Shown here: positions 1-64,000 of the stretch, in pieces
How the letters are laid out: each line of letters opens with the position of its first letter
Position numbering within the stretch: the first letter of the stretch is position 1
Assembly: GCA_016703535.1 (NCBI GenBank)
Contig: JADJBV010000002.1
Location: 2,177,721-2,241,720, forward strand
DNA: 64,000 nucleotides
Direction of reading: 5' to 3'
DNA from: Deltaproteobacteria bacterium
GTDB taxonomy: Bacteria > Myxococcota > Kuafuiibacteriia > Kuafuiibacteriales > Kuafuiibacteriaceae
Notes under the pieces: model-generated
Seen by the model: only the letters and a program-made list of their open reading frames with translations
Databases searched by the model: none
What the model was told of the DNA's origin: nothing
Made by a program: the position numbers and the translations under genes

Positions 1-76
1 CTTTGGTCGCCGACCTGGCGCACCAGCTGGGCCGCACCTTGGCCGGCACGGTGCCCGCCTCTGCGGAGGCCGAGCT

Positions 77-2293
77 GTGAGCGACAAACAACGCAAGCTC
101 AAGGACAAAGCCTCGAAGCTCCACGCCGAAGGCAAATACAAGGAGGCGCTCAAGCTCTACGAGCAGGTGGTCGTCGAAGATCCAACCGAGCTGCAGTGCC
201 TGCTCAAGGTCGGCGACATCTACAAGCGCCTCGGGCAACGGGAAGCCGCGGTAAAGGCCTACGAGCCGGTCGCCAAACACTACGCTGAAGATGGCCTGCT
301 GCTGAAGGCGATCGCGGTCTGCAAGATGATCTTGGCCGCCGATCCGCACCACGCCGGCACCCAAGCGATGCTCAACCAACTGCACGGCAAAAAGCGCGGG
401 CCGATCGGCGCCAGCACCTTGCCGCTGAAGCCGCCGCCGCCCCGGCCGATGATCAGCCCAGCCGAACGGCTGGAGCGCAGCTTTGGGATCTCGAGTGATC
501 TGCCCGCATCTTCGACGTCCAACGACGACGATGAAGAGATGGTGATCGAGCGGACCTCCCGTCCTGCCCCGAGCCGCCCGGCGCCCAATCCCTCCTCACC
601 TTCGGCGCCGGCTGAGGCGGTGTTGCCGGCGGCCTCGTGGCCTCCCAAGCCGGGCGCGCCGACGCCGAACCCGGCTACGCCCAACGCCCCCGCGTGGCCG
701 GTGGCCGCCAAAACTGGGACCCCGGCGCCGTCCTGGCCGGCTTCGACGCCCACCTCCCCGCCGTTGGGCGCCGCTTGGCCCCAGACCCCGGCCGCCGGCC
801 CGTCTTGGCCCCCCACTCCACCCGCGGCGGCGACGCCCTCTTGGCCTGCTGCCCCCGCCGCTTCGGCGGCCGGCCCTGCACCCTCCGCCTGGCCCCCCAA
901 ATCTGCGGCCCCACCGCCGGTGCCGGCGGACGTCGAGGAAGAGGCCTCCCTCGAGGACTCGGAGCTCGACATCTCGGTGGGCGCGGTGATCGAAGAGACC
1001 GCCCACGAAGGCCTGGACTTGGAGGCCGACCACGAGTCGGAGCTGAAGGCCTTGATGGGTGAACTCGGTGGCCAAGTTGGCGCCCACGACGACGGCGGCG
1101 ATGAACCCCTGGGGAACGACGAACCAATGGAGTCACCGTCCCCCTTGTCGGCCTTGCCCGAAGATCCGGTGCCTCAGCCGATGGACGAGACCTGGAACGG
1201 CAAGATCCGGCTCCAAGATCTGGACGGCCCGCCCCCCGAAGAGCCCCAGGGCCGCTTTTTGGAGGAGTCCAGCGCCTTGATCTTGAGCGACGTGGTCGAC
1301 ACCGCCGAGCTCCTGATCCCGCCGGACCTCGGCACCGGCAAAGAAGTGCCGATCGAACTCACTCAACGGAGCAGCAGCGGCCGCTCCCCCGCCAACACCG
1401 GCAACTTCGACGACAACGAGTCGGCCCGCTACGAGGCCTCCAACGCCGACGTCTTGGGCCAACCCCAGATCCCGCTCTTTTCAGATCTGCCCAAAAACGC
1501 CTTCGTCGAGCTCTTGGTGCAGATGGAGATGAAGGAACTTTCACCCGGCGAATACGTGATCAAGGAGGGCGACATCGGCGACTCCTTCTTCGTGTTGGCC
1601 ACCGGCAAAGTCCGGGTCTCTCGCAGAGCCGAGGGCGGCTCCGAGGTGATCTTGGCCTACCTGACCGACGGCGCCTTTTTTGGCGAGATGGCGCTGCTCC
1701 AAGGGGGCCCACGGACCGCCTCGGTGATCGTCGAAGAAGACAGCCAACTCTTCGAGATCAAAAAGGAGCTCCTCGATCAGGTGGTGGCCCGTTATCCGAG
1801 CGTCGCCGCCATCCTCAAGAACTTCTACAAACAACGGCTGCTCTCGACGGCGATGGCCACCCACCCGCTGTTCCGCCCCTTCAGCAACGCCGAACGCCGG
1901 CAGCTGATGGAGATGTTCAAGAGCCGTGCCTTCGAGGCCGGCAGCGTGCTCCTCGAGGAAGGGAAAAAAGGCACCGGCCTCTACCTCGCCCTCTACGGCA
2001 GCCTGGAGGTCAGCAAGGACCAGGACGGCAACAAGCTGGTCCTGGCCGAGCTGGGCCCGGGCGATCTGTTCGGCGAGATGTCCCTCCTGACGGGCAAGCC
2101 GACGGTCGCGACCGTTCGGGCCATGACCGAGTGTTACGTGCTCCGGCTCTCCAAGAAGAAGTTCGACGAGGTGATCATGACCCACCCCCAGGTCCTGGAG
2201 CTGGTTTCGGTGGTCTCGGACGAACGTTCGGCCATCAACCAGACCCTCCTCTCGGCCCAAGACGAGGTCGCCGCCGGCACCATCTTGGTCTGA
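77..2293 (+). CDS. TPR-like N-terminus / proline-rich 'SWP/AWP' low-complexity linker / tandem cyclic-nucleotide-binding (cNMP) domain protein
   Basis: 738-aa ORF with a GTG start. The N-terminal ~100 aa are TPR-like helices (GKYKEALKLYEQV..LLKVGDIYKRLGQREAAVKAY). Next comes a ~200-aa Pro/Ala/Ser-rich stretch with repeated xSWP/AWP units, then an acidic region. The C-terminal half has two cNMP-binding signatures (FFGEMALL..PRTASV and LFGEMSLLTGKPTVATVRA). A stop is followed by a hairpin. Confidence 0.7.
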   Translation: MSDKQRKLKDKASKLHAEGKYKEALKLYEQVVVEDPTELQCLLKVGDIYKRLGQREAAVKAYEPVAKHYAEDGLLLKAIAVCKMILAADPHHAGTQAMLNQLHGKKRGPIGASTLPLKPPPPRPMISPAERLERSFGISSDLPASSTSNDDDEEMVIERTSRPAPSRPAPNPSSPSAPAEAVLPAASWPPKPGAPTPNPATPNAPAWPVAAKTGTPAPSWPASTPTSPPLGAAWPQTPAAGPSWPPTPPAAATPSWPAAPAASAAGPAPSAWPPKSAAPPPVPADVEEEASLEDSELDISVGAVIEETAHEGLDLEADHESELKALMGELGGQVGAHDDGGDEPLGNDEPMESPSPLSALPEDPVPQPMDETWNGKIRLQDLDGPPPEEPQGRFLEESSALILSDVVDTAELLIPPDLGTGKEVPIELTQRSSSGRSPANTGNFDDNESARYEASNADVLGQPQIPLFSDLPKNAFVELLVQMEMKELSPGEYVIKEGDIGDSFFVLATGKVRVSRRAEGGSEVILAYLTDGAFFGEMALLQGGPRTASVIVEEDSQLFEIKKELLDQVVARYPSVAAILKNFYKQRLLSTAMATHPLFRPFSNAERRQLMEMFKSRAFEAGSVLLEEGKKGTGLYLALYGSLEVSKDQDGNKLVLAELGPGDLFGEMSLLTGKPTVATVRAMTECYVLRLSKKKFDEVIMTHPQVLELVSVVSDERSAINQTLLSAQDEVAAGTILV

Positions 2294-2314
2294 CCTCGGG
2301 CCAACCCCGAGCGA

Positions 2315-2332
2315 CCGAACGTGCCGGTTCGG
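2315..2332 (+). terminator. Short GC hairpin (CCGAAC-GTGCCG-GTTCGG) 22 nt after the stop of the 77..2293 gene. It is terminator-like but has no U-tract.
   Basis: Perfect 6-bp inverted repeat seen directly in the sequence. Intrinsic terminators in high-GC bacteria often lack T-runs. Confidence 0.3.
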
Positions 2333-2333
2333 C

Positions 2334-2362
2334 TTGACATTCGCCGGCCAGATCCGTGAACT
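2334..2362 (+). promoter_or_regulatory. Candidate sigma70-type promoter for tRNA-Pro (TTGACA -17 nt- TGAACT)
   Basis: A perfect -35 hexamer TTGACA sits at ~2334-2339, followed by a 17-nt spacer and a weak -10 (TGAACT, 3/6). The spacing puts the transcription start about 3-5 nt before the tRNA 5' end at 2373. Confidence 0.3.
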
Positions 2363-2372
2363 CCGCCCCCAT

Positions 2373-2447
<75 letters not shown>

Positions 2448-2499
2448 TATGCTAAGGGCTCGGAATCCATAAGGTTCCGGGCCCTTGGTGTTTGTGGCC

Positions 2500-4329
2500 T
2501 TAGCCGTTCGACAAGAGCGCGTAGGCCATCGCCGCCGCCAAGGACAGGCCAAGGGCCACCGCGGTGAAGCCGAAGACGCGATAGGAGATGGCCCAAACCA
2601 AGGACGGCGGGGCCTCCATGACCAACTCGCCGAGGCGGCCTTCGGCCTGGAGCCGCTTCCACTGCTCCGGGCGCTCCTCCCGCAGCTCCTCCTCCGAGAT
2701 CCGGCCGTCGAAGATCACCGTGTCCATCGGGAACTTCTCGGGTCGGAAGTGCGTGTTGAAGAAGTGCACGGTGAAGATGAAGCCGGTGGCGAGGAGGGCC
2801 TCGTCCGAGTGCACGATGGTCGCCAAGTTGAAGAACCACCCCGGCACCAGGTGAGCGGCGGCCTCCGGGAACCAGAGCATGAGCCCACTCAGGCCGATGG
2901 CGAACATGCCCCAGAACACGGCCAGGAAGTCGAACTTCTCCCAGTAGGTCCATCGATCGAAGCTGGGCCGCGGCCCTCGGAAGGTGAACCAGCGGAACAT
3001 CGCGATGATGTCCCGAAGGTCGCGCAGGTTGGGGAACAGCGAGTCCGGTCCCCAGAGCCGAGCCCACCAGCTGCCGCCGGGGCGTTGGCGATCGAAGAGG
3101 AAGCGGAAGCTCATCCCCAACGCGACGATGAAGTACCCAAAGGTGATCACCGCGGCGCTGTGGTGGATGGCCCGGGCCCGGTCTGGTCCGCCGACCCAAC
3201 CCATCAGCGTGTGGCCCCAGCCGGTGCCGCTGAACTTCAGCGGCAGGCCTGTGAACGCCAGGGCGAGGAAGCTGACCACCACCACCAGGTGGAGCCCGAT
3301 CTGCACCGGGGTGAAGCGACGATAGGTCTTGCCGTGGGCGCTGGGACGGGGGACCGGGGGCGTCGGGTTGTTGCGGCGTTCGACGAATGCGCGCAGGGCC
3401 CACAACGCTGAGTGCACCCAGAAGAAGAAGAAGGTGCCGACCAGCAGCGAGGTCATTCCGATCCGGGTCCAGTACAACGCCGGGCTCTTCACCCGGTCGC
3501 CGTCTTCGGCGTGGGGGATGAACTCCACGAAGGAGGAGGTGGCGCCGGCGTGGCACTGGCCGCAGGTCGCGACCAGGTGGTTCGGGGAGACGCTGGACTC
3601 GGGATCTTCGGCCTTCCGCACCTCGTGTGAGCGGTGGCAGTCAGCGCAGCCCGCGACCTTCTCCGGGTAGCCGAGCCTCACGTTTTTGCCGTGAAAGCTC
3701 TGGAAAAAGGTCTCGCCGGCGATCCAGGTGACCTCGTTTTTCTCCATCTTCTCCCGATCGTCGTGGCACTCGAGGCAGGCCATGGTGTGGAAGGCGCGCC
3801 CTTTTTCATCGTTGTCGATCTTGGCCACGGTGTGGGTCGCGTGACAGTCGGTGCAGGTTGGTGCGTCGAAGTGGCCTTCCTTCAGGGCGGCGTAGTGGGT
3901 CGAGGCGAAGTAGGGCGCCTGGCGTGAGTGGCACCCGGCGCAGGTCTCGGCGGTCCTGAGCTTGTCGCCCTTGTGTGACTTGAGGGTGTGGATGTCCGAG
4001 TGGCAGCCCACACAACCCGCCGGGAGTCGCTCGCTGTTGTGGATGCTTCCTTCGTGTTGCTCCGCCTCCTTTTCGTGGCAGCGGGCGCATTCGGTCGAGA
4101 CGAAGGCCGCGGCACACTGCTGATCGCCGGAAGTGGGCGCCGCTTGGCTGTCGTCCTTCTGGTGGCAGGCGGTGCAGGTGAGATCAGCGTGGACCGAAAC
4201 GTCGTAGCGTTGCCCCGGCACCTGCTCCTCGTGGCAGGTCAAGCAGGCGCTGGTCCCCTGCGCCGCCATCGCAACGCTCGGAGAGACCAGGAGCTGGGCG
4301 AGGAGCAAGGTGCGGGTGGCGGTAGACAT
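2500..4329 (-). CDS. CbcL-like quinol:periplasm oxidoreductase. An N-terminal periplasmic 9-heme c-type cytochrome is fused to a C-terminal HydC/FdnI-like diheme cytochrome-b membrane domain.
   Basis: 609 aa. A signal peptide is followed by nine CxxCH motifs (CLTCH, CTACH, CARCH, CVGCH, CAGCH, CTDCH, CLECH, CADCH, CGQCH). About 280 aa of polytopic membrane sequence with conserved His residues (HLVVVVSFLALAFTGLPLKF, HHSAAVITFGYF, VHSDEALLATGFIFTVHFFNTHF) is typical of Ni/Fe-hydrogenase or formate-dehydrogenase b-type subunits. Order and heme count match Geobacter CbcL. It is the last gene of the minus-strand operon, 13 nt after the upstream gene. Confidence 0.8.
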   Translation of the reverse strand: MSTATRTLLLAQLLVSPSVAMAAQGTSACLTCHEEQVPGQRYDVSVHADLTCTACHQKDDSQAAPTSGDQQCAAAFVSTECARCHEKEAEQHEGSIHNSERLPAGCVGCHSDIHTLKSHKGDKLRTAETCAGCHSRQAPYFASTHYAALKEGHFDAPTCTDCHATHTVAKIDNDEKGRAFHTMACLECHDDREKMEKNEVTWIAGETFFQSFHGKNVRLGYPEKVAGCADCHRSHEVRKAEDPESSVSPNHLVATCGQCHAGATSSFVEFIPHAEDGDRVKSPALYWTRIGMTSLLVGTFFFFWVHSALWALRAFVERRNNPTPPVPRPSAHGKTYRRFTPVQIGLHLVVVVSFLALAFTGLPLKFSGTGWGHTLMGWVGGPDRARAIHHSAAVITFGYFIVALGMSFRFLFDRQRPGGSWWARLWGPDSLFPNLRDLRDIIAMFRWFTFRGPRPSFDRWTYWEKFDFLAVFWGMFAIGLSGLMLWFPEAAAHLVPGWFFNLATIVHSDEALLATGFIFTVHFFNTHFRPEKFPMDTVIFDGRISEEELREERPEQWKRLQAEGRLGELVMEAPPSLVWAISYRVFGFTAVALGLSLAAAMAYALLSNG

Positions 4330-4342
4330 AAATGTGGTCTCC

Positions 4343-5521
4343 TCAACTGCACAGACCAGCCGCTCGCCGAGCCGTCTTCAGCTTGATGCGTGTCTGGTAG
4401 GAGTCCTTCGGGAAGGCGTCGAGTACGCTGAGCGGCGGCCGCGCCCAGTCGAAGTGGGGCAGGTCCGCGACGGGCAGGAACACCTCTCTCCAGTCGGAGA
4501 GGCCGTGCTCGAGCACGTAGAGGTTGGTGACGCCCTCCATCTTCAGCCGCTTCCAGGCCCGGGCCGCGACCTCTGGGTCATCGCTGATCAAGATGACGAC
4601 GCCGTTGACGGGGAGTTGATTGAGCTGAAAGCGCAGGCCGGGCTCGAGCAGCGCGTCGTATTGGACGTTCTTCGACCCGGCCAGGTGGAAGGTCTCAAAG
4701 GCCTCGGGTGCACGTAGGTCGAGGGTCACGAGCTTCACCGAGGCGTCGTTCCAGGTCTTCACGTACTCGAGGGGGTGCACCTGTTCCTCGCGCCGTTCGA
4801 GGAGCTCCTGGTATTGATCACCAAGCCGCGCCCACTTGTCCTCGGGGGTCATTTCTCCCTTGCTCCAGATGAAAAGCGCCAGGGCCAACGCCGAACCCGC
4901 CGCCGCGACGTACCGCGGGTTCTGCGGAGCCCACCGGACCGGCGCCCCCGCCATGAACGCCTCGGCCCTTTCGGCCGCATAAAAGAGGATCAGGGCCAAC
5001 GCGGTGACCCCCACGACCGTGGCCCCGATCGACCAGCCGAGCCAGTCCGAGACCAGGAGACGTTCGGTATACGACGAGTTCCAGAAGGGTTCGTACAGAG
5101 ACACGGTCTCGGCGAAGATCCCGGCGCCGACGATCGTCCCGACCAAAAAGAGCAGGCCGTCGATCTTGAAGCTGGCCGCCGACACCGCCGAGGTCCCGGG
5201 GCAATAACCGCCCACGACGAACCCGACGCCCATCACCAGACCGCCCACGATCCCCGGCCAGAGGTAGGTCTGGTTGACGAAGATCTTCGAGAAGTCGAGG
5301 TACCCGAGGGAGGCCGCGAGGAAGATGAGCAAACAAGCGGTCAAGATGCCGCTGAACATCGTCTTGAGCACGGTCATGTCGCGGAAGTAGAACTGGGAAG
5401 CGAGCTTCTTCGCGTTCCCGAAGCCCGCCAACTCCAGCACCACGCCGAAGCCGACCCCGATCAGGGCCGAGACCAGGTAGACGAGCCATTTACCATTTGC
5501 CGTGAGATCGAGCGGGAGCAT
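4343..5521 (-). CDS. YeeE/YedE-family sulfur (thiosulfate) transporter half fused to a C-terminal rhodanese-like domain
   Basis: The ORF track gives 4343..5605. I prefer the internal start MLPLDLTANGKW (track-derived 5521), which sits 12 nt after the upstream gene. The membrane part has the YeeE/YedE signature GGYCPGTS. The C-terminal ~130 aa is a rhodanese fold (DLRAPEAFETFHLAGSKNV...VVILISDDPEVAARAW). The catalytic Cys position appears substituted (ISDD), so it may be an inactive rhodanese. Confidence 0.75.
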   Translation of the reverse strand: MLPLDLTANGKWLVYLVSALIGVGFGVVLELAGFGNAKKLASQFYFRDMTVLKTMFSGILTACLLIFLAASLGYLDFSKIFVNQTYLWPGIVGGLVMGVGFVVGGYCPGTSAVSAASFKIDGLLFLVGTIVGAGIFAETVSLYEPFWNSSYTERLLVSDWLGWSIGATVVGVTALALILFYAAERAEAFMAGAPVRWAPQNPRYVAAAGSALALALFIWSKGEMTPEDKWARLGDQYQELLERREEQVHPLEYVKTWNDASVKLVTLDLRAPEAFETFHLAGSKNVQYDALLEPGLRFQLNQLPVNGVVILISDDPEVAARAWKRLKMEGVTNLYVLEHGLSDWREVFLPVADLPHFDWARPPLSVLDAFPKDSYQTRIKLKTARRAAGLCS

Positions 5522-5532
5522 AACTTGTCTCC

Positions 5533-6051
5533 TCAGTTCCAGAGCCGACGGACGAACCAGGCCAACGCGTAGGCGCCCAGGAAGACCGAAAACATGAAGG
5601 CCCACGAGCCAAGGGAGAGCACCGCGCCACCACTCAGCGCCTGCCCCGACGTGCAGCCCCGGGCCAAACGCGCGCCGTAACCCATGATCAGCCCTCCCAG
5701 GACGGCCAAGGCCAGACGTTTGGCTTTCCCGACCCCCGGGCCGGCGATCACCTCGAGCTTTTGCCGTCGGTGGAGGCGGGCCGAAAGGGCGCCCCCGAGG
5801 AGGGTGCCGAGGAGCATCATCACGCTCGAGTGATCGAGCGCGTGTCGATCGCCGCCGGCCATCGCCGCCAGATAACCGACCCGATCGACGTGGGACTGGG
5901 CCACGGTCGCCACCATCGAGGCCTCGATGCGGCTGATCGCACCCGAGGCGCCGAGCCCGCTGTGGGTCAGCGCGAAGGCCGCGAAGAGCACGATCCCAAG
6001 GAGTACACCCGCCGCGTAGGGGTTCATGAACTTGCTTGCATCAGTCTTCAT
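5533..6051 (-). CDS. YeeE/YedE-family sulfur transporter half (small subunit)
   Basis: The ORF track gives 5533..6291. The upstream 80 codons are Arg/Pro junk that overlaps the neighbouring gene. I place the start at MKTDASKFMNPYAAGVLLG (6051), 173 aa. It is a polytopic membrane protein with the YeeE/YedE motif RGCTSGQALSG. It overlaps the octaheme cytochrome stop by 11 nt. Confidence 0.7.
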   Translation of the reverse strand: MKTDASKFMNPYAAGVLLGIVLFAAFALTHSGLGASGAISRIEASMVATVAQSHVDRVGYLAAMAGGDRHALDHSSVMMLLGTLLGGALSARLHRRQKLEVIAGPGVGKAKRLALAVLGGLIMGYGARLARGCTSGQALSGGAVLSLGSWAFMFSVFLGAYALAWFVRRLWN

Positions 6052-7480
6052 AACGAATCCCTCCCGCGGGGTCTCGCTCGTAGCCGAGCGCCTTCCAGTC
6101 GAGGCGGCCCTTGGGGCCGTGGCAGTCTTGGCAAACCAGCGCCTCTTTGGCCGGCGCGACCATGTGGGTGATGGGCCAGTACATATGGGTCTTGGTGAAG
6201 TCGAACTCGCCGCTGTAGGGCAGGCCGGCGGTCGCCATCCCCTTCTTCGCCGCGGCGGCCCAGTCGAACTGGGTCCAATATCCGCCCTCACCGCTGGTGA
6301 TCGGAGGGATCAGGATCTTGTTGATCGGATCCCAAATCTGTTTGGCCCGGTGGATCTTGAAGGGCCACAACTTGGCCTTTGGATCGTCGCGGCCACCGAG
6401 CGGTTGGTTCATGGCCTGATCATCGCTGGTGACGGGATCGCCCATCAGATAACGATCCATCTTCCCGTTGTACCAGGCGTACTCCGGGCGAACCTCGCCG
6501 TCGTAGCGGAACTCTCCTTTGATCTTGAGATACTCGTGGGTCGAGTCCTGGCGCGCCTGGTCGCCGGCCTTGGACCAATCCCAGTCCATCTTGGTCGGGT
6601 ACTTTCGAGCGAAGGCGGGGACGTGGCAGGTCTGGCAGGCCAGGCGATCGAGGTGTTTGTTTAGCACCGCGTCCTTGTGCGGATTTCCGCTGTGGCACTT
6701 GTCGCAGCCGAAGCGGGCCGGGTGAGAGGCCTCGCTGTAGGTCGCGTTCATCTTCCCGGGCACCACGTGTCCGTGGGCTTCGTGGCAGTCCGTGCATTGG
6801 AAGTTGAGCTTGCCCATGTGCACGTCGAGTTCCTCGTTGGGGTTGAGCAGCGAGTCATCGAGGTCGCCGTGTTTGACGCCCATTCCTCCTCCGCCGTTGA
6901 AGTGGCAGCTCCCGCAGTTGTCGCGGCCGGGGGCCCGGACGCTGCCCGCTGCGGCGGCGAGGTCGACCTGTTTGCCGGGGAGGCCGCCCTTCTCTTTGGC
7001 GTAGCCTCCGGAGCCGTCGTGGCAAGCGAGACAGTCGACGTTTTCTTGTCGGGTGAAGTCGAAGTTGTCGTCGGTCCACCCGTAGCCGGCGTGGCACTTG
7101 GTGCAGGACGCCCAGTTCCCGGACACGCTGATGCAGAAGTTGTTGATCAGGTTCTTCTTCCCGATCGGGATCGACTTCCCATCCCGGATCGCGTCCCCCG
7201 ACAACCAGGTCCAATGGGCCGTCTGCATGACCTCCTTGGCGGATTCGGGGTGGCAGGAGAGGCACTTCTGGGTCACCTCCGGCCCGGTAGCGATCTTCTC
7301 CTTGAAGAAGGCGGTGTGATCGAGGTGCGGCTTGGCCCGGTCGGCGAGGGGGTTTCGGGGCGGGGTCGAGATCGCCGTCGAGAGGTGGCTGCCGGGCGCG
7401 GGTTGGGTCGGCCGGGCAGAGATGAGGAGGCCAGCCCCCCCCGCGGCCAAGGCCCCCAAGATGAGCGCTCGGTGTTTCAT
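6041..7480 (-). CDS. Octaheme c-type cytochrome, tetrathionate-reductase (OTR) family
   Basis: Start at MKHRALILGALAAGGAGLLISARP (signal peptide); the track ORF extends to 7549. Eight CxxCH motifs are present (CLSCH, CTKCH, CLACH, CGSCH, CTDCH, CDKCH, CQTCH, CQDCH) in ~480 aa. Conserved OTR-like blocks include NFCISVSGNWASCTKCH and GKLNFQCTDCHEAHGH. It is the first gene of the minus-strand operon. Confidence 0.75.
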   Translation of the reverse strand: MKHRALILGALAAGGAGLLISARPTQPAPGSHLSTAISTPPRNPLADRAKPHLDHTAFFKEKIATGPEVTQKCLSCHPESAKEVMQTAHWTWLSGDAIRDGKSIPIGKKNLINNFCISVSGNWASCTKCHAGYGWTDDNFDFTRQENVDCLACHDGSGGYAKEKGGLPGKQVDLAAAAGSVRAPGRDNCGSCHFNGGGGMGVKHGDLDDSLLNPNEELDVHMGKLNFQCTDCHEAHGHVVPGKMNATYSEASHPARFGCDKCHSGNPHKDAVLNKHLDRLACQTCHVPAFARKYPTKMDWDWSKAGDQARQDSTHEYLKIKGEFRYDGEVRPEYAWYNGKMDRYLMGDPVTSDDQAMNQPLGGRDDPKAKLWPFKIHRAKQIWDPINKILIPPITSGEGGYWTQFDWAAAAKKGMATAGLPYSGEFDFTKTHMYWPITHMVAPAKEALVCQDCHGPKGRLDWKALGYERDPAGGIRYED

Positions 7481-7581
7481 GCCCATGCTCCAATGCATCG
7501 GCAACACCACTCGTAACTCGATGAAATCACGATGTGACTTGTGCCACACGGGTCGATGGTGCTACGTTTTGTCGCACCGAC

Positions 7582-8979
7582 ATGACACACGATGTTGCAG
7601 ATCCGCGAAACACCATCGCGCTCCAGGCCGTGCACATCGCCTTCGGCTCTCTCGGGCGGGCCTGCCTCGCCCTCGACCGGAACTTTCGTATCGTTCACGC
7701 CTCACCCCTCCTCGATGAGCTCGGGGGTCAGGGGTCGGCGGATCGGCTGGTCGGCACCGACGTCGCGAGTCTGCTGGGGGCGGAGTTGTTCGGGCCCGGC
7801 GGCCGGATGCGGTCGGCCCTCGAGGGCGGCGAACGTCGGGAGGGTTGGCGAGCAACGCTGGCCACGCCGGATCGCCGACGTTTGGTTTCGCTGTCGGCCT
7901 GCCCCTTATTGCACCCTCCATCGGGTCCCTGCACGCCGGGCGTCGAATACCTGGTGGTGCTGCGCCCGGCCGAGGAGGAGCTGACGCTCCCGCAAGCGGG
8001 CCTGGGTTTGGTCGGGCGCTCCCGAGCGATGGATCGGGTCATCCGCCTCCTGGATATGCTGCGCCACAGCGAAGCGACGGTGCTGATCGAAGGAGAAAGC
8101 GGCACCGGCAAGGAGGTGTTGGCGCGGCTCATCCACGACCAGTCACCCCGCGGGCATGGTCCCTTCGTCCCGGTGGCGCCGGCCGCGCTGCCGGAGGATC
8201 TCCTGGAGAGTGAACTCTTCGGCCACGTCCGGGGTGCGTTCACCGGCGCACACAAAGACCGGGTCGGCAGGTTCGAGGTCGCGAACGACGGCACGATCTT
8301 CCTCGACGAACTCGGCGAACTCCCGCTCCACTTGCAGGTCAAGTTGCTGCGCGTACTCCAGGACCACACCTTCGAGCGGGTGGGAGAGAACACGCCGCGC
8401 CGGACCCAAGCCCGGATCATCGCCGCGACCAACCGCAACCTGAAGAAGGAGATCGCCGCGGGGCGCTTCCGTGAAGATCTCTACTACCGCCTGCGAGTGG
8501 TCCCCATCGAGGTCCCTCCTCTGCGCGCCCGGCGTGAGGACATCGAGCCCATCGCCCAGCTCCTGCTCTCCCGGGCCGGCGAACGCCTCGGTCGCTCCTT
8601 GCTCTTGGCCCCCGAGGTCCTGCGGATGCTTCTCTCCTATCCTTGGCCCGGCAACGTACGCGAACTGGAGAACGCCCTCGAATATGCCACGGTCGTTTGT
8701 CGCGGCCAGACGATCTCGCCCGAAGATCTGCCGCCGGAGGTCCAAAGCGGCGCCCTGGGAAGTCCGTCCCCGCCCGAACCTGCCCTGCCGCCGATGCCGG
8801 CCTCGAGTCCCGCTCGAGACGATGAACGTGACGCCCTGCTGAGCGCGCTGCAAGCCCACGGCTACCGGCGCGCCGAAGTGGCCGACGCGTTGGGCATGAG
8901 TCGGAGCACGCTCTGGCGCAAGATGAAACAACACGATCTCGCTCGAGCTCGTCCGCCTTCGTCACGCCGGGCCCGGTGA
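7582..8979 (+). CDS. Sigma-54-dependent transcriptional activator (bacterial enhancer-binding protein) with an N-terminal sensor domain
   Basis: AAA+ sigma54-interaction domain (ESGTGKEVLARLIHDQSPR...GAFTGA...ELGELPLHLQVKLLRVLQ...IIAATNRNL...FREDLYYRLRVVPIEVPPLRAR) and a C-terminal HTH (RRAEVADALGMSRSTLWRKM). An alternative start is at 7534. It is divergent from the sulfur operon with a ~100 bp gap. Confidence 0.8.
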   Translation: MTHDVADPRNTIALQAVHIAFGSLGRACLALDRNFRIVHASPLLDELGGQGSADRLVGTDVASLLGAELFGPGGRMRSALEGGERREGWRATLATPDRRRLVSLSACPLLHPPSGPCTPGVEYLVVLRPAEEELTLPQAGLGLVGRSRAMDRVIRLLDMLRHSEATVLIEGESGTGKEVLARLIHDQSPRGHGPFVPVAPAALPEDLLESELFGHVRGAFTGAHKDRVGRFEVANDGTIFLDELGELPLHLQVKLLRVLQDHTFERVGENTPRRTQARIIAATNRNLKKEIAAGRFREDLYYRLRVVPIEVPPLRARREDIEPIAQLLLSRAGERLGRSLLLAPEVLRMLLSYPWPGNVRELENALEYATVVCRGQTISPEDLPPEVQSGALGSPSPPEPALPPMPASSPARDDERDALLSALQAHGYRRAEVADALGMSRSTLWRKMKQHDLARARPPSSRRAR

Positions 8980-8981
8980 GT

Positions 8982-10298
8982 TTAGTCGTGGGTCTCGAAG
9001 ATGAAGGGGTAGGTCACCACCACCACACCGCCGCCTTTGGGGGCGGGGAACTTGAGGGAACGCATCACTTGGGTCAGGCAGGACTCGACCTTGTTGTTGC
9101 CGAGGCTGGTCTCTTTTAGGCTCGCGTCGGCGACGGCGCCGTTGGGGGCGATGGTGAAGTAGACCGCTGCTTTGCCGGCCAGGTTGGGATCGGCTTGGAG
9201 CTCCTTTTCGTAGCAGAACTTGAAGCGGGGCAGGGCGCTCCGTATCACCCGGGCGATCTCGTCTTTGCTGAGGCCGTCGCCCATCTGGATCGGTCGACCG
9301 CCGCCGCGAATGGCGGGGCCCCGCTTTTGGCCGGGGAGCCCCACGTCGATGCCCACGCCCGGGCCCGAGCCGGGGCCTCGCCCGACGCCGCCGATGCCCA
9401 AGGAACCTCCACCACCTCCGGCTTGGTGACCGCGGCTGCCCATGCCCCCGAAGCCGCCCGCGTCGGTGAGCTCTTGGCCGCGCAGTCCGCCCATGGCCAG
9501 GTTGAGGCCGGTGCCGAGGCCTCCCGATCCCAGGACGGTGGCGGCGGCGTTGCCCGGTAGAGACGCCAAGATGCCCAGCAGGCCGGCGCTTTTTGCGATC
9601 TTCGTGTTGGCGGCGACGGTGCTGGGATCGACCCGGGGTGCGCCGCGGTTTTTGGAGGGGGCGGCGTCTTTGAGGGGCGCCTTTTTCCCGAGGCGTCCTT
9701 CCTTGCCAGGCTGGCCTCCGGCGGACTTTTTGGGGGCCGGAGGCTCCTTCTGGAGTTGCACCATCCTCACGTGCCCTCGGCTCCTCCACAACTCCTCGAT
9801 CGTCCGGGCGGACCTCGGCGTGATCCAGGCGGTGGCGATCAAGAAGGCGTGCACCAACATCGAGATCGCGAACAAACGCGCCATCGGCCAGTCGGTGAAC
9901 GCGGCGGCCCGGCCGCGGGTGGCGTGCCCTTCGACCATCGCGAAGTGGTACCCGAGCCCCTCGAAGTTGTAGCTCAGGCTCTGTTTCGGGCCCAAGGTCT
10001 GGACCCGCTCGTGGCTCAGTCGTTCGGTCCGCCGCGGATCCTCCCGGTGGAGTTCGGCGCCGGCCGGTACGGAGATCTTGGCCCCGCCCGAAAACCGGTC
10101 GGCCAAAACTCGGGCCTCACTTTGCCCGGGGATCTGCAAGTTGCCTTGCAAACTCCCCAAGGTGATCGGCCCCAGGTGTTCGAGTTGGGCGGCGTCGAGC
10201 CGACCGTCGCCCCAAGTGATGGAGACAAAAAGGGCTTGCTGATCATCGGCGGGGGTGGCGCCGCGAGGGGCGAGGGGTCGGCGGAAGGGACGAGTCAT
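8982..10298 (-). CDS. AgmX/PglI-like membrane protein: N-terminal cytoplasmic domain, one TM helix, Gly-rich linker, TonB-C-like C-terminal domain
   Basis: 438 aa. A TM segment (LFAISMLVHAFLIATAWI) is followed by a long Gly-rich region (GGFGGMGSRGHQAGGGGGSLGIGGVGRGPGSGPG). The C-terminal ~90 aa (SKDEIARVIRSALPRFKFCYEKEL...VVVVTYPFIF) resembles the myxobacterial gliding-motility AgmX/PglI / TonB C-terminal fold. Confidence 0.55.
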   Translation of the reverse strand: MTRPFRRPLAPRGATPADDQQALFVSITWGDGRLDAAQLEHLGPITLGSLQGNLQIPGQSEARVLADRFSGGAKISVPAGAELHREDPRRTERLSHERVQTLGPKQSLSYNFEGLGYHFAMVEGHATRGRAAAFTDWPMARLFAISMLVHAFLIATAWITPRSARTIEELWRSRGHVRMVQLQKEPPAPKKSAGGQPGKEGRLGKKAPLKDAAPSKNRGAPRVDPSTVAANTKIAKSAGLLGILASLPGNAAATVLGSGGLGTGLNLAMGGLRGQELTDAGGFGGMGSRGHQAGGGGGSLGIGGVGRGPGSGPGVGIDVGLPGQKRGPAIRGGGRPIQMGDGLSKDEIARVIRSALPRFKFCYEKELQADPNLAGKAAVYFTIAPNGAVADASLKETSLGNNKVESCLTQVMRSLKFPAPKGGGVVVVTYPFIFETHD

Positions 10299-10367
10299 GA
10301 TGAGAACCTCTGTCCCTCGGACAACGAGGCTCCGGCCCGGTTCCCACTTCCGCCGACCGTCGTAGCG

Positions 10368-10841
10368 TCAACTCCGCATTCGTAAGGCCTGGCGCCGTTG
10401 GTTCACCTCGTCGCTGAGGTTGCGCCGCTGGGAACGGAGCTCGTCGCCGGTGAGTTGCCCGTCGCCGTTTTGATCCAGCTTGGCCAAGAGGTCCTCGACC
10501 GAAACGGTCTGGCCGCTGCGTTCGCTGGCGTGTTGCGCCATGGCCTGCAAGGCCTCTTGCGACAGGGCTGTGCCTTCCCCTGGGCCCATGAACTGGGACT
10601 GGCCAAAGGGCGGCGGGGGTGGGCGTCCCTTGGCCAACTCCTGCTGGGAAACTTTTCCATCACCATCGGTGTCCAACTTTTGCTTGAGCTCGGCGACCGA
10701 CACCGACTGCCCGGTCCGCTCCGAGATCTTCTGGGCGAAGGCCGACAACTTCTGATCATCCAGCTTCCCGTCGCCGCTGCTGTCCAACCTTTGGAACATC
10801 CGGTCGCCCCCCGGCGGGGCCCCAATTCGACTTGTGCTCAT
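10368..10841 (-). CDS. EF-hand calcium-binding protein (three EF-hand loops)
   Basis: DSSGDGKLDDQKL, DTDGDGKVSQQEL and DQNGDGQLTGDEL each match the 12-residue EF-hand loop consensus DxDxDGxIxxxE. The start may instead be MFQRL at 10799. Confidence 0.7.
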   Translation of the reverse strand: MSTSRIGAPPGGDRMFQRLDSSGDGKLDDQKLSAFAQKISERTGQSVSVAELKQKLDTDGDGKVSQQELAKGRPPPPPFGQSQFMGPGEGTALSQEALQAMAQHASERSGQTVSVEDLLAKLDQNGDGQLTGDELRSQRRNLSDEVNQRRQALRMRS

Positions 10842-11039
10842 GACTACGCTCCTTCCTGTGAACGTGAACTCGGCCCTTCCGAGTTCGTTGTGCAGGTATC
10901 GGGCGCGGCGGGCAGGAGTCCGTTGCGTTGGGTAACGGAAGGCGGGGCCCTTAACAAACCTTTACAGTCCCGCAAGGGGCCCGAAAGGCTCCTTGGCGCT
11001 GGCTCCTGAATACTGAGCACTCGAGGTCTCCGCCGAAAC

Positions 11040-11699
11040 ATGCACAACGCCGGTCCCATCTTCGTGCTCACCTCCAACTCCACCGGGCAGGCTCACGCCG
11101 CCGCACTTTTGGCCGAGGGCTACGAGGCCCGGGCCGTCGACCCCAGCCGCTTCCACCTGCCCGCGATCTTGGACGCCCGCCCTCGAGCGGTGGTGCTCGA
11201 AGGTGATCCCGATGGCCTCGAGCAATGCCGCGCCCTCCGGGCCCACTACCCAGGCGGCATCGTGCTGCAGCTCCCGACCCGGGCCCCGGCCCACGAGGTC
11301 GAGGCGATCGACGCCGGCGCCGACGACGTCATCGAGGCCACCGATCCCGAGGTCTTGTTGGTGGCCAAGGTCCGGCGCCTCTTTCGTCGCAGCGAACCTC
11401 AACCTGGCCCCGCGCCGCGCCTCGAGCTCGATCGAAACGAACGGCGCGCCCGTTATGAGGGTCATGAGCTGGACCTGACCGATCACGAACTCGACATCTT
11501 GGCGGCTTTGGTCGATCGCGGTGGCGAGGTCGTGACCCGCCAGGAGCTCTACTTGACCGTGCGCGGCACCGAATACGACGGATTGGAGCGGGGCATCGAC
11601 GTCCACGTCTCGCGCATCCGCGCCAAGCTCAAAGCCGCCGGGGTCGACGGGCGGGCGATCAAGGCCATCCGGGGCGCCGGCTACGCCTGGGTCGGCTGA
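11040..11699 (+). CDS. OmpR/PhoB-family winged-helix transcriptional regulator with a degenerate (pseudo-) receiver domain
   Basis: The C-terminal winged helix is clear (LDLTDHELDILAALVDRGGEVVTRQELY...IDVHVSRIRAKL...IKAIRGAGYAWV). The N-terminal ~110 aa has a receiver-like fold but lacks the acidic DD pocket and an obvious phospho-acceptor Asp/Lys context. Confidence 0.65.
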   Translation: MHNAGPIFVLTSNSTGQAHAAALLAEGYEARAVDPSRFHLPAILDARPRAVVLEGDPDGLEQCRALRAHYPGGIVLQLPTRAPAHEVEAIDAGADDVIEATDPEVLLVAKVRRLFRRSEPQPGPAPRLELDRNERRARYEGHELDLTDHELDILAALVDRGGEVVTRQELYLTVRGTEYDGLERGIDVHVSRIRAKLKAAGVDGRAIKAIRGAGYAWVG

Positions 11700-11864
11700 G
11701 TTCGACGCTCCGCTGACCGAAGGCTCGGGATCCCCAGAACCTGGTCCCGGGCACAGCCGAGCCTCGAACCTCTCAAGGATCTCGGGATCTTCGCGGGTGG
11801 ATCCAGATCCCTTACACGCCCCTACCCAGAAACATCGCCGGGCCGCTGCCGAGAACCAGCGCCG

Positions 11865-12389
11865 GTGGAGTCGAGTTCCCCGAAAAAAGCCCGAGGTCCC
11901 CTGGAGCGGGCCCTGATCGGCCGCCTGTCGTCGGACGGCGCGGGGGGATATCGGCTGGCGGAGCACGAGTGGCCCGGGTTGCGGCGGCTCTTGGACCAGA
12001 CTTTGGCCGGGCCCGACGCTTGGAGCGCGATCCGTCGTTGGCTTCAGCTGTCGGTGGCGATGGACGGGGCCTTGGCCTCACCCGAAGTGGGCCAGCGGAT
12101 GCGGCAACTCCTCCGAGAGGCGCCTGGGGGTGTGGCCCTGGTCCGCCGGCACCTGCTCAAGGTCGGCGCCATCGACGACGTCCGGGCCTTCTTGAAGAGT
12201 GAGGCCCGCAGCCAAACACCGACCGCGCCGATGCTCGATCGGCGACCGCCTCGGAACACCGTGCGCCTCTCTGAATTTTTGGATCTCGCGGGCGGGCAAG
12301 GCGTGCCCCGGGTCATTCGACGTGACCCAACCCGATGGCCGAGCCAGGACGGCTCGGAGAAAGACAGGATGTCATGGCCGAGGGAGTAG
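11865..12389 (+). CDS. Hypothetical protein with no recognisable domain
   Basis: 174-codon ORF with GC-rich third positions. It overlaps the next ORF by ~55 nt and the true end or start is uncertain. No motif was recognised. Confidence 0.35.
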   Translation: MESSSPKKARGPLERALIGRLSSDGAGGYRLAEHEWPGLRRLLDQTLAGPDAWSAIRRWLQLSVAMDGALASPEVGQRMRQLLREAPGGVALVRRHLLKVGAIDDVRAFLKSEARSQTPTAPMLDRRPPRNTVRLSEFLDLAGGQGVPRVIRRDPTRWPSQDGSEKDRMSWPRE

Positions 12390-13702
12390 GGCTGGGAGAC
12401 AACGATCGGACTCGGGTTGGGAGCGTCGAGGCCAAGGCCGAAACGCCAGCGGTGGACGCCGCTGACGCCGACCGGATCTCAGCCGCGGCTGACGCGGTGC
12501 CGACCGAAAGCTTGACCAAAGCGGGGCTCGACGTCGCGGGCGGTGAACTTGCGGTCGATGGCATGGATGGGATGCAAAATGACGATCCCGCCAAACGCGC
12601 CGCCGAAAATCCGGCCGGGATCTTGGCCGATCCGACGAAGACGCCGGAGCAGCTGGGGGCCCACCTCCGGGGCCTGAGCACCGCGGAGCTCACCAACACC
12701 GTGAAGGGCATCGACACCCCGGAGCTGGGATATGGCGCCAACGTTCGGCCTGAAGGCTGGAAGGCGCTGAGCACCGAGGTCGATCGCCGGTTTGGTGAGG
12801 CGCTGCGGAATCAAGTGGGCAATCAGGACCTGGCCAACCTGTCCCAAGAGTCGGTGCGTCAACCTGGCTTGCAAAAGAGCTGGAACGAAAAGACCTGGCG
12901 CGAAGTGTCCGGATTCCAGGATCAGTACGCCCCCGAAAACCAGCAGTTTCATCGGACCTTGCAGCACACCACCCAAATGCGGAACGCCATCGTCAACGGC
13001 GGCCTGCGCCCGGCTGACATGACGAACGGTGAGCTGCTGAAGAAGGTCGGCGAGATCCCGGGGATGCGGACCGCCAGCGACGTGATGAGTTTGGCCGGTA
13101 TCCCAGGGATGTTGGCGTCGATGGCCGGCGAAGGAAAGATCCAGGATCGGCTGGACGAACTCGGCAAGCGGATGCAGGACGGCCGTTTGCCGGCGATGAA
13201 CGCGGACACAGGAGAAGGCAGCCCCGAAGCTCGGGCCGCCGGGACTGCCATCGGCGTGGCCCAGCTGGCCTCTGCCCTCAACCCTCGCAACCTGTTGAGC
13301 AAAGGGCTTGGCTCCTTGTTTGGTGGCGGCGCCAGGATGACCGCCTCCGAAGCGCGGATCAGCGGCGTGTTGCGGGAGGCTGCCACTCGCAAAGGCAACT
13401 TCGGACTTGGCACCTTGACCCGCAGCGAGGCGTTGCAGGCCGGCGAAGCTTGGGTGGGCCCGGGTTTCATCAAGTCGATCGGTCAAGGCGGCGAGACGAT
13501 CTTGACCAGCGCCGACGGGCTTCGTCGTTATCGCGACTTCATGCCGAAGAGTGGTCAGTTCCCCGGCGTGCAGGCCAACCTGGAGTCACTCCAGCTGGGC
13601 CAGGCCTTCACTGGGCTGCAACGTTCGCGCAACTGGTCGGTGAATGGGCACATCACCTTGCAGCCCGATCCCACGTTGTTTCAGCGGCTCTGGCCTTTCT
13701 GA
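12335..13702 (+). CDS. Hypothetical 455-aa protein with no recognisable domain
   Basis: Long ORF without a signal peptide or TM segment. It is rich in Gly/Ala/Leu, and nothing matches a family I know. An alternative start is at 12374 (MAEGVGL). Confidence 0.5.
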   Translation: MAEPGRLGERQDVMAEGVGLGDNDRTRVGSVEAKAETPAVDAADADRISAAADAVPTESLTKAGLDVAGGELAVDGMDGMQNDDPAKRAAENPAGILADPTKTPEQLGAHLRGLSTAELTNTVKGIDTPELGYGANVRPEGWKALSTEVDRRFGEALRNQVGNQDLANLSQESVRQPGLQKSWNEKTWREVSGFQDQYAPENQQFHRTLQHTTQMRNAIVNGGLRPADMTNGELLKKVGEIPGMRTASDVMSLAGIPGMLASMAGEGKIQDRLDELGKRMQDGRLPAMNADTGEGSPEARAAGTAIGVAQLASALNPRNLLSKGLGSLFGGGARMTASEARISGVLREAATRKGNFGLGTLTRSEALQAGEAWVGPGFIKSIGQGGETILTSADGLRRYRDFMPKSGQFPGVQANLESLQLGQAFTGLQRSRNWSVNGHITLQPDPTLFQRLWPF

Positions 13703-13954
13703 TCCTGTCGTTCACCACGGATCTTCGGGTGGGGGGCTTGCATCTTGGGGTGCGGCTCCTTTAGTTTGATCACGTGCGAGCCGCGCTCTTCACAACCGCG
13801 ACGACTACCGCCATGGGCGGCTGGGTCGTCGTGGGCACGCGGGCTCGCTAGTCAGCCAACTCCGCTAACCTTCACCCCCAACCCGCCCGGCGATCGCACG
13901 GGGCGGGTGGAGTTTGGCTGTACCCTACGATCGTCGGGCCCACTGGAGTTTCCG

Positions 13955-15157
13955 ATGTTCGATCATGAAGATCACCGAGAGCTGGCCAAGCGGCTGGATC
14001 TATTTCACTTCGAAGAGGTCGCGCCGGGCATGGTGTTTTGGCACCCCCGGGGCTGGGCCGTTTACCGCCGGCTGGAAGAGATCGTGCGGCGGAGATCCCA
14101 ACGAGAGTTGTTCGAGGAGGTCCGGACGCCCCAGCTCTTGCGCCGGGCGGTCTGGGAAGAGAGCGGCCACTGGCAACACTTCAAGGAGGGGATGTTCGCC
14201 CTCCTGGACGGCGCCGAAGACGCCGCGGTGAAGCCGGTGAGTTGCCCCGGCCACGCGCACCTGGTGCGTCGAAGGGCTCCGGGGTATCGGGCCCTGCCGA
14301 TCCGCATCTTCGAGCTGGGCCTGGTGCACCGAGACGAGCCGAGCGGCGCGTTGCAAGGCCTCTTGCGCTTGCGACAGTTCACGCAGGATGACGGCCACGT
14401 GTTCTGCCGGCCCGAACAAGCCGAAGCCGAACTCTTGCGGTTTTTGAGTGGAGTGGCCCCGTTTTATCAGGCCTTCGGCTTCGAGAAGGTCCGCTTCGCG
14501 CTTTCTTTGCGGCCCGAGTCCCGGGCCGGCGCCGAGGCCGCCTGGGATTGGGCCGAAGGTGTGTTGAGCAAGGTGCTCGACGGCCTCGGCCACGGCTTTT
14601 CGGTGCAGCCGGGTGGTGGCGCCTTTTACGGCCCGAAGGTGGAGGTGGTGTTGTCCGATCGGCTGGGTCGGGAGTGGCAATGTGGCACGATCCAGCTGGA
14701 CGTGGTGCCCGAGCGTTTTGGTCTGGAGTATGTGGAGGCCGACGGGAGCCGAAAGCCGCCGGTGATGTTGCACCAGGCCCTCTTCGGATCGCTGGAGCGA
14801 TTTATCGCCATGGTCCTCGAGCAACACGGGGCACGGCTGCCAGCGTGGCTTTCGCCCGAGGCGGTGGTGCTCCTCCCCATTGGCCCCGAGGCCGCCGGGC
14901 AGGTGTCCCGCTGGGCCGCGGACCTCCGGGATCAGGGCGTGGCCGCGGCGGTCGACGCGAGGGAGGAGTCCTTGTCCCGACGGATCGCCGAGGCCCACGA
15001 TCGGGGCGTCTCCGAGGTTTGGGTGGTCGGTCCCGCCGAGCTCGCCGCGGGTATGGTCTCCCGGCGCCGGGCCGGTGCCTCCGAGGTACGCCCCTTCGCC
15101 GAGTTGGCACCCGAGCTCATCGAACGTTGTCGACCCCCCGCGGTGGTCTACGGCTGA
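13955..15157 (+). CDS. Threonyl-tRNA synthetase paralog with a class-II catalytic core and anticodon-binding domain only. The N-terminal TGS and editing domains are absent.
   Basis: The start MFDHEDHRELAKRLDLFHF..APGMVFWHPRGW aligns with the start of the ThrRS catalytic domain (E. coli DHRKIGKQLDLYH..APGMVFWH). ThrRS-specific zinc ligands and motifs are present: VSCPGH, motif 2 HRDEPSGALQGLLRLRQFTQDDGHVF, HQALFGSLERF and motif 3 GGAFYGPKVE. The C-terminal anticodon-binding domain is present. The track ORF 13745..15157 carries an upstream 70-aa junk extension. Confidence 0.8.
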   Translation: MFDHEDHRELAKRLDLFHFEEVAPGMVFWHPRGWAVYRRLEEIVRRRSQRELFEEVRTPQLLRRAVWEESGHWQHFKEGMFALLDGAEDAAVKPVSCPGHAHLVRRRAPGYRALPIRIFELGLVHRDEPSGALQGLLRLRQFTQDDGHVFCRPEQAEAELLRFLSGVAPFYQAFGFEKVRFALSLRPESRAGAEAAWDWAEGVLSKVLDGLGHGFSVQPGGGAFYGPKVEVVLSDRLGREWQCGTIQLDVVPERFGLEYVEADGSRKPPVMLHQALFGSLERFIAMVLEQHGARLPAWLSPEAVVLLPIGPEAAGQVSRWAADLRDQGVAAAVDAREESLSRRIAEAHDRGVSEVWVVGPAELAAGMVSRRRAGASEVRPFAELAPELIERCRPPAVVYG

Positions 15158-15160
15158 GGT

Positions 15161-15763
15161 TCAGGGCGCGCCCAAAAACGGGCCCTGGGGTTGGTACTCG
15201 AGGCGAGCGGCACCTTTGGCCGCCGCCTCGGGTCCAGCGATCCGCCGCACCAGGTGGAGGGCCAGATCGATCCCCGAGATCACACCGCCGGCGGTCACCA
15301 AGTTGCCATCGTCGACAACCCGTTCCCGCACCACCACCGCCCCACTTTCGGCGAGAGCCGACAGCGCCACGTGGTGGCTCACCGCCCGCCGCCCCTTGGT
15401 GATGCCCGCCGCCGCCAAGATCATGCTCCCGGTGCACACCGAAGCCATACTTTTGCCCGCCGCCGACAACTCAGCGAGTCGCGCGGGCAACACCCCTCGT
15501 TGAATCTCCGCCCAAGCCCCCACCGGTCCCCGAGCCGCCCAAGCCCCCCCCGGCACCACCACCCAGTCCCAAGAATCGTCGAGCACCCCGGTCGCCTCCA
15601 AGCTCAACCCATGGGTCGCGGTAAACCGCAGTTGCCCATCGAAGGAGACCAACTCGGTGTGAAGCGCCGCGCCCGCCAACTCCGCGGCCCGCAACACTTC
15701 AAACGGCTCCACCACATCCAGCTCATCGAAGCCCTGAAACAACGGGATCGCCAAACGGATCAT
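15161..15763 (-). CDS. DJ-1/PfpI (ThiJ) family protein
   Basis: Start at MIRLAIPLFQGFDELDVVEPFEVL. Nucleophile-elbow context ASVCTGSMILAAAGI. About 200 aa, typical for the family. Confidence 0.8.
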   Translation of the reverse strand: MIRLAIPLFQGFDELDVVEPFEVLRAAELAGAALHTELVSFDGQLRFTATHGLSLEATGVLDDSWDWVVVPGGAWAARGPVGAWAEIQRGVLPARLAELSAAGKSMASVCTGSMILAAAGITKGRRAVSHHVALSALAESGAVVVRERVVDDGNLVTAGGVISGIDLALHLVRRIAGPEAAAKGAARLEYQPQGPFLGAP

Positions 15764-15849
15764 GCCGCCCCTCCTAAAGCCCAAGCCCCCACCAGTCCAG
15801 CCCCAGGTCCTCCCGCCCACCTCCCGCAGCCCCAAGCCTCATCCTCACG

Positions 15850-16135
15850 CCCGCAGCCTCACGCCTCAGCCCGACGCCTCAGCCCGACGCCTCAGCCTCA
15901 CGCCAAGCCCGACGCCTCACCCTCACGCCAACGCCTCAGCCCCCCGCCTCATCCTCAAGCCTCAGCGACACGCCTCATCCTCAAGCCTCAGCGACACGCC
16001 TCAGCCCCCCGCCTCATCCTCAAGCCTCAGCGACACGCCTCAGCCCCCCGCCTCAGCGACACGCCTCAGCCCCCCGCCTCAGCGACACGCCTCAGCCCCC
16101 CACCTCAGCCCCCGCCTCAGCCCCCCACCTCCCAC
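15850..16135. repeat. Tandem repeat array A: degenerate 13-nt period (CGCCTCAGCCCCC / CGCCTCAGCGACA) with a 26-nt super-unit GCCTCATCCTCAAGCCTCAGCGACAC in 3 copies
   Basis: Seen directly in the sequence. About 20 units with a C-rich plus strand. The G-rich minus strand has G5-6 runs spaced by CTGAGGC, which gives G-quadruplex potential. The region is non-coding and lies upstream of the DJ-1 gene. Confidence 0.7.
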
Positions 16136-16150
16136 GCTCGCAGCTTCGGC

Positions 16151-16279
16151 GTAGGCGGGGGGACCCTCTCCCGTAGCGAACAGTCTGGGGCAGGAGGGTC
16201 GGGGCCCCAGGGGGCCCAGGACGGGCCCCTCTGTTCGCGAGGGAGAGGGTCCCCCCGCCGAAAGCCGAAGTGTACCTCG
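16151..16279. repeat. About 130-nt imperfect inverted repeat (long hairpin/cruciform). Arms GCTTCGGC..GGCGGGGGGACCCTCTCCC..GCGAACAG pair with CTGTTCGC..GGGAGAGGGTCCCCCCGCC..GCCGAAG.
   Basis: Left arm ~16151-16191 and right arm ~16238-16279 pair as 7+19+7 bp with two internal loops. The central ~46-nt loop itself contains GGGGCCCC palindromes. The hairpin sits between repeat arrays A and B. Confidence 0.6.
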
Positions 16280-16284
16280 GCCCC

Positions 16285-16535
16285 CCCGCAACCCACCTCA
16301 CGCAACCCACGCCCGCAGCCCACCTCACGCAACCCACCCCGCGCAACCCACCTTGCGAATCCACCGCCCCGCAACCCACCTTGTAAAGCCCAGCGCTCGC
16401 AACCCAACTTGCGAATCCACCTCGCGCAACCCAACTTGCGAATCCACCTCGCGCAACCCAACTTGCGAATCCACCGCCCCGCAACCCACCTTGCGAAGCC
16501 CAAGCGCCCGCAATCCACCTTGCGAACCAACAACC
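16285..16535. repeat. Tandem repeat array B: about 8-9 degenerate copies of a 25-29-nt unit CGCAACCCA(A/C)CTTGCGAATCCACC(T/GCCC), each with a small palindrome CGCAA-N6-TTGCG
   Basis: Seen directly. The units are contiguous with no unique spacers. Every unit carries a 5-bp inverted repeat with a 6-nt loop. The array lies downstream of the ABC permease gene, which runs convergently on the minus strand. Confidence 0.7.
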
Positions 16536-16560
16536 ACCCCGAGCGCCTCACCGCGCGAAG

Positions 16561-19127
16561 TTATTCGTAGGAGAGGGCCTCAGTGACATCCATCCGAGCC
16601 GCCCGCCGCCCCGGCAACAGCCCTGCCAAGGCCGCGGTGACCACCACGGTGATGGCCACCCGAGCCGCCGCGGCCGCCGGGAAGCTGTAGTCGACGTGCC
16701 AGCCCGTGGAAGCCAAGGCGACGGTGCGAACGAAGACCAGGCCCATCGGGACCCCCAAAAAGAGGCCGGTGAGGGCCGACGCGAGCCCAAGGAAGCCGGC
16801 CTCGGCCACCACACTGACGGCGACCTGCCGCTGAGTGGCACCGACCGCCCGCAACACGCCGATCTCCCGGATCCGATCGATGACCGCGGCCAACATGGTG
16901 CCGACCACCCCAAGGAGGGCCACCGCCAAGGTGATGAAGTCGGTGGACTTCAGGATCGCCAAAGATTGGGTGACCACTCGGCGAATCTCCTCTCGCAGCT
17001 TGGAGGCCGGGGTGATGAACAAAGCGCGGTCGTCGCCGAAGCGCCGCTTCACCTCGGCCACCACCTGATCCACGTCGACCCCGTCCTTCAGGTAGAGGTC
17101 CATCGAGTCGACCAGATCGTCTTGCCAGTACTCCTGGAACCAGCGCCGATCGATGAAGCCCAGGCCCTGGTCCGAGGTGTAGTCCACGAAGATCGCCCGC
17201 ACCTCGAACTTATGCCGGCCGGTGGGGGTGTCGATCTCCAAGGTGTCACCCGGGTGTTTGCCGAGGCGCCGGGCGCCATTTTCGGACAACATGATCCGGG
17301 GCTCGGCGTAGAGCTCACCCCGCTGCACCTCACCTTCGGTGTACTTCAGCTTCCGCTTTCGGCGCTCCTGCTGGGCCAGATAACGGTCGGTGTTGAGCGA
17401 CAAGAGCTGGAGCCGCAGCGGGCCGACCTCTTGGTTGATGATCCGGGCGGGCTGGACCACGTCGACGCCGGGGATGTCGGCCAGGCGCTCCATCATCTCG
17501 GGGCGGAAGGGCACGTTGTGTTGGTCGGCCAATGGAGAACCGGCGGTGATCAAGACGTCGGCGGGGACCGACTGCTCGACCCAGTCCATCATCGACATCT
17601 CCAAGGAGCGGCCCCAGCTGGCGATGCAGACCCCAGAGGCCACCGAGACCATCAAGGCCGCGACGGTCAAGACGCTGCGCTCCATCGAACGCTCCACGTT
17701 GTCGACGGCCAGGCGCCCTGGCACACCCAACCAGGCCTCGAAGATTCCGCCCATCGCTCGCCGAAAGATCAAGACGAAGCTGGGGACGAACAAGGTGGCC
17801 GCCACCACAAAGAGGCCGAGGGACACAAAACCCAAGACCAAAACCTCGGCCCCCAACCACGCGGTGGCGAAGGCCGGCAACAAACACAGGAGCCCCGCGA
17901 ACAACATCTTCCGATGCGGCAAGCGGCGCCGCGCCGTGGCCGAACTTCGGGCCCGGCGTAAGGTCTCCACCGGATCGACGTGGGCCGCGGCCCGGGCTGG
18001 CAGGTAGGCGGCCACCAAGGTCGCGATCATCCCCGACAACACCCCGTAGATCCCAAGATCCAAGGTGATCTTGGGCGGGGTCGGCTGGATCGGGGCGTAG
18101 AACTGGCTGACGTTGCCGGTGGTCTGATCGAGCGCCAGTTGGGCCAAACCGTGGGCCAACAACAAGCCAAATAGGCCGCCGACCAGGCCCAAGATCCCCG
18201 CCTCCAAACAGAAGGTCAACACGACCCGCCCTTGGGACACGCCGATCGCGCGGAGGATTCCGATCTCGCGCCGCCGCTGGGCCACCGCCACGCTGACCGC
18301 GTTGTAGATCAGGAACATGCCGACCATCAGGGCAATCAGGCCCGCCACTTGGATGCCGGCCTCCAGCGGCCCCAAGATGCCCGCCAGGTGTTGGGCCCGG
18401 CCCTCGGGGCCCTCGACCCGGCCCCGACCGCCGACCACCTTTTGCAAGACAACTTGCATTGCCGCCGCGGTGTGTTCGGGCGCCACCGCGATCTCGATCC
18501 GATCGACCCGTTCGCCCCGGCCGAAGCTGAGCATGAGCGCCTCGGTGTACATCACCGCCACTTGCCCGCCGAAGGCCGCGGTGGGGCCTTCGTCCTCGAG
18601 GATGCCGCGGATCCTAAAGGCCTTGGTGCCTTCGCCGGTCACCAACTCCAAGGCGCCGCCCAACTCGAGCTTCTGCCGCTCGGCCAACTTGCGGCTCACC
18701 AAAATGCCGACCGGATCGTTGATCAGCTCCAGCGGATCTTCGACCGCGTCTTGGCCGGCCGTCGACTTAAACGGCAAAAAGTAGCGGTCGCCCAAGAAAT
18801 CGACGCCCAACACCAACAGCGGACCATCGCCGCCCGGCTGACGCGTGATCACCTCCAAGGTGCCGGCGGCGTGGGCCACCCCTTTGGTGTCCAAGATCGC
18901 CTCGACCAACTCACTCGGCACCCCGACGTCACCGTTGGTGACCACCAGATCGGCTTTACCGGCGACTCGACCCACGGTTTCGGTGAAGGCCCCGACCAAG
19001 CTGCGGTTGACCGCGGTGGTGGCGACCAACATGGCCACCCCCAGTCCAATTCCGAACAACACCAACAAGGTGCGGAGCGGCGAATGCACCAAGTGCCGGA
19101 GGGAGATCTCGCGGAGCAGCGACAACA

Positions 19128-19128
<1 letters not shown>
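16561..19128 (-). CDS. ABC transporter permease, MacB/FtsX-like with duplicated FtsX domains (855 aa)
   Basis: N-terminal TM helix, a large periplasmic domain, then FtsX 4-TM bundles twice. The start overlaps the stop of the upstream ATPase gene (TGATG). Confidence 0.85.
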
Positions 19129-19820
<692 letters not shown>

Positions 19821-20085
19821 CCGGCCCCGGAAGCTAGCAGGGTGCGGAAAAAGGGGCACTACTGCGGAAGGCGATCAGGGGGCTGCGAGCGGCGGACTCT
19901 TCGCTGCGCTGCTCAACGTACCGAATCAAGTACGCTTCCGCTGCTCGCTCCTCGTGCGCCGCTCTCGCTCCCCTGCTCGCCTCCTCGCTACGCGCCTCTT
20001 TCCCCGCGCCCTGCTCGTACACGCGGTTCGGGATCGCGAGGTTTGGCTGCGGGGTTTGCTCGAACATGTGGTAGATGCCCCACCC

Positions 20086-21627
20086 ATGCACGACCCGAAG
20101 TTGGCCGCCGAGGCCCTGGCCGAGCTCCCCGCCGACATCGCCGACAGCCCACTCTTCAACGGCGACCTGGCGCCGGTGCCCAAAGGGCGGCGGGACTGGA
20201 CCACCTACAACTTCGCGGCGCTCTGGATCTCGATGGCCCACTGCATCCCAACCTACATGTTGGCGGGCGGGTTGATCTCGGTGGGCATGAACTGGTGGCA
20301 GGCGCTGCTGACCATCGGCCTCGGCAACATCATCGTGCTCGGGCCGATCCTGCTCAACGCCCACCCGGGCACCAAATACGGGATCCCGTTCCCCGTCTTG
20401 GCTCGCTCTTCCTTCGGTACGGTCGGCGCCAACGTCCCGGCGGTGTTGCGGGCGATCGTCGCCTGCGGCTGGTTCGGCATCCAGACCTTCATCGGCGGTG
20501 AGGCGGTGAAGACCTTCCTCGAGGCCCTCTGGCCTGCCTACGCCGGGCTCGGTGGAGGCGTTCAGATCTTGGGGCTGTCGATCCCCAGCGCCATCACCTT
20601 TTTGGTCTTTTGGGCCCTCAACATCTTGATCATCTACCGAGGCATGGACGCGGTGCGGGTGTTCGAGAACTGGGCCGCGCCGTTGGTGTTGGTGATGGCC
20701 GCGGTGCTGATGATCTGGGCCGTATCGGTGGCTGGCGGCCTGGGGCCGATGTTGTCTCAGCCGTCGAAGTTCGAGAGTTTTGGCGCCTTCTGGAAGGTCT
20801 TTATCCCGTCCCTGACGGGCATGATCGGCTTTTGGGCCACCCTCTCCTTGAACATCCCGGACTTCACCCGCTTCGGCAAAGGTCAAAAGGAGCAGATGCT
20901 CGGCCAGACCTTGGGCCTGCCCACCACCATGATCGCTTTTTCGGCGATGGGGGTGGTGATCACCTCGGCGTCCCACGCGATCTTGGTGGGCACCCCGGTT
21001 GAGAAGTTGTGGGATCCGGTCTTCATCTTGGCTCAGCTCACCTCCGCCGCACCGCCGCCCGGCCTCGCCGAACCGCTGATCGCTTCGCCGGGCATTCGGC
21101 TCCTGGTGGCGGTCGTGGCCTTGTTCGGCGTTGCGGTGGCGACCATCTCGGTGAACATCGCCGCCAACGTGGTCAGCCCCGCCAACGACTTTGCCAACTT
21201 GGCGCCGCGGCTGATCAGCTTCAAGACCGGCGGCCTGATCACCGGCCTGCTCGGCATCGCGATCATGCCCTGGAAGTTGTTGTCCAGCGCCGAGGTCTAC
21301 ATCTTCAACTGGTTGATCGGTTATTCGGCGCTGCTCGGCCCGATCGCCGGGATCATGGTCGCCGACTACTGGCTGCTCCGGAACAAGACCTTGGACGTGC
21401 CGGATCTCTATCGCCCCAACGGCCGTTATGCCGGCGTCAACTGGATCGCGATCGCCGCGTTGTTCATCGGGGTGTTGCCGAACCTGCCGGGCTTTTTGCA
21501 GAGCGCCAAACTCACCCAGATGGAGCCCGGGTTCTTCGACGCGATCTATCCTTACGCCTGGTTCACGGGCTTCCTCTTGGCGGGTGGGCTCTACCTGCTC
21601 GCCATGAAGCGGAAGCCGGCGCGCTGA
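20086..21627 (+). CDS. NCS1 family nucleobase:cation symporter (cytosine/allantoin/hydantoin permease type)
   Basis: Start at MHDPKLAAE (ATG verified in frame). The 12-TM profile and sequence are typical of NCS1 (WISMAHCIPTYMLAG, GWFGIQTFIGG, NIPDFTRF). Confidence 0.8.
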   Translation: MHDPKLAAEALAELPADIADSPLFNGDLAPVPKGRRDWTTYNFAALWISMAHCIPTYMLAGGLISVGMNWWQALLTIGLGNIIVLGPILLNAHPGTKYGIPFPVLARSSFGTVGANVPAVLRAIVACGWFGIQTFIGGEAVKTFLEALWPAYAGLGGGVQILGLSIPSAITFLVFWALNILIIYRGMDAVRVFENWAAPLVLVMAAVLMIWAVSVAGGLGPMLSQPSKFESFGAFWKVFIPSLTGMIGFWATLSLNIPDFTRFGKGQKEQMLGQTLGLPTTMIAFSAMGVVITSASHAILVGTPVEKLWDPVFILAQLTSAAPPPGLAEPLIASPGIRLLVAVVALFGVAVATISVNIAANVVSPANDFANLAPRLISFKTGGLITGLLGIAIMPWKLLSSAEVYIFNWLIGYSALLGPIAGIMVADYWLLRNKTLDVPDLYRPNGRYAGVNWIAIAALFIGVLPNLPGFLQSAKLTQMEPGFFDAIYPYAWFTGFLLAGGLYLLAMKRKPAR

Positions 21628-21631
21628 TCCG

Positions 21632-22588
21632 CTACTGTTGCTGGGCCTCGAAGGCCACGTAGATCTTGGGGGCGATCGCGTCGGGCACGACCTTGAGGAG
21701 CCCACCGTAGGCATCACCTTGACGGAGCGTCACTTTGCCGCCGTCTTCGCCGCCCGAGTACTTCACGCTGCCGCCCAGCTCGACCAACGACTGATAAGGG
21801 AACAGGCCGAGGGCCTCCCGGCCGACGATGTCGCGCAACACTTGGCAGGCATCGACCAAGGTCCCGGCGCTGATGTCCACGCTGAGCAGCCCGACGTCGA
21901 CCTCCAGCTCCGACCTGCCGTTGAGGATCGCGTTGACCAAAGTCGAACACTCGAGGGCCGCCAAGACGCTGTTTTTTTGGCTCTCCAAGCCGGCGCCCAA
22001 GACCACCACCTCCGCCAAAGACAAGACCAAACCACCAAAACCGAGGGGCACCTCGTGGGGCTCGAGGACAAACTCCTCGTCCTCGACCTCGCCGTTCCAT
22101 TCGGCGATCACGCCGTCGGGGTTGAGCTGTTCGCCGGTCACCCGGTGTACGCCGTTGGCGATGGCCATCTCGAAGGCAGTGAAGGTCTCTTTGCCTTCGA
22201 CGCCGTCGCCACCTTCTTCCAGCTCCAAGGTGCTGGTGACCGTCACGTCGGCCAGGGCACCCCTCAGCGCCAAGGTCGTGCTCCCATCGGCGCGGAGCTC
22301 CGGAGCCAACTCCTGATCGATCAGCGTCCGCAAGGTGGGGCGCACCAGGCCATCCAGGCCCACCGCCAGGTCGTCGGCGGTCCCGAAGGGCAGGGGGGTC
22401 TTGTCGGCGATCTCGGCGATCAACAGATCGATCACCGCGTCGCTGGCGCTGCGGCCGTCGGCCAGCGGACCACTGAGGTTCCAGTGGCCGGTGGTGGTGT
22501 AGCTCCCGACCCACTCCGGATCGCCGCAAGCGGTTGAGAACAAGGCCAGCCCCAAAAGAGAGGCCGCCCCGTGGAACGTACGTTTCAT
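21632..22588 (-). CDS. Secreted hypothetical protein (signal peptide MKRTFHGAASLLGLALFSTACG, possible lipoprotein)
   Basis: Signal peptide plus Cys. The mature part is acidic with no recognised domain. The track ORF start at 22669 lacks a signal peptide, so I prefer 22588. Confidence 0.5.
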   Translation of the reverse strand: MKRTFHGAASLLGLALFSTACGDPEWVGSYTTTGHWNLSGPLADGRSASDAVIDLLIAEIADKTPLPFGTADDLAVGLDGLVRPTLRTLIDQELAPELRADGSTTLALRGALADVTVTSTLELEEGGDGVEGKETFTAFEMAIANGVHRVTGEQLNPDGVIAEWNGEVEDEEFVLEPHEVPLGFGGLVLSLAEVVVLGAGLESQKNSVLAALECSTLVNAILNGRSELEVDVGLLSVDISAGTLVDACQVLRDIVGREALGLFPYQSLVELGGSVKYSGGEDGGKVTLRQGDAYGGLLKVVPDAIAPKIYVAFEAQQQ

Positions 22589-22701
22589 GGGGCCAGTATG
22601 CCCCAGGACCCGGCCGCCACCGAGGTGGCCCAAATCTGTGCGCGCCGCCAATTGCCGACCCTCACCCACCGGCCGCCTGTGCCGGCCCTCACGTCACACC
22701 C

Positions 22702-23502
22702 CTATTCGATGACCAGATCTTTGGGCAACAACAGCAGCGCGATCCCCGCGACGATCCGGTAGATGGCGAAGCCCCGGAAGGTGTGGCCGGCGACAAAACG
22801 CAGCAGCCAACGAATGGTGGCCCAGGCCACAAAAAACGCGACGGTCATGCCCAGCAAAAACGAGGGCCCGGTGCCCGAAAGTTGATCCCGGAACTTGAGC
22901 AGTTCGTAGCCCGAGGCCGCGAACATGGTGGGGATGGCGAGGTAAAACGAAAAGAGCGTGGCGGTGGGGCGATCCAACTTCACCGCCAAACCACCGATGA
23001 TGGTGGAGCCGCTCCGGCTCATGCCGGGCCACAAGGCGAGGATCTGCGCGCACCCCACCAAAAGAGCCTGGCGCCGGGTGATGTCCAAGAGGCGGACCGT
23101 GCGATCGCTGACCTTCGGGTCCCCTCGATCCAGGAAGAGGATGGCCACGCCGCCGACGATCCACGCCAAAGAGACGCCGACCGGGCTCTCGAGCAAGGCG
23201 GAGATCGCGTCGTGAAAGAGGAAACCCAAGATCGCGCTCGGCAAAAATCCCAGGGCCAACTTGATCACCAAGTCCACGGTCTGGGCTCGGCTGTGGCTCA
23301 ACAGGCTCCAGATCTCGCGGCGGCGATCGACCAACACCGCCAAGATCGCGCCCAGCTGGATCACCACCAAAAAAGGCTCGCGCCAGATCGGATTGAAGGA
23401 CAGTAGGCGCGCCGCCACCACCAAGTGACCGGTGCTCGAGATCGGGAGGAACTCCGTTAGTCCTTCCACCAAGGCCAAGATCAGGATCGGCAGCCAGAGC
23501 AC
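22702..23502 (-). CDS. uppP: Undecaprenyl-diphosphate phosphatase UppP/BacA
   Basis: MLWLPILILALVEGLTEFLPISSTGHL... is the hallmark N-terminus of UppP. It is a 266-aa polytopic membrane protein. Confidence 0.85.
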   Translation of the reverse strand: MLWLPILILALVEGLTEFLPISSTGHLVVAARLLSFNPIWREPFLVVIQLGAILAVLVDRRREIWSLLSHSRAQTVDLVIKLALGFLPSAILGFLFHDAISALLESPVGVSLAWIVGGVAILFLDRGDPKVSDRTVRLLDITRRQALLVGCAQILALWPGMSRSGSTIIGGLAVKLDRPTATLFSFYLAIPTMFAASGYELLKFRDQLSGTGPSFLLGMTVAFFVAWATIRWLLRFVAGHTFRGFAIYRIVAGIALLLLPKDLVIE

Positions 23503-23585
23503 GAGGGCCTGTTAGCCTTTTTCAATCGGCGGGTCCAACGGCGCTTTGTGCGCCCGAGGCCGGAGGTCACCGGTAAAGAGGGGCG

Positions 23586-24152
23586 ATGACGCGACGTACC
23601 GCCTCCCAATTCGGCCTGGCTTTCCTGGTCGGGCTCGCCCTCGGGTGCAGCGACGATCCCAGCGACGACCGAGGCAACGGGGCCGACAGCGGCGCCGTCG
23701 CCGACAGCGGCGCGACCGATCAGGGCGTCGCGGACACCGGCGCCGATCTGGGCGTCGACTCGGGCCCGGCCGACACCGGGCTCGTCGACAGCGGCGTCTT
23801 CGACCTGGGGCTCACCGACAGCGGCCTGCACGACAGCGGCGTCCACGACACCGGGGCCAACTTTCCGGATGGCGGCCAGGCCGACGCCGAGGTCGACGCG
23901 GGCGTAAGTTGTGGTCTGCTCGGCACCGAATGCAGCGGCGGCGATGACTGCGGCCCCAACCTGTTCTGCGGCTTTGAAGGCATCTGCGTGCCGATCCCCG
24001 AGTGTGGTGGCTTCGTGATGGCCTCTTGCCCCAACACCTCTCCGATCTGCCTGTACTACGCGGGCGCCGACATCGGGCCTTGCTTCACCCAGTTCGAGCG
24101 CAACTGTGTCTGCAACAACCCCAACATCTCCCGCTTGTTCGCTGGGTGTTAG
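23586..24152 (+). CDS. Secreted lipoprotein with Asp-Ser/Thr-Gly repeats and a Cys-rich C-terminal module
   Basis: Signal peptide ending in a lipobox-like LALGCS. About 14 copies of a (V/A)xDxG(A/V/L) pentad (DSGAVADSGATDQGVADTGADLGVDSGPADTGLVDSGVFDLGLTDSGLHDSGVHDTG). The C-terminal 70 aa carry 12 Cys. Confidence 0.55.
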   Translation: MTRRTASQFGLAFLVGLALGCSDDPSDDRGNGADSGAVADSGATDQGVADTGADLGVDSGPADTGLVDSGVFDLGLTDSGLHDSGVHDTGANFPDGGQADAEVDAGVSCGLLGTECSGGDDCGPNLFCGFEGICVPIPECGGFVMASCPNTSPICLYYAGADIGPCFTQFERNCVCNNPNISRLFAGC

Positions 24153-24228
24153 CGATCCGTTTGAGCCGGCCCGGCGACCGCACAAGCCGCTCTTGGGGCC
24201 GGGACCTGCGGTCTGCTACCCTGGACAA

Positions 24229-24942
24229 GTGTTGGGACGGTTGGGTTTGGTCCTCCTGATCTCGGGGAGCGGGTGCCTCCTCGAGATCGACGAGGCCTTG
24301 ATCCCAGGCCGCGGTCCGGGGGACGGCGGTGTTCGCCCCGACGGCGGGCCGGACGGGTGCCCCGCTGACCAGGTGCCCCTCGTTTCCGGGGGCTGCATCG
24401 ATCGCACCGAGGTCAACAACCAAGCCTACCGAGCCTTCGTCGACGCTCGGGGTGGCGACCTCTCGGGGCGCCCCGAAGCTTGCGCCTTCGACACCCAAAA
24501 CGAGCCGAGCCAGGAGTGGCCGCCCTCCCAGGGGCGCTTGGAGCACCCGGTCACCTTCGTGGACTGGTGTGATGCCTTTGCCTACTGCTCCTACCTGGGC
24601 CGGTCCCTCTGCGCCGCCGGGGCCTGGCGGGAGGCCTGCGGGACCCTGGCCTATCCTTATGGGGCCAGTTATCAAGCGGGGACCTGCCAAGGGGACGCCC
24701 AGAACCCCGGTCAACGCCGCACCGATCCGGTCGGGAGTCACCCCGGGTGTGTCGGGCCGAGTGGCGCCCTGGATCTGTCGGGGAGCGTCGAAGAATGGAT
24801 CAACGACTGCGCCGGCGACCAGTGTGGGTTGGCGGGCGGGAGCTTCCTCGATCCGCCGGCCTCTTTGACCTGCACCGCACCCCGAACGGCCCCGATCGGC
24901 AGTTCGGCTCAAGCCCGTGGCTTCCGGTGTTGCAGCCCCTGA
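24229..24942 (+). CDS. Formylglycine-generating-enzyme (FGE/SUMF1) domain protein, secreted or lipid-anchored
   Basis: FGE-domain blocks IDRTEVNNQAYRAFV, HPVTFVDWCDAFAYCSYLG, GSVEEWINDC and RGFRCC. I prefer the GTG start at 24229, which gives the signal peptide VLGRLGLVLLISGSGC. The track ORF starts at 24106. Confidence 0.65.
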   Translation: MLGRLGLVLLISGSGCLLEIDEALIPGRGPGDGGVRPDGGPDGCPADQVPLVSGGCIDRTEVNNQAYRAFVDARGGDLSGRPEACAFDTQNEPSQEWPPSQGRLEHPVTFVDWCDAFAYCSYLGRSLCAAGAWREACGTLAYPYGASYQAGTCQGDAQNPGQRRTDPVGSHPGCVGPSGALDLSGSVEEWINDCAGDQCGLAGGSFLDPPASLTCTAPRTAPIGSSAQARGFRCCSP

Positions 24943-24961
24943 CGTAGCATCCCAGGTGCGG

Positions 24962-26368
24962 ATGACCGACACCCAGAGCCTCCCGGTCGGACGTGGTGCC
25001 CCCACGCCCACCGACGGCCCCCCTGCGTTGGTCGGGGTGGGCACCCGCCTCGGCCGCTACGAGATCTTGGCGCCCCTGGCCCGAGGCGGCATGGCCGAGG
25101 TCTGGGTGGCGCGACAGAGCGGCGAGTTGGGCTTTGAGCGAGAGGTCGCGCTCAAGACCATCCGCCCCGAACACGCCAAAGACGTCGCGTTTCGCCGGAG
25201 TTTCTTGGAGGAGGCCCGAGTCGCCTCCCGGCTGCGGCACGCCCACGTCGTCGAAGTTCTGGACCTGGGCGAAGAGGCGGACGTCGTTTATCTGGCCATG
25301 CCCCTGGTGGACGGGCCTTCACTCCGCCAACTCGAAGATCAAGAGGGGCGGTTGCCGTTGCAACTTGCCTTGCGGATCATGCTCGACGTGTTGGCGGGGC
25401 TGCACGCCGCCCATGAGTTGGCCGACGCCAAAGGCACGCCGATGCAGCTGGTGCATCGGGACGTGTCGCCGCACAACGTCTTGATCGGCCGAGACGGGAT
25501 CGCCAAGTTGGCCGACTTCGGGGTGGCCAAAGCCCTGGGGCGGTTGGTGGAGGAGACCGATCAAGGCCAGCTGCGGGGCAAAATCGGCTATTTTTCGCCG
25601 GAACAAGTGCAGCGACAGCCGATCGATCGTCGCAGCGATCTCTTTTCGGTCGGCGTGATCCTCTGGGAACTCGCCACTCACCGCCGCCTGTTTTTGGGGG
25701 GAGATCTGATCGAGGCCCTGGTCCGGGTGGCCAAGGCCGATGCCCCGAACCCGCGCCGTTTTGCCCCCGACGTGCCCGAGCCGGTGGCCGCGGTGATCGG
25801 TCGGGCGTTGTGCCGTGATCCCGCGGGCCGGCCCGGGACCGCCGCCGAGTTGGCCTCGGCCTTGGAGGCGGCGGCTCAAACGGCGGGGGTGGCGATCGCG
25901 ACCCACCGGGAGTTGGCGGCCCGGGTGGCCCAGGTCTCCCCGCCCCGCACCTTCCCCAAGCGGGCGCCGTTGCCCCTGACCCCACTCCCGGTCGAAGCCC
26001 AAAGTGAGGGCCTTCAGGTGGTCGCGACGGGGGTCAGCGAGGCCTTGCCACGCCGGCCTTGGGTCCCCCTCGGCCTGGTCGCCGGGGCGATCGTGTTGAT
26101 CGGGGCGATCTTGGGCTTTGTCGGGTCCCGCCGGACACCGGAGGTCCAGGCCCTGCCGACGCCCCCGCCGGTCGCCGAGATCGCCCCCGCCGCACCGCCG
26201 CCGTCCACCATCGAACCGCCCCCGGTGGAGGCGCCGCCGCCGGACCCCACAAACCGGGCGGTGGACCCCAGCCCGAGTGAAGGGCCAAGCCGCAGCTCGA
26301 ACAAGAGGTCCACCCCTCGGACCCAGCCGCCCTCGAAGCCCAAGTTCGCCAACCCCTACGGACCATGA
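24962..26368 (+). CDS. Ser/Thr protein kinase (Hanks-type) with a Pro-rich linker and C-terminal TM segment
   Basis: Glycine-rich loop LARGGMAEVWVA, VAIK-like ALKTIRPE, catalytic loop HRDVSPHNVLI, DFG and the GKIGYFSPE activation segment. A TM helix lies near residue 370, followed by a Pro-rich tail. Confidence 0.85.
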   Translation: MTDTQSLPVGRGAPTPTDGPPALVGVGTRLGRYEILAPLARGGMAEVWVARQSGELGFEREVALKTIRPEHAKDVAFRRSFLEEARVASRLRHAHVVEVLDLGEEADVVYLAMPLVDGPSLRQLEDQEGRLPLQLALRIMLDVLAGLHAAHELADAKGTPMQLVHRDVSPHNVLIGRDGIAKLADFGVAKALGRLVEETDQGQLRGKIGYFSPEQVQRQPIDRRSDLFSVGVILWELATHRRLFLGGDLIEALVRVAKADAPNPRRFAPDVPEPVAAVIGRALCRDPAGRPGTAAELASALEAAAQTAGVAIATHRELAARVAQVSPPRTFPKRAPLPLTPLPVEAQSEGLQVVATGVSEALPRRPWVPLGLVAGAIVLIGAILGFVGSRRTPEVQALPTPPPVAEIAPAAPPPSTIEPPPVEAPPPDPTNRAVDPSPSEGPSRSSNKRSTPRTQPPSKPKFANPYGP

Positions 26369-27171
26369 TCACCTTGCTCCTCCTGCTCTCGGCGCCTACG
26401 CCCGAGGCTCAAAAGTTGGCCCAGCAGAGTTTTGCGGAAGCCGAGCTGGCCTTCGGTCGCCGGGAGTACGCCGCCGCCGCCGCCGCCTTCGAACAAGCGG
26501 CCCGGGCCGTGCCTCACCCCGCCCCTTGGCTCAACGCCGCTGAAGCCTGGGAGAAGGCCGGCGCCATCGATCGGGCCGCTGAAGATTGTGAGCAGGCCCT
26601 GGCGGTGCCGGAGGCCTCGGCGGTGCATCGGCAGGCGGCGTTTGCCTGTCTGGATCGACACGGCCCCCAGCTGGCCTTCCTCGAGGTCCAAGGTCCCAGC
26701 ACCGGCACCGCGCGGATCGACGATCGGAGTTCGGATCTGCCGACCCGTCGTTGGTTGCGCCCGGGCCGATATGTCCTGCGCCTCGAGGACCGAACCTCGG
26801 GGACCCAAGAGGAAGAGGTGTTGAACTTGGTCGCCGGTCAACGTTTGACCCGGGCCTTGACCCCGCCCCCTCCGCCGCCGGCGTTGCCCCGGGTGTTGAC
26901 CCAAACCCCGACCTCGAGCCCTGCTTTGATCGCTGAAAGCCCAGGTCCGGGGATCGCCACCTGGGCCGCCTTTGGCGTGGCCGGGGGCGCGACCCTCGGC
27001 GCCGCCATCTTGGGCGCACTGACGGTCTCGGCCCAGAGCAACTTCGAGGCGGCCCCCAGCCAAGACGCCGCCGATACATTTTATGGGCGACGCACTGGGA
27101 CCAACGTGGCGTTGGCGGTGGCGATCGGCGCGGCGGGGGCGGGGCTGCTCTTTTGGGCCCTCGAGTTGTAG
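26365..27171 (+). CDS. Hypothetical membrane-anchored protein (helical repeat N-terminal domain, C-terminal TM helices), translationally coupled to the kinase
   Basis: ATGA overlap with the kinase stop. Features are a signal-like N-terminus, TPR-like helices and C-terminal Ala/Gly-rich TM helices. Confidence 0.5.
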
Positions 27172-27181
27172 GCTCGGGCCC

Positions 27182-28531
27182 GTGAGCGGCGAGACCCTCT
27201 TCCATCCACACGCCGGCGGCCCGACCTTCGCGGTGCACGCGGTGGATCTCGAGGTGCAAAAGGGCCCGGACCTGGGACGTCGCGCCCGGGTCGATCGCCC
27301 CACCTTCATCGTCGGGACCGGCGTCAGCGCCGACCTGCGGCTCAGCGACGGCACTGTGTCCCGGGAACACCTGCGACTTTTCCTCGATCCCCTGGGCCTG
27401 CGGATCCGGGACGAAGGCAGCAAAAACGGCACCTGGTTGTCCGGGCTGCGGCTCAGCGACGGCCTGTTGACCCAAGGCACCACGCTGGAGCTCGGCAACA
27501 CGACGCTCAAGGTGCACCTCGAGTCGGGGCCGCTGGATCTGCCCCTCTCCAGCGAAGGTCACTTCGGCCGAGCGCTGGGGGTGTCGGCGTCGATGCGCCA
27601 CCTCTTTGCGGTGTTGGAGCGGGCGGCCCGCTCCGACGTGACCGTGTTGCTCGAGGGCGAAAGTGGCGTGGGCAAAGAGGTGCTGGCCCGCTCCCTCCAC
27701 GAATCCTCAGCTCGGGCCGAAGGGCCCTTCATCGCCGTCGACTGTGGGGCCATCCCGGCCAACCTGATGGAGGCCGAACTTTTTGGGCACGAAAAGGGTG
27801 CCTTTACCGGCGCCGACGCCCCTCGCTTGGGGCTCTTCGAACAGGCCCAAGGCGGCACCTTGTTCCTCGACGAGGTCGGCGAGTTGCCCCTGGAAATGCA
27901 ACCCAAGTTGCTGCGGGTCTTGGAGACCAAAGAGGTGCGGCCTTTGGGGGGCACCGCAGTCCGCAAGTTGGATTGCAGAGTGGTGGCCGCCACCAACCGC
28001 CGGCTGCACGAGTCGTCTCAAAAGGGCGAGTTTCGCCAAGACCTCTACTACCGCCTGGCGGTGGCCCGGGTGACCGTGCCGCCCCTCCGAGATCGCCCCG
28101 ACGATGTGTTGCCCTTGGCGACCGAACTCTTGCGGGTGGCGCAACGGGATCGCAGCGCCGTATTGCCGACCGACCTGGCCGCCTTGTTGCTCGGTTATCG
28201 CTGGCCCGGCAACGTGCGCGAACTCCGGAACGTGGTCGAGCGTTTTGCCTTGTTGGGCGTGCGGGACGCGCCCGCCCTCTTCGACGCCCAAGCCCAGGAG
28301 CGAGGTGGCGCGGCGGATCTGTCGACCTTGCCGTACCACGAGGCCCGTCGGGTGGCCCTCGAGCGCTTCGAGCGAAGTTACCTGCCCGCGGTCTTGACCC
28401 GGGCCGGCGGGGTGGTGGCCAAGGCCGCCGAGTTGGCCGAGGTGGCTCGCCCCAGCTTCTACCGAATGTTGGATCGGATCCGCCCTCCGGGTGAACACCG
28501 AGGCGAAGAAGAGCCCCCTGAAGGCCGCTAG
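27182..28531 (+). CDS. FHA-domain sigma-54-dependent transcriptional activator
   Basis: N-terminal FHA domain ([28 protein letters not shown]...GSKNGTW). AAA+ sigma54 domain ([61 protein letters not shown]) and a C-terminal HTH. I prefer the GTG start at 27182; the track start at 27083 overlaps the upstream gene by 88 nt. Confidence 0.8.
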
Positions 28532-28731
28532 GACGCTCCTGGATCGCGGCTCACCGAAGAACGCTGTAAACCCAACATTTTTCGTTCCTGGCTTCCTTTT
28601 TTCCTAAGCGATCCACCTCGTCCGAAGGTGCCTGTCTCCGGCGCGGAGACAATCTTCTCCGCTTGGGCGACGTGTGGCCCTCGAGCATCACCCGGCCCGT
28701 GGTGGCCCAGCCGTTGCTAACGCTTCGTTCC

Positions 28732-29574
28732 ATGATGCGACGCCAAAATGCCCTGGGTGTAGGCGCAGGTCTCCTCCTCGCCGCCTGTGGCACCGACTCG
28801 ACCTCAACCGCCACCTTCGCCGACGCCCGGGACGGAGTGGCTCGCCTGCGGGTGGCCCTCTCCACCTCGGGTGCCGCGGCGATGCCGATGGGGCAGGGCA
28901 ACGGCAACAAACACCAAGTGGCCCTCGACGAGGCGATCGTCACCATCGATCGCGTGACGGTGCACTCCTCCAGCGTCGGTTGGGTGACCCTGCGGGACTC
29001 GATCAACGTCGCGATCGATGTGTTGCGCCTCGGTGATCACGCGGCCGAGTTGGGCTTCGCCGATCTCCCGACCGGGCGCATCAACCAGATCCGCCTCCAC
29101 GTCGACGGCGCTTCACCGCCGTACGTGACCACCGCCGACGGCGAACGGGTGCCGCTCAAGGTGCCCTCGGGTGAACAGAGTGGCCTGAAGGTGAAGGGAA
29201 ACTGGGAGCTGGACGACTGCGCGGAGACCACCATCGATCTGCAGCTGGATGGCAAGAAGGCGATCTGGATCCACCCGACCGGTCACGGCGATCTCTACAT
29301 CTTGCGGCCCACGATCAAGGCCGGCTCCTCGGTGATCCCGGGCGAATGTGACGGGACGCCCGACAACGGCATCCCGCCGGGTGAGCTGGAGCCGATGACC
29401 GATCCGCTCCCCGGCGGCGAAGACCCGGGGACCGATCCCAACACCGATCCGGCCACCGATCCCAACGACGTGATCGACCCGCCGCCCAGCGGCAATGGCG
29501 CACCTTGCAGCGGTAACCTGGACTGCGGGGTGACCGAGATCTGCGGCAGCGACGGCACCTGCATGGGCCTGTGA
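28732..29574 (+). CDS. Lipoprotein, DUF4382-like
   Basis: Start at MMRRQNALGVGAGLLLAACG (lipobox). The mature part resembles DUF4382 (IDLQLDGKKAIWIHPTGHGDLYILRPTIKA). The C-terminal segment is Pro/Asp-rich. Confidence 0.55.
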   Translation: MMRRQNALGVGAGLLLAACGTDSTSTATFADARDGVARLRVALSTSGAAAMPMGQGNGNKHQVALDEAIVTIDRVTVHSSSVGWVTLRDSINVAIDVLRLGDHAAELGFADLPTGRINQIRLHVDGASPPYVTTADGERVPLKVPSGEQSGLKVKGNWELDDCAETTIDLQLDGKKAIWIHPTGHGDLYILRPTIKAGSSVIPGECDGTPDNGIPPGELEPMTDPLPGGEDPGTDPNTDPATDPNDVIDPPPSGNGAPCSGNLDCGVTEICGSDGTCMGL

Positions 29575-29622
29575 CGCTTCCTCGCTGGACGCCGCCGCCC
29601 CGCCGAGTGTAACCCGAGGGGC

Positions 29623-30453
29623 ATGTCTCTTTCGGCTGGCGCGTTACGCCCGTTGATCTTGGTCACCAACGACGACGGGATCCACGCCGAAGGCATCAAG
29701 GCCCTGGCCCGGGCCCTGGTGACGATCGCCGACGTGGCGGTTTTTGCCCCGGATCGCAACCGCTCCGGCGTCTCCCACTCGATCAGCCTGTTGCGCCCCT
29801 TGCGGGTGATCGAGTTGGCCCCGGGCTGGCACCAGATCGACGGCACCCCCGCCGACTGCGTGTACTTGGCGGTGCATGACGTGTTGCAACGCCGCCCCGA
29901 CCTGGTCGTCTCGGGGATCAACGCCGGGCCCAACCTGAGCTTCGACGTCCACTACTCGGGCACCGTGGGCGGCGCCATGGAAGGCACCTTGCTCGGCATC
30001 CCGGGCATCGCGGTCTCCTTGGCCAACACCCGCCACGGCAGCTTCGAGTTGGCCGCCGAGTTCACCAAGTCCTTGGCCGCGTGGGTGTTGGCCAACGGAA
30101 TGCCGGCCAACACCACCTTCAACGTCAACGTCCCCGGCGGCACCCCCAAAGGGTGGCAGCTGACCTTCATGGGCCACCGCCTCTTTCGTCACGCCGTCGA
30201 ACGCCGCCAAGATCCACGCGGCTTCCCGTACTACTGGATCGGCGGCGTACCCGACGAACCTCGAGACATCCCCGGCAGCGACTGCAACGCCATCGCCGAC
30301 GGCCTGATCTCGGTGACGCCGCTTTCGGTCGATCTCACCCACCGCAGCGTGTTCGACCGACGCCTGCCTGGCCTGGAGATCGAAGCTTTGCCCGAGGTGC
30401 CGCCCATCGCCCCACCCGGCGAGGCTCCGGCGATCGGCCAGGCCAGACGATGA
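29623..30453 (+). CDS. surE: 5'/3'-nucleotidase SurE
   Basis: The N-terminus LILVTNDDGIHAEGIKALARAL...APDRNRSGVSHSISL is diagnostic for SurE. Confidence 0.85.
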   Translation: MSLSAGALRPLILVTNDDGIHAEGIKALARALVTIADVAVFAPDRNRSGVSHSISLLRPLRVIELAPGWHQIDGTPADCVYLAVHDVLQRRPDLVVSGINAGPNLSFDVHYSGTVGGAMEGTLLGIPGIAVSLANTRHGSFELAAEFTKSLAAWVLANGMPANTTFNVNVPGGTPKGWQLTFMGHRLFRHAVERRQDPRGFPYYWIGGVPDEPRDIPGSDCNAIADGLISVTPLSVDLTHRSVFDRRLPGLEIEALPEVPPIAPPGEAPAIGQARR

Positions 30454-31247
30454 ACTGGCGGGCCGCTTGGGCCTTGGTTTTGGTGTTGGCCTCTTGTGCC
30501 ACCCCCCCGCCGGCTCGGCCTCGCCCCCGGCCGGGACAATCGACGCACCGGGTGGCGGCCGGCGAAAACGCGTACCGGATCGCCAAAAAATACGGGACCA
30601 CCGTCGAGGTTTTGGCGGAGCTCAACCAACTGGAGGATCCCGAGTCCTTGGCGGTTGGCCAGGTGTTGATCCTCCCCGGTGCCGCCCCCGCGCCGCCTCC
30701 GCCCCCTCCGCCCGGGGCCCCCCAAGACGTCGTTCCCCCGGCCCCGCCACCGCCGGTCGAGGCCCTCGATGAAGAGGAGCGCACCTTGGCCGAGGTGAAG
30801 GCTCGGCTCGGCCGCGAAGAGGCGGCGCCCCTCGCCGGGTGTGACGGTCACCCGACCGGCGCCAAAAACAAGGCCGCGTCCACTGGCCTCATCTGGCCGG
30901 TCGACGGCGTGGTGGTCGGCAAGTTCGGACAACGGGACGGCGAACGACACGACGGGCTCGACATCGGGGCACCGGACGGCACCCCGGTTTGGGCGGCGGC
31001 GGCGGGCGAAGTGATCTACTCCGGCGAACAGTCGGGCTACGGCCTCCTGGTGATCGTGCGGCACGACGATGGTCGCACCACCATCTACGCCCGCAACGCC
31101 AAAAACTGCGTGGGCTCGGGTCAAAAGGTTGACCGTGGTCAAGTTGTTGCGTTGGTGGGCCGCAGCGAAGGGGCCGACGCTCCGTATCTGCACTTCGAGC
31201 TGCGGACCGAAAAAGGCCCGGTCAACCCTCGGGGCCACCTGCCCTGA
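30450..31247 (+). CDS. LysM + M23 peptidase lipoprotein (NlpD-like)
   Basis: Start at MNWRAAWALVLVLASC (ATGA overlap with the surE stop). LysM (YRIAKKYGTTVEVLAELNQL). M23 motifs HDGLDIGAPDGTPV and GYGLLVIVRHDDGRTTIYA with a ...HFELR site. The surE-nlpD neighbourhood is a conserved synteny. Confidence 0.8.
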   Translation: MNWRAAWALVLVLASCATPPPARPRPRPGQSTHRVAAGENAYRIAKKYGTTVEVLAELNQLEDPESLAVGQVLILPGAAPAPPPPPPPGAPQDVVPPAPPPPVEALDEEERTLAEVKARLGREEAAPLAGCDGHPTGAKNKAASTGLIWPVDGVVVGKFGQRDGERHDGLDIGAPDGTPVWAAAAGEVIYSGEQSGYGLLVIVRHDDGRTTIYARNAKNCVGSGQKVDRGQVVALVGRSEGADAPYLHFELRTEKGPVNPRGHLP

Positions 31248-31284
31248 ACCGACGGTCCTTTGATCGCCCTCACGGCGTCGGCCC

Positions 31285-33291
31285 GTGGCCCCCCGCACCT
31301 TCCCGAGATATGGCTCGGCCGTGGTCACGCCCAGCGCCCCCTCGACCGCCACCCCGCCCGCCCCCGAAGCGACCTTCGCCCGAACCTTCGTGTGGCCGGC
31401 GCTTTGGGTGTTCTTGCTGCCGGTGGTCGGCCTCGGCTTCACCACCTTCCACCTGGAGAAGTGGGCCTACGAACTTCGCGAGGAGATCCGCGCGGAGCAG
31501 GCCAAGGCGCCGACGATCCCTCCCGAACAACTCGAACAACAGCTGGGGGCGATCGATCTGGGCGCGGTCGCCTGGGAGCGCTGCGGCCCGCTTGGCTTCA
31601 ACGAGGAACCTCAGGGTCTGTGGAGCGGCTTCTGTAGCCAGATGCTGCAGTTCACCTGGGTGCAGCGGATCGGCGCGGCGCTCCTCGGCTTGGCCACCTT
31701 GGTGTTTTTGGGGCTCTTGGCCACCATCGCTTGGGCCGATCGTTCGCCGCGGCATCAGCACCGGGCCTTTCACTTGGGCTGGACCCTGCTTCGGGGCTTT
31801 TCGTTGCCGCACCTGGCGGGGCAGGGGCTGATCCTGTTGTTCCTGTCCTTTTGGGGCACGGCGCTGACGATGAACATGTACGTCCCGAAGTTGATCCTCA
31901 TGGCGGGGATCCTGGGATTTTTGGCGGCGGCCGCGGCGGTCCGGGCGCTTTGGGCCCGACATCATCACGTGCCGACCGAACACGGCGTGGTCCTCGATCC
32001 GTCCCGGGCCCCCGCGTTTTTTGCGCGCATGCGAGAGCTCGCCGACCGGGCCGGCACCGCGCCACCGAAGAACGTGGTGTTGGGCATCGACGACAACTTC
32101 TTCGTCACCGAGGTGCCCCTTTTGGTCGCCGCTCAGCTCCCGACGCCCCAGCGTCCGGTGGTGGAGACCCAGCGGCTCGAGGGCCGCACCCTCTACGCCA
32201 GCCTATCGTTGCTCCGGGCCATGGATCGCGCCGAAGCCGACGCGGTGTTGGTCCACGAGTTGGGTCACTTTGCCCAGGGCGACACCTTGCGCTCCCAGCA
32301 GATGAACCCGCTGCTGCGGCGCTTCGAAGCCTACCTATCGACCCTGGCCCAGACCTTCACCTTCGGGATCGGCAGCTGCATGGTCGCGTTTTATGCGCTC
32401 TTCGAGCGGATCATGAAACGGCGCTCTCGGGAGGCCGAGCTCACCGCCGACCGCTTGGCGGCCAAGTTGATCGGCCCGAGCCCCGTGGCGGAGGCGCTGC
32501 TGAAGGTCGGCGCGTACATGCGGTATCGGGCTCAAACCGAAAGCCGGATCCTCGAGTCCATGACCACCCAAGAGCTGCGCCTCGCCCAGCGGGTCGTGGA
32601 AGGTTTTTCGCGCTTCGTCGCCGAACCCTCGGGGCGCAGCGAGCTGCTCAGCAGCCTGCTGCACGGGGGCACGCCCCATCCCTTCGACAGCCACCCGCCC
32701 CTCGAGGAGCGCCTGCGTAACCTGGGGATCGAGGCGCCCTCCAGCGACGCCTTGACCCGCTTGGCCCAGCGGCCCGCCGAGACCGCCTGCGACGACATCC
32801 TCGAGGCCGAAGTGATCGAACAGGGCCTCTGGACCTCCTACGAGGAGCGTTTCCAAGCGAATCACGACTTCCTCATCGCGCTCCGCTTGGCACCCAAGAC
32901 CCCGGAGGAGATCGCTCAGGTCGAGCGCCACTTTCCGCCCGTCGAGTACCCCAGCAAAGTGGGGGTGGTGCGCCTCGACTGGCGGGGGCTGCAGCTGCCG
33001 GGCGGCGTCGAGGTCCCCTACGCCGACATCGCGACCGCCCAGACCAAAGACCTCTTCGTCGGGGGGAAGGCCCTGGTCCTGGAGCTCCGGAGTGGGCCTC
33101 GACAAGAGCTGAAGCTCCGCGACTTCTTGGGGAAGGGTGATCAGCTCCTCGGCGACTTCGCCCGCTTCTACCAGCGCCACGAGATCAGCCAGCAGCCCGC
33201 CCCGGCGCCGGTCCCCGAACCCGGGGCGCCCGCTCCGCCTCCAGAGGAGCCTACCCCTCCACCATCGGTTGGGGGTATGACGGCTCCGTGA
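31285..33291 (+). CDS. Membrane metalloprotease, M48 (HtpX/Ste24)-like, with a large C-terminal extension
   Basis: N-terminal TM helices. HExxH zinc motif in M48 context (AVLVHELGHFAQGDTLRS). 668 aa. The start is uncertain. Confidence 0.55.
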   Translation: MAPRTFPRYGSAVVTPSAPSTATPPAPEATFARTFVWPALWVFLLPVVGLGFTTFHLEKWAYELREEIRAEQAKAPTIPPEQLEQQLGAIDLGAVAWERCGPLGFNEEPQGLWSGFCSQMLQFTWVQRIGAALLGLATLVFLGLLATIAWADRSPRHQHRAFHLGWTLLRGFSLPHLAGQGLILLFLSFWGTALTMNMYVPKLILMAGILGFLAAAAAVRALWARHHHVPTEHGVVLDPSRAPAFFARMRELADRAGTAPPKNVVLGIDDNFFVTEVPLLVAAQLPTPQRPVVETQRLEGRTLYASLSLLRAMDRAEADAVLVHELGHFAQGDTLRSQQMNPLLRRFEAYLSTLAQTFTFGIGSCMVAFYALFERIMKRRSREAELTADRLAAKLIGPSPVAEALLKVGAYMRYRAQTESRILESMTTQELRLAQRVVEGFSRFVAEPSGRSELLSSLLHGGTPHPFDSHPPLEERLRNLGIEAPSSDALTRLAQRPAETACDDILEAEVIEQGLWTSYEERFQANHDFLIALRLAPKTPEEIAQVERHFPPVEYPSKVGVVRLDWRGLQLPGGVEVPYADIATAQTKDLFVGGKALVLELRSGPRQELKLRDFLGKGDQLLGDFARFYQRHEISQQPAPAPVPEPGAPAPPPEEPTPPPSVGGMTAP

Positions 33292-33812
33292 TCACGCCTT
33301 CCGAACTCGAACGCCTGGTGATGAACGTCCCTGACTTCCCGAAGCCCGGGATCATGTTCAAGGACCTGACCCCGATCTTCCTCAATCCGAAGGCCTTTCA
33401 GGGGCTGATCGAGGTGTTCGCCGAGCGTTATCGAGGCGAAAACCTGGACGCGGTGGTGGCGATCGAGTCTCGGGGTTTTGTGATCGGCGCGCCGCTGGCG
33501 GCCGCGTTGGGCGTGGGTTTGGTGCTGGTGCGCAAGCCGGGAAAGTTGCCGCGCCCCACCCATCGTCGCACCTACGCCCTCGAATACGGGACCGATACCC
33601 TCGAGATGCATCAGGACGCGGTGCGGCCCGGGGCTCGGGTGTTGATCGTCGACGACGTACTGGCGACCGGTGGCACCGCCAAGGCGGTCTCGGATCTCCT
33701 GGGTGACGCTCAAGCCCAGATTGTTGAGGCCGCTTTTGTGGCCGAGCTGGGCTTCCTTTCGGGCCGAAAGCGCCTCGCTCCCACCCCTGTCTTTGCGGTC
33801 CTGGAGTACTGA
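33288..33812 (+). CDS. apt: Adenine phosphoribosyltransferase
   Basis: PRPP-binding motif VLIVDDVLATGGTAKA and an APRT-like N-terminus (FPKPGIMFKDLTPIF). 174 aa. Confidence 0.85.
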   Translation: MITPSELERLVMNVPDFPKPGIMFKDLTPIFLNPKAFQGLIEVFAERYRGENLDAVVAIESRGFVIGAPLAAALGVGLVLVRKPGKLPRPTHRRTYALEYGTDTLEMHQDAVRPGARVLIVDDVLATGGTAKAVSDLLGDAQAQIVEAAFVAELGFLSGRKRLAPTPVFAVLEY

Positions 33813-33881
33813 TCCCACCCCATCCCCTTATGTGGCGGTATTGACAGCATTTTCGGCCCAAGTTACCAATGGGCGTGGGGT

Positions 33882-33955
33882 GCTCCCGTAGCTCAGTTGG
33901 ATAGAGCGACGGTTTCCTAAACCGTAGGCCACAGGTTCAATTCCTGTCGGGGGCG
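33882..33955 (+). tRNA. tRNA-Arg (anticodon CCT)
   Basis: Hand-folded. Acceptor is GCTCCCG/CGGGGGC, D-arm is GCTC-AGTTGGATA-GAGC, anticodon stem is ACGGT/ACCGT with loop TTCCTAA, and the T-arm is ACAGG-TTCAATT-CCTGT. Confidence 0.85.
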
Positions 33956-33986
33956 TAGCTCGGATCCACTGGGGAAGGGCGTGTGA

Positions 33987-34370
33987 ATGAACAAGTCAGA
34001 GCTCGTGGAAAAGCTGGCCGAACGCGCGAAGATCACCAAGAAGCGCGCGGAATTGGTCGTGAATTTGGTGTTCGACCAAATGGCCCAGGCGCTGAAGCGG
34101 GGGGAGCGGATCGAGATCCGCGGCTTCGGCAGCTTCACCAGCAAGGCCTATGAGGCCTACACCGGTCGTAACCCGCGGACGGGAGAAACCATCCACGTAC
34201 CCGCCAAGCGCTTGCCATTCTTCAAGGTTGGCAAGGAGCTGAAGGAACGGGTCGACTATCCGCAGGTGGCGCGAACGAACGGGGCCGGTGGGGCCCCGAT
34301 CGATGGCGACGACGACGATGACGACGATCTCGGAGACGAGGATGAAGACGGAGACGACACCGCAGATTGA
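33987..34370 (+). CDS. IHF/HU-family DNA-binding protein with a poly-acidic C-terminal tail
   Basis: MNKSELVEKLAERAKITKKRAELVVNLVFD...RGFGSF...RNPRTGE is the IHF/HU fold. The C-terminal 30 aa are DGDDDDDDDLGDEDEDGDD. Confidence 0.8.
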   Translation: MNKSELVEKLAERAKITKKRAELVVNLVFDQMAQALKRGERIEIRGFGSFTSKAYEAYTGRNPRTGETIHVPAKRLPFFKVGKELKERVDYPQVARTNGAGGAPIDGDDDDDDDLGDEDEDGDDTAD

Positions 34371-35529
34371 ACCCCGGGTGGGTGGTGCTGCGCGGTCTCC
34401 TTCTCTCCCTCTCGCGTCCGACATCGAGGCTCAGCTCGTGGCCCTCAAGGGTCGTCGAGTGGCGGTGGCGTTGTCGGGTGGCGTCGACTCGGCGGTGGCG
34501 GCCTTGCTCCTCGCCCGGGCCGGCGCCTCGCCGATCGGCTTGGCGTTGCGCCTCCACGATCCCGAGCCCGACAACCCCTTGGCGCCCCGGGCCTGTTGTA
34601 CGCCCGATGATCTCCAAGACGCTCGTCGGGTCGCCGAGGCCCTCGGCATTCCGTTTTACGTGCTCGACGCTCGGGAGGCCTTCAGCAGCGAGGTGGTCCA
34701 GCCCTTCGTCGACGCCTACCTGGCCGGCAAGACCCCCAACCCCTGTGTCGGCTGCAACAGCTTCGTGAAGCTCGATCGCCTGGACGCTCGGGCCCGGGCC
34801 TTGGGCTGCGTCGCCCTCGCGACCGGCCACTACGCTCGCTTGGCCCACGATCCGAACGGCGCGCCCCACCTCTACGCCGGCGCCGATGTCGAGAAGGATC
34901 AGTCCTACTTTTTGTTCGGCGTCGAGTCCGGGATCTTGTCGCGGCTGGTGTTCCCGTTGGGGGCGATGACCAAACCCCAGGTGCGGGAGATGGCCCTCGC
35001 TTCGGGCCTGCCGGTGGCCCACAAGCTCGACAGCCAAGAAGTGTGTTTTGTCGGAGGTGCAGGCGCGGGCGACTTCGTGCGGCGCCGGGCCGAGGCTCGG
35101 GGTGATCATCGGGGCAAGATCTTGGATCCCGAAGGTCGCGTTTTGGGCGAACACGACGGCGTCATGGGCTACACCGTTGGGCAACGGAAGGGGTTGGGCG
35201 TCTCGGCGGCCCACCCGCTCCACGTCTTGTCGATCGACGCCGAAGACAAGTCGATCACCGTGGGCGCGGCCGAGCTCTTGCTGCGCCGGGGCTTGCGCGC
35301 GTCGAAGGCCGCCTGGCCCGCCGGGGTGCCGAGGGGCCCGATCGTCGCCGAAGCTCGCATCCGTTATCGGGGCCGACCGTCCCGGGCCACCATCACGCCC
35401 CTCGCCGGCGATCGGGTCGAGGTCCACTTCGAGCAGCCGATGCGGGCCATCGCGCCCGGGCAAGCGGTGGTGTTCAGCGATGGACCCGAAATTTTGGGCG
35501 GCGCCTTCATCGACGAGGCCCTCGCTTGA
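34342..35529 (+). CDS. mnmA: tRNA-specific 2-thiouridylase MnmA
   Basis: PP-loop VALSGGVDSAV. Catalytic cysteines (CCTPDDL, CVGCNSFVKL). An alternative GTG start at 34378 sits just after the IHF stop. Confidence 0.85.
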   Translation: MKTETTPQIEPRVGGAARSPSLPLASDIEAQLVALKGRRVAVALSGGVDSAVAALLLARAGASPIGLALRLHDPEPDNPLAPRACCTPDDLQDARRVAEALGIPFYVLDAREAFSSEVVQPFVDAYLAGKTPNPCVGCNSFVKLDRLDARARALGCVALATGHYARLAHDPNGAPHLYAGADVEKDQSYFLFGVESGILSRLVFPLGAMTKPQVREMALASGLPVAHKLDSQEVCFVGGAGAGDFVRRRAEARGDHRGKILDPEGRVLGEHDGVMGYTVGQRKGLGVSAAHPLHVLSIDAEDKSITVGAAELLLRRGLRASKAAWPAGVPRGPIVAEARIRYRGRPSRATITPLAGDRVEVHFEQPMRAIAPGQAVVFSDGPEILGGAFIDEALA

Positions 35530-36305
35530 GTGATCCGATCGAAGAGGCGCCGCCGCCGCCGATCGCCGATCCGGTCGGCCGCTTGGAGGAGCGCCTGGGG
35601 CATCACTTCGCCGATGCGCGCCTGCTCCACGAGGCCTTGACCCACCGCTCCTACGTCAACGAGTGCACCGAACCGACGGTGAAGGACAACGAACGGCTGG
35701 AGTTCTTGGGCGACGCGGTGATCGACCTGGTGGTGTCCGAGGCCCTGATGGCCCGATATCCCTCGGCCAGGGAGGGGCGCTTATCCAAGGTCCGGGCCTC
35801 TTTGGTCAGCGAGCCGGGTTTGGCCAAGTTGGCCGAACAGATCGGGCTCGGCGAGTCGCTGCGGCTGGGCCGGGGGGAAGAGCTCTCGGGCGGCCGGGCC
35901 AAGGCCTCCATCTTGAGCGACGCCTTCGAGGCCCTGATCGCCGCCCTCTATTTGGACGCGGGCATGGCCAAGGTCGCCCAGGTGCTCCTGCCCCGGCTGG
36001 CGTTGCCGGACGACGACGACTTGGATCGGGCCGATCCCAAGACCGACCTGCAGCAGCGGATCCAGGCCGAGCGACACCTCACCCCCACCTATCGGCTGGT
36101 CGGGGAGCGGGGCCCGGACCACGACAAGTCCTTCGTGGTGGAGATCTTGGTCGGGGGTGAAGTCCTCTCTACCGGCAGCGGGCGCACCAAAAAAGAGGCG
36201 GAACAGCAGGCCGCCGCCCGGGTCCTGGCCGACCTGGATCAGCCGCGGCCGGCGCCCGTGGTGCCCGATCCGCCCCCCACCGAGCCGGGTCCAGCCTCCG
36301 CTTGA
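35526..36305 (+). CDS. rnc: Ribonuclease III
   Basis: RNase III signature ERLEFLGDAVIDLVVSE plus a C-terminal dsRBD. It overlaps mnmA by 4 nt and lies upstream of era (conserved rnc-era synteny). Confidence 0.9.
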   Translation: MSDPIEEAPPPPIADPVGRLEERLGHHFADARLLHEALTHRSYVNECTEPTVKDNERLEFLGDAVIDLVVSEALMARYPSAREGRLSKVRASLVSEPGLAKLAEQIGLGESLRLGRGEELSGGRAKASILSDAFEALIAALYLDAGMAKVAQVLLPRLALPDDDDLDRADPKTDLQQRIQAERHLTPTYRLVGERGPDHDKSFVVEILVGGEVLSTGSGRTKKEAEQQAAARVLADLDQPRPAPVVPDPPPTEPGPASA

Positions 36306-36341
36306 CCCTCGGGGCCGGCTGGGATTCCTTCCGCCCTCGTC

Positions 36342-36989
<648 letters not shown>

Positions 36990-36991
36990 AC

Positions 36992-38239
36992 ATGCCGCCG
37001 CCTCGTGCCCGCCGCCGCGGCTCTGCCGCACCCAAGAAGCCTGGACGCACCTACGGACCGCCCAAAAAAGGGGAGGCCAGAAAAGGCGACCCCAAGAAGG
37101 GTGGAGCCAAAAAGTTCCTGGGCCCCAAAAAAGGCCCTCAAAAGCGGGATTCCCGGAGCGACGAGCCGGATCGGGTCGCCCCCAAGCGGCGGAGTCGGCC
37201 AGCGCCACGTCCCCAGCTCCAGCCGATCACGCCCGAAGATCGGGAGCGGAAGCCCGGCGAAGGTTTTGTGCGGCGGGCCGTGGAGCCGACCATCGGCGAC
37301 GGCTCAACCTTTCGGTCGGGCTACGTGGCCTTGGTGGGGCGGCCCAACGCTGGCAAGTCCACCCTGCTGAACGCCTTGCTGGGCCAGAAGCTGGCGGCGA
37401 CCACCCACAAGCCCCAGACCACTCGCAAGAACTTGCTCGGCGTGTTGCACCCGCCGGGCGCGCAGCTGTTGCTCCTCGACACGCCCGGCTACCACAAGGC
37501 TCAGGGGCCGCTGAACCGCTTTATGGTGGCTCAGGCCGAGACCGCCATCGGTGACGCCGACGTGGTGGCGCTGGTGGTCGAGGCCCGGGAAGACTCGACC
37601 ATCACCCCGGGCAACGATCTGTTGGTGGAGGCCTTGGCCAAGGCCAAGAAGAAGGTGGTCCTGCTCCTCAACAAGATCGACCTGGTGAAGAAGAAGCAGA
37701 GCCTCATTCACCAGCTCGGATCCTATCGAGAGCGGCTGGGTGAACACCTGGTGGCGGCGGTGCCGATCTCGGCCCGGAAGCGCCAAGGCCTGACCGAAGC
37801 GGTCGAAGAGATCGCTCGGGCCTTGCCCGAAGGTCCCAAGTACTTCGACGACGATCAGCTGACCGACGCCAGCGAACGTTCGGTGGTCAGCGAGTTCATC
37901 CGCGAGAAGGTGATGTTGGCGACCCGGGCCGAGTTGCCTTACGCGGTGGCGGTCAGCATCGACGCCTTCACCGATCAGCGGCCCCAGCTGGTGCGCCTGA
38001 TGGCGACCCTGCACGTCGAGCGCGAGTCCCAAAAGGGTATCGTCATCGGCAAGGGCGGCGAGACCTTGAAGCGGATCGGCTTTTCGGCCCGCAAGGACAT
38101 CGAGTTCTTCTTGGGGACCAAGGTGTTCCTGGAGCTGCACGTGCGGGTGACCAGCGCTTGGTCGACCAGCCGACGGGCCTTGGCCGAGCTCGGTTATGGC
38201 GCCGATGAAGGTGGGGAGCTTCGGCTCGAGGAGGAGTGA
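36992..38239 (+). CDS. era: GTPase Era (KH domain) with a ~95-aa Lys/Pro-rich N-terminal extension
   Basis: G1 GRPNAGKST, G3 DTPG, G4 NKID, and a C-terminal KH domain. The N-terminal KKPG/PKKG-rich stretch is in frame from the ATG at 36992, which sits directly after the PPIase stop. The start may instead be GTG at 37268 or 37280. Confidence 0.85.
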   Translation: MPPPRARRRGSAAPKKPGRTYGPPKKGEARKGDPKKGGAKKFLGPKKGPQKRDSRSDEPDRVAPKRRSRPAPRPQLQPITPEDRERKPGEGFVRRAVEPTIGDGSTFRSGYVALVGRPNAGKSTLLNALLGQKLAATTHKPQTTRKNLLGVLHPPGAQLLLLDTPGYHKAQGPLNRFMVAQAETAIGDADVVALVVEAREDSTITPGNDLLVEALAKAKKKVVLLLNKIDLVKKKQSLIHQLGSYRERLGEHLVAAVPISARKRQGLTEAVEEIARALPEGPKYFDDDQLTDASERSVVSEFIREKVMLATRAELPYAVAVSIDAFTDQRPQLVRLMATLHVERESQKGIVIGKGGETLKRIGFSARKDIEFFLGTKVFLELHVRVTSAWSTSRRALAELGYGADEGGELRLEEE

Positions 38240-39777
38240 TGTTGGGGCACAAACCGATCGTGGCGATCGTCGGCCGACCCAACGTCGGCAAGTCGCGCCT
38301 CTTCAACCGCATCCTCAACCGGCAACGTTCGATCGTGGCCGACATGCCCGGCGTGACCCGGGATCGGATCTACGCCGACGCCTCACTGTCAGGCGAACGG
38401 TCCGATGTCGACGTGGTGTTGGTCGACACCGGCGGCTTTGATCCCCACTCCAGCGATCCGATCATGCGGCGGGTGGTCGAGCAGACCCAGCTGGCCATCG
38501 ACGAGGCCGACGTCGTGTTGTTCTTGGCCGACGGCCGGGCCGGCGTGATGCCTGAAGACCACGACATCGCCCAGATGTTGCGTAAGGGCGCCAAAAAGGT
38601 GGTCCTGGCGGTCAACAAGCTGGACGGCCCTGCTCAAGACGAGCTGCTCGGCGACTTTTATGCCCTCGGCATCAAGGACCTGATCCCGGTCAGCGGCGCC
38701 CACGGGCGCAACGTCGGTGAGATGGAAGAGATGTTGGTCGGCTTTTTGCCGGCCCGGGCCGAGGACGACGTCTCGGCCCTCGAAGAGGTCCCCGAGGCCG
38801 GCGAAGATCCCAGCGAAACCAACCAGCCCATCCGGGTGGCGGTGATCGGCCGCCCCAACGCGGGCAAGTCGTCGTTGATCAACCGCCTGCTCGGCGAAGA
38901 TCGCCACCTGGTCTCGGACGTGGCTGGTACCACCGTCGATTCGGTCGACTCGTTGATCGAGTTCCAGGGCCAGCCGATGTTGTTCATCGACACCGCGGGC
39001 ATCCGGCGCAAACGGTCGATCGCGCTGCGGCTCGAACGTTACAGCGTGATCGCTGCCTTGAAGGGGTTGGAGCGTTCCGACGTGGCGCTTCTGCTGCTCG
39101 ACGCCACCGAGCCGATCTCCGCCCAAGACGCCAAGGTCTCGGCCTTCGCGTACGAGCGGGGCAAAGCGGTGATCTTGGTGGTGTCCAAGTGGGATCGGGT
39201 GCCCGGCGAAAGTCAGCGGGCCCGCTTCACCCAGACCCTCCAGCGCGAGCTCCCCCACTTGGCCTATGCGCCGGTGGTCTACACCAGCGCCCACACCGGC
39301 TTCGGCCTCGATCGCCTCTTGCCCAAGATCCTAGAGGTCCAGAGCGAATATTGCCGCCGGGTCACCACCGGAAAGCTCAACCAGTTTGCCGGCCGTCTCA
39401 TGAAGGATCAGCCGCCGCCTTCCCGCAAAGGCAAACACGGCAAGATCTACTACATCACCCAGATCGACGTGCGGCCGCCCCGGTTTTTGGTCTCCGTCAA
39501 CAACCCCGATCTGTTTCACTTTAGCTATCGCCGCTTTTTGGTGAACGCGATCCGGGAAGAGTACGGCTTCGGCGGTGTTCCCCTCTTGGTCGGCTACCGG
39601 TCCCACAAAGACGAAGATCGGGCCGCCCCCAAACGCGACGCAACCAGCAACGATCCCAAGAAGTTGGCCACCGCCATCAAGCGGGCCCGAAAGGCCGGCA
39701 AGGCGCCACCGCCCCCACCCAAGCAAAAGGGGCGCTCCGAAAAGACCGGCGGCAAGACCACCAAACGTTCCCGCTGA
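38236..39777 (+). CDS. der: GTPase Der/EngA (tandem G domains + KH-like) with a Lys-rich C-terminal tail
   Basis: Two GTP-binding domains (GRPNVGKS and GRPNAGKS). ATGA overlap with era. Confidence 0.9.
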   Translation: MMLGHKPIVAIVGRPNVGKSRLFNRILNRQRSIVADMPGVTRDRIYADASLSGERSDVDVVLVDTGGFDPHSSDPIMRRVVEQTQLAIDEADVVLFLADGRAGVMPEDHDIAQMLRKGAKKVVLAVNKLDGPAQDELLGDFYALGIKDLIPVSGAHGRNVGEMEEMLVGFLPARAEDDVSALEEVPEAGEDPSETNQPIRVAVIGRPNAGKSSLINRLLGEDRHLVSDVAGTTVDSVDSLIEFQGQPMLFIDTAGIRRKRSIALRLERYSVIAALKGLERSDVALLLLDATEPISAQDAKVSAFAYERGKAVILVVSKWDRVPGESQRARFTQTLQRELPHLAYAPVVYTSAHTGFGLDRLLPKILEVQSEYCRRVTTGKLNQFAGRLMKDQPPPSRKGKHGKIYYITQIDVRPPRFLVSVNNPDLFHFSYRRFLVNAIREEYGFGGVPLLVGYRSHKDEDRAAPKRDATSNDPKKLATAIKRARKAGKAPPPPPKQKGRSEKTGGKTTKRSR

Positions 39778-39845
39778 GCCTTGGCCGGCGCTACCAAGAT
39801 CGCCTCCGTCTCAATTCGCCCGACCCCTGGCCGAATGAGACCTAC

Positions 39846-40592
39846 GTGGTCAACCCCGCGCAGAAGCCACATCTGATGGCGCCGGACGACCACCGAGCGG
39901 TCACCGAAGCCGAACGGTTTTGGTCCAACCTAGCGACCCCCACCACCACCCCGGTTTTTGCGCTCGATCTGCCGCTCCAGCTGACCCTTCCCTACAAGAC
40001 GATCACCGTGACCACCCAGGTCCGGCTCTTGGGCATGAAGGTCGACCGCTTTTTGCTCTGCGATCTGCCGTCCCACGAGGGCACCTCCCTCGGCACCACC
40101 GGGGCCTCTTGCACCGTCCGTTACCTGCTCCACGGCCGAGTGGTGGGTTTTGTGGCCCAGGTCCTGAAGGCCCAGTTTTCGCCCGAACCGCTGATGTTCC
40201 TCTCGTACCCGAAGGCGGTCAGCGAGGTCGTGTTGCGGCAGCAGGAGCGGGTCCGGGTGAACCTCGAGGCGGTGGGCCGCATCTTCGGCAAGGCCGAACG
40301 CACCAACGGCGTCATCCGCGATCTCAGCGTGGGCGGTTGTGGCCTCTACTTGGACGATGAGACCAAGCTGGAGTTGGGCACCGAAATGACCCTCTACATC
40401 AAGTTCCCTGGCGAAGAGAGCCTTCGGAAGGTGAAGGCCACCATCCGGGGCATCCGTCGCCAACGGAAGAGCAAGGGCGTGATCTTGGGCTTGTCCTTTG
40501 GCTTCGACGCCGAAGACCTGCCGGTGAAGAAGGAGATCGAGAACCTGGTGGCGGCCCGATCCGGGGTCGGCAGCGGCGATCTGATCGTGTAG
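39846..40592 (+). CDS. PilZ-domain (c-di-GMP-binding) protein, YcgR-like
   Basis: RxxxR motif (RQQERVRV) and D/NxSxxG motif (RDLSVGGCG) at PilZ spacing. Confidence 0.65.
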   Translation: MVNPAQKPHLMAPDDHRAVTEAERFWSNLATPTTTPVFALDLPLQLTLPYKTITVTTQVRLLGMKVDRFLLCDLPSHEGTSLGTTGASCTVRYLLHGRVVGFVAQVLKAQFSPEPLMFLSYPKAVSEVVLRQQERVRVNLEAVGRIFGKAERTNGVIRDLSVGGCGLYLDDETKLELGTEMTLYIKFPGEESLRKVKATIRGIRRQRKSKGVILGLSFGFDAEDLPVKKEIENLVAARSGVGSGDLIV

Positions 40593-40601
40593 CTTCGGCC
40601 G

Positions 40602-41846
40602 GTGACCCGGCGCCTCCAATTTTGGTTCGACTTCTCTTGCCCCTACGCCTACCTGGCCTCGACCCAGGTGGAGGCCTTGGCGGCCCGGACCGGCGCCGCG
40701 CTGGATCCCCAGCCGATGTTGTTGGGCGGAGTCTTCCGGGCCCACGAGACCCCCCAGAAGTTGTTCGCCACTTTGGGGGCCGCCAAGGCCAAACACAACT
40801 CCGCTGACCTGGAGCGTTTTGCGGCCTTGTTCGGGGTGCGGCTGGAGATGCCCGGCGGTCACCCGCTGCGGACGGTCACCGCGCTGCGGGCCCTCTTGGT
40901 GGTCGGCGCGCCCTTCTTGCCCTTGGCGCACCGATTTTTCGCCGCCTATTGGGCCCGAGGGATCGATCTGTCGACCAAAGAGGGCGTGGCTCGGGTGTTG
41001 ACCGAGGCCGGCCACGATCCCGGGCCGATCTTGGAGAAGGCCGAGTCCGCCGAGATCAAGGATGAGCTGCGGCGCCGCACCGATGAAGCGATCGCCCTCG
41101 GGATCTTCGGCGCGCCGGCCTTTGTGGTCGACGAGCAACTCTACTTTGGCCAGGACCGGCTCGATCTGGTGGAGCGGGCCTTGGGCGGCGCGCCGTTGCC
41201 CTTGGCCGATCCGCCGGGACCGGTGTCGGCGCCGGTCGACGTGTGGTTCGACTACTCCAGCCCCTTTTCGTACTTCGGCTGGGCTCAGATCGATCGTTGC
41301 CTGCCCGGTGTCGCTCGCCCGAAGCCGATGTTGTTGGGCGCGGTGTTCAAGGAGGTGGGGCAGGTCAACGTGCCGCTCTTGGCCCAAAGCCCCGCCAAAC
41401 AGCGCTACCTCGCCACCGACACCATCCGCCAAGCCGAAAAGGCGGGGGTGCCCTTCCGCTGGCCCAGCCGCTTCCCGATGAACACGGTGTTGGCCTTGCG
41501 CCTGACGATCGCCGCCGAAGCCCACCTGCGCCCCGAGGGCCGGCGCCTGATCACCCGGTTCTACCAGGCCTATTGGGCCGAGGATCGGGATCTCGCGGAT
41601 CCGGCGGTGTTGGCCACGATCCTGACGGAGGAGGGCTACGACGCCGAACGGCTCTTGGCCGCCGCCCAGTCGACGGAGGTCAAGGAGACCCTGCGGTCGT
41701 TGACCGGGGAGGCGGTGGCCGCCGGCGTATTTGGCGCCCCGACCTTTGTGGTCCACCACCCGGGGCGTACGCCCTCCTTGTATTGGGGTTCGGATCGGAT
41801 CGAGTTGGCGGCCTTGTCGTCGGCGGGTCTGGGGCGGGTTGATTGA
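40602..41846 (+). CDS. Tandem DsbA-like (2-hydroxychromene-2-carboxylate isomerase family) thioredoxin-fold protein
   Basis: Two homologous halves, each starting WFDFSCPYAYL / WFDYSSPFSYF (DsbA-like CPxx motif). Confidence 0.7.
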   Translation: MTRRLQFWFDFSCPYAYLASTQVEALAARTGAALDPQPMLLGGVFRAHETPQKLFATLGAAKAKHNSADLERFAALFGVRLEMPGGHPLRTVTALRALLVVGAPFLPLAHRFFAAYWARGIDLSTKEGVARVLTEAGHDPGPILEKAESAEIKDELRRRTDEAIALGIFGAPAFVVDEQLYFGQDRLDLVERALGGAPLPLADPPGPVSAPVDVWFDYSSPFSYFGWAQIDRCLPGVARPKPMLLGAVFKEVGQVNVPLLAQSPAKQRYLATDTIRQAEKAGVPFRWPSRFPMNTVLALRLTIAAEAHLRPEGRRLITRFYQAYWAEDRDLADPAVLATILTEEGYDAERLLAAAQSTEVKETLRSLTGEAVAAGVFGAPTFVVHHPGRTPSLYWGSDRIELAALSSAGLGRVD

Positions 41847-42892
41847 TGCGCGCCGGGTGGGGGCTCTTGTTGGCCCTTTGGGCCTGCGGCGACGAGGTCG
41901 AGCCCCCCGACGGCGGCGCCTTGGATTCGGGCCCGGCGGACACCGGACAGGTCCTCGACGTTGGACTCGACGCCGCCGTCTTCGATCAGGGCGCTGACGC
42001 GGGTCCGGCGGACCTCTCCTTCGCCGACGCGGCCCCTCCCGACGCCGACCCGGTGGATCTCGGGCCCATCGATCCCCTGGTGGGGCGAGGTACGGTGGAG
42101 TTGGTCGCCGAAGGCTTCACCTTCACCGAAGGTCCCCAGTGGATCGAGGCCGACGGCACGCTGCTCTTCAGCGACATCAACGGCAACACCATCCACCGGC
42201 TCACGCCGCCGGCCGCGATCAGCCCCTACCGGATGCCCAGCAACAACTCCAACGGCTTGGCGATCGACGTCCAGGGCCGCTTGTTGGCCGCCGAACACGG
42301 GGCCCGTCGGGTGTCGGTGGCGACCTTGGGACAAGCCGAAGTGACCTTGGTCGAACGGTACCAGGGGCAACAACTCAACTCCCCCAACGACCTGGTGGTC
42401 CGCAGCGACGGCACCATCTACTTCACCGACCCACCCTACGGTTTGGGCAATCGGCAGCGGGAGGTTCCATTTAATGGAGTCTATCGAATAGATCCACTGG
42501 GCGCCCTGGAGGTCGAGTGGGAGGGACCCCTCTCCAGCCGGCCCAACGGCATCGCCCTTTCGCCCGACGAACAGGTGCTCTACGTGGCGGACACGGTGGG
42601 GTTGGTGCGGGCCTACGACGTCTTGGGGAGCGGCGCCTTGACCAACGAGCGGACCCTCGTGCCCAACATCAGCGGCCCGGACGGGATGGCGGTGGACAGC
42701 GCCGGCAACCTCTACGTCACCGCGGGGACCGGGGTCGAGGTGTACGGGCCCGATGGCCACTCCTTTGGCGTGATCCCGGTGCCCCGCCAGCCCGCCAACT
42801 GCGCCTTTGGGGGCGCCGACCACCGGACCCTCTACATCACCGCCCGCCAGGGGCTCTACCGCGTCTCCCTCTCGATCCCTGGCTTACCGTAG
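41843..42892 (+). CDS. SMP-30/gluconolactonase/LRE-family lipoprotein
   Basis: Lipobox LALWACG. Beta-propeller motifs FTEGPQW, NSPNDLVVRSDGTIYFTDP and RPNGIALSPDEQVLYVADT. Confidence 0.75.
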   Translation: MMRAGWGLLLALWACGDEVEPPDGGALDSGPADTGQVLDVGLDAAVFDQGADAGPADLSFADAAPPDADPVDLGPIDPLVGRGTVELVAEGFTFTEGPQWIEADGTLLFSDINGNTIHRLTPPAAISPYRMPSNNSNGLAIDVQGRLLAAEHGARRVSVATLGQAEVTLVERYQGQQLNSPNDLVVRSDGTIYFTDPPYGLGNRQREVPFNGVYRIDPLGALEVEWEGPLSSRPNGIALSPDEQVLYVADTVGLVRAYDVLGSGALTNERTLVPNISGPDGMAVDSAGNLYVTAGTGVEVYGPDGHSFGVIPVPRQPANCAFGGADHRTLYITARQGLYRVSLSIPGLP

Positions 42893-42908
42893 TGGTAGGG
42901 ACTGAGGC

Positions 42909-43232
42909 GTGAGCCTCTCCGAAAAGAGCTGCGTGCCATGCCGCGGCGACGTCCCCCCTCTCCCGCCTTCGGAGGTTGAAGGGCTGCTGTTGGAGCTGCC
43001 GGCCTGGAGTTTGGTCGATGGGCACCTCTATCGACGCTTCGACTTTCCGGACTTCACCTCGGCCCTGGCGCTCCTCAACCAGGTCGCCGCCTTGGCCGAG
43101 GTCGAGGGCCACCACCCGGATCTCCTGCTGGCCTGGGGGCGCTTGGAGGTGACCATCTTCACCCACGCGATCAACGGGCTCACCGAAAGTGACTTCGTGT
43201 TGGCCGCCAAGATCGATCGCTTGAGGCGTTGA
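42909..43232 (+). CDS. Pterin-4a-carbinolamine dehydratase
   Basis: 107 aa with the PCD signature EVEGHHPDL. Confidence 0.8.
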   Translation: MSLSEKSCVPCRGDVPPLPPSEVEGLLLELPAWSLVDGHLYRRFDFPDFTSALALLNQVAALAEVEGHHPDLLLAWGRLEVTIFTHAINGLTESDFVLAAKIDRLRR

Positions 43233-43813
43233 TGTTGCACCTGGCCGTCGCCACCACCGATCCGACCTGGGCCACTCGAGCCGCCGCGGCCTTGCCGGTG
43301 GTCCTGTTGGACCACGCCCACTGCGAAAAGAAGGCGGCCTCGACCGCGGTGAACCTGATCTTCCGTTATCCCGATCGCCCCCAGCTGATGTTGCCCTTGT
43401 CTCGGCTGGCCCGAGAGGAGTTGGCCCACTTCGAGGAGGTGCTGGAGCAGCTGGCGGCCCGCGGGATCCCGTTTGGTCGACAACGCCCCAGCCCCTACGC
43501 CGGCAAGTTGATGGCCTGCCTGCGGGAGAAGGAGCCGGCGCGCCTGCTCGACACGTTGTTGTGTTGTGCCTTCATCGAGGCCCGGAGCTGCGAGCGGATG
43601 AAGTTGTTGGCCGAGGCCCTGACCGATCCGGAGCTGATCAAGCTCTACAAGGGGCTTTTGGCGGCCGAAGCTCGGCACCATCAGCTCTACCTGGAGTTGG
43701 CCTTGACCATCGCCCCCGAGGCCGAGGTGGAGGCGCGCTTGGCCGAGATCGGCGCCCACGAGGGACGGGTGATCGCCGAGGGGCCGACCGAACCGCGGCT
43801 CCACAACGCCTGA
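43229..43813 (+). CDS. miaE: tRNA-(ms2io6A)-hydroxylase MiaE-like ferritin-fold protein
   Basis: DHAHCEKKAA and CAFIEARSCERMKLLAE diiron-ligand blocks. Confidence 0.7.
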   Translation: MMLHLAVATTDPTWATRAAAALPVVLLDHAHCEKKAASTAVNLIFRYPDRPQLMLPLSRLAREELAHFEEVLEQLAARGIPFGRQRPSPYAGKLMACLREKEPARLLDTLLCCAFIEARSCERMKLLAEALTDPELIKLYKGLLAAEARHHQLYLELALTIAPEAEVEARLAEIGAHEGRVIAEGPTEPRLHNA

Positions 43814-43850
43814 GGTGACGCGCCGCTCAAACCCGGCTAAAGGGCCAGGC

Positions 43851-44333
43851 ATGGCGACCCGCCACTGGCTCTTCAAGTCCGAGCCCGAAGTCTTCTCCTT
43901 CGACGACCTCTGGAAGGCCAAGGGCCGCACCACCTCCTGGGACGGGGTGCGCAACTACCAAGCCCGGAACCTCTTGAGGGACGAGATCAAGAAGGGGGAC
44001 CTGGTCCTCTACTACCACTCCAACGCCGATCCCCAGGTGGTGGTGGGTGTATGTGAGGTCGTGAAAGAGGGGCATCCGGACCTCACCCAGTTCGACCCGA
44101 AGTCGGACCACTACGATCCCGACGCCGAAGAAGGGAATCCGCGGTGGTACGTGGTCGACATCAAGGCCAGGGACCGCTTGGAACGGCCGGTCTCCTTGCC
44201 CGAGCTCAAGGTGGCCAAGGGGCTGGACGGCCTGATGTTGACCAAGAAGGGCTCGCGGCTGTCGGTCCAGCCGGTCAGCCCTGAGCACTTTGCGCGCATT
44301 CTCGAAATCGCCCAGGAAAAGCCGAAAAAATAG
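43851..44333 (+). CDS. EVE (PUA-like) domain protein
   Basis: RHWLFKSEPEVFSFDDL...WDGVRNYQARN is the EVE-domain signature. I prefer the start at MATRHW. Confidence 0.7.
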   Translation: MATRHWLFKSEPEVFSFDDLWKAKGRTTSWDGVRNYQARNLLRDEIKKGDLVLYYHSNADPQVVVGVCEVVKEGHPDLTQFDPKSDHYDPDAEEGNPRWYVVDIKARDRLERPVSLPELKVAKGLDGLMLTKKGSRLSVQPVSPEHFARILEIAQEKPKK

Positions 44334-44376
44334 GCAAATTGGTGCCCTGCCGCTCCAGTTGGGCCGAGGGCGTCCG

Positions 44377-45201
44377 ATGTGTATCGGAGTGGATGTTCTG
44401 CTCCCGGCTCGACCGAGTCGACTCACCTGTTATGTCTCGGACGGCGTGATCTTCGAGGCCCCGGTCCAGCGGCTGACCGCGACCGGAGTTTTCGTGCCCT
44501 GCACCCGGGACGACCTCCAGCTGACCAACGAGGTCCGGGTCGACTTCCACAGCGACCCCCCGATCAGCTTCCACGGCACGGTCTCCACTTGGGTGCGGGG
44601 CCGTGGCGTCCGCATCGAGGCCGGCTACAACACGCCGACCGAAGTCCTGGACGTGCTCTCGCGTTGGGCCGCCGAAGATCCCCAAAGTGGGGACCTGCCC
44701 AGGGTCGAGGCCCGAGAGCCGACGCCGGTGCCACGCCTGCCGCCACCTCGCTTGCCGACGCCGGCCCCCAAGGCCGCCCCCACGCCGGCCCTGGAGGCTT
44801 CGGCGCCCGCGAAGACCAGCAAACAACCGATCACCGACACCCGACGCCTGCTGATCGTCGATGACGATCCCGGCATCTTGAAGATGTTGCACCGTCGGTT
44901 GTCCCGCTTCGGCTACGACATCGCGGCGGTCGACTCGCCCCCCGACGCGCTGGAGCTCCTCCATAAACAGGACGTGGACGCGGTGTTGCTCGACTGGATG
45001 CTCCCGACCATCCCGGGCTACGACATGCTCAAAGAGATCAAGCAGGAGCACCCGGGCCTCCCGGTGGCGGTTGTCTCGGGATCTTTGTGGTGGCAAAACG
45101 CCGAGGCCGAGCTGTTGACCTTGGGCGCCTCTCGCGTGTTCCCCAAGCCGATCGACCTCGAGGCGGTGGCGGCCTGGTTGGAAGTCGCCACTCACCGCTA
45201 A
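44377..45201 (+). CDS. Hybrid N-terminal PilZ-like domain + C-terminal CheY-like receiver domain protein
   Basis: The C-terminus is a canonical receiver (LLIVDDDPGIL...DAVLLDWMLP...PVAVVSG...KP). The N-terminal ~110 aa is PilZ-like, followed by a Pro-rich linker. Confidence 0.65.
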   Translation: MCIGVDVLLPARPSRLTCYVSDGVIFEAPVQRLTATGVFVPCTRDDLQLTNEVRVDFHSDPPISFHGTVSTWVRGRGVRIEAGYNTPTEVLDVLSRWAAEDPQSGDLPRVEAREPTPVPRLPPPRLPTPAPKAAPTPALEASAPAKTSKQPITDTRRLLIVDDDPGILKMLHRRLSRFGYDIAAVDSPPDALELLHKQDVDAVLLDWMLPTIPGYDMLKEIKQEHPGLPVAVVSGSLWWQNAEAELLTLGASRVFPKPIDLEAVAAWLEVATHR

Positions 45202-45434
45202 ACTTCGGGGCCGCTACTTGGCGGTCACCCGCAACGAGATGCGGCGGTTTTTGCCGCGGCACTCTTCGGTGTCGTTGGTCGGACACACGAAGTGGTTGGC
45301 GCCGTAGCCCTCGGGATCGATGCGCTTCTTTTCGATGCCCAGGTCAATCAGGTTCTGAGCCACGTTCTTGGCCCGCCCGGTGGAGAGTCCACTCTGGCCC
45401 GCGTCGATGGCGAGCCCTGGCTAGACCCGTGGGA

Positions 45435-47249
45435 TCATCGCTCCTGGATCTCGACCTCGGCGCCTTCGACGTGGAACTCGACCCGACGGTTTTGGGCCCG
45501 ATTGTCTGGGCTGTTGTTGGGGACCAGCGGTTGAGTTTCGCCGAAGCCCGCGGGCTCTAGCAGACCTTGGTCCACGCCTTGGGCGACCAGGTAAGCGACC
45601 ACACTCTTGGCCCGCTTCTCCGAGAGGCGCAGGTTGCCCGAGTCGTTGCCGACGTCGTCGGTGTGGCCTTCGACCCGAACCTTGGTCAACTTGTTCCGCT
45701 TGATCACCGCGGCCACGTCGTTGAGGAGCGCGTAGGAGCGGGCCTCGATCACCGCCGAGCTGGTCTTGAAGTAGACCTTGTCCAAGATCTCGATCCGCTC
45801 ACCCTTCAGCACCGCCAGCTGCTTCTTGGCGCAGCCGCCGTTCTCCAGGACCCCCGGCTCGTCGGGGCACTGATCCAGGCGATCGGCGATGTTGTCGTGG
45901 TCTCGATCGGTGTCGGGGCAGCCCTTGTTCTCCTTGACCCCCGGCGCCGAAACGCACTTGTCGGCCACGTCGAGCACGCCGTCGGCGTCGTTGTCCGGAT
46001 CCGGGCAGCCGTCTTGGTCCTCCCACTGGTCCACGTCTTCGGCGTCGTTCGGGCACTGATCGGCCTTGCCGCGCAGACCGTCGCCGTCGGGGTCGGGCAC
46101 CTCGTCGGGGCAACCGTCCTGATCTTCGTGTTCGTTTTGGGTCTCGGGCTCGAGGCGACACCGATCGGCGGTGTCCGGGATCTGGTCGCCATCGTCGTCG
46201 GGATCGACGCAGCCGTCTTGGTCTTCGAACTCGTCCTTGTCCTCCGCCACGTCCGGGCAGGTGTCGTCCGGATCGTTCAAGCCGTCGCCGTCGCTGTCGG
46301 TGGGCGGGGCCCAGGTGTAGCGCAGGCCGAGCAGGGCCCGGAAGTCGGGGGTGCCGTAGGCCTTGGTGAGGCCCACGCCGCCCGCGGCGTAAGCGGTGAG
46401 GGGGATCGGGAAGTCGTAGGCCAGGCCAAAGTCGAGTTCGCTGGCGACCGCCTCCGCGGACTCGAAGGCCAGATCCAACACCGTGGCCATCGAATAGGAG
46501 AGGTCCAGCTCCAGCGGCGGGCCGCCCACCTCCGCCAGCCGGGCGCCGAGGCCGACCTTCAAGAAGAACTCGTCATCGACGGCGAGGTTCACGAAGTCGA
46601 CCTTGTTGCGCATTCGAAAGCCGACGTTGCCGGCCAAGCGCATCAGGCCAAAGCTGCGAGAGGCCAAGAGGGCCGGGCGGAAGCCCACGGTGTCGTCGCC
46701 GAAGTAGGCCTCTTCGGTGGCGGTGGGCAAAGACACCGCCGCCATCACCGCCAGGTCCAGGCCCTGATCGGCCTGGCGCAAGATGCGGATCTTGGGGATC
46801 AGCCTCAGATCTCCGAGGCCAGCGCTGCTCAACTCCGGGAGGGTCCCGACCACCCCGGGCAAGAGGTCACTGCGGCTCTGGCCGAGGATCACCGGCAAGG
46901 CCAAGCCCAGCTCCACCCACTCGAACAGGGCGATGGCCCCGCCGACCTCACCACCCCAACGGGAGGCGACCAGGGAACCTTGGCGTTCGTCGTCGCTCTC
47001 TCGATAGAGCACCAAGGGGTCGTTGGCGTAGCCCATCCACAACCAAACGTTCCACGACAAATGCCGTGGAACACCGGCCCACTCGGTGTCCAGAATGCCG
47101 CCCCGATCGATGGTCAAGGCGAAGCGTTCGATGCCGAAGCTCCTTCGCTCCGGCACGTTCTGGGCGTTGGCCTGCTGGGCTGCCGCGCCGGTCGCCAACA
47201 GGAACACCAGCGCCGTGGTGACCCGCCGCCGTAGGCCTGAGGTGCGCAC
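45435..47249 (-). CDS. OmpA-family protein module: signal-peptide-like N-terminus, beta-rich domain, thrombospondin-type-3 (TSP3) Ca-binding repeats and a C-terminal OmpA peptidoglycan-binding domain. It lies in the same continuous frame as the giant ORF below.
   Basis: A candidate GTG start at 47249 gives VRTSGLRRRVTTALVFLLATGAAAQQANAQ (n-region, h-region, AXA). TSP3 repeats follow (DSDGDGLNDPDDTCPD, EDQDGCVDPDDDGD, repeated). The C-terminal OmpA domain is VYFKTSSAVIEARSYALLNDVAAVIKRNKLTKVRVEGHTDDVGNDSGNLRLSEKRAKSVVAYLVAQGV...NRRVEFHV. No stop codon separates it from the upstream module. Confidence 0.55.
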   Translation of the reverse strand: MRTSGLRRRVTTALVFLLATGAAAQQANAQNVPERRSFGIERFALTIDRGGILDTEWAGVPRHLSWNVWLWMGYANDPLVLYRESDDERQGSLVASRWGGEVGGAIALFEWVELGLALPVILGQSRSDLLPGVVGTLPELSSAGLGDLRLIPKIRILRQADQGLDLAVMAAVSLPTATEEAYFGDDTVGFRPALLASRSFGLMRLAGNVGFRMRNKVDFVNLAVDDEFFLKVGLGARLAEVGGPPLELDLSYSMATVLDLAFESAEAVASELDFGLAYDFPIPLTAYAAGGVGLTKAYGTPDFRALLGLRYTWAPPTDSDGDGLNDPDDTCPDVAEDKDEFEDQDGCVDPDDDGDQIPDTADRCRLEPETQNEHEDQDGCPDEVPDPDGDGLRGKADQCPNDAEDVDQWEDQDGCPDPDNDADGVLDVADKCVSAPGVKENKGCPDTDRDHDNIADRLDQCPDEPGVLENGGCAKKQLAVLKGERIEILDKVYFKTSSAVIEARSYALLNDVAAVIKRNKLTKVRVEGHTDDVGNDSGNLRLSEKRAKSVVAYLVAQGVDQGLLEPAGFGETQPLVPNNSPDNRAQNRRVEFHVEGAEVEIQER

Positions 47250-50200
47250 CGGCGCCGCTAGAAGTGCCCTCCGGCGCCCGAACACGCCGAACGCGAGCAG
47301 AAGCAGCCCAACTGCCACCGAGCCGAGGGGCCCTGGAGTCGGCCCGTGGGAGGTCGAACAACCACAGCCGCCCCCCGCCAGGCCGATCCCGTCGACGACG
47401 CCGTCGCCGTTGTCGTCGACGTCGCAGCCGGCCCCTTGGCCGTCAGCGTCCAGGTCCAACTGATCCGGGTTGGGCAGGGCCGGACAGTTGTCGCTCCCAT
47501 CGGGGACGCCGTCGCCGTCTTGGTCGGCGCTGCCCAGCTGATCGTCGGCCGGGTTGAGCGGATCTCGTTCACCGTCGTCTTTGCGCCCGTTTTGGTTGGT
47601 GTCTTCGTCGCCGTCTTCGGCGCCGCCGTTGTCGGTGTCCGGGTCGACCGCCGAGGTGGTGGTGCCCGGATCCGCGTCCGGCACGAAGAAGCCCGCCCCG
47701 ACGTTGGTGTCGGCGTTGGGGGTGGTCACGCCGAGTTCGGTGCCGTCGAAGAGGCCGTCGTCGTCCGAGTCGGGATCCAGCGCGTTGATCGCGCCGTCCT
47801 GATCGCCGTCGACCCCGGGGTTGGGTTCGTCGCCGTCGAGCACGCCGTCGTCGTCGCTGTCGGCGTCTTGGGGATCGGTGCCCAGGTCGGCCTCTTCGTC
47901 GTCGCTGAGGCCGTCCTGGTCCGAGTCGGTCGGGGCCTGGTCGTCGCTGCCCAAGTTGGGATCGGTCTCGCCGCCGTCGATGCGGCCGTCGTGGTTGGCG
48001 TCTTCGGCGCCGTCGTCCACGCCGCCGTCGTCGGTGTCTTTGTCGAGGGGATCGGTGGTGGTGGTCGGATCTTGATCCGCCACGAAGGCTCCGGCGGCGA
48101 CGTCGGTCCCGGTCCCCGGGGTGGTCACGCCCAGCTCGGTGCCGTCCAAGATCGCGTCGTTGTCGCTGTCCGGATCCAGGGCGTTGATCAGACCGTCGCC
48201 GTCGCTGTCCACCCCGGGCCGCGGTTCAGCGCCATCTTTTATGCCGTCGTCGTCGCTGTCGGCGTCATCCGGATCGGTGCCGAGCTGGACCTCGACGTCA
48301 TCGGGCAAACCGTCGCCGTCCCGGTCGTTGGCTTGGTCGTCGCTCGGGTCCAGCGGATCCCGCTCCCCCGGATCCCGTTGGCCGTCGAGATCCAGGTCCT
48401 CGAGGCCGTCCGAGAGGCCGCCGCCGTCGCTGTCCGGATCCACCGCCGAGGTGGTGGTGTTGGGATCGGCGTCGGGCACGTAGTTCCCCGCCGCCACGTC
48501 GGTGTCGGCGTTGGGTTGGGTGACGCCCCGTTCGGTGCCGTCGAAGAGTCCGTCGCCGTCGCTGTCGGCGTCCAGCACGTTCACTCGGCCGTCGCCGTCG
48601 GTGTCGTGACCCGGGTTGTTCTCTTGGCCGTCGATCACCCCGTCGTCGTCGCTGTCGGCGTCCGCCGGATCCGAGCCGAGGGCGGCCTCTTCGTCGTCGC
48701 TGAGGCCGTCGCCGTCTCCATCGGTCGGGGCCACGTCGTCGGCGGCCAGGTTGGGGTCGGTCTCGCCCGCGTCGATGCGCCCGTTGTGGTTGGCGTCTTC
48801 GGCGCCGTCCTCGACCGAGCCGTCATCGCTGTCGGCGTCGAGGGGATCGGTGGTGTTCGACGGATCCGCGTCCGGCACGAAGGCGCCGCTCGAAGCGTCG
48901 GTGCCCGGGCCGGCCACGGTGACGCCCAACTCGGTGCCGTCGAAGATCCCGTCGTCGTCGCTGTCCGGATCGTTGGCGTTGACCAAGCCATCCCCGTCGC
49001 TGTCGACGCCGGGCATCCGTTCACTGCCATCCCCAACGCCGTCGTCGTCGCTGTCGGGGTCATCCGGGTCGGTCCCGATCGCCACCTCTTCATCATCGGG
49101 CAGGCCATCCCCGTCCCGATCGTTTTCACAGGCGTCGCCGATCCCGTTGCTGTTGCCGTCGATCTGGTCGGTGTTGATCACCGTCCGGCAGTTGTCGGTG
49201 CCGTCGACGATGGTGTCCATGTCGCTGTCCAGGTCTCGGAAGTCCGGGGTCCCGTCGCCATCCGAGTCGACCGGCGGCGTGGTGCCCAGGTTGTCCCCGG
49301 CCTCGTCCTCGTCGTTGACCCCGTCCATGTCGCTGTCCAGGTCCAGGTAGTCAGCGGTGCCGTCGTTATCGGTGTCGACCGGGGCCGTACCCAGGTTGGT
49401 GTCGCCGGCTTCATCCCGGTCCAAGATCCCGTCGTCGTCCGAGTCCAGGTCCTGGAAGTTGGGGGTGCCGTCGCCGTCGGTGTCGCCGGTGCCCTCGACG
49501 TCGTCGGGGATGCCGTCGCCGTCGGTGTCCAAGAGGTCGTCGTTGCGGTTCCTTGGGTTCCGTTCGCCGGCGTCGACCCGACCGTTGCGATCGGCGTCTT
49601 CCACGCCGTCGTTGACCGTGCCTCGATCGGTGTCGGCCAAGACGGGGCTGGTCGTGGTGGTGGGATCCGCGTCGGCGCGGAAGTTGCCCCGGGCCACGTC
49701 GGTGGCGGTGCTGGTGGTGGTCACGCCCAGTTCGGTGCCGTCGAAGATCCCGTCGCCGTCCGAGTCCGGATCGAGGACGTTGATCGTGCCGTCGTTGTCG
49801 CTGTCGTCGGCGTAGTTGGGTTCGTCACCGTCCAACACGCCGTCGTCGTCGGTGTCCGCGTCGTTGGGATCACTCCCCAGCCGCACCTCTTCGGCGTTGG
49901 ACAGGCCGTCGCCGTCGGTGTCCGCCGAGGGCAGGCGGTCGTCGCTGGGATCCAGGGGGTTGCGTTCCCCAGCGTCGACCCGGCCGTTTTTGTTGGTGTC
50001 TTCGGTGCCGTCCCGCAAGCCGCCCCGGTCGGTGTCGGGATCGATCGGGCTGGTGGTGGTGGTCGGATCCGCATCGGCCACGAAGTGCCCGGCCGCGACG
50101 TCGGTGTCGGGACCGGCGGTGGTCACGCCGAGCTCGGTGCCGTCGTAGAGGCCGTCGTTGTCCGAATCCGGATCCAAAAGGTTGGGCGCGCCGTCGGCGT

Positions 50201-53200
50201 CAGCGTCGGCGGCGAAGTTGGGCTCTTCGCCGTCCCGCACCCCGTCGTCGTCGCTGTCGGCGTCGTTGGGGTCGCTGCCCAGCTCCGCTTCGACCACGTC
50301 CGGGAGGCCGTCCCCGTCGGTGTCGACCAAGGCCGGGACGTCGTCGGCGGCCAAGTTGGGGTTCCTTTCGCCGAGATCGACCCGCCCGTTGCGGTTCAGA
50401 TCTTCGGCGCCGTCGTTGACCGTGCCGTTGTCGGTGTCGGCGTCCAGCGGATCGGTGGTGCTGGCCGGGTCTTGGTCGGCGAGGAAGGCGCCTCGGCTCA
50501 GATCGGTGTCGGCGTCCGGCGTGGTGCGGCCGAGTTCGGTGCCGTCGTAGAGGCCGTCGTCGTCGCTGTCCACGTCTCGGGCGTTGATCAACCCATCCCC
50601 GTCGCTGTCGACCAGGGGCGAAGGCTCCGCGCCATCGGGCGCGCCGTCGTCGTCGGTGTCGGCGTCGTTCGGATCGGTCTCGTTGGCGTCCTGGAAGCCG
50701 TCCCCGTCGGCGTCTTCGTCACCATCGGCCAGGCCGTCGCCGTCGGTGTCGGCGGCGTTGGGGTTGGTGGTGCTGGTCGGGTCGGTGTCGGGGACGAAGG
50801 CTCCTGCACCCGGATCAGTGTCCGGGGTCTCGGCGGCGGTCAGGCCCCGTTCGGTGCCGTCGTGGAGGCCGTCGCCATCGGTGTCCGCCTCGACCGGTGA
50901 GGACTCGCCCGGGTCCAACACGCCGTCGCCGTCGGCGTCTTCGGTGCCGTCCAACAAACCATCGTCATCGCTGTCGGCATCCAGCGGCGAGGAGCCCCAA
51001 GTGTCCACCTCGACGCCGTCCCCCACGCCGTCGTCGTCGCTGTCCGGATCGTTGGGATCGGTGCCCAGGCCCCCTTCGCGCACGTTGGTCAGGCCATCGC
51101 CGTCGTCGTCGGCGCCGACCTCGATCTGCACCGTCGCCGTGTCGAAGCCGCCGTTGCCGTCGCTCACCGTGTAGGTGAAGCTGTCGGTCCCGACAAAGCC
51201 GGGGTTGGCGGTGTAGGTGATGGTGCCGTCGCCGTTGATCACCGCCGTGCCGTTGGCGGGCAGGCTGACGCCGTCGATCGCCAGGGTGTCGCCGGCGTCG
51301 GGATCTTGGTCGTTGCCCAACGCCGCGATCACCACCGACTGACCCGGATCGGCCTCGGCCTCGTCATCGGCCGCCACCGGCGCGTCGTTGGTCGGGTTGA
51401 TGATGATCGTGACCTGAGCGGTCGAGCTTTGGCCGTCCGCGTCGGTCACCTGGTAGGTGAAGGTCGCGGTCCCGTTCTGGTCCGGCGCCGGGGTGAAGAT
51501 GATGGTCCCGTCGGGTTGGGCCACCGCGGTGCCTTGGGCCGGGGCGCCGGTGACGCTGACCGAAACCGGGCCGTCGCCTAGGCCGCTGTCGTTGGCCAAC
51601 ACGTTGACGGTGACCGCTTGATCTTCGTCGGTGGTGGTGTTGTCGGCGGCGGCGCTGGGGGTGTCGTTGCGCGGCTGGACCGTGACGGTGACGGTGGCGG
51701 TGGACTGCTGCCCGTCGGCGTCGGTGACCGTATATTGGTAGCTGTCGGTGCCGTTGAAGTCGGCCCGGGGCGTGTAGCGGACGGTCCCGTTGGCGTTGAC
51801 CACCACCGTACCGTTGCTCGGCTGGGCCGCGATGCTGACGGTGACCGGGCCGTCGCCCAGGCCGCTGTCGTTGGCCAAGAGGTTGCTGTTGACCGTGCCG
51901 TCTTCGGCCACGGTGACGGCGTTGTTGTTGGCCACCGGGGTGTCGTTGACCGCGGTGACGGTGATCTGGACCGTGGCGGTGTCGTTTTGGCCGTCGGCGT
52001 CGGTGACCCGGTAGGTGAGGGTGACGACGCCGTTGAAGTCGGCGGCCGGTGTGTAGGTGATGGTTCCGTTGGCGTTGGCCACCGCGGTGCCGCTCCCCGG
52101 TGGGGTGACGATGGTGACCGTCACCGGCGTGTTGCCCAGGCCGGTGTCGTTGCCCAATACATTAAATGTACCGGCCGAGTCCTCGGCGGTGTTGACCAGG
52201 TCGTTGACCGCGTCCGGGATGTCGACGGTGGGATCCAGGTAGTCGGGGATGGTGTCGCCGTCGAGGTCACCGGTTTCGGTGGCGTCGGGGCGGCCGTCGC
52301 CGTCGCTGTCGGTGTCGTACCAAGGGGGGACTCCGTCGCCGTCGATGTTCAGCCCGTAGGTGGTGCCTTGGGCCAGTTCGGTGCTGGTGGGGATGGTGTC
52401 GCCGTCGTCGTCCGAATCCCGGAAGTTGAGGAGGCCGTCGTTGTCGACGTTGCCGGTGCCTTCGGCCGAGTCCAGGACGCCGTCGTTGTCGCTGTCGGTG
52501 TCCAGGGCGTCGATGGGACCGTTGCCGTCGGTGTTGATCGGCAAGCCGCCGTTGGTCTCGACGCCGTCGTTGATCCCGTCGTTGTCGCTGTCGGTGTCCA
52601 GCGGATCGGTGCCGATGCCGACCTCTTCGCCGTCGTCAGCGCCGTCGTTGTCGGTGTCGACGTCGGCCGGATCGGTGCCGTAGGTGCAGAGCTCGTCGAT
52701 GTCGCTGAGGGTGTCGCCATCGGTGTCGGTGGCGGCGCTCAAGGCCCGGACCTGGATCGTCCCGGACTGGGTGCTGCGGGCCCAGCTGTAGGTGTCGAGG
52801 AAGGCGTTGTTCCCCTTCGATGTAGCGCTGTAGTTGCCCCAGGCGCGGCCGTTGATGTTGGCCAACACCGCGTCCGCGTAGTTGCCAGAAGCCATCCCGT
52901 TGGCGCCCGACGCGACCAACCCTTGCTGGCCGTTGGGCATGTTGACCTCGTTGGCTTGGACCGCCGCGTCGTTCCAATACATCGCCAGGCCGGTGCGCCC
53001 GTTGGCGGCGTCGACCTCGAAGAACTGCATGCCCTGGTAGCTGGTCTCGATGTCTTGGGCCAGGTAGTGGACTTCACCGACCTGGATCGAAGCCCGGCAG
53101 TCGTAGTTGCCCGTGGGCACGAAGTTGCCGGCGTTGTTGCGCCCGTCCCAGGCCCGGGTGTTGGCGCCGGGGGTGGTGGTGCCGATCAAAAACAGGTCCG

Positions 53201-53996
53201 CCGTGGAGGTGCGGTCGAACTGGCCGTCTTGGTTGAGGTCGCAGATCAAGTGATAGGTTCCGGTGACGTCGGTGGTGAAGCTGAAGAGGCCCGTCGAGGT
53301 CCCGGGGACGATGGCGCTGCAGGTCTCCGCCGCGCCCACCTGGGTGAAGGTGAAGTTGCTGACCGCCGGCACCAAGGGGTTGTAGGTCGCGAGGGTCGGG
53401 GGGTTGAGGTAGATCTGGTAGAGCGGCGTGAAGGTGTTGCCGGCGCTGGGCACGCTGCGGCCGGCGTTGGCGCCGTTGACGCCCGTCTGGTTCATGCCCA
53501 TGTTCCAGATGAAGCCCTGGAGTCCATTGAAGCGAATGTCGATGACCGCGTTGCGGTTGGCAGCGCCGCCGTTCACCAAGGCGTAAAGTGAGGTGTTCAT
53601 CGCCGATGCGCCGCCGGCGTAGGTGCCGGTGTCGAAGTACCAGCGGGTCGACCACAACCGCCCGCCCGCTTGCACTGGGTTGTTGACCCGCAGGTCCCAG
53701 GCGCCGCCTTGGTCGTTGGTCAAGGTCACCCGATAGGCGCCGTTGCCGTTGCCGTTCAGGTTGGCGGTGGCGCCGTTGCCCAAGGTGGCGATCTGGGTGC
53801 CGGCCGGATTGAAGATCCGGGCCTGGCCCGCGCCGCTCCAAGTGATGGTCTCGACGGTGGCGTCCAAGATGTCGACGTTCAACACCGTGGTGTTGACCAT
53901 GTCCGATTGGGTGCCGAGGGTCGCGGTGCCTTCGGCTCGGGCGATCAGCGGAGCCAACAAAAGGGAGGCGAAGATCGACGTGGCAATTCGCGACAT
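47250..53996 (-). CDS. Giant secreted repeat adhesin module (about 2250 aa): signal peptide, unknown beta-rich N-terminal domain, ~5 cadherin-like/Ig-like repeats, ~9 large TSP3 Ca-binding repeat modules, then a MYXO-CTERM-like sorting signal
   Basis: Signal peptide MSRIATSIFASLLLAPLIARAEG. Cadherin-like repeats (VTVTAVNDTPVANNNAVTVAEDGTV..., about 100 aa each) lie around 51.0-52.2 kb. Dozens of TSP3 motifs (DTDGDGLxDxxE, DSDDDGxxDG) lie around 47.4-51.0 kb. The frame ends with GCGCSTSHGPTPGPLGSVAVGLLLLAFGVFGRRR (Cys-rich GCGC, TM helix, RRR). The reading frame then continues into the OmpA module without a stop. Confidence 0.55.
47262..47375 (-). other. MYXO-CTERM-like tripartite sorting signal (GCGCS / ~13-aa spacer / TM helix / RRR) located internally in the 8.56-kb ORF
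   Basis: Translation GLAGGGCGCSTSHGPTPGPLGSVAVGLLLLAFGVFGRRR was verified codon by codon on the minus strand. A TAG lies 2 codons downstream in the +1 frame. Confidence 0.6.
47400..51000. repeat. Intragenic tandem repeats: about 9 copies of a ~420-bp module encoding TSP3 repeat units (DSDxDGLxDGTELGVTTP..DTDVAAGxFVxDADPxTTTDPLDxDTDxGGVxDGxEDxNxNGRxDxGExDPNL)
   Basis: The periodicity is visible in both the nucleotide and protein sequence. The antisense shadow ORFs 47346..50900 and 51618..53591 come from the same repeats. Confidence 0.7.
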
Positions 53997-54141
53997 TGAA
54001 GCGAGTTTATCGTTCGAATCGGTGGCGAACGTAAGTTCTCGGCTCCCCCAACCGATCCGGGCCGCGCTGGCCGCGGGAGATGCCCCAGGATGAGACGTCC
54101 GGGTGGGGTCGACGAGGTGGCCGCGGGGATGGCCGCTGCGG

Positions 54142-54976
54142 TCAGCTCAGGCCCAACACTTCGCGGACGGTGGTGAAGGGGAGGGCCTTCACGAGGTACT
54201 CGAGCTTGCCAAACATCCGATCGAGCCCGTTGTAGCCGCGGAAGTCGCGCAAGGTACCTTGCGAAAAGCGCGGGATCTCCGGATCGATCTCCCAGGGGTG
54301 GAGGTAGACGATGGTGGGCTGGCCTTCGGCCTGGTTCACGTGGGCGAGGGCCTTCGCCAAGATCTCCACCGGAAAAAGCCGCAGGTAACCACCGCCCGCG
54401 ACCGGCAGGTTTCGCCCGAACTTGCGATAGGTGGTCAGGGGGAACTCCCAGAGTTTTTTTCCGTGGATTGAAAGCTCAACCGGGAAACGGGAGTAGTCGG
54501 CGATGCCGTAGCGGTCGTGCACGATCGGGAAGATCGACGACGAATACCCAAAGCCCTCTTCGACCAAGATCTCATGGGCCCACAAGGACTGACGGGTCAC
54601 CGAATACGTCGGGGCCCGATAACCAACCACCCTGGCGCCAATCAAGCCCTCGAGGAGATCCTTCACCTGCCGCAGATCCGCTCGGAACTCAAGCGGGGGT
54701 CATCTCGAAGACCAGCCGGTGCCAGTAGCTGTGGGCCGCCACCTCGTGACCACGCCGGTGGATCTCTTTGACCAAGGCCCGTTGGCGATCGGCGACCCAA
54801 CCCAACACGAAGAAGGTCGCCTTGATCCCGTGTTGATCGAAGAGATCGAGCAGTCGCCGGGTCTGTTGATCACTCCGCATCGGTTGGGCCGGCCACAGGT
54901 CTCGTGGCACCCGCTGGTCGAGGTTCTGGACCGTGAAGTACTCCTCCACGTCCACCGTCATCGCGTTCTGCACCAC
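54142..54976 (-). pseudogene. Polysaccharide deacetylase (NodB-homology, PEP-CTERM/EPS-locus subfamily with DUF3473 C-terminal half), interrupted by a 1-nt frameshift at a C5/G5 run near 54694-54699
   Basis: The N-terminal piece (54689..54976) carries NodB motifs TVDVEEYF, ATFFVLGWVA and GHEVAAHSYWH and ends ...RLVFEMTPA*. Shifting one base reads straight on as PPLEFRADLRQVKDLLEGLIGARVVGYRAPTYSVT, the start of the 54142..54666 ORF. Confidence 0.6.
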
Positions 54977-54980
54977 GGCC

Positions 54981-55928
54981 TCAGCCCTTCGCGCGTTTTT
55001 TCCGAGTGCCCTTGTTGCCTCGGGCCAAGAACACCGAACCCACCACTCGGGTTCGGCCGATGGTCTCGACCGCCTTGTCCAGGGCGGCCCGTTTGGTGCG
55101 GCCCGCGGCGCCGATCATCACGACTGCGTCGACGTTCTGAGCGATCAGCGGCACGTCAGCGTGAGGGATGGCGGCCGGCGCGTCGATCAGCAAGACATCG
55201 ACGGACTGGTAAAGTTCGGCCAGCAGTGACTTGAACTTGGGCGAACTCAAGATGGAGGCGGGGTTCTGGTGGGTCCCGCCAGCGTGCAACACGATCAGGT
55301 TGCGCCCCAACACCCGGGCCACACACTGGGACAGGGGGAACTTGCCCTCCAACGCCTGCAGCAGCCCGCGGTTTTGATCCAGGTTGAACAAACTCCCAGC
55401 CCGGGGGGCCCGGAAGTTGGCGTCGATCAGCGCGATCTTCCGCTCCGAGTCTTCGCTCATCACCAAGGCCAAGTTGGAGGCGACCACCGTCTTGCCGTCC
55501 CCTTCACCGGGGGAGGTGAACAAGAAGGACTTGTAGCCGAGCCGGGTCCGCATCTCCTCCAGCCGAGTCGCCAAGATTCGGACCTCGGCGGCGAAGGGCC
55601 CGTCTTTTTCGTGCAGGACCATCAGGTCCTTCGACTCGGAGGGCATGGCGCTGATCGCAGTGTCGGTCAGCGAGATGGTCTGGCCTTTGACCAAGGCGCC
55701 GCGGCTCGACGGCGCAGGCGCGGCGGCGCCACTCGGCGGGCTCCAGCTGGCCCGGGCGCTCCTCGGGGCCGGCGCCTCGGGGGCGGCGCTCCGTCGGCCC
55801 GACTCGATGGACTCGGGCAAGCGCATCATGCCCGGCTTGTTGCTGAACACCTGCGAGCCCGGCGTCGAGGCCAAGGTCTTGGGCGGAAATGCCCCTTTGG
55901 GGCCGCCCTTTTTTCCGTCGTCGCTCAA
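54981..55928 (-). CDS. BY-kinase-like (CpsD/Wzc C-terminal, MinD/ParA-superfamily) exopolysaccharide-biosynthesis ATPase
   Basis: Walker A-like SPGEGDGKTVVASNLA, DANFRAP (A') and VLLIDAPAA (Walker B). The Ala/Pro-rich N-terminus is disordered. Confidence 0.65.
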   Translation of the reverse strand: MSDDGKKGGPKGAFPPKTLASTPGSQVFSNKPGMMRLPESIESGRRSAAPEAPAPRSARASWSPPSGAAAPAPSSRGALVKGQTISLTDTAISAMPSESKDLMVLHEKDGPFAAEVRILATRLEEMRTRLGYKSFLFTSPGEGDGKTVVASNLALVMSEDSERKIALIDANFRAPRAGSLFNLDQNRGLLQALEGKFPLSQCVARVLGRNLIVLHAGGTHQNPASILSSPKFKSLLAELYQSVDVLLIDAPAAIPHADVPLIAQNVDAVVMIGAAGRTKRAALDKAVETIGRTRVVGSVFLARGNKGTRKKRAKG

Positions 55929-56524
55929 TCGGCTGATCCTTTGCCGGCCAGAGGCCCTTCATCTGGCCGCGTCGTCGACTTCGTGTCCAGCCCCGTCGGT
56001 GGGGTGGGCGTGGGCTTTGGGTCCAGCGGCGCCGCGGCGGCCTTCTTTTCGGCCCGGGCTTGCAACTCCGCCGCGGCCTTCAGGACCTTTCGGACCGCGT
56101 CCTCGAACAGGGCTTCGGGCGCCGCGATCGTCACCAGGTAGGATACGGAGCCCGGCACGACCCACTGGCGAACCCGGTGTGAACCGTCTCGCCGATCGAT
56201 CTGCGGTGCTTCGAAGGGGCCGGTGCTCAGGACCCCCGGCTTGGCTTCGGCCGACAAGGCGGCCGGCAACCCGTTCAAAGCCTCGCTCCCGGCTTCAACC
56301 GAGGGCTCCAGCCGATGGACGGTGACCACCACTTGCCCGTCCGGGTTCTTGGGACCCAAGAACACCGCGAGGGTCCCATCCGGGAGCTCCTTCTGGTTGC
56401 TCCAACCTTTGGGCACCAGCGCTTGAACCTGGTTCCAAGTCGGGGGACGCGGCGAAGACGCCGAAGCCACCTCGGGCCAGGCCGCTCCGTAGAGCAGCAC
56501 CAAAAGCAGCCCCCGCCGCCTCAC
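55925..56524 (-). CDS. Secreted hypothetical protein
   Basis: Signal peptide MRRRGLLLVLLYGAAWPEVASA. No recognised domain. Confidence 0.45.
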   Translation of the reverse strand: MRRRGLLLVLLYGAAWPEVASASSPRPPTWNQVQALVPKGWSNQKELPDGTLAVFLGPKNPDGQVVVTVHRLEPSVEAGSEALNGLPAALSAEAKPGVLSTGPFEAPQIDRRDGSHRVRQWVVPGSVSYLVTIAAPEALFEDAVRKVLKAAAELQARAEKKAAAAPLDPKPTPTPPTGLDTKSTTRPDEGPLAGKGSAD

Positions 56525-58710
56525 TTTTTTCGCCCCAAAAAGCCCAGGATCCCGCCCTTTTTTCCGCCCGCTTGGTCCTTGTTCACCGAAATGGTGGCGG
56601 CCATCGACAAGATCTTCTGCAGGTTCTTTTCGTAGGCGTTGTTGCCTGGCGCCAGCTCGATGGCCCGCTCCACCAGCTCTTGCGCCCGAATGAAGCTGTG
56701 CTTCTTCATCGCCAAGATCACGCCCAGGCGATTGTAGAACGCCGCTTGCTTCGACTCCTCGATCGCCCGCTCCAGAAGTTCGATGGCCCGATCGACGTTG
56801 CCGCTGTTTTCGGCTTCGGTGGCAGCGTTGTACAGCTCGCGGGCCTTCTCGAGGGCGCCGCTGCCGACCCCTTTGGGTTTGGCGTCCGGGTTCTTGTTCA
56901 GGTCTTCGAAGGCCTGGTTGTAGAGCGGGTTCGAAGGATCGAAGGTCAAGGCCAACTTCATGTTCATGCGGGCCGAGACCAAGTTGCCCTCGGCCTTGTC
57001 CTTGAGGGCCTGCTCGAACAACTTCTGGGCCTTCAACATCCGAGCGTTGTCGACCGGCTCGGCGTTCTTCAGCGGCCTCTCTCGCGGATCACTCTTTGGG
57101 CCCTCTTTGGCCTCGCTGGGGCGCGCCGGCTCGGGTTCGGCCTTGCGCAACGGCTCGGGGGGCACCGTGTCGGGCCCTCGCTTCTCCAAGCGGGACACCC
57201 CACTCAACTTCTCTTGGATCGGCCCTCGCTTCACCGCCGCGGCCAGGGCCCGTTTTTTCGCCTCTTTGGTGGCGGTGTCGTCGACCTGGGCGGTGCTCTT
57301 GCCCACCGGCGCGATCCGCGGGGTGCCGGTGATCTCCGGGCTCTGGAGCGGGTTGGCCGGCGCCTTGGTCACCAACGACGGAGGCACCTCCTCCAAAAAC
57401 GCGGGATCGAGCAGGGCCGGATGGGACGGCGCCTTCAGCGCGATCGGGCCCGACGGCTCCATCAAAGAAGGCAGTGGGGTGCTCCTCTTTTGGGCCTGGG
57501 CCGACGGCAGGCCCAGGGACGCTGGGGCCTTGGCGCCGGTCACCGAAGGCGGCGGCAAGTTGGCTTGCAGAGCGGCCCGGGCCCGGATCGGCTCGTCGGG
57601 GATCTCGACCTCCGCCGTGGCCTCCTCGGCGTCGCCTTCGTCGAGTTCACTCGGCTGCACCAAGGGACGATCGTCGGCCTCGTCCTCCTCCGGCTCTTCT
57701 CGTTCGATCAAACCCCCGGCGTCGTCGGCCGACACCGAGGACTCGGACCACACGTCGGACAAGGAGCTCTTCATCCGGCGCCGGGGCGCGACCGTCGGAT
57801 CTTCGCCCAAGGCGTGGGTCTCTTCCCAATCCGGGGTCGGTGAACGGGCCGAGGTGCTGGGCAATCGCGGCTCGGAGGTGACGCTGTCCTCCAGGCTCGG
57901 CTCGGCGTCTTCGTAGTCGGAGACGCTCGGCAGATCATCGAAGTCCGGCGGCAGCTGCACCTCGGGGGTTCGGGCGACCACCGCCGCTCGATCCAGGGAT
58001 TGGGTCTGGAGCAGCTCGTTGTCGTCGTCCGGCTCCTTGGGGAAGACCGGCAGCGGTGAAGGACGCCGCAGCGAAGCCGGCGCGGGCCCGGGGCGCGCCG
58101 CCTGACGTTTGGCCGGGGGCGGAGAGGCGGCCCGCAACGACTCACGCCGGCGACGTTCGCGTTGAGGCCTGCGGGTGGCGCCGTCGTGGCCGTTGGGGCC
58201 GACGATCACCACCGCGTTTTTATCGAGCAAGGTTAAGAGGGTCACCGCCACTTCTTGGGGGGCCAGGCCCGAGGTCTTTTGGATCTCCCGGACCGTGCGG
58301 CGACCGTCGATGCAGGAGAGGATGAAGTCTTCGTACGGCGTCCGGGGCAAGGTGGTGTCGGCCTCCGACAGCCGGGGCACCGCGTCGGGGTGCACCACTC
58401 GGGTCGTCGAGCCGGCGGCGTAGTAGAGGAAGGTCGAGGTCCGGCCCCCCTCGCCCGCGCCCGCGCCGTGGACCACCGCAAACTCTCCCTCGGCGACGCT
58501 GACGTTGCCCAAGATCACCGCGTCGGGGACCGAGTCTTCTTGTTCGGGCCGGGGCCAGGCGATCAGCTTGGTCCGCTCCTCTCGGATCGGAGCCTCCCCC
58601 GGTGCGCTGTCAGGGGGTGGCTCCAAGACGGACGGATCCAAAATGTGGTCACACTTCGGGCAGATCCAGGCCTCGTTGTTGATCGAGGCTTTACACGCCG
58701 GGCACTTCAA
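56521..58710 (-). CDS. Zinc-ribbon / DUF4388-like / C-terminal TPR repeat protein
   Basis: N-terminal CPxC..CPKC zinc ribbon. The block DFILSCIDGRRTVREIQKTSGLAPQEVAVTLLTLLDKNAVVIV is DUF4388-like. A long acidic/Pro-rich disordered middle is followed by C-terminal TPR helices. Confidence 0.5.
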   Translation of the reverse strand: MKCPACKASINNEAWICPKCDHILDPSVLEPPPDSAPGEAPIREERTKLIAWPRPEQEDSVPDAVILGNVSVAEGEFAVVHGAGAGEGGRTSTFLYYAAGSTTRVVHPDAVPRLSEADTTLPRTPYEDFILSCIDGRRTVREIQKTSGLAPQEVAVTLLTLLDKNAVVIVGPNGHDGATRRPQRERRRRESLRAASPPPAKRQAARPGPAPASLRRPSPLPVFPKEPDDDNELLQTQSLDRAAVVARTPEVQLPPDFDDLPSVSDYEDAEPSLEDSVTSEPRLPSTSARSPTPDWEETHALGEDPTVAPRRRMKSSLSDVWSESSVSADDAGGLIEREEPEEDEADDRPLVQPSELDEGDAEEATAEVEIPDEPIRARAALQANLPPPSVTGAKAPASLGLPSAQAQKRSTPLPSLMEPSGPIALKAPSHPALLDPAFLEEVPPSLVTKAPANPLQSPEITGTPRIAPVGKSTAQVDDTATKEAKKRALAAAVKRGPIQEKLSGVSRLEKRGPDTVPPEPLRKAEPEPARPSEAKEGPKSDPRERPLKNAEPVDNARMLKAQKLFEQALKDKAEGNLVSARMNMKLALTFDPSNPLYNQAFEDLNKNPDAKPKGVGSGALEKARELYNAATEAENSGNVDRAIELLERAIEESKQAAFYNRLGVILAMKKHSFIRAQELVERAIELAPGNNAYEKNLQKILSMAATISVNKDQAGGKKGGILGFLGRKK

Positions 58711-58776
58711 GGGCCCACACCCATCCCGGGTGGAGCATACCTGCGACCGGCAGGAGGCCCAATCGGCCCAAGGGAC

Positions 58777-59769
58777 CTAAAGCTCATGCTTGAAGCGGTA
58801 GAAGGCTTCCCCATCGAAGGTGACCTTGTCGACCAGCTCGCCCAGGATGGTGTGTAGGGTTAACGATCCATCCGCAAAGAGCAAAGACTGGGTCATCTCC
58901 ACGACGTTGCCGTCGTCGTCTTCGGCCTCGCCCTCCCAAAAGAGCTCGACGCCGGTCCCGTCGCCCTTCGGCACCCAAATCTCCCAGCCGTCCAAAAACA
59001 CCCGCCAAGGTTCGCTGAGCCGGGGATCGTTGAGGCCCAGCAGGAGCGGCCCGGGATCGTCCTTGAGTTTGCTGTGGAGCGCCGCCTTCAGCCGAGCCTC
59101 GGCGCTTTTGCTCAAGGTCGGTGACTCGTAGATCGCTCGCAGCAAGGCGAGGAGGTCCTCGAGGTCCGGCCCCGTCAACAGCTCCTTGGTCTTCCGGGAG
59201 AGCCGGCCCCGGGTGCGCTGATAGATGTCGAACATCGCCTCCAGCGGCTTGAGGAAGTCGGGGGGGCGGACCTCGACCTCCGGGAGATCGGGGTGGGCCC
59301 GGGCTCGGGCGCTCGGCAAGATCGCGCCCAAGGACTCGCCGGGACTGTCGCTCTCTTGGCCGATCACGATCTCGTCGACGCCCGGCGTCTGATCGAGCCC
59401 GAGCTTTCGCGCGTGTTGGCTGCGGTAGTAGTTGGCGTCGTGGCTGAGGTGCCCGGGGGTGGTGCCTTTTTTGGGCTCCTCGGGTTCGGCTTCGTCGCGA
59501 CGGCGTTTTTGGCCGTCGTCGTCCAGGTCCTCCCGGACCCGCTTCACCTCTTTGGTCTTCTTTTTGGCCTCGGCCTCTTGTTGTTTGGGGATCGGACCGT
59601 CGTAGCCGCTCTTCGCTTGGTGCTGGAGCTCGGCGACGTGTTCTTCGTGTTGTTCCCCCGGTGAGTCGATGACGTGGCCGGGTTTCCTGGCCACCGCCTT
59701 TTGCGGAGTTCTGGGGCTGGGGAGGTTCGGGCGCTCCGAGTCCCCCGGCCCGGTCGGCTTGATCGCCAC
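58777..59769 (-). CDS. Hypothetical protein (highly charged N-terminal half, conserved-looking C-terminal domain)
   Basis: 330-aa ORF with GC3-rich codons. No motif recognised. Confidence 0.45.
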   Translation of the reverse strand: MAIKPTGPGDSERPNLPSPRTPQKAVARKPGHVIDSPGEQHEEHVAELQHQAKSGYDGPIPKQQEAEAKKKTKEVKRVREDLDDDGQKRRRDEAEPEEPKKGTTPGHLSHDANYYRSQHARKLGLDQTPGVDEIVIGQESDSPGESLGAILPSARARAHPDLPEVEVRPPDFLKPLEAMFDIYQRTRGRLSRKTKELLTGPDLEDLLALLRAIYESPTLSKSAEARLKAALHSKLKDDPGPLLLGLNDPRLSEPWRVFLDGWEIWVPKGDGTGVELFWEGEAEDDDGNVVEMTQSLLFADGSLTLHTILGELVDKVTFDGEAFYRFKHEL

Positions 59770-59786
59770 GGCTCAGTCCTCTCGCG

Positions 59787-60296
59787 TCAGCCCTTGAAGA
59801 GGATGAACTTGCTGAGGTCGACGCCGAACTTCTGGTTGGTCTTCTTCAGGTAGTCCTGGTGCTCGTTGAGCATGTTCATCAGGTACTCCTGGAAGATATC
59901 CACGAAGAGGCAGACCGCGTTGTAGGTCGTCTCTTCGAACTTGGCCATCGCCTCGTTGAACTGATCCCGAGCATCCTCCGAGTCGTTGTCGCGGAAGTCG
60001 TTCTGCAGCCGCTCCCGGATCACCGGCGGTAACAACAAGAGCGAACGCAACACGTCCGACAACTTGAAGCTCTGCTGGGCCCGCACTTTGGTGATGTAGC
60101 GGAGCACCGAGGTCAAGGTGTCGGGTTCACCGGTGACCAGGTAGTCGCCGAAGGCCTCCAACAAGTGCTCGAGGCTTTGACGCAGCTCGGGCTTCGGCAC
60201 CTTGAGATACGCGGGCACCGTCGCCGGGATCCGCTCCATGAGATCTTCGACGATCTCGGCCTTGTTCTTCTCGAGGAAGGTAAATAGCTCGATCAC
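59787..60296 (-). CDS. Small helical protein, possibly RsbR-N-like (sensor non-heme globin) domain
   Basis: MIELFTFLEKNKAEIVEDLMERIP... has the flavour of RsbR N-terminal domains. GC content is noticeably lower than in the neighbours. Confidence 0.4.
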   Translation of the reverse strand: MIELFTFLEKNKAEIVEDLMERIPATVPAYLKVPKPELRQSLEHLLEAFGDYLVTGEPDTLTSVLRYITKVRAQQSFKLSDVLRSLLLLPPVIRERLQNDFRDNDSEDARDQFNEAMAKFEETTYNAVCLFVDIFQEYLMNMLNEHQDYLKKTNQKFGVDLSKFILFKG

Positions 60297-60380
60297 GCGG
60301 AGACGAGGCTAGCAGATCTGGGCCACCACCCCCATCGCCTTGTTGCGGATAGGCCCCCACAATGTGCGCAAAGGCCGGGC

Positions 60381-63164
60381 TCAGTACAGTTTGCCCGAGA
60401 TCCCGAGGCCTAGAGGCGCCGGGTCACCTTCCAGCCGCGGCGGCAACAACCAGGAGCCGACCTGCACGTCCCGGGGTTCAGGCAACAGCAGCGTCCAACC
60501 CCCCGTCGGGCCCGAGGGGCGGGCGTCGAACTTCGGCTGGCCCGGCGCGGTCGGGACCGGCGCCAGAGCTTCTCCTTCGTCCATCACCAAGCTGGTGACG
60601 ATCGCGGTCCCCAACAAGCCCCCCGCACACCCGATCACGTTGCCGGCGTTGACCCCCGAAGGGCCACCGGCCACCAAACCAAAGGTCGCGCCCGCCACCC
60701 CACCGCCGAGCCCGCCGACGTTGATCCAGCCCAGTTGTTCGGGCGCCACGTCCGCCAAAGGGCTGAGCGCCACCGCGGTGAGGGCCAGCCCGAGATCACT
60801 CGACACCAAGGTGGTCGCCAGGATCTCTCGGCGGGAGAGCTCGACGCCCGCTTGTTCGGCGAGCCGGGCGCCGAAGTAGCCGAGCCACACGCCCCACACC
60901 GATCCAGTGAAGGCCAACATCGCGTCCGGGACCTCGGGTTCGACGACCTGGGCCAGGCCCGCGCCGATCAAGCCGCCGGCGCCAACCGACAACAAGGTCG
61001 CTCCCGCCGCTTGGCGCCCGGTGGCGTCGGTGAGTGAAGCCAGGGCCGCGCCGTTCCACAAGGCTTGGGCGGTCCACATCACCTCGAAGGCCGTGTCTCC
61101 CTCCGAGTGGATCGTGGAGGGCGCGAGGGCCGCGAGACCGGCGGTGCCGAGCAGGCCCACCGACTCCAGGAACGCCACCGTCACCCGATTGTCTTCGGAG
61201 GCGAGGAGCCCCAGGCCCGCACCCGCGGCGTTGGCGGCGATGCCGCTGAAGCTGATCTCCACCAAGTCGGCGGTGTCGGTCGGGCTCACGCCGAACATCT
61301 CCGTGAGGATCGCGCCCCCCAACACGCCGGCGCCCGTGCCGAGCAACAATCCGCCCAGGATTTGTTCACCTGGCGGCGCTGCATCGGCGTGCCAAAAATA
61401 CGGGAGGAAGGCGCCGGCCCAACCGGCGTGTGCGGCGCTGACCGCGAGGAGCCCGCTCTCGAGGGGATCGTATTCGGTGAGCGGCGCCAAGGCGAAGGCC
61501 GCCACGCCCAAGGAGAGGGTGCCCACCTGGTGGAGGGAGGCCCGGGTTCGGGTGGAGCTGTTCGGCATCAGGAGCCCAAGCCCCAGGCCCATCGCTCCTC
61601 CCGACAAGGAGAAGGTCGCGGTCTCCAGGTTGTCGGCGCCGGGACGTTCCAACCATTGACTCGAGATCACCCCCACGCCGAAGCCGAGCCCGGTCATCCA
61701 CTCGGCGCCGGCGAACCGCTCTCGATCGCTCGGTCGGTCCCGCAGCACGTACGGCAGGCTGAGACCCAAGCTGGTGCCGAGTAAAGTGGGGACCGTGACG
61801 TGGATGGCCGCGTCGTCGTGGTAGGTCGTGGCCCCGGCGCTGAGCAACCCCGCGCCCAAGGCCAAGGTGCCGGCCCCCAACACCAAGGCGGCGTTGGTTT
61901 GTTGGCTGGCCCCGCTCAGGCCCGCGAGCCCGTGTCCAAACAAAGCACCGGCGCCGGCGTAGATCCCGGCCTCCCCCGCGTCCAAGGGATCGATCTCGAG
62001 CAGGTCGCTGGCCAACAAGGTGACGCCGCCCAAGGTGGCAGAGGTCAAAAGGGCGCCGCCGATCCGGACCCGAGCGTTGGGCGCCTCGCTACTCAATATA
62101 TCGCCGAGCAAAAGCCCGGTGAGGGCGCCGTACCCCGCGGCCACCGAGGCCGCCGCTCCATCACCGGCATCGACCGGTAGCCGGCTGAGCCCCAGGACCC
62201 CACCGACCAAACCCGCCGCGGTCCCGGCGAACATCACTTGGACCACGGTCCGTTCGGCGGCGTCGGGGACCAACAACACCACACCTGCCCCGGCCGCGGC
62301 GCCGCCCATACTTCCGACCACCGCCATCCGCTGTTGATCTGCGCTCAGGCCCGGCGACTCGAGGGCGATGGCGCTCAACACCGCCCCGGCGGTCCCACCC
62401 AACATCACGCCACCCACCACCTCCTCTCCCATCGAGCTGCGATCGAAGGCGCCGTAAGCCACCGGCGCAAACCCACCGAACCACGCGCCCAAGGCTGCGC
62501 CCAAGGTGATGGTGGTCGGGTCCGTGTCTCGACCGGTGGCGTGGAGGGTCGCCAAGGCCCCGAGCAAGGTACCCAACTCCACGATCGTCGCGTCGGCCCG
62601 GACACTCTGAGACGTCGCCAACAGCGCGGCGCCACTCCCCATCGTTCCACCAACGACGCTGGCCAAGAAGAGATCGAAGGGGCTGTGTTCGAGAGTCAAG
62701 GACTGGGTCAAGAGCAGCCCCGAGAGGTATCCGAGGGACTGGCCCAGGAGCACGCCGCCGAACGACTGAGAGGCCCGCTCCGAGTTGGTGATGATCCGCG
62801 ATCCCCAAAGGCCGAGCCAAGCGCCGCTTCCGGTCAACGCCAAGGTGGTGCCCAGATCCTGGGCCTGCATCTCGACCGAGTTGGTGAAGAAGGTCGCCGG
62901 GATGACGCCCAGGGCCAGGCCGCCGAGCAGAACCGTGCCGCCGGCCTGCAACGGATCTCCGTCTCGACCCGGCACCAACAGGGCCCCGAGGGTGCCGAGG
63001 CCCGCTTGGACACCCGAGGTGTTGATCAAGATCGCGTCGCCGATGGTCCAGTCCCGATCGTGGAGTGCAAACGCGCCGACGGTGGTCCCGAGGGTCGTGC
63101 CGATGGCGCCGCCCAAATGCCGCGAATAGGTGGGCCAAACTTCACCACCGAGGACCATCGGCAC
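60381..63164 (-). CDS. Gly/Ala-rich polytopic membrane protein, probably the C-terminal ~930 aa of a larger gene that continues upstream in another frame
   Basis: At least 25 predicted TM helices of G/A/L-rich sequence. The frame opens after a TGA at ~63236. The same Gly-rich sequence style already begins in the upstream HEAT-repeat ORF. Confidence 0.55.
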   Translation of the reverse strand: MPMVLGGEVWPTYSRHLGGAIGTTLGTTVGAFALHDRDWTIGDAILINTSGVQAGLGTLGALLVPGRDGDPLQAGGTVLLGGLALGVIPATFFTNSVEMQAQDLGTTLALTGSGAWLGLWGSRIITNSERASQSFGGVLLGQSLGYLSGLLLTQSLTLEHSPFDLFLASVVGGTMGSGAALLATSQSVRADATIVELGTLLGALATLHATGRDTDPTTITLGAALGAWFGGFAPVAYGAFDRSSMGEEVVGGVMLGGTAGAVLSAIALESPGLSADQQRMAVVGSMGGAAAGAGVVLLVPDAAERTVVQVMFAGTAAGLVGGVLGLSRLPVDAGDGAAASVAAGYGALTGLLLGDILSSEAPNARVRIGGALLTSATLGGVTLLASDLLEIDPLDAGEAGIYAGAGALFGHGLAGLSGASQQTNAALVLGAGTLALGAGLLSAGATTYHDDAAIHVTVPTLLGTSLGLSLPYVLRDRPSDRERFAGAEWMTGLGFGVGVISSQWLERPGADNLETATFSLSGGAMGLGLGLLMPNSSTRTRASLHQVGTLSLGVAAFALAPLTEYDPLESGLLAVSAAHAGWAGAFLPYFWHADAAPPGEQILGGLLLGTGAGVLGGAILTEMFGVSPTDTADLVEISFSGIAANAAGAGLGLLASEDNRVTVAFLESVGLLGTAGLAALAPSTIHSEGDTAFEVMWTAQALWNGAALASLTDATGRQAAGATLLSVGAGGLIGAGLAQVVEPEVPDAMLAFTGSVWGVWLGYFGARLAEQAGVELSRREILATTLVSSDLGLALTAVALSPLADVAPEQLGWINVGGLGGGVAGATFGLVAGGPSGVNAGNVIGCAGGLLGTAIVTSLVMDEGEALAPVPTAPGQPKFDARPSGPTGGWTLLLPEPRDVQVGSWLLPPRLEGDPAPLGLGISGKLY

Positions 63165-63952
63165 CGCCAGGCCGGTGAGCAGACCCCAACTTCCAGAGGT
63201 GGCGTAGAGGAGACCGGCCCGCCGTATAGGTCGTCATCGCCGCCGATCAAGTAGGCCGCGCCGACGCCCAGGGCCAGGCCACCGGTGGCGGTGAGGAAGG
63301 TGGCGCTGGCCGAGTCGTCTCGGATGCGCCCGAGCAGGCTCAAGGTGACGCCGCTGAAGGCACCCGATCCGAGCACAAAACCCACCTTGGCTTCGGGGGC
63401 CGGGAGGTTGCGCTGATATTCGGCGTAGACCTCCGGATAGTTCACCTCGAGCAGCCCTCGGGCCAAGGCGCCCAACGAATCTTCGCCATCGGCCAACCCC
63501 AACAGAAGTTCGGCGACCTGCGGGTGATGAGCGCGGGCCGTCAGGGTCAAAGCCAACGACCGCAGGTCCCGGTCCACGTTGGGATCGAGGGCCAACGGCA
63601 GCGCCGCTTCCACCAAACGCGGAGCCACTTGCGCTTTCCCCCGGAGCACCAAAAGAGCCTCCCGAAGGACCGGGGCTTCTCGTTCGACCAACACCTCTTC
63701 AAGTCGGGCTTCGGCTTCGGGCTCCGGTCGCTTGGCCAAGGCGGTGATCGAAAGTGATCGTACGTCCGAGAAGTTGGCGCTTCGGCTGAGCGCGATCATC
63801 GAATGCAAGCTTTCGCCCCGGGTGCTGGTGGAGAGGTGCTGCAACACGTTCCGGCGCACGTCGGACTCGCGATCGTCGGCGCCGTGCACCAGCAATAGGA
63901 CCGCGGCGCTGTCGGTGCTGCTGGCGATCAACTCCAAGGCCGCGAGCCGCAC
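63026..63952 (-). CDS. HEAT-repeat (PBS-lyase-like) N-terminal domain. Only about 63220..63952 is credible; the remainder of this frame is post-frameshift noise.
   Basis: HEAT-like repeats (DVRRNVLQHL..., DVRSLSITALAKR..., DRDLRSLALTLTA...). The sequence then runs into a Gly-rich TM-like stretch (GFVLGSGAFSGVTLSLLG...GGLALGVGAAYLIGG) before the frame degenerates. Confidence 0.5.
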   Translation of the reverse strand: MRLAALELIASSTDSAAVLLLVHGADDRESDVRRNVLQHLSTSTRGESLHSMIALSRSANFSDVRSLSITALAKRPEPEAEARLEEVLVEREAPVLREALLVLRGKAQVAPRLVEAALPLALDPNVDRDLRSLALTLTARAHHPQVAELLLGLADGEDSLGALARGLLEVNYPEVYAEYQRNLPAPEAKVGFVLGSGAFSGVTLSLLGRIRDDSASATFLTATGGLALGVGAAYLIGGDDDLYGGPVSSTPPLEVGVCSPAWRCRWSSVVKFGPPIRGIWAAPSARPSGPPSARLHSTIGTGPSATRS

Positions 63953-64000
63953 TGATGGGGCCGGATCTTTCGCGGCGATCTGATCGAGGACGTTGAGCCC

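Follow-up and report, generated by a model that had tools for sequence, protein, structure and literature searches.

In this study, we report that four minus-strand genes at positions 2500-7480 of the window (the whole 64,000-nucleotide stretch of Deltaproteobacteria bacterium contig JADJBV010000002.1 that was analysed) form a real operon, and that this gene set is, judging from comparison of orthologous loci, a conserved module and not a quirk of the window genome. Our proposal, to which we give an even chance of being correct, is that the operon is under sigma54 control and encodes a periplasmic reductase of sulfur compounds that is driven by quinol and works with a built-in carrier arm, tipped by a cysteine, and with an import channel lined by cysteines. 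The cassette gives a testable clue to the cellular role of the enigmatic octaheme 'tetrathionate reductase'.

The operon comprises the genes for an OTR-family octaheme cytochrome c (6041-7480; 479 aa, eight CxxCH motifs, signal peptide), a YeeE/YedE C-half-like protein, B (5533-6051; 172 aa, PF04143), a composite protein, C (4343-5521; 392 aa), and a CbcL-type quinol oxidoreductase, D (2500-4329; 609 aa, signal peptide, nine CxxCH motifs, six TM helices). By Pfam, orthologue alignments and AF2 modelling, C combines a YeeE/YedE N-half-like region, two extra TM helices, a rhodanese fold lacking the catalytic cysteine and a cysteine-bearing arm. The OTR and B genes overlap by 11 nt, and gaps of 11 nt and 13 nt separate B from C and C from D; the OTR gene has a ribosome-binding site, GGAG, 7 nt 5' of its ATG at 7480. 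In a scan of the interior of the cluster (2500-7480), terminator-like sites did not exceed chance and a sigma70-like promoter was not found. The cluster lies between a plus-strand tRNA-Pro(GGG) gene (2372-2448) and a minus-strand gene for an AgmX/PglI-C-terminal-domain protein (8982-10298). The preliminary description had already claimed an operon with these flanks, and its anatomy, coordinates and gene calls all held. HMM searches with TIGR04315, PF04143, PF00581 and PF01292 placed every family above its cut-off.

A divergent sigma54 activator, expected about 100 bp away, was found on the plus strand (7582-8979; 465 aa), separated from the OTR gene by a 101-bp regulatory region (7481-7581). 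This enhancer-binding protein (EBP) consists of a PAS-like sensor with two conserved cysteines, an AAA+ domain with GAFTGA, and HTH_8 (PF00158, 228 bits; PF02954, 45 bits; PAS_4, 20.8 bits and below the cut-off). A sigma54-like element, TGGCAC-N5-ACAT (7546-7531, minus strand), lies 62 nt 5' of the OTR start, with a perfect -24 box and an imperfect -12 box carrying AT instead of GC. EBP orthologues of 61-74% identity are divergent from the cassette in loci L001, L045, L046 and L054. Similar elements were present in L045, L046 and L054 (GGCAC-N5-ACGCA), L042 (TGGCACAGGCATTGCT), L013 (TGGCATAGCCACTGCT) and L001 (GGCGCGAACGCTGCA).

Among the 80 OTR loci most similar to the window OTR, a sample with very few members of the Shewanella and Geobacter branches, both YeeE-type genes and a multiheme-c/cytochrome-b fusion accompanied OTR in 71 of the 74 evaluable loci, from at least 11 phyla. 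Because the gene set recurs in so many loci, its linkage is far beyond chance; three Desulfuromonadales-type OTR loci lacked the cassette partners. B and C were found beside OTR in Myxococcota, Bdellovibrionota, Bacteroidota/Ignavibacteria, Chloroflexota, Verrucomicrobiota, Eisenbacteria, Desulfobacterota, Gammaproteobacteria, Spirochaetota, Actinomycetota and Gemmatimonadota, with gene order conserved and genes overlapping or nearly touching across loci. The fusion is of two non-orthologous kinds at different positions: in type 1 the CbcL-like D follows C, and in type 2 an 800-920-aa PF01292 fusion stands between OTR and B. The displacement of one kind by the other argues for a functional requirement for a quinol-to-OTR link. 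The capability had been thought unexpected for this genome, a view we do not retain, since further Myxococcota (Myxococcaceae, Archangium, Polyangiaceae MAGs) carry the cassette as well and a compositional comparison found no anomaly in it. The combination of OTR, YeeE/rhodanese and CbcL was, as had been suspected, not described as an operon anywhere in the searchable full-text literature.

OTR-family membership of the octaheme protein was confirmed by its TIGR04315 score (556 bits; cut-off 375) and by conservation of the catalytic-site Lys and Cys. It matched Shewanella oneidensis OTR (PDB 1SP3) over its full length (E 6.7e-135), and the haem-ligand Lys108 (codon 7157-7159), the active-site Cys116 (codon 7133-7135) and all eight CxxCH motifs are invariant in the orthologue alignment (A1). 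These data directly support its prediction as a secreted octaheme enzyme with a Lys-ligated catalytic haem and a neighbouring Cys, as in S. oneidensis. The window enzyme differs in belonging to a fixed cassette, together with a quinol dehydrogenase of its own, a YeeE channel in two pieces and the protein that bears the Cys arm, whereas the electron donor of the Shewanella enzyme is thought to be CymA and partners of the cassette kind are unreported for it.

Protein D matched PF01292 (31.2 bits; cut-off 30.1) and multiheme Pfam families, and has a signal peptide, nine CxxCH haem-c motifs (residues 29-260) and a six-helix cytochrome b domain (residues ~290-609). The CbcL-type nine-haem/dihaem-b architecture attributed to it was borne out by full-length identity of 49-50% to 616-aa stand-alone CbcL-type proteins of Desulfuromonadales, with which it shares all haem motifs and candidate ligands: the nine CxxCH motifs are invariant (alignment A3), as are another nine His of the c domain and six of the membrane domain. 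It also agrees with the published architecture of CbcL (GSU0274) of Geobacter sulfurreducens, whose domains have the same order and size, nine bis-His periplasmic c haems preceding a six-helix dihaem-b domain. The sequence directly supports a prediction of D as a protein of the inner membrane whose dihaem-b domain holds a quinol site and whose nine c haems face the periplasm. The CbcL-type genes of Desulfuromonas versatilis and Pelobacter seleniigenes are free-standing, beside ATP synthase genes, and act in extracellular electron transfer via PpcA-type carriers; the D gene, unlike these, is the last cistron of an OTR cassette, and D presumably serves OTR.

The two-piece YeeE/YedE protein noted earlier was recovered, both B (80.9 bits, profile positions 175-309) and C (52.6 bits, positions 4-160 of 310) exceeding the PF04143 cut-off of 27 bits. 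The membrane part of C (residues 1-235; 4817-5521, minus strand) contains H1-H6 of the YeeE fold, TM7 (165-186) and TM8 (203-220); a direct PDB sequence match to this part was not found, and its AF2 model is poor (pLDDT 41-51, residues 81-160). The best alignment of B covers residues 245-329 of S. thermophila YeeE, placing Cys133 (in ARGCTSGQAL, invariant in orthologues) on Cys293, and C carries Cys107 in GGYCPGTS, invariant in 69/69 orthologues. Cys91 and Cys293 of S. thermophila YeeE are counterparts of one pore Cys per half, as described for PmpB and PmpA. YeeE has inverted halves in an N-out/C-in topology, and the PF04143 fold that it shares with TsuA and PmpA/PmpB occurs here as two half-size proteins, as in the Pmp pair, for which heterodimer formation has been proposed. 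It is directly supported, at the level of sequence, that B and the membrane part of C would be oppositely oriented halves of one YeeE/YedE-fold channel, each with one invariant pore Cys. A thiosulfate-type transporter, as first proposed, is not established, because B and C fall below the TsuA and YedE equivalog thresholds (TsuA, 36.8 against 400 bits). In contrast to YeeE/TsuA-YeeD, one half bears two additional helices and a probably periplasmic domain and the cassette has no YeeD/TusA partner; in contrast to YeeE and PmpAB, the genes accompany one for a respiratory cytochrome and not assimilation or persulfide dioxygenase genes.

The rhodanese-fold domain of C (residues 236-377; 4391-4816, minus strand) matched PF00581 (34.3 bits; cut-off 22.2), was modelled by AF2 with pLDDT ~85-92, and resembled single-domain rhodaneses in Foldseek (TMt 0.6-0.72). 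Its active-site loop, I-S-D-D-P-E, has no catalytic Cys, and that residue is missing in 69/69 orthologues; of the earlier rhodanese claim the fold therefore stands, but the sulfurtransferase function does not, a classical role of this kind being ruled out. Sud, PspE and other periplasmic single-domain rhodaneses of sulfur respiration likewise pair the fold with an anaerobic sulfur-compound reductase, but they use the canonical Cys, whereas the loop in C orthologues is acidic (S/A/G-N/D-D/G-E). The reactive residue is instead predicted to be the penultimate Cys391 (codon 4349-4351) of the C-terminal arm RIKLKTARRAAGLCS-COOH (4346-4390, minus strand), which is disordered in the AF2 model (pLDDT 25-37). 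Both Cys391 and Gly389 are conserved without exception (69/69 and 50/50 sequences), the consensus is K-x-K…GG(G/L)C(G/S)-COOH, and of 149 representative clusters of the rhodanese-like domain, 91 end in this tail. Like the GGCGG swinging arm of periplasmic SoxY, it is a Gly-rich disordered C-terminus with one invariant Cys; as in DsrC/TusE, the Cys is penultimate on a flexible arm and there is a connection to a membrane module linked to quinol. As with SoxY and DsrC, the arm of C would sit beside redox enzymes of sulfur metabolism. The likeness is limited to this terminus, since C has neither the SoxY (PF13501) nor the DsrC fold, its arm extends from a rhodanese fold that either has a membrane anchor or is joined to half of a channel, and the cassette lacks SoxZ, SoxAX, SoxB and DsrAB genes.

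The domain and tail are most likely periplasmic, beside OTR, and not a cytoplasmic acceptor. This placement follows from the alignment of B with the C-half of YeeE, the N-out/C-in topology of YeeE, the K+R bias over 69-71 orthologues (8.6 inside against 2.1 outside for C; 9.4 against 4.0 for B), and the split versions of other lineages, in which the rhodanese-like domain has a gene of its own, whose product begins with an N-region of positive charge and a single hydrophobic signal anchor, and the product of the gene before it stops after TM7 with a basic tail.

In the proposed mechanism, menaquinol electrons would pass through D to OTR. The tail thiol of C would form a mixed disulfide with an oxidised sulfur species, candidates being tetrathionate or polythionate, thiosulfate, polysulfide and sulfite-derived sulfur, and OTR would reductively cleave the adduct or reduce the free anion next to the arm. 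The sulfane or thiosulfate product could then leave the arm for Cys133 of B, at the outer mouth, and reach the cytoplasm by way of Cys107 of C; for YeeE-type channels, a covalent relay along Cys residues has been put forward in the literature only as a hypothesis. Overall, the cell would respire or detoxify an intermediate of the sulfur cycle and at the same time capture its sulfur. Electrons should run from quinol to substrate, because the tetrathionate/thiosulfate couple lies at +198 mV and the CbcL c domain near -194 mV. The preliminary description had drawn a complete electron path from quinol to a sulfur oxyanion; its CbcL-type and OTR anatomy stands, but the sulfur-oxyanion end we can only infer, because a study of Shewanella from 2026 saw neither a tetrathionate phenotype on otr deletion nor a role for OTR in tetrathionate respiration.

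A simpler additive arrangement, which we consider rather unlikely though deserving of weight, is that OTR, fed by D, respires free periplasmic tetrathionate to thiosulfate, which B/C imports for assimilation, the tail Cys acting as cytoplasmic YeeD/TsuB does for E. coli YeeE and OTR never using a protein-bound substrate. OTR does reduce tetrathionate in vitro, otr transcripts rose 36-fold upon tetrathionate addition to sediment microcosms, YeeE imports thiosulfate and requires a Cys-bearing partner, the product of the one would be the substrate of the other, and electron flow from quinol to tetrathionate is thermodynamically favoured. However, B and C score far under the TsuA cut-off, the partner domain is probably on the periplasmic side, unlike YeeD, and the Shewanella genetics speak against OTR as a tetrathionate respiratory enzyme. 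The invariant carrier-type arm, and near-obligatory linkage even where the organism has other sulfur sources, would also go unexplained.

It is doubtful that the cassette handles selenium (or tellurium), with OTR reducing selenite and the Cys arm and YedE-like channel capturing and importing reduced selenium for detoxification or selenoprotein synthesis. Thiol arms readily bind selenium, in NCBIfam, B and C match the YedE/FdhT selenium-transport models best (51.6 and 24 bits), and D and OTR weakly match ExtN/ExtO cytochromes of selenite/tellurite operons, but all these matches fall far short of the curated cut-offs (350, 200 and 200 bits). One orthologue, in locus L034, has TGA at the Cys107 codon position, a candidate Sec codon in the pore; the hairpin 3' of it is nevertheless unconvincing as a SECIS element (z = -1.8), the window genes have no Sec codon, and selD, selA, selB and yedF were not seen in neighbourhoods with called genes.

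Nitrogen-oxide detoxification appears improbable: purified Shewanella OTR turned over nitrite and hydroxylamine, its best substrates in vitro, faster than tetrathionate, and is structurally related to NrfA and HAO, so that it could be a quinol-fed nitrite or hydroxylamine reductase with the YeeE-type genes as unrelated passengers, but B and C are linked in 96% of the evaluable loci, spread over at least 11 phyla, which is incompatible with passengers, and both the invariant thiol arm and the cysteines of the pore speak for a chemistry of sulfur or selenium. Least credible, and very improbable, is a SoxXA-like oxidative direction in which OTR conjugates or oxidises thiosulfate or sulfide on the arm and delivers electrons via D to the quinone pool: the arm resembles SoxY, SoxXA and TsdA are haem enzymes of thiol-thiosulfate conjugation, and otr adjoins soxYZ in sulfur-oxidising symbionts, but the +198 mV couple cannot reduce menaquinone or CbcL-type haems, and to our knowledge neither Myxococcota nor most listed cassette hosts are sulfur lithotrophs.

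Two further observations were made. Sec-containing YeeE (GUxSG) and OTR proteins figure among listed selenoproteins, and this, with the L034 TGA, was counted as support for a reactive pore Cys. The gene order otr-soxY-soxZ in lucinid symbionts provides an independent precedent tying OTR to a Cys-arm carrier.

The four minus-strand genes of the cassette were located from the ORF table and their translations: the gene of the octaheme cytochrome c OTR (6041-7480, 479 aa), followed by B (5533-6051, 172 aa), C (4343-5521, 392 aa) and D (2500-4329, 609 aa). The OTR and B genes share 11 nt, and gaps of 11 nt and 13 nt separate B from C and C from D, so that the coordinates and spacing of the cluster in the preliminary description were confirmed and its anatomy proved largely right. 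Within the cluster, terminator-like sites were not above chance and no sigma70-like promoter was found. The OTR start at 7480 is preceded at 7 nt by GGAG and followed by a signal peptide; the public call of this gene starts at an upstream GTG and gives 502 aa. A copy of protein C that is 100% identical, with gene order unchanged, is present in JGI metagenome 3300056850.

OTR scored 556.2 bits on TIGR04315 (curated NCBIfam cut-off 375), covering model positions 2-440 of 440, and aligned end to end with the Shewanella oneidensis OTR, PDB 1SP3 (E 6.7e-135). Its eight haem motifs are CLSCH, CTKCH, CLACH, CGSCH, CTDCH, CDKCH, CQTCH and CQDCH. These eight CxxCH motifs, together with K108 and C116, were all invariant in A1, an alignment of 12 diverse OTR relatives. 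The window segment GKKN...NNFC matches 1SP3 chain residues 55-64, by which K108 corresponds to Lys56 and C116 to Cys64, which we take to be, respectively, the ligand of the catalytic haem and the adjacent active-site Cys of that structure (Mowat et al. 2004). By these alignments the catalytic site is intact and the product is predicted to be a secreted octaheme enzyme; the profile score, the full-length match to 1SP3 and the retention of K108 and C116 bear out its earlier placement in the OTR family. In A1, OTRs of Bacteroidota, Ignavibacteria, Oligoflexia and Opitutaceae carry a lipobox-like Cys after the signal sequence (e.g. ATSC, LTGC, LTAC), suggesting that they are lipoproteins; the window OTR and the other Myxococcota OTRs have a plain signal peptide.

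The distribution of the cassette was determined by an OTR alignment scan of one genome per GTDB species, the best 80 loci of which, with those collected earlier, gave 81 non-redundant loci. This sample comprises the loci most similar to the window OTR, and OTRs of the Shewanella type would escape the search patterns. Partner genes were sought by tblastn with the window proteins and then with the type-2 fusion proteins. Type 1, with the order OTR-B-C-CbcL-like and an OTR at least 60% identical to that of the window, was found at 16 of the 81 loci, and type 2, in which an 800-920-aa fusion of multiheme-c and PF01292 domains stands between OTR and B-C, at 53. Two loci have B and C with a truncated or shifted fourth gene, seven run into a contig end (the type-2 fusion is already visible in six of them), and three are evaluable and have no partners. 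The partners therefore stand beside OTR at 71 of 74 evaluable loci. Among Myxococcota the carriers belong to Myxococcaceae, Archangium and Polyangiaceae; the others are found in Bdellovibrionota, the Bacteroidota/Ignavibacteria/Chlorobi group, Chloroflexota, Verrucomicrobiota, Eisenbacteria, Desulfobacterota, Spirochaetota, Acidimicrobiia, Gemmatimonadota and one gammaproteobacterium. The cassette is frequently met among uncultured members of Chloroflexota, Bacteroidota/Ignavibacteria and Myxococcota sampled from sediments, groundwater and sludge, and on gene order and similarity it is a conserved, pan-bacterial module. Its presence in several Myxococcota MAGs weakens the earlier suggestion that this capability is unexpected for a myxobacterium.

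At two of the partnerless loci (L069:6817-8181 and L077:7239-8825, Geobacteraceae/delta-type) the gene immediately upstream of OTR codes for a DUF3373 protein, which suggests a different, possibly outer-membrane-linked context for this OTR branch. No SoxYZ gene was found at the partnerless L069, L072 and L077, the neighbouring ORFs being scanned at L069 and L077. Octaheme/rhodanese clusters of Dethiobacter were considered as the same system and rejected, being distant (20% identity) and a different thing. The gene combination had been called unfamiliar as an operon, and no description of it was met in the searchable literature. The full-text literature, in which OTR is treated as a lone marker gene, describes neither the cassette nor the Cys-tailed rhodanese-like domain; subscription journals lie outside this search and an earlier description there is possible. 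Every fold in the cassette is known; what appears new is the assembly and the carrier-arm domain.

Protein D contains nine CxxCH motifs within residues 29-260, followed by a six-helix domain that scores barely above the PF01292 cut-off. Along its whole length it shares 49-50% identity with 616-aa proteins of Desulfuromonas versatilis and Pelobacter seleniigenes, and the nine CxxCH, nine further His of the c-domain and six His of the membrane domain are invariant across both the D group and this Desulfuromonadales group. In published CbcL the periplasmic part (residues 30-279) binds nine bis-His haems, and the protein further has six TM helices and two b haems; D matches this architecture on its motifs and predicted helices, in agreement with the CbcL-type nine-haem/dihaem-b assignment made at the outset. 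D is thus identified from its sequence as a predicted quinol-oxidising dihaem-b/nonahaem-c protein. CbcL homologues are near-universal and single-copy in the group of D. versatilis and P. seleniigenes; their genes in these two species (loci L089 and L090) differ from D in standing alone beside ATP synthase genes, directly downstream of those of the atpZ/I/B/E-like kind.

The type-2 fusion (examples L024:10410-12830 and L040:10286-13057) is a protein of 806-923 aa that joins a multiheme-c part to a cytochrome b561 with a strong PF01292 match, and its gene lies between OTR and B. It is unlike the CbcL-like D in both size and gene position, and the CbcL b-domain as tblastn query matched no type-2 protein at 1e-5. 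The quinol dehydrogenase fusions of the two types are, by these comparisons, non-orthologous, a case of non-orthologous displacement; the requirement would accordingly be for the function and not for one particular gene.

B and residues 1-235 of C are complementary halves of PF04143, B matching profile positions 175-309 (80.9 bits) and C positions 4-160 (52.6 bits; cut-off 27). The best alignment of B to Spirochaeta thermophila YeeE covers residues 245-329 and places Cys133 on Cys293 (6LEO/8J4C); Cys133 is conserved in at least 90% of 71 B sequences. Cys107 of C is invariant (69/69) and would be the equivalent of Cys91, an assignment that rests on the Pfam register. The pair is therefore recognisable in sequence as a putative two-piece YeeE-fold channel with one conserved Cys per half. 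The split PF04143 pair upholds the YedE/YeeE part of the original annotation, but its thiosulfate-type label does not follow, since the equivalog cut-offs are far off: the TsuA scores were 36.8 against 400 and 30.8 against 645, the YedE/FdhT score 51.6 against 350, and TIGR04112 gave 24 against 200. None of B, C and D has a specific model in NCBIfam. No gene for a TusA-like partner (YeeD/YedF) is adjacent to the cassette in the window, L001, L003, L005 or L086. In L034, an uncultured-bacterium MAG, the codon for Cys107 of C is TGA (L034:7292-7294; GGY-TGA-PGTS) and the frame continues, making it a candidate selenocysteine codon; the hairpin downstream of it (z = -1.8) is unconvincing as a SECIS. 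Sec-containing YeeE (GUxSG) and Sec-containing TIGR04315 proteins are on record, and these Sec forms mark the corresponding Cys as chemically active.

The soluble domain of C has a rhodanese fold, as seen from PF00581 (34.3 against 22.2 bits), AF2 pLDDT values of ~85-92 and Foldseek matches to single-domain rhodaneses (TMt 0.6-0.72). Its active-site loop reads I-S-D-D-P-E in the window; the orthologues have S/A/G-N/D-D/G-E, with Cys in 0/69 of them. The C-terminus follows K(I/V)K(L/I)...GG(G/L)C(G/S)-COOH in every orthologue, ending in AAGLCS in the window and in GGCG or GGCGG in most relatives, and the tail Cys391 is invariant in 69/69 genome-derived and 50/50 database sequences. In the AF2 model, the final ten residues are disordered. 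The rhodanese domain noted earlier thus stands as a fold but not as a sulfurtransferase, the catalytic Cys being missing and the invariant Cys lying in the tail; the domain is probably inactive as an enzyme and would carry a periplasmic Cys arm. The tail is similar, but not identical, to the C-terminal GGCGG arm of SoxY, which reportedly bears the substrate-binding Cys (Sauve et al. 2007 being the work said to describe it), and neither C nor its neighbours gave a Pfam match to the SoxY fold (PF13501) or to SoxZ.

A HMMER search of the full library with the soluble domain yielded 333 representative clusters (E <= 1e-3), of which 149 were retrieved; 91 of these 149 representatives (clusters at 50% identity) end in G-[GLA]-C-[GSA]1-2. 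Despite its 333 representative clusters, this family of Cys-less rhodaneses with a GGCG tail has no curated model. Many members are of 190-240 aa and open with a basic N-region, which is followed by a single hydrophobic helix and the 'GQP..KWE' segment found after TM8 of C. In L092 (22-1796) three genes encode, in this order, the 172-aa B, a YeeE half of 201 aa that stops after TM7, and a 213-aa domain protein; in L091 (2-890) the product of the gene preceding the domain protein stops just after TM7 with a basic tail. The separate domain proteins of L091 and L092 (210-213 aa) combine a signal anchor with the Cys-less rhodanese fold and end in the GGCG tail.

YeeE is N-out/C-in, with H1-H6 oriented opposite to H8-H13, and PmpB- and PmpA-type halves match its N- and C-halves, for which heterodimers have been proposed. 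The H10-H11 loop of B contains a mean of 5.25 Lys+Arg in 71 orthologues, which with its C-half type argues for N-in/C-in. For C, the Lys+Arg count is 8.6 in the predicted inner loops and 2.1 in the outer ones; with its N-half type, this places the end of H6 outside, TM7 inward and TM8 outward. From this we infer that the rhodanese-like domain and tail are periplasmic, a placement that the natural split between TM7 and TM8, with TM8 as a signal anchor, independently supports. The membrane part of C gave no meaningful phmmer match in the PDB, so its half assignment rests on the Pfam register, the assignment of B and the charge statistics. The topology argument makes no use of the AF2 model of C alone, in which the membrane half is of poor quality.

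The crystal structure of OTR reportedly dates from 2004 and the cellular role of the enzyme is said to be still debated. A 2026 genetic study in Shewanella found that OTR has no role in tetrathionate respiration, and sulfite was proposed as the substrate instead. Candidate substrates for the cassette are tetrathionate and other polythionates, thiosulfate, sulfite, polysulfide and selenite. Of the electron path to a sulfur oxyanion first proposed, the quinol dehydrogenase and OTR parts hold, but the sulfur oxyanion is not an established substrate. Electrons would pass from quinol to D, then to OTR and to the substrate; the tetrathionate/thiosulfate couple lies at +198 mV and the CbcL c-domain at ~ -194 mV, which excludes the reverse direction. 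In our preferred reading, an oxidised sulfur species would be bound by the tail thiol as a mixed disulfide; thiols and tetrathionate readily yield S-thiosulfonates. OTR would either cleave the arm adduct reductively, or a free anion would be reduced while the arm takes the product, and sulfur would be handed from the arm to Cys133 of B at the outer mouth, to Cys107 of C and to the cytoplasm. In lucinid symbionts otr adjoins a divergent soxY-soxZ pair, in the literature on which a 'GGC' motif is mentioned; this is a second, unrelated Cys-arm carrier next to OTR.

As a tentative reading, which we hold as possible and not as probable, the substrate of OTR would be a sulfur adduct on the membrane-tethered periplasmic Cys arm and not a free anion; quinol electrons would reduce the carrier-bound sulfur, and sulfane sulfur would then move covalently from the arm over the two YeeE-type pore Cys to the cytoplasm. 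If the arm-bound reading is true, the cassette is a periplasmic, haem-based counterpart of the DsrAB-DsrC-DsrMKJOP logic and the first defined trans-membrane cysteine relay. The near-obligatory partners of OTR, namely its own quinol dehydrogenase, a YeeE-type channel and a putatively periplasmic Cys-arm domain not noticed before, turn its linkage into a concrete biochemical hypothesis on its cellular role, define a large uncurated family of Cys-less rhodaneses with a GGCG tail, and bear on the question of whether YeeE, SoxT and PmpAB pass sulfur across the membrane by a covalent thiol relay. They also matter for the annotation of uncultured sediment, groundwater and sludge genomes, in which 'otr' is routinely scored as tetrathionate respiration and its partners are ignored.

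The divergent gene beside OTR starts at 7582, leaving an intergenic region of 101 bp (7481-7581), and its product matched PF00158 (228 bits) and PF02954 (HTH_8, 45 bits) and contains GAFTGA in translation, as expected of the sigma54 activator proposed for this position. Its N-terminal domain is weakly PAS-like, below the cut-off. Orthologues 61-74% identical are encoded divergently beside the type-1 locus L001 and the type-2 loci L045, L046 and L054 (Myxococcota), and the sensor cysteines (GSLGRxC(L/M)ALD and GxCxP; window 7582-8000, residues 1-140) are conserved in 5/5 Myxococcota orthologues. These two Cys would suit a sensor that responds through thiols to sulfane sulfur or to redox state, as is reported for the sigma54 activator FisR. 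Other loci carry an Rrf2 regulator (L024) or a MarR-like protein (L005). At 62 nt upstream of OTR the window has TGGCAC-N5-ACAT, in which AT replaces the expected GC at -12; orthologous loci have better -24/-12 matches, and sigma54 control of the cassette is likely on this sequence evidence. A second sigma54-like match, TGGTGTTGCCGATGCA (7509-7494), ends 13 nt before the start codon and was rejected as a promoter because the GGAG ribosome-binding site would be lost. Near the activator start, the minus strand at 7561-7570 (AAAACGTAGC) holds a (G/A)AAACGTA motif common to L001 and L054, a possible site for binding of the activator or promoter of the activator gene itself.

The cassette lies between tRNA-Pro(GGG) (2372-2448, plus strand) and a gene with a profile match to the AgmX/PglI C-terminal domain (8982-10298). 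Recent horizontal transfer, or an island at tRNA-Pro, was rejected on composition, repeats and integrase: GC3 of the cassette is 0.84-0.89 against 0.82 +/- 0.04 for 33 likely window genes, its tetranucleotide distance gives z < 0.4, a repeat search revealed neither a tRNA 3'-end repeat nor att-like direct repeats, and no integrase is present. The composition of the cassette is native to the genome. Direct-repeat families (GTGGCA...GCAG; 3544-4250 and 6620-7110), considered as mobile-element or att sequences, proved to be CxxCH codons of the two cytochrome genes read in reverse complement. The flanks of the window are unlike those of L001, the closest Myxococcaceae locus, and the cassette has therefore moved over a longer timescale. 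The remaining window is an ordinary Myxococcota-type core, with Era, Der, MnmA, a class II aminoacyl-tRNA synthetase, a Ser/Thr kinase and PilZ proteins. It also includes a 2903-aa ORF (45435-54146, minus strand) with repeats of the bacterial Ig/cadherin-like and TSP3 kinds and an OmpA domain at its C-terminus, predicted to be a giant cell-surface adhesin-like protein, and a second sigma54 activator, with an FHA domain (27023-28531, plus strand). An FHA-sigma54 activator is also found near the cassette in the Myxococcaceae MAG L001 (L001:1-643), the flanks of which are otherwise not syntenic with the window.

Follow-up and report, generated by a model that had tools for sequence, protein, structure and literature searches.

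The open reading frame at positions 13955 to 15157 of the window (the whole 64-kb stretch of DNA that was analysed) raises the question of what a threonyl-tRNA synthetase (ThrRS) of only 400 residues does, and under which conditions it would be made. We found that the gene encodes a genuine ThrRS that naturally lacks the proofreading half, and that it stands behind a conserved leader with a threonine-rich reading frame. We think it fairly probable that the locus encodes an auxiliary ThrRS without editing, which ribosome-mediated attenuation would switch on once Thr-tRNA(Thr) runs low.

A threonyl-tRNA synthetase without its proofreading half

The gene and the parts of its product are located as follows.

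13955..15157, + strand: coding sequence of the N-terminally truncated (deltaN) thrS, ATG to TGA, 400 amino acids plus stop
14213..14827, + strand: class II aminoacyl-tRNA synthetase core (Pfam tRNA-synt_2b, PF00587), residues 87-291, E=1.8e-39
14864..15109, + strand: anticodon-binding domain (Pfam HGTP_anticodon, PF03129), residues 304-385, from the Pfam scan
14243-14245, 14396-14398 and 14771-14773, + strand: codons of the zinc ligands C97, H148 and H273, from the alignment

The 400-residue product begins with MFDHEDHRELAKRLDLFHF, and neither TGS (PF02824) nor tRNA_SAD (PF07973) gave a Pfam match in it. The NCBIfam equivalog model for thrS, TIGR00418, scored 394.1 bits against a cut-off of 383.65, with coverage of profile positions 170-547 of 565 and positions 1-169 unmatched. 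When full-length E. coli ThrRS was compared with the window by tblastn, residues 243-609 aligned at 13970-15067 (42.5% identity, E=7e-101), and residues 1-242 had no match in any frame of the whole 64 kb. The N-terminal part of the probe is effective, because about 45 canonical thrS loci gave a match to the N-terminal domain immediately upstream when searched with the same E. coli sequence. The best matches among solved structures were bacterial ThrRS, with query residues 5-374 aligning to residues 242-612 of the E. coli enzyme (1qf6). The preliminary description had read the gene as a stand-alone ThrRS core without TGS and editing domains, a reading on which Pfam, the coverage of TIGR00418 and tblastn agree. 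It had also named a frameshift in the upstream sequence as a possible source of the missing half. The in-frame upstream extension, 70 codons from the TTG at 13745, contributes no domain in Pfam, and no N-terminal domain is restored by it.

The zinc ligands C97, H148 and H273 correspond to C334, H385 and H511 of E. coli ThrRS. The further residues R126, E128, Q144, D146, Y225, G226, K228, Q242, Q247 and R282 are kept, and the Thr-binding residues, including D146, Y225, K228 and Q247, are present. The anticodon-binding domain retains counterparts (E362 and R370) of E. coli E600 and R609, which we take to be the anticodon-recognition residues in the E. coli ThrRS-tRNA structure. Pfam and the residue alignment thus bear out the earlier statement that the gene retains its zinc ligands, both motif 2 and motif 3, and the anticodon-binding domain. 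All catalytic and zinc residues are unchanged between the window protein and the 33 truncated relatives compared, which come from three groups. The AlphaFold model of the window protein is mediocre (pLDDT 69.7).

A close counterpart is the engineered deltaN-ThrRS of E. coli (residues 242-642; PDB 1evk, 1evl, 4hwo), the boundaries of which lie within a few residues of those of the window protein, with the same zinc site and motifs at the identity given above; its crystallised forms 1evk and 4hwo are among the structure matches. This core reportedly charges tRNA(Thr) and mischarges Ser, in work by Dock-Bregeon et al. of 2000 (cited in PMC4787780 and PMC7373986), and it is catalytically active in ATP hydrolysis assays (PMC11252418). 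The residues that are kept suggest that the window enzyme, too, is active in tRNA(Thr) charging. The E. coli form is a laboratory construct, whereas the truncation in the window is natural, conserved and accompanied by its own regulatory leader.

A family of truncated synthetases in two phyla

The window protein belongs to a family of deltaN-ThrRS of about 395-430 residues found in Myxococcota, Burkholderiaceae and other Proteobacteria. More than 120 clusters of about 400 residues come from Myxococcota (Myxococcus, Corallococcus, Pyxidicoccus, Sorangium, Nannocystis, Sandaracinus, Kofleriaceae and Polyangiaceae) and more than 120 from Burkholderiaceae, Inquilinus and Acidiphilium. Bacterial ThrRS that naturally lack editing therefore make up hundreds of sequence clusters in one family, which occurs in two groups of major importance to biotechnology; our literature search found no published study of it. 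In a rough neighbour-joining tree the myxobacterial and the proteobacterial truncated clades were not united.

One proteobacterial copy lies on the conjugative plasmid pM7012 of Burkholderia, and other copies in Burkholderiaceae lie on secondary replicons of 3.5 Mb and 2 Mb. The neighbourhoods in Sandaracinus, Myxococcus, Burkholderia arboris and Paraburkholderia are unrelated, and synteny is not conserved between genera; that of pM7012 is known from the annotation of the record alone, and in Caballeronia two reading frames were scanned.

A conserved leader with a threonine-rich reading frame

Immediately upstream of thrS lies a conserved leader of about 130-140 nt with a sigma70-like promoter, a Thr-rich reading frame and GC-rich hairpins.

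13738..13743, + strand: -35-like box TTGCAT, from motif comparison over loci
13762..13767, + strand: -10-like box TAGTTT, separated by 6 nt from the leader start codon, read from the sequence
13774..13851, + strand: leader reading frame, GTG to TAG, 25 codons, MRAALFTTATTTAMGGWVVVGTRAR, from comparison of reading frames
13792..13809, + strand: putatively regulatory run of Thr codons, ACA ACC (GCG) ACG ACT ACC, read from the sequence
13796..13834, + strand: hairpin A, formed by the Thr codons on the 5' strand and GUCGUCGUG on the 3' strand, enclosing a CCGCC/GGCGG hairpin, from folding
13882..13907, + strand: terminator-like hairpin B (CCCGCCC...GGGGCGGG), from folding and covariation
13774..13914, + strand: match to covariance model R1, 56.3 bits, E=7e-10, the sole match in the 64-kb window
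13945..13948, + strand: Shine-Dalgarno sequence GGAG, 6 nt before the ATG, read from the sequence

The roughly 210 nt upstream of the gene had been described as low-complexity junk. This does not hold: compared with a 77%-identical relative, the leader is 88% identical and the coding sequence 75%, which makes the leader the most conserved part of the locus, and it carries the Thr-rich leader peptide and conserved hairpins. In 31 of 39 loci a hexamer of the TTGAC/TTGCA type precedes the leader start codon by 30-45 nt, and it most often begins exactly 36 nt ahead of that codon; a generic promoter scan with stricter rules called no promoter at the leader. Because the -10-like box ends 6 nt before the start codon, the transcription start deduced from its spacing would make the reading frame leaderless or nearly so. 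Leaderless leader peptides have been reported upstream of aminoacyl-tRNA synthetase genes in Streptomyces lividans (PMC8079986).

Five of codons 7-12 of the leader reading frame encode Thr. A Thr-rich reading frame of 19-28 residues precedes thrS in 36 of 37 rows, comprising the window and 36 family loci, by a criterion of 4-9 Thr per 10-residue window (at least 5 in 35). Against this, only 13 of 1080 random 300-nt windows from the same loci (1.2%) reach at least 5 Thr. The Burkholderiaceae loci have such a frame in 4 of 4 cases. In the relatives, a conserved (A/G)CGGAG motif is found ahead of the thrS start.

Hairpin A folds with -32 kcal/mol (z=-3.4), and none of 200 shuffled sequences was as stable. 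Its two-tier topology was found in all 18 lineages folded despite their differing sequences, with z-scores down to -4.0. The helix of hairpin B is 85.7% paired over 48 sequences, with changes on both sides at 7 of 10 pairs, and the minimum free energy fold extends it by pairing 13850-13863 with 13909-13923. The U-tract that follows hairpin B is weak in the window clade (UGGAGUUUGG) and in Myxococcaceae, and clear in the relatives L037, L033, L039, L047, L093, L097 and L098, where the second hairpin has the make-up of an intrinsic terminator.

RNAalifold on plain MAFFT alignments of the leader reading frame returned almost nothing, because the register of the hairpins shifts between lineages; the covariance model R1 accommodates this shift. 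Each truncated thrS locus searched had a single R1 site upstream, including loci, and a phylum, absent from model building, whereas about 45 canonical thrS loci had none at E<0.4. The leader is thus specifically tied to the truncated thrS. In total, 41 instances were collected at E<0.05, and the leader, of about 130 nt, is a candidate new RNA family: an Rfam search returned no family, including Thr_leader, either at the gathering threshold or with the limit relaxed to E=10. The truncated synthetase travels with a putative Thr-tRNA(Thr) sensor of its own.

A candidate antiterminator pairing, GCGGG:CCCGC (2:3), is possible in 96.6% of cells; it lacks covariation because its bases are invariant. 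The duplex energies of this pairing were no better than those of shuffled sequences. In equilibrium folds under a stalled-ribosome constraint the terminator was lost in only 13 of 31 leaders, which is not significant. Pairing of an anti-SD with the SD is also possible in many lineages.

Proposed attenuation of the truncated thrS

From the arrangement of these elements we infer the following switch and its inducing signal. The sigma70-type promoter would start the transcript at or beside the start codon of the 25-codon leader reading frame. With plentiful Thr-tRNA(Thr), the ribosome would traverse the leader and the downstream GC-rich hairpin would form, acting as a terminator or, in many lineages, through anti-SD/SD pairing, so that little thrS mRNA or translation would result. 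When Thr-tRNA(Thr) is scarce, whether because the cell is starved of threonine or because its main ThrRS fails or is inhibited, the ribosome would stall on the Thr codons. The stall would open hairpin A and release the invariant GCGGG to pair with the invariant CCCGC, the 5' arm of the terminator, and read-through would allow deltaN-ThrRS to be made. The enzyme would then charge tRNA(Thr) through its normal zinc-dependent active site, and Ser-tRNA(Thr) would not be cleared in cis. An E. coli-type tRNA-mimic operator was set aside, as it requires the N-terminal domain (PMC7373986), which is absent here.

If this model is true, the family would be a natural system for studying when cells trade translational fidelity for charging capacity. 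It would also predict an intrinsic, inducible tolerance in Burkholderia, including plasmid-borne spread, to antibiotics that target ThrRS, namely borrelidin, obafluorin and the synthetic inhibitors of ThrRS now being developed.

Auxiliary or housekeeping enzyme

The attenuation model takes the gene to be a second thrS. It might instead be the sole ThrRS of the organism, perhaps of Myxococcota generally, with the Thr leader providing homeostatic feedback like that of E. coli pheST and with Ser-tRNA(Thr) edited in trans or never. The breadth of the family across myxobacterial genera, from Myxococcus to Sandaracinus, Kofleriaceae and Polyangiaceae, is in line with such a role, as are the NCBI name threonine--tRNA ligase and the score above the thrS equivalog cut-off. 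Furthermore, a profile built from four high-GC full-length ThrRS retrieved Acidobacteriota only, our searches found a full-length thrS for no myxobacterium, and the infC gene of M. xanthus has no thrS upstream. Regulation by attenuation does not by itself imply an accessory role, because E. coli pheST, a sole-copy synthetase operon, is attenuated and the canonical thrS of Burkholderiales likewise lies behind a Thr leader. In seven Burkholderiales loci, this canonical full-length gene has its own unrelated leader (MTPRTTTTTFTGN) and a terminator, an element different from that recognised by R1.

Nevertheless, we regard a housekeeping role as unlikely. In Burkholderiaceae the homologous cassette, which R1 shows to have the same leader, is present as an additional copy on the conjugative plasmid and the secondary replicons, and a canonical full-length thrS was present in all Burkholderiales loci sampled. 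Swiss-Prot presumably holds full-length SYT entries for Myxococcus, Anaeromyxobacter and Sorangium. To our knowledge, ThrRS editing is treated as nearly universal in free-living bacteria, and a large-genome free-living phylum without it would be unprecedented. Among free-living lineages, one review names some archaea alone, together with ThrRS-ed, for a shortened thrS without the editing domain, and describes the Mycoplasma domain as degenerate and inactive (PMC7373986). To judge indirectly from the copies on the Burkholderia plasmid and the secondary replicons, a canonical thrS is probably present elsewhere in the genome studied here.

Other possible roles

A role outside translation, such as the supply of Thr-tRNA or threonyl-AMP for use elsewhere, Ap4A synthesis or regulation, would make the gene no backup translation enzyme at all. 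Truncated synthetase paralogs have taken on new roles in other cases (PMC4787780), the anticodon-binding domain varies more than the core across the family, and half of the proteobacterial members have Asp in place of E600. On the other hand, all residues needed for Thr activation and transfer are invariant, including the arginines of motifs 2 and 3, the window clade keeps both the anticodon-binding domain and the counterparts of E600 and R609, and a leader sensing Thr-tRNA(Thr) best fits a charging function. Taken together, these observations leave a non-translational role quite improbable.

The preliminary description had likened the gene to the self-resistance synthetases BorO and ObaO. An immunity gene of a producer of ThrRS inhibitors, of the BorO, ObaO or vibriomycin type, would be linked to a biosynthetic gene cluster (BGC). 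A second-copy ThrRS is a known strategy of this kind (PMC11252418; PMC13515044), and myxobacteria and Burkholderia are prolific makers of natural products. The pocket also carries clade-specific substitutions: the myxobacterial clade has M332V and V376L and the proteobacterial clade V376A/T, whereas canonical enzymes have an invariant M332 and, in 23 of 24, V376. However, no PKS, NRPS or other BGC was found among the annotated genes of the 64-kb window, as the preliminary description had stated; 30 proteins were scanned with Pfam in this check, several reading frames being matchless or outside the scan. In the other genomes checked, the genes called within about 8-10 kb (less at contig ends) included no BGC, and the neighbourhoods differ wholly between genera.

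The analogy with ObaO itself fails in its details. ObaO is full length, with its catalytic domain at 241-637, lies within its own BGC and confers resistance through G463S (PMC11252418), whereas Gly occupies this position (Gly226 in the window protein) in all 33 truncated and all 24 canonical enzymes compared. This comparison was made with ObaO; the feature that the window gene would share with ObaO, BorO and the vibriomycin-linked ThrRS is the status of a second copy in a bacterium that already has one, which is putative here. Position 489 was discarded as a resistance marker: it is Met or Leu in canonical enzymes too (Met in 11 of 24), and L489M confers no obafluorin resistance (PMC11252418). 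Because the gene is conserved across a phylum, it is not a cluster-specific immunity gene, and we consider BGC-linked immunity highly improbable. If the attenuation model is true, genome miners should not take a "duplicated aaRS" flag in myxobacteria or Burkholderia as a sure sign of a BGC close by.

We give a negligible probability to a mis-assembly or to a full-length thrS that was frameshifted or fragmented: the unusual length of the gene is the sole point in favour, and such an artefact is excluded because the identical 400-residue product was called on 8 independent JGI and Logan contigs, no frame of the 64 kb encodes the N-terminal domain and more than 120 relatives begin where the window protein does, besides the conserved promoter and leader immediately 5' of the gene.

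As an extension of the attenuation model, the promoter, Thr leader and deltaN-thrS may form a horizontally mobile "emergency charging" cassette. A collapse of charging, for example through inhibitors from soil competitors, would bring forth a minimal and less inhibitor-sensitive ThrRS (M332V, V376L/A/T, S488V), giving inducible tolerance by target replacement across Myxococcota and Burkholderiaceae with Ser-for-Thr mistranslation as a side effect. We offer this extension tentatively and consider it rather doubtful.

Comparison with known systems

Other natural ThrRS without an editing domain in cis are known. In crenarchaea, ThrRS-cat (Aeropyrum pernix, 3a31) works alongside a free-standing ThrRS-ed (PMC7373986). 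The crenarchaeal enzyme is of archaeal type, in contrast to the window protein: 3a31 matched with only 132 bits, and NF003068 scored 148 bits (cut-off 484). The crenarchaeal enzyme is partnered by a DTD-like editing protein, and the model for Ser-tRNA(Thr) hydrolase, NF011500, gives 25 bits with the window protein. No gene for an editing domain was found in the 64-kb window, including the 10 kb around thrS. The yeast mitochondrial MST1 (3ugq), which was among the structure matches, also has no N-terminal editing domain; it is a working enzyme, the sole one of its organelle, and has no leader-peptide control.

Among duplicated enzymes, the zinc-sparing T2-type ThrRS (Anabaena thrS2; the plasmid thrS of Klebsiella and Thioclava) is a stress-linked duplicate with impaired editing that relies on the other copy (PMC4787780). 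The preliminary description had considered this type, which does not match because T2 enzymes are full length, with a degenerate N2 domain carrying an insertion, and lie in Zur/metal-related clusters, such as that of a Klebsiella plasmid. The window gene has no N-terminal half and no metal-related neighbours, and it has a putative Thr-sensing leader.

Leaders of similar logic precede several genes. In E. coli, thrL-thrABC and pheM-pheST begin with a short reading frame enriched in cognate codons, and hairpins lie between it and the regulated genes. The same order is found in thrL-thrS, trpL2-trpS, alaL-alaS and leuL2-leuS of S. lividans (PMC8079986), and a His leader precedes hisS paralogs in Bacillus (PMC2965389). 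The leader described here is unrelated in sequence and structure to Thr_leader and the other Rfam families; it is tied to a truncated thrS across two phyla and is seemingly leaderless. The closest system in logic is trpRS1 of S. coelicolor, an auxiliary synthetase induced when charging falls. In B. subtilis, thrZ is a full-length second ThrRS that stays silent until uncharged tRNA(Thr) builds up or ThrS becomes limiting. The tRNA is bound directly by a T-box RNA, the sensor of thrZ, whereas the cassette in the window has a translated leader.

Genomic neighbourhood in the window

The neighbours of thrS are a winged-helix regulator, two reading frames of unknown function, a DJ-1/PfpI protein and a MacB/FtsX ABC exporter. 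The two reading frames at 11865..13702 had been called domain-less, and indeed gave no Pfam or PADLOC match. An operon of thrS with these two was rejected: their synteny is confined to the closest clade, and thrS has its own conserved promoter and leader.

Truncated thrS gene and its product

The reading frame of the truncated thrS (13955-15157, forward strand) was intact, with 400 codons. Pfam identified the class II core (tRNA-synt_2b, residues 87-291) and the HGTP anticodon-binding domain (residues 304-385) in the 400-residue protein, and no further domain. The NCBIfam thrS equivalog TIGR00418 scored 394.1 bits against a cut-off of 383.65, with only profile positions 170-547 of 565 covered. 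A search against solved structures returned bacterial ThrRS as the top matches; the aligned segment, residues 5-374 of the query, spans 242-612 in E. coli ThrRS (1qf6) and likewise matches the crystallized 242-642 core (1evk, 4hwo). The zinc ligands C97, H148 and H273 (E. coli C334, H385 and H511) are kept, as are the other key residues R363, E365, Q381, D383, Y462, G463, K465, Q479, Q484 and R520 (E. coli numbering). When full-length E. coli ThrRS was compared with the window by tblastn, only residues 243-609 were matched, and residues 1-242 had no match there. The query was validated on about 45 canonical thrS loci, where it detected the N-terminal domain directly ahead of the core and in the same frame.

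The identical protein was called on eight independent metagenomic contigs, which eliminates the reading as an artefact. Together with the domain and tblastn evidence, this result confirms the stand-alone ThrRS core without TGS and N2 editing domains that had been proposed in the preliminary description. The preliminary description also placed the ORF start at the start of the catalytic module; all of the relatives found begin with M-x(2-4)-DHR, precisely where the linker helix opens this module. Judged by its sequence, the gene genuinely belongs to a widespread family of bacterial ThrRS that lack the editing domain. The closest analogue of the window enzyme is the engineered E. coli deltaN-ThrRS.

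Distribution of the family

The nearest protein relatives showed 91% and 77% identity, and the best GTDB species representative was a Polyangiaceae MAG (66%, partial match). The best 120 database matches were 394-473 residues long (119 of them 434 or fewer) and contained only the two domains; among them were proteins annotated as threonine--tRNA ligase from Sandaracinus, Myxococcus, Corallococcus, Pyxidicoccus, Archangium and Polyangiaceae. When a single genome of each species was scanned, further members came from M. xanthus, Citreicoccus, five complete Sorangium chromosomes, Nannocystis, Byssovorax and Kofleriaceae. A tblastn search of PLSDB revealed that Burkholderiaceae have this truncated form too: Burkholderia arboris carries it on a 3.5-Mb replicon and Caballeronia on a 2-Mb replicon, while in Burkholderia sp. 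M701 it is annotated as a thrS of 402 residues on pM7012, a conjugative plasmid of 582 kb. With the B. arboris protein as query, at least 120 further clusters (392-448 residues) were found in Burkholderia (vietnamiensis, ubonensis, pseudomultivorans), Paraburkholderia (including P. xenovorans), Trinickia, Caballeronia, Inquilinus and Acidiphilium. We found no published study of the truncated ThrRS family, although databases already list its members generically as threonine--tRNA ligase.

When 1.84 billion representatives were scanned in full with HMMER, the family from myxobacteria fell into one 50%-identity cluster, with several other clusters of about 400 residues alongside. More divergent ThrRS-like clusters of this length (e.g., P0125, P0152, P0197, P0131 and P0122) are 43-48% identical to the window protein; since P0197 originates from a Myxococcaceae MAG, more than one truncated type may be present in some genomes. 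Another matched protein, P0159 (815 residues), has an N-terminal ThrRS core followed by about 400 residues without assignment. In a rough neighbor-joining tree, the truncated ThrRS of myxobacteria and those of proteobacteria formed two tight clades, separate from each other and next to the proteobacterial canonical ThrRS, with the other clusters of about 400 residues scattered around both; its deep branching is unreliable.

A threonine leader upstream of the truncated genes

The approximately 210 nt upstream of the gene, dismissed as junk in the preliminary description, proved near-invariant in an alignment with the corresponding loci of the two relatives at 91% and 77% protein identity. Relative to the latter, identity was 88% in this region, 75% in the coding sequence and 72% in the upstream ORF. 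The 36 family loci share a plan with a short ORF of 19-28 codons and 4-9 Thr within a stretch of 10 residues. Such an ORF (13774-13851, forward strand, in the window) was found in 36 of 37 rows, comprising the window and the 36 family loci, and at least five Thr were present in 35 of the rows tested, compared with 13 of 1080 random 300-nt windows from the same loci. Other Thr-rich short ORFs in the window occurred only out of frame within coding regions. The sole apparent exception, family locus L013, has a weak match to the leader model R1 described below, further upstream (E=0.031).

Examples of leader peptides
Window: MRAALFTTATTTAMGGWVVVGTRAR
Sorangium: MSSRLTATTTTTTRSGGTGLVCVQ
M. xanthus: MSFVITTTTTGTTTRFGGRGTVRVTW

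A -35-type box (TTGAC, TTGCA, TTGAT or TTGCC) was present at 31 of 39 loci, 30-45 nt 5' of the start codon of the leader and most commonly starting exactly 36 nt before it; the end of a -10-like element lies some 6-7 nt ahead of this codon. This spacing predicts a leaderless uORF; in Streptomyces lividans, aaRS leader peptides encoded by leaderless uORFs have been reported (PMC8079986).

Each of the 18 lineages folded gave a two-tier hairpin in which the Thr codons make up the 5' strand and pair with Val, Gly or Trp codons further downstream; a small CCCGC/GCGGG hairpin lies inside the stem. Its sequence varies by lineage, with z-scores down to -4.0 (window, -32 kcal/mol, z=-3.4). About 100 nt past the ORF start, 18 of 19 lineages examined have a GC-rich hairpin, CCCCGCC...GGCGGGG, which RNAalifold recovers with compensatory changes at its base. 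A U-tract follows at each of the four Burkholderiaceae loci and in several lineages of myxobacteria, and there the predicted structure is a textbook intrinsic terminator (B. arboris, GCCCCGCCGGAAACGGACGGGGCUUUUUU); the U-tract is weak or absent in the clade of the window and in Myxococcaceae. The motif GCNCCGUCCGG, present in many lineages, complements both the terminator 3' arm and the (A/G)CGGAG Shine-Dalgarno region, which suggests a possible added layer of translational control.

The covariance model R1 was built from 17 myxobacterial leaders and searched against 1.5 Mb (the window and 90 loci, both strands). One match occurred directly upstream, on the coding strand, at every truncated thrS locus searched, including loci outside the model. 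The window match (13774-13914) scored 56.3 bits (E=7e-10) and the four Burkholderiaceae loci 42-65 bits; the weak matches were L032 (E=0.2), L013 and L022 (about 0.03-0.04). Canonical thrS loci gave no match with E<0.4, and no Rfam family matched the leader at any threshold tried. In the R1 alignment, 74.9% of cells were paired, compared with 35-48% when the partners were slid; changes on both sides were seen in 16 of 26 pairs, and none of 500 shuffles attained the observed values, for an alignment that was itself fitted to the model. Of the new results, this conserved Thr-leader element before truncated thrS in two phyla is the most informative. That the leader is shared points to common ancestry or to transfer of the whole cassette.

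Putative attenuation mechanism

The anatomy of the leader is that of a putative ribosome-mediated attenuator sensing Thr-tRNA(Thr). The invariant GCGGG of the inner hairpin 3' arm can pair with the invariant CCCGC of the terminator 5' arm in 96.6% of cells and would be a candidate, and plausible, antiterminator. There is no covariation for this pairing because both segments never vary, and thermodynamic tests of it were not significant; the switch is thus one that we infer. The closest analogues in mechanism are auxiliary aaRS genes under attenuator or T-box control, namely S. coelicolor trpRS1 and B. subtilis thrZ. Likewise close is the His leader found ahead of hisS paralogs (PMC2965389).

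Seven canonical full-length thrS loci, all from Burkholderiales (L048, L050, L051, L052, L060, L062 and L064), have a different Thr leader about 90-200 nt upstream; it encodes the peptide MTPRTTTTTFTGN or a variant of it and is accompanied by a strong intrinsic terminator, AAGCGCGGC...GCCGCGCUUUUU. Unrelated in sequence to the leader of the truncated genes, it had no R1 match, and the searchable literature yielded no account of it. Threonine attenuation of thrS is therefore not limited to truncated genes and cannot alone prove that the truncated gene is a second copy.

Auxiliary copy or sole enzyme

The truncated thrS is very probably an auxiliary copy. In Burkholderiaceae, the cassette of R1 leader and truncated enzyme is carried on plasmids or secondary replicons, and the approximately 15 Burkholderiales thrS loci from the genome scan were all full length; in these bacteria it must be an extra copy. 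The usual gene order is thrS-infC-rpmI-rplT. In M. xanthus DK1622, infC (MXAN_0581) is isolated, without thrS upstream and without rpmI-rplT downstream (supplementary table, PMC6791715). That the truncated gene encodes the only ThrRS of its organism is improbable, given the Burkholderiaceae cassettes and the variable, non-housekeeping neighborhoods of the family, and given that a review lists no free-living bacterium with a shortened, editing-domain-less thrS (PMC7373986).

Signatures of inhibitor resistance

The suggested analogy with ObaO-type self-resistance was not supported. The decisive ObaO substitution, G463S (PMC11252418), was absent, with Gly in 57 of 57 sequences compared, and the annotated genes of the window include no PKS, NRPS or other biosynthetic cluster, in agreement with the preliminary description. 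Nor was a biosynthetic cluster present beside the proteobacterial copies among the ORFs scanned or genes called. Position 489 is Val in the window protein and Met or Leu in relatives; it is uninformative, since Met also occurs in 11 of 24 canonical enzymes. A one-residue deletion adjoining it is confined to the window clade. In canonical enzymes, the pocket residue M332 is invariant and V376 nearly so (23/24). All 12 myxobacterial members carry M332V and V376L, all 10 proteobacterial members carry V376A/T, and S488V is found in 20 of 22 members of the two truncated clades. Speculatively, these clade-specific substitutions could alter inhibitor binding.

Gene surroundings and other observations

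The window (G+C, 66.8%) has gene content typical of Myxococcota, with sigma54 activators bearing FHA domains, a Ser/Thr kinase, multihaem cytochromes and the 2853-aa surface protein listed below. In the closest clade, the gene order is winged-helix regulator, 174-aa ORF, 442-455-aa ORF and thrS, followed by DJ-1/PfpI and MacB/FtsX exporter genes on the opposite strand. This neighborhood is conserved only inside that clade and is wholly different in Sandaracinus and M. stipitatus.

Features of the window
2372-2448, tRNA-Pro(GGG)
2500-7549, reverse, multihaem cytochrome c-cytochrome b561 fusion, sulphur-transport/rhodanese protein and second multihaem cytochrome (Cytochrome_cB, MtrC-like)
8982-10298, reverse, third ORF without Pfam or PADLOC match
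11865-12389, forward, 174-aa ORF without Pfam or PADLOC match
12335-13702, forward, 455-aa ORF without Pfam or PADLOC match
15827-16124, tandem repeat, 13-nt unit, about 22 copies
16284-16528, tandem repeat, 27-nt unit, about 9 copies
45435-53996, reverse, 2853-aa surface protein with Big_9, cadherin-like, CshA and bacterial TSP3 repeats and C-terminal OmpA

The two ORFs beside thrS are indeed domain-less, as first described. They overlap, and both lie downstream of the winged-helix (Trans_reg_C) regulator, which has no receiver-domain match. Together with the third ORF, they are syntenic with thrS only in the window and the matches P0001 and P0002. The two repeat arrays occupy the approximately 720-bp spacer between the DJ-1/PfpI and MacB/FtsX genes; these genes are just 10 nt apart in L007, the locus of the 77%-identical relative, which indicates that the repeats are an insertion or expansion in the window lineage. 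A sigma54 activator follows the cytochrome cluster on the opposite strand, and the repeats of the 2853-aa protein yield many spurious Thr-rich ORFs in other frames.

In PLSDB, 569 Klebsiella plasmid records matched the ThrRS query. The one record examined, K. pneumoniae pBio30 (L095), carries a second, full-length thrS flanked by metal ABC transporter genes and paralogs of M14 carboxypeptidase, dihydroorotase and hemB, and the region looks like a zinc-starvation paralog island. On a Thioclava plasmid (L096), thrS adjoins two hisI-like genes.

Follow-up and report, generated by a model that had tools for sequence, protein, structure and literature searches.

A stem-loop between two variable G-rich tandem arrays, inserted within the ABC-transporter/DJ-1 operon of an uncultured member of the Myxococcota

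The window, which here means the whole 64-kb stretch of DNA analysed, harbours 797 nt of non-coding DNA (positions 15764-16560) flanked by two genes on the minus strand. The upstream gene (16561-19128) encodes a MacB/FtsX-type ABC permease of 855 aa, assigned from its translation and the Pfam domains FtsX and MacB_PCD, and its stop codon occupies positions 16561-16563. It is preceded on the same strand by the gene of an ABC ATPase (19128-19859). The downstream gene (15161-15763, ATG at 15763) encodes a DJ-1/PfpI family protein of 200 aa. The permease is 100% identical to protein P0001 and 99.5% identical to MBK6690041.1, whose neighbour MBK6690040.1 is a DJ-1 protein; both belong to a MAG named 'Deltaproteobacteria bacterium'. 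The homologues of the permease are found in Myxococcota/Polyangiales-type MAGs. The ABC-transporter operon had previously been described as convergent, which is incorrect, as ATPase, permease and DJ-1 genes all lie on the minus strand. Since the ABC genes and DJ-1 are co-directional, the region is intercistronic and lies inside one operon. The gene that does converge with DJ-1 is located downstream and encodes a short ThrRS-like class II synthetase. The stop codons of DJ-1 and the synthetase are 3 nt apart, and the terminator scan detected no terminator between them.

On the sense (minus) strand, the permease stop and a linker lead into array B. Two folded elements come next, a small hairpin and then the main stem-loop, the latter bordered by a conserved 26-nt flank; array A and 67 nt that include the ribosome-binding site complete the insert before the DJ-1 ATG. 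The linker (16527-16560, minus strand) is a unique stretch of 34 nt, CTTCGCGCGGTGAGGCGCTCGGGGTGGTTGTTGG. The small upstream hairpin (16260-16285, minus strand), predicted by folding of the sense RNA, corresponds to GGGGGCCGAGG-UACA-CUUCGGCUUUC. At the other end of the insert, the 67 nt immediately 5′ of the DJ-1 ATG (15764-15830, minus strand) include a Shine-Dalgarno sequence, AGGAGG, at 15770-15775.

The main stem-loop (16154-16259) comprises a perfect stem of 19 bp, an inner stem of 8 bp (GCGAACAG/CTGTTCGC) and a branched apex of 47 nt. The two arms of the 19-bp stem (16154-16172 and 16241-16259) are 100% complementary, are separated by 68 nt and represent the strongest inverted repeat in the 64 kb. 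An optional outer stem of 7 bp (CTTCGGC/GCCGAAG) may be added to them: the 3′ arm of the small hairpin, CUUCGGC (16264-16270), may instead pair with GCCGAAG (16144-16150), lengthening the main stem. The minus strand is predicted to fold with −114.3 kcal/mol (z = −8.1) and the plus strand with −110.7 kcal/mol (z = −7.1), and none of 200 shuffled sequences folded as well as the real one. The long stem, first proposed from a hand alignment, therefore holds under computational folding (z = −7 to −8). The conserved core of the insert is a GC-rich, highly stable stem-loop of ~110-130 nt. The stem is followed by UACGCCGAAGCUGCG, with no U-tract. On the plus strand, GTAG stands before and after one arm (16150-16176), and TTTC and TC are found at the matching places of the other arm.

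Both tandem arrays that had been noticed by inspection were recovered with Tandem Repeats Finder. Array A (15827-16124, minus strand) has a period of 13 nt, 22.5 copies and 73% matches; its ~22 units are G-rich on the sense strand, where they read GGGGGGCTGAGGC, GTGTCGCTGAGGC, TTGAGGATGAGGC and variants thereof. A CTGAGG motif of array A gives rise to a TGA stop in each sense frame, and a sense ORF bridging the permease stop and the DJ-1 ATG is absent. Array B (16284-16526, minus strand) has a period of 27 nt, 8.8 copies and 81% matches, with a sub-period of 14 nt. It is built of ~9 units of 27-29 nt, each composed on the sense strand of TTCGCAAGKTGGGTTGCG plus 9-11 nt. The palindrome CGCAA-N6-TTGCG, formerly attributed to every unit of array B, is exact in six of the ~9 units and absent from the three units adjoining the hairpin. 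These palindromes are regularly phased at 27-28 bp, and the six exact copies compare with ~3 one-mismatch matches expected by chance in the whole window. The RNA of array B folds no better than shuffled sequence (z = −1.0). For the array and arm motifs no chance matches are expected, and none was found elsewhere in the window, in which the insert is the only sizeable non-coding tandem array.

The insert is also the sole stretch of the window with an absolute GC skew above 0.33, its plus strand containing 50% C and 20% G. Forty-six tracts of three or more G are present on the sense strand within the 797 nt, about three times the window average. Canonical G-quadruplex (G4) motifs, that is, four G3+ tracts separated by N1-7, were predicted from sequence at 15801-15833 and 16096-16133 (minus strand), and most G-tract spacings of the window allele exceed the canonical G4 loop length. 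The spacing of G5-6 runs by 7 nt, which had been proposed for array A as a whole, is seen at 16096-16133 only; elsewhere in the array the G6 runs are 20-33 nt apart.

The preliminary description had judged the region to be neither coding nor a CRISPR array, and both judgements are borne out. ORFs through the region show flat GC1/GC2/GC3 values (e.g. 0.65/0.66/0.75), compared with ~0.66/0.44/0.87 in real genes, and have no Pfam match in a search that covered six flanking ORFs and four ORFs within the region. The array periods of 13 and 27-29 nt break the reading frame, which also argues against coding. A plus-strand ORF of 459 codons (15191-16570) nonetheless crosses the insert and could mislead annotation. 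The units of both arrays abut without spacers, and no cas genes were detected by Pfam among the six flanking ORFs scanned.

The search against Rfam at E ≤ 1 gave a best match of 27.7 bits, against a gathering threshold of 110. This was the only match; it belongs to a plant miRNA model and is spurious, matching because the region is a hairpin. The promoter/terminator scan detected neither a sigma-70-like promoter nor an intrinsic terminator within the insert. A canonical intrinsic terminator at the main stem was rejected, as the stem is present but the U-tract is missing and the scan finds no site there. Further candidates were likewise discarded. A GG-N10-GC resembling a sigma-54 promoter is visible by eye before the ATG in the window, and its spacing is lost in the sister clade. 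A DnaA box was considered for GAATCCACC of array B, which matches TTATCCACA at 6 of 9 positions and is missing in one conspecific allele (L010). The inner stem GCGAAC/GTTCGC is incompatible with the RYYYAAC/GTTRRRY of integron attC sites. The GTGTC half-sites of array A, which recall an MrpC-like site, all have one orientation and no GACAC partner. No description of such a locus in Myxococcota was found in the literature.

Contigs encoding close relatives allowed comparison at three levels, namely a clade whose permease is 87% identical at the amino acid level, a clade at 96%, and conspecific alleles. In the first of these (L001-L003; 87% aa and 80% nt identity in the permease), the gene order is the same and the distance from the permease stop to the DJ-1 ATG is 10 bp. 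By BLAST, the segment from 16564 to 15762 of the window corresponds to only 28 nt in L001. The N-terminus of DJ-1 also differs from that of this clade (MIRLAIP versus MSTTPTRLAIP). Given the 10-bp spacing in the 87% relative, the 797 bp of the window are a lineage-specific insertion that separates two formerly tightly coupled genes. This insertion is non-coding and lies within the operon of the ABC transporter and DJ-1.

In the 96% aa sister clade (89% nt identity), the insert is covered from the left by four contigs (L005, L006, L008 and L009) and from the right by L082-L091. It is smaller here and possesses only short proto-arrays: four degenerate palindromic units (e.g. GCGCAAGTTAAGTTGCGC), a 14-nt repeat present 2.7 times and the hairpin, after which come ~100 G-rich nt containing 2.4 copies of a 14-nt repeat, and then the ATG. 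The palindromic units, among them GCGCAAGTTAAGTTGCGC and TTGCAAG-N4-CTTGCG, occupy the same place as array B and can be aligned with it. Because they are alignable between the clades, the palindromic units of array B predate the separation of the clades and may be more than mere by-products.

The conspecific alleles differ mainly in their arrays. L079 (99.8% nt identity) carries the window allele except for two small changes, whereas array A of L081 is shorter by exactly seven 13-nt units. Other array-A units, of 14 nt (GGAGGCGTCGGGCT), occur in L080 and in L010, whose permease gene has 98.9% nt identity, and at the place of array B allele L010 has eight 13-nt GGCGGGCKTGGGT units without palindromes. 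These eight units form a single continuous canonical G4 motif of 116 nt. L010 keeps the start of the linker (its first ~24 nt) and the hairpin, each with one mismatch, as well as the 67 nt that precede the ATG, which are 100% identical in all conspecific alleles. A strongly G-rich sense strand with at least one canonical G4 motif is common to all alleles. Both L010 and L079 derive from one JGI metagenome. Unit types are substituted, and arrays made uniform, even between strains co-existing in a single sample. All short-read contigs of the locus end in or beside the hairpin. On the contig found for P0127, DJ-1 stands in a different gene context. The repeats are arranged head to tail, and their copy number and unit content are polymorphic between strains at one locus. 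By this comparison of alleles, the arrays are G-rich minisatellites (VNTRs) with periods of 13-14 nt and 27-28 nt, in which whole units are gained, lost and replaced between strains.

The hairpin is identical in the conspecific alleles but for one mismatch in the loop. Between the window and the sister clade, whose hairpin had to be joined from two contigs of different samples and lacks the apex, 107 of 118 hairpin positions are identical (91%), versus 74.5% of the third codon positions of the two flanking genes (binomial P = 8e-6). Identity reaches 63 of 66 positions in the 3′ half of the hairpin together with its flank; in the flank itself (16125-16153; sense strand UACGCCGAAGCUGCGAGCGUGGGAGG), the sister clade shows a change at 1 of 26 positions. 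At positions 9-10 of the 19-bp stem the window has GA and the sister clade TC, and the partners have changed too, so that both pairs are kept. The composite sister-clade stem has one A·C mismatch. In this comparison of two diverged hairpin lineages, the pattern argues for a stem-loop under sequence and pairing constraint. In long palindromes, templated repair within the molecule can keep the arms complementary with no selection involved. Self-templated repair of the palindrome is accordingly an alternative source of the preserved pairing.

The insert is most likely a spacer affecting transcription, rather than a binding-site array or a mobile element. Our preferred reading, which we hold tentatively and at slightly less than an even chance, is that slippage-generated G-rich minisatellites surround a constrained RNA or DNA stem-loop that would uncouple DJ-1 from the ABC operon. 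The arrays would grow from 13-14-nt proto-repeats by slipped-strand mispairing or unequal recombination, possibly promoted by fork stalling at the hairpin and G-tracts, and the array sequence itself would be dispensable. In the sense transcript, the stem-loop would act as an intercistronic barrier, either as a terminator or pause site devoid of a U-tract or as a hairpin protecting the 3′ end in the manner of REP elements. The arrays, being G-rich on the non-template strand and prone to R-loops and G-quadruplexes, may add to this barrier. G-rich non-template strands are described to block transcription in an orientation-dependent manner (PMC3561996, PMC5499740). The ancestral tight coupling of permease and DJ-1, with its 10-bp spacer, would have been broken, and read-through into DJ-1 would be allele-dependent. 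As no promoter-like site was found for DJ-1, its expression would depend on read-through. The lack of a U-tract after the stem, and of a terminator or promoter-like site in the scan, counts against a barrier. A role as terminator or attenuator, or in DJ-1 regulation, had been suggested previously and stays plausible, since the insert lies directly upstream of DJ-1.

REP elements are GC-rich extragenic palindromes that often lie between genes of one operon, where their stable RNA stem-loops can shield the mRNA upstream and make expression differ along the operon; two inverted REPs and a spacer constitute a REPIN. The locus resembles them as a GC-rich intercistronic palindrome with two inverted 19-nt arms and a spacer. 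Defining traits of REPs are a copy number above 100 per genome, a head of GTAG or GTGG on every REP and a cognate RAYT gene (PMC2817692). It is conceivable, though unlikely, that the hairpin is a non-autonomous mobile element (a palindrome derived from a REPIN, a MITE or IS200/IS605) inserted between the genes, with secondary arrays and an incidental effect on expression. The presence of the insert in two clades and its absence from the third at the same site are in agreement with this origin, as are its intercistronic location, shared with REP/BIME elements, and the GTAG motifs, which recall REP heads (PMC2817692). The conservation of the hairpin above the level of synonymous sites would also fit a recently active element. 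However, GTAG is found beside one arm only, and the locus is known in a single copy across the window, the fetched loci and the public collections. No second copy was detected in the 64-kb window with up to 3 mismatches, a window that would hold about one copy at ~100 copies per genome, nor in ~1 Mb of fetched loci, which were also screened by skew. When GTDB representative genomes, IMG/VR and JGI metagenome contigs (the last with two patterns) were scanned for exact patterns, there were 0 matches, and blastn against plasmids and phages gave none. These negatives are weak, since the species' own genome is outside the collections searched, the best permease match among the genomes has 63% identity, and the JGI scan missed L010, a JGI contig known to carry the element. 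At the insert ends, compared with the empty site in L001, neither a terminal inverted repeat of the whole insert nor a target-site duplication is apparent by eye; the computed repeat search used seeds of at least 9 nt and is blind to short repeats. Both ends are G-rich on the same strand. The MITE- or REP-like element put forward in the preliminary description is thus not supported by a second copy in the collections searched, with their nearest permease at 63% identity.

Selection could also act on the composition of the insert and not on its sequence, a view that we regard as quite improbable. Under it, a sense strand prone to G4 and R-loop formation would insulate DJ-1 or vary its expression from cell to cell, or a C-rich antisense transcript (50-56% C, 15-16% G) would serve as a Rho-loading (rut-like) site and halt antisense transcription from the ThrRS-like gene short of the ABC operon. 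All alleles retain the extreme skew though their units are unrelated, up to the uninterrupted 116-nt G4 motif of L010, and the orientation-dependent transcription blocks cited above provide a precedent. The antisense version also agrees with the 3 nt between the stops of DJ-1 and the synthetase and the missing terminator between them. However, arrays inherit the composition of their seed unit, so the conserved skew needs no selection. The 87% relative does without the insert altogether, and most G-tract spacings of the window allele are too long for canonical G4 loops.

Very unlikely, in our assessment, is that the arrays are sets of protein-binding sites (iteron-, operator- or decoy-like) serving DJ-1 or local DNA transactions, in which the 16-bp palindromes CGCAA-N6-TTGCG, phased at ~27 bp, would receive a dimeric regulator. 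The number of exact palindromes in relation to chance, their regular phasing and the alignable palindromic units at the same place in the sister clade would suit such sites. Against this, L010 has swapped all of them for non-palindromic 13-mers with flanks and hairpin retained, the number and sequence of units vary between strains, array A has no palindromes, and no regulator gene is adjacent. The earlier likening of the array-B units to iterated sites of a dimeric protein or to small RNA hairpins is accordingly weakened, given their absence from this conspecific allele and array RNA that folds no better than shuffled sequence. We attach equally little credence to an undescribed functional module, which would be either a hairpin-nucleated, self-expanding minisatellite whose allele, by unit type and number, sets the read-through from the ABC genes into DJ-1 (by R-loop or G4) and so creates contingency-like variation in expression at the population level, or the first copy seen of a non-autonomous Myxococcota element family that seeds arrays at each site of insertion. 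Functionless junk, a tolerated neutral insertion whose hairpin and arrays drift freely, could account for the fast array turnover, the close relative without insert and the missing Rfam and Pfam matches, but is very improbable given that conservation of the hairpin and 3′ flank significantly exceeds that of synonymous sites, that double changes in the stem keep pairing, and that the 67 nt before the ATG are invariant within the species.

Among known systems, the preferred reading of a transcription-affecting spacer around a constrained stem-loop can be set beside several others. In BIMEs, REPs alternate in orientation, whereas both arrays of the insert are direct repeats and G-rich on one strand. 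The MIRU of Mycobacterium tuberculosis are units of ~46-101 bp at dozens of dispersed loci, whose small ORFs couple translation by overlapping the neighbouring genes. Similar to MIRU, the insert has tandem repeats within an operon whose copy number is polymorphic between strains; in contrast, its units measure 13-29 nt, one locus is known and there is no coupling ORF. The TGA stops of array A in all three sense frames make a MIRU-like translational coupling impossible. Like G-rich sequences that block transcription or form R-loops and G4, the insert has its G-rich strand in the non-template position relative to the operon and contains predicted canonical G4 motifs. These blocks are, however, a physical property and not a family, and most spacings of the window allele are non-canonical. 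The strong GC-rich stem-loop on the sense strand after a gene recalls an intrinsic terminator, from which it differs by the lack of a U-tract and by its size, since ~105 nt with a branched apex is far larger than typical. In its way of working, the locus would come closest to REP/BIME elements or to intercistronic VNTRs of the MIRU type, and it is itself neither a BIME nor a MIRU. Its unusual feature is a constrained stem-loop, known in a single copy, flanked by two G-rich minisatellites that evolve independently and have different unit types in co-existing strains.

The locus breaks all short-read assemblies examined, and the insert could serve as a strain-typing marker for the lineage. If the proposed mechanism holds, the locus would show in nature how a structured insert divides an operon, with alleles of different array content side by side in one community. 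It would then be convenient for studying the hairpin- and G-tract-driven birth and turnover of tandem repeats in high-GC bacteria, and for asking whether such inserts tune the expression of downstream genes.

Downstream of the DJ-1 gene, a convergent gene on the plus strand (13955-15157) encodes a class II aminoacyl-tRNA synthetase, predicted to be ThrRS-like from its match to TIGR00418 (ThrRS; 393 bits, cut-off 384). Because this match begins at profile position 170 of 565 and the protein is only about 400 aa long, the N-terminal part of ThrRS is apparently missing from this synthetase. The stop codons of the synthetase and DJ-1 genes lie 3 nt apart on opposite strands, and the scan of the window detected no terminator between them.

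Tandem repeats were also present elsewhere in the window. A 32-nt unit, TTCCCCTGCTCGCTCCTCGTACGCCGCTCTCG, is repeated 2.7 times at 19936-20020, in the stretch that separates the 5′ end of the ABC ATPase gene from a divergently oriented gene on the plus strand (about 19954-21627). There, the sense strand of the ABC operon is purine- and G-rich, resembling the main insert. On the minus strand, an ORF of 2904 codons with a good coding signature (45435-54146) contains repeats with periods of 399-402 nt and 108 nt (47582-50564), and its product looks like a giant repeat-domain protein.

All short-read assemblies of the insert locus end within or immediately beside the stem-loop. The broken contigs come from more than 10 sequencing runs, and include the sister-clade contigs L005, L006, L008, and L009, which break at their 3′ ends, and L081-L091 (the conspecific L081 and further sister-clade contigs), which break at their 5′ ends. 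Poor sequencing of a GC-rich hairpin would fit these breaks, as would mixtures of alleles within samples.

In the conspecific contig L010 (JGI 3300056850, Ga0558718_11611), several genes are fragmented, including the permease, a cytosine/purine permease, and DJ-1, which suggests either frameshift errors of long-read assembly or a decaying strain. Despite these split genes, the array allele of L010 is supported by the conspecific contig L080, obtained from an independent sample.

In the ENA contig L007 (3660-3892), the permease frame loses homology past about 570 residues and runs into unrelated sequence, which could mean that the contig is chimeric or that the gene was rearranged or interrupted by an insertion. 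The contig JAEUKE010000270.1 of GCA_016794345.1 (L092) encodes a DJ-1 homologue with 83% identity, which adjoins Rieske/PilZ genes and not the ABC permease. This gene order indicates that the linkage of permease and DJ-1 is confined to part of the lineage.
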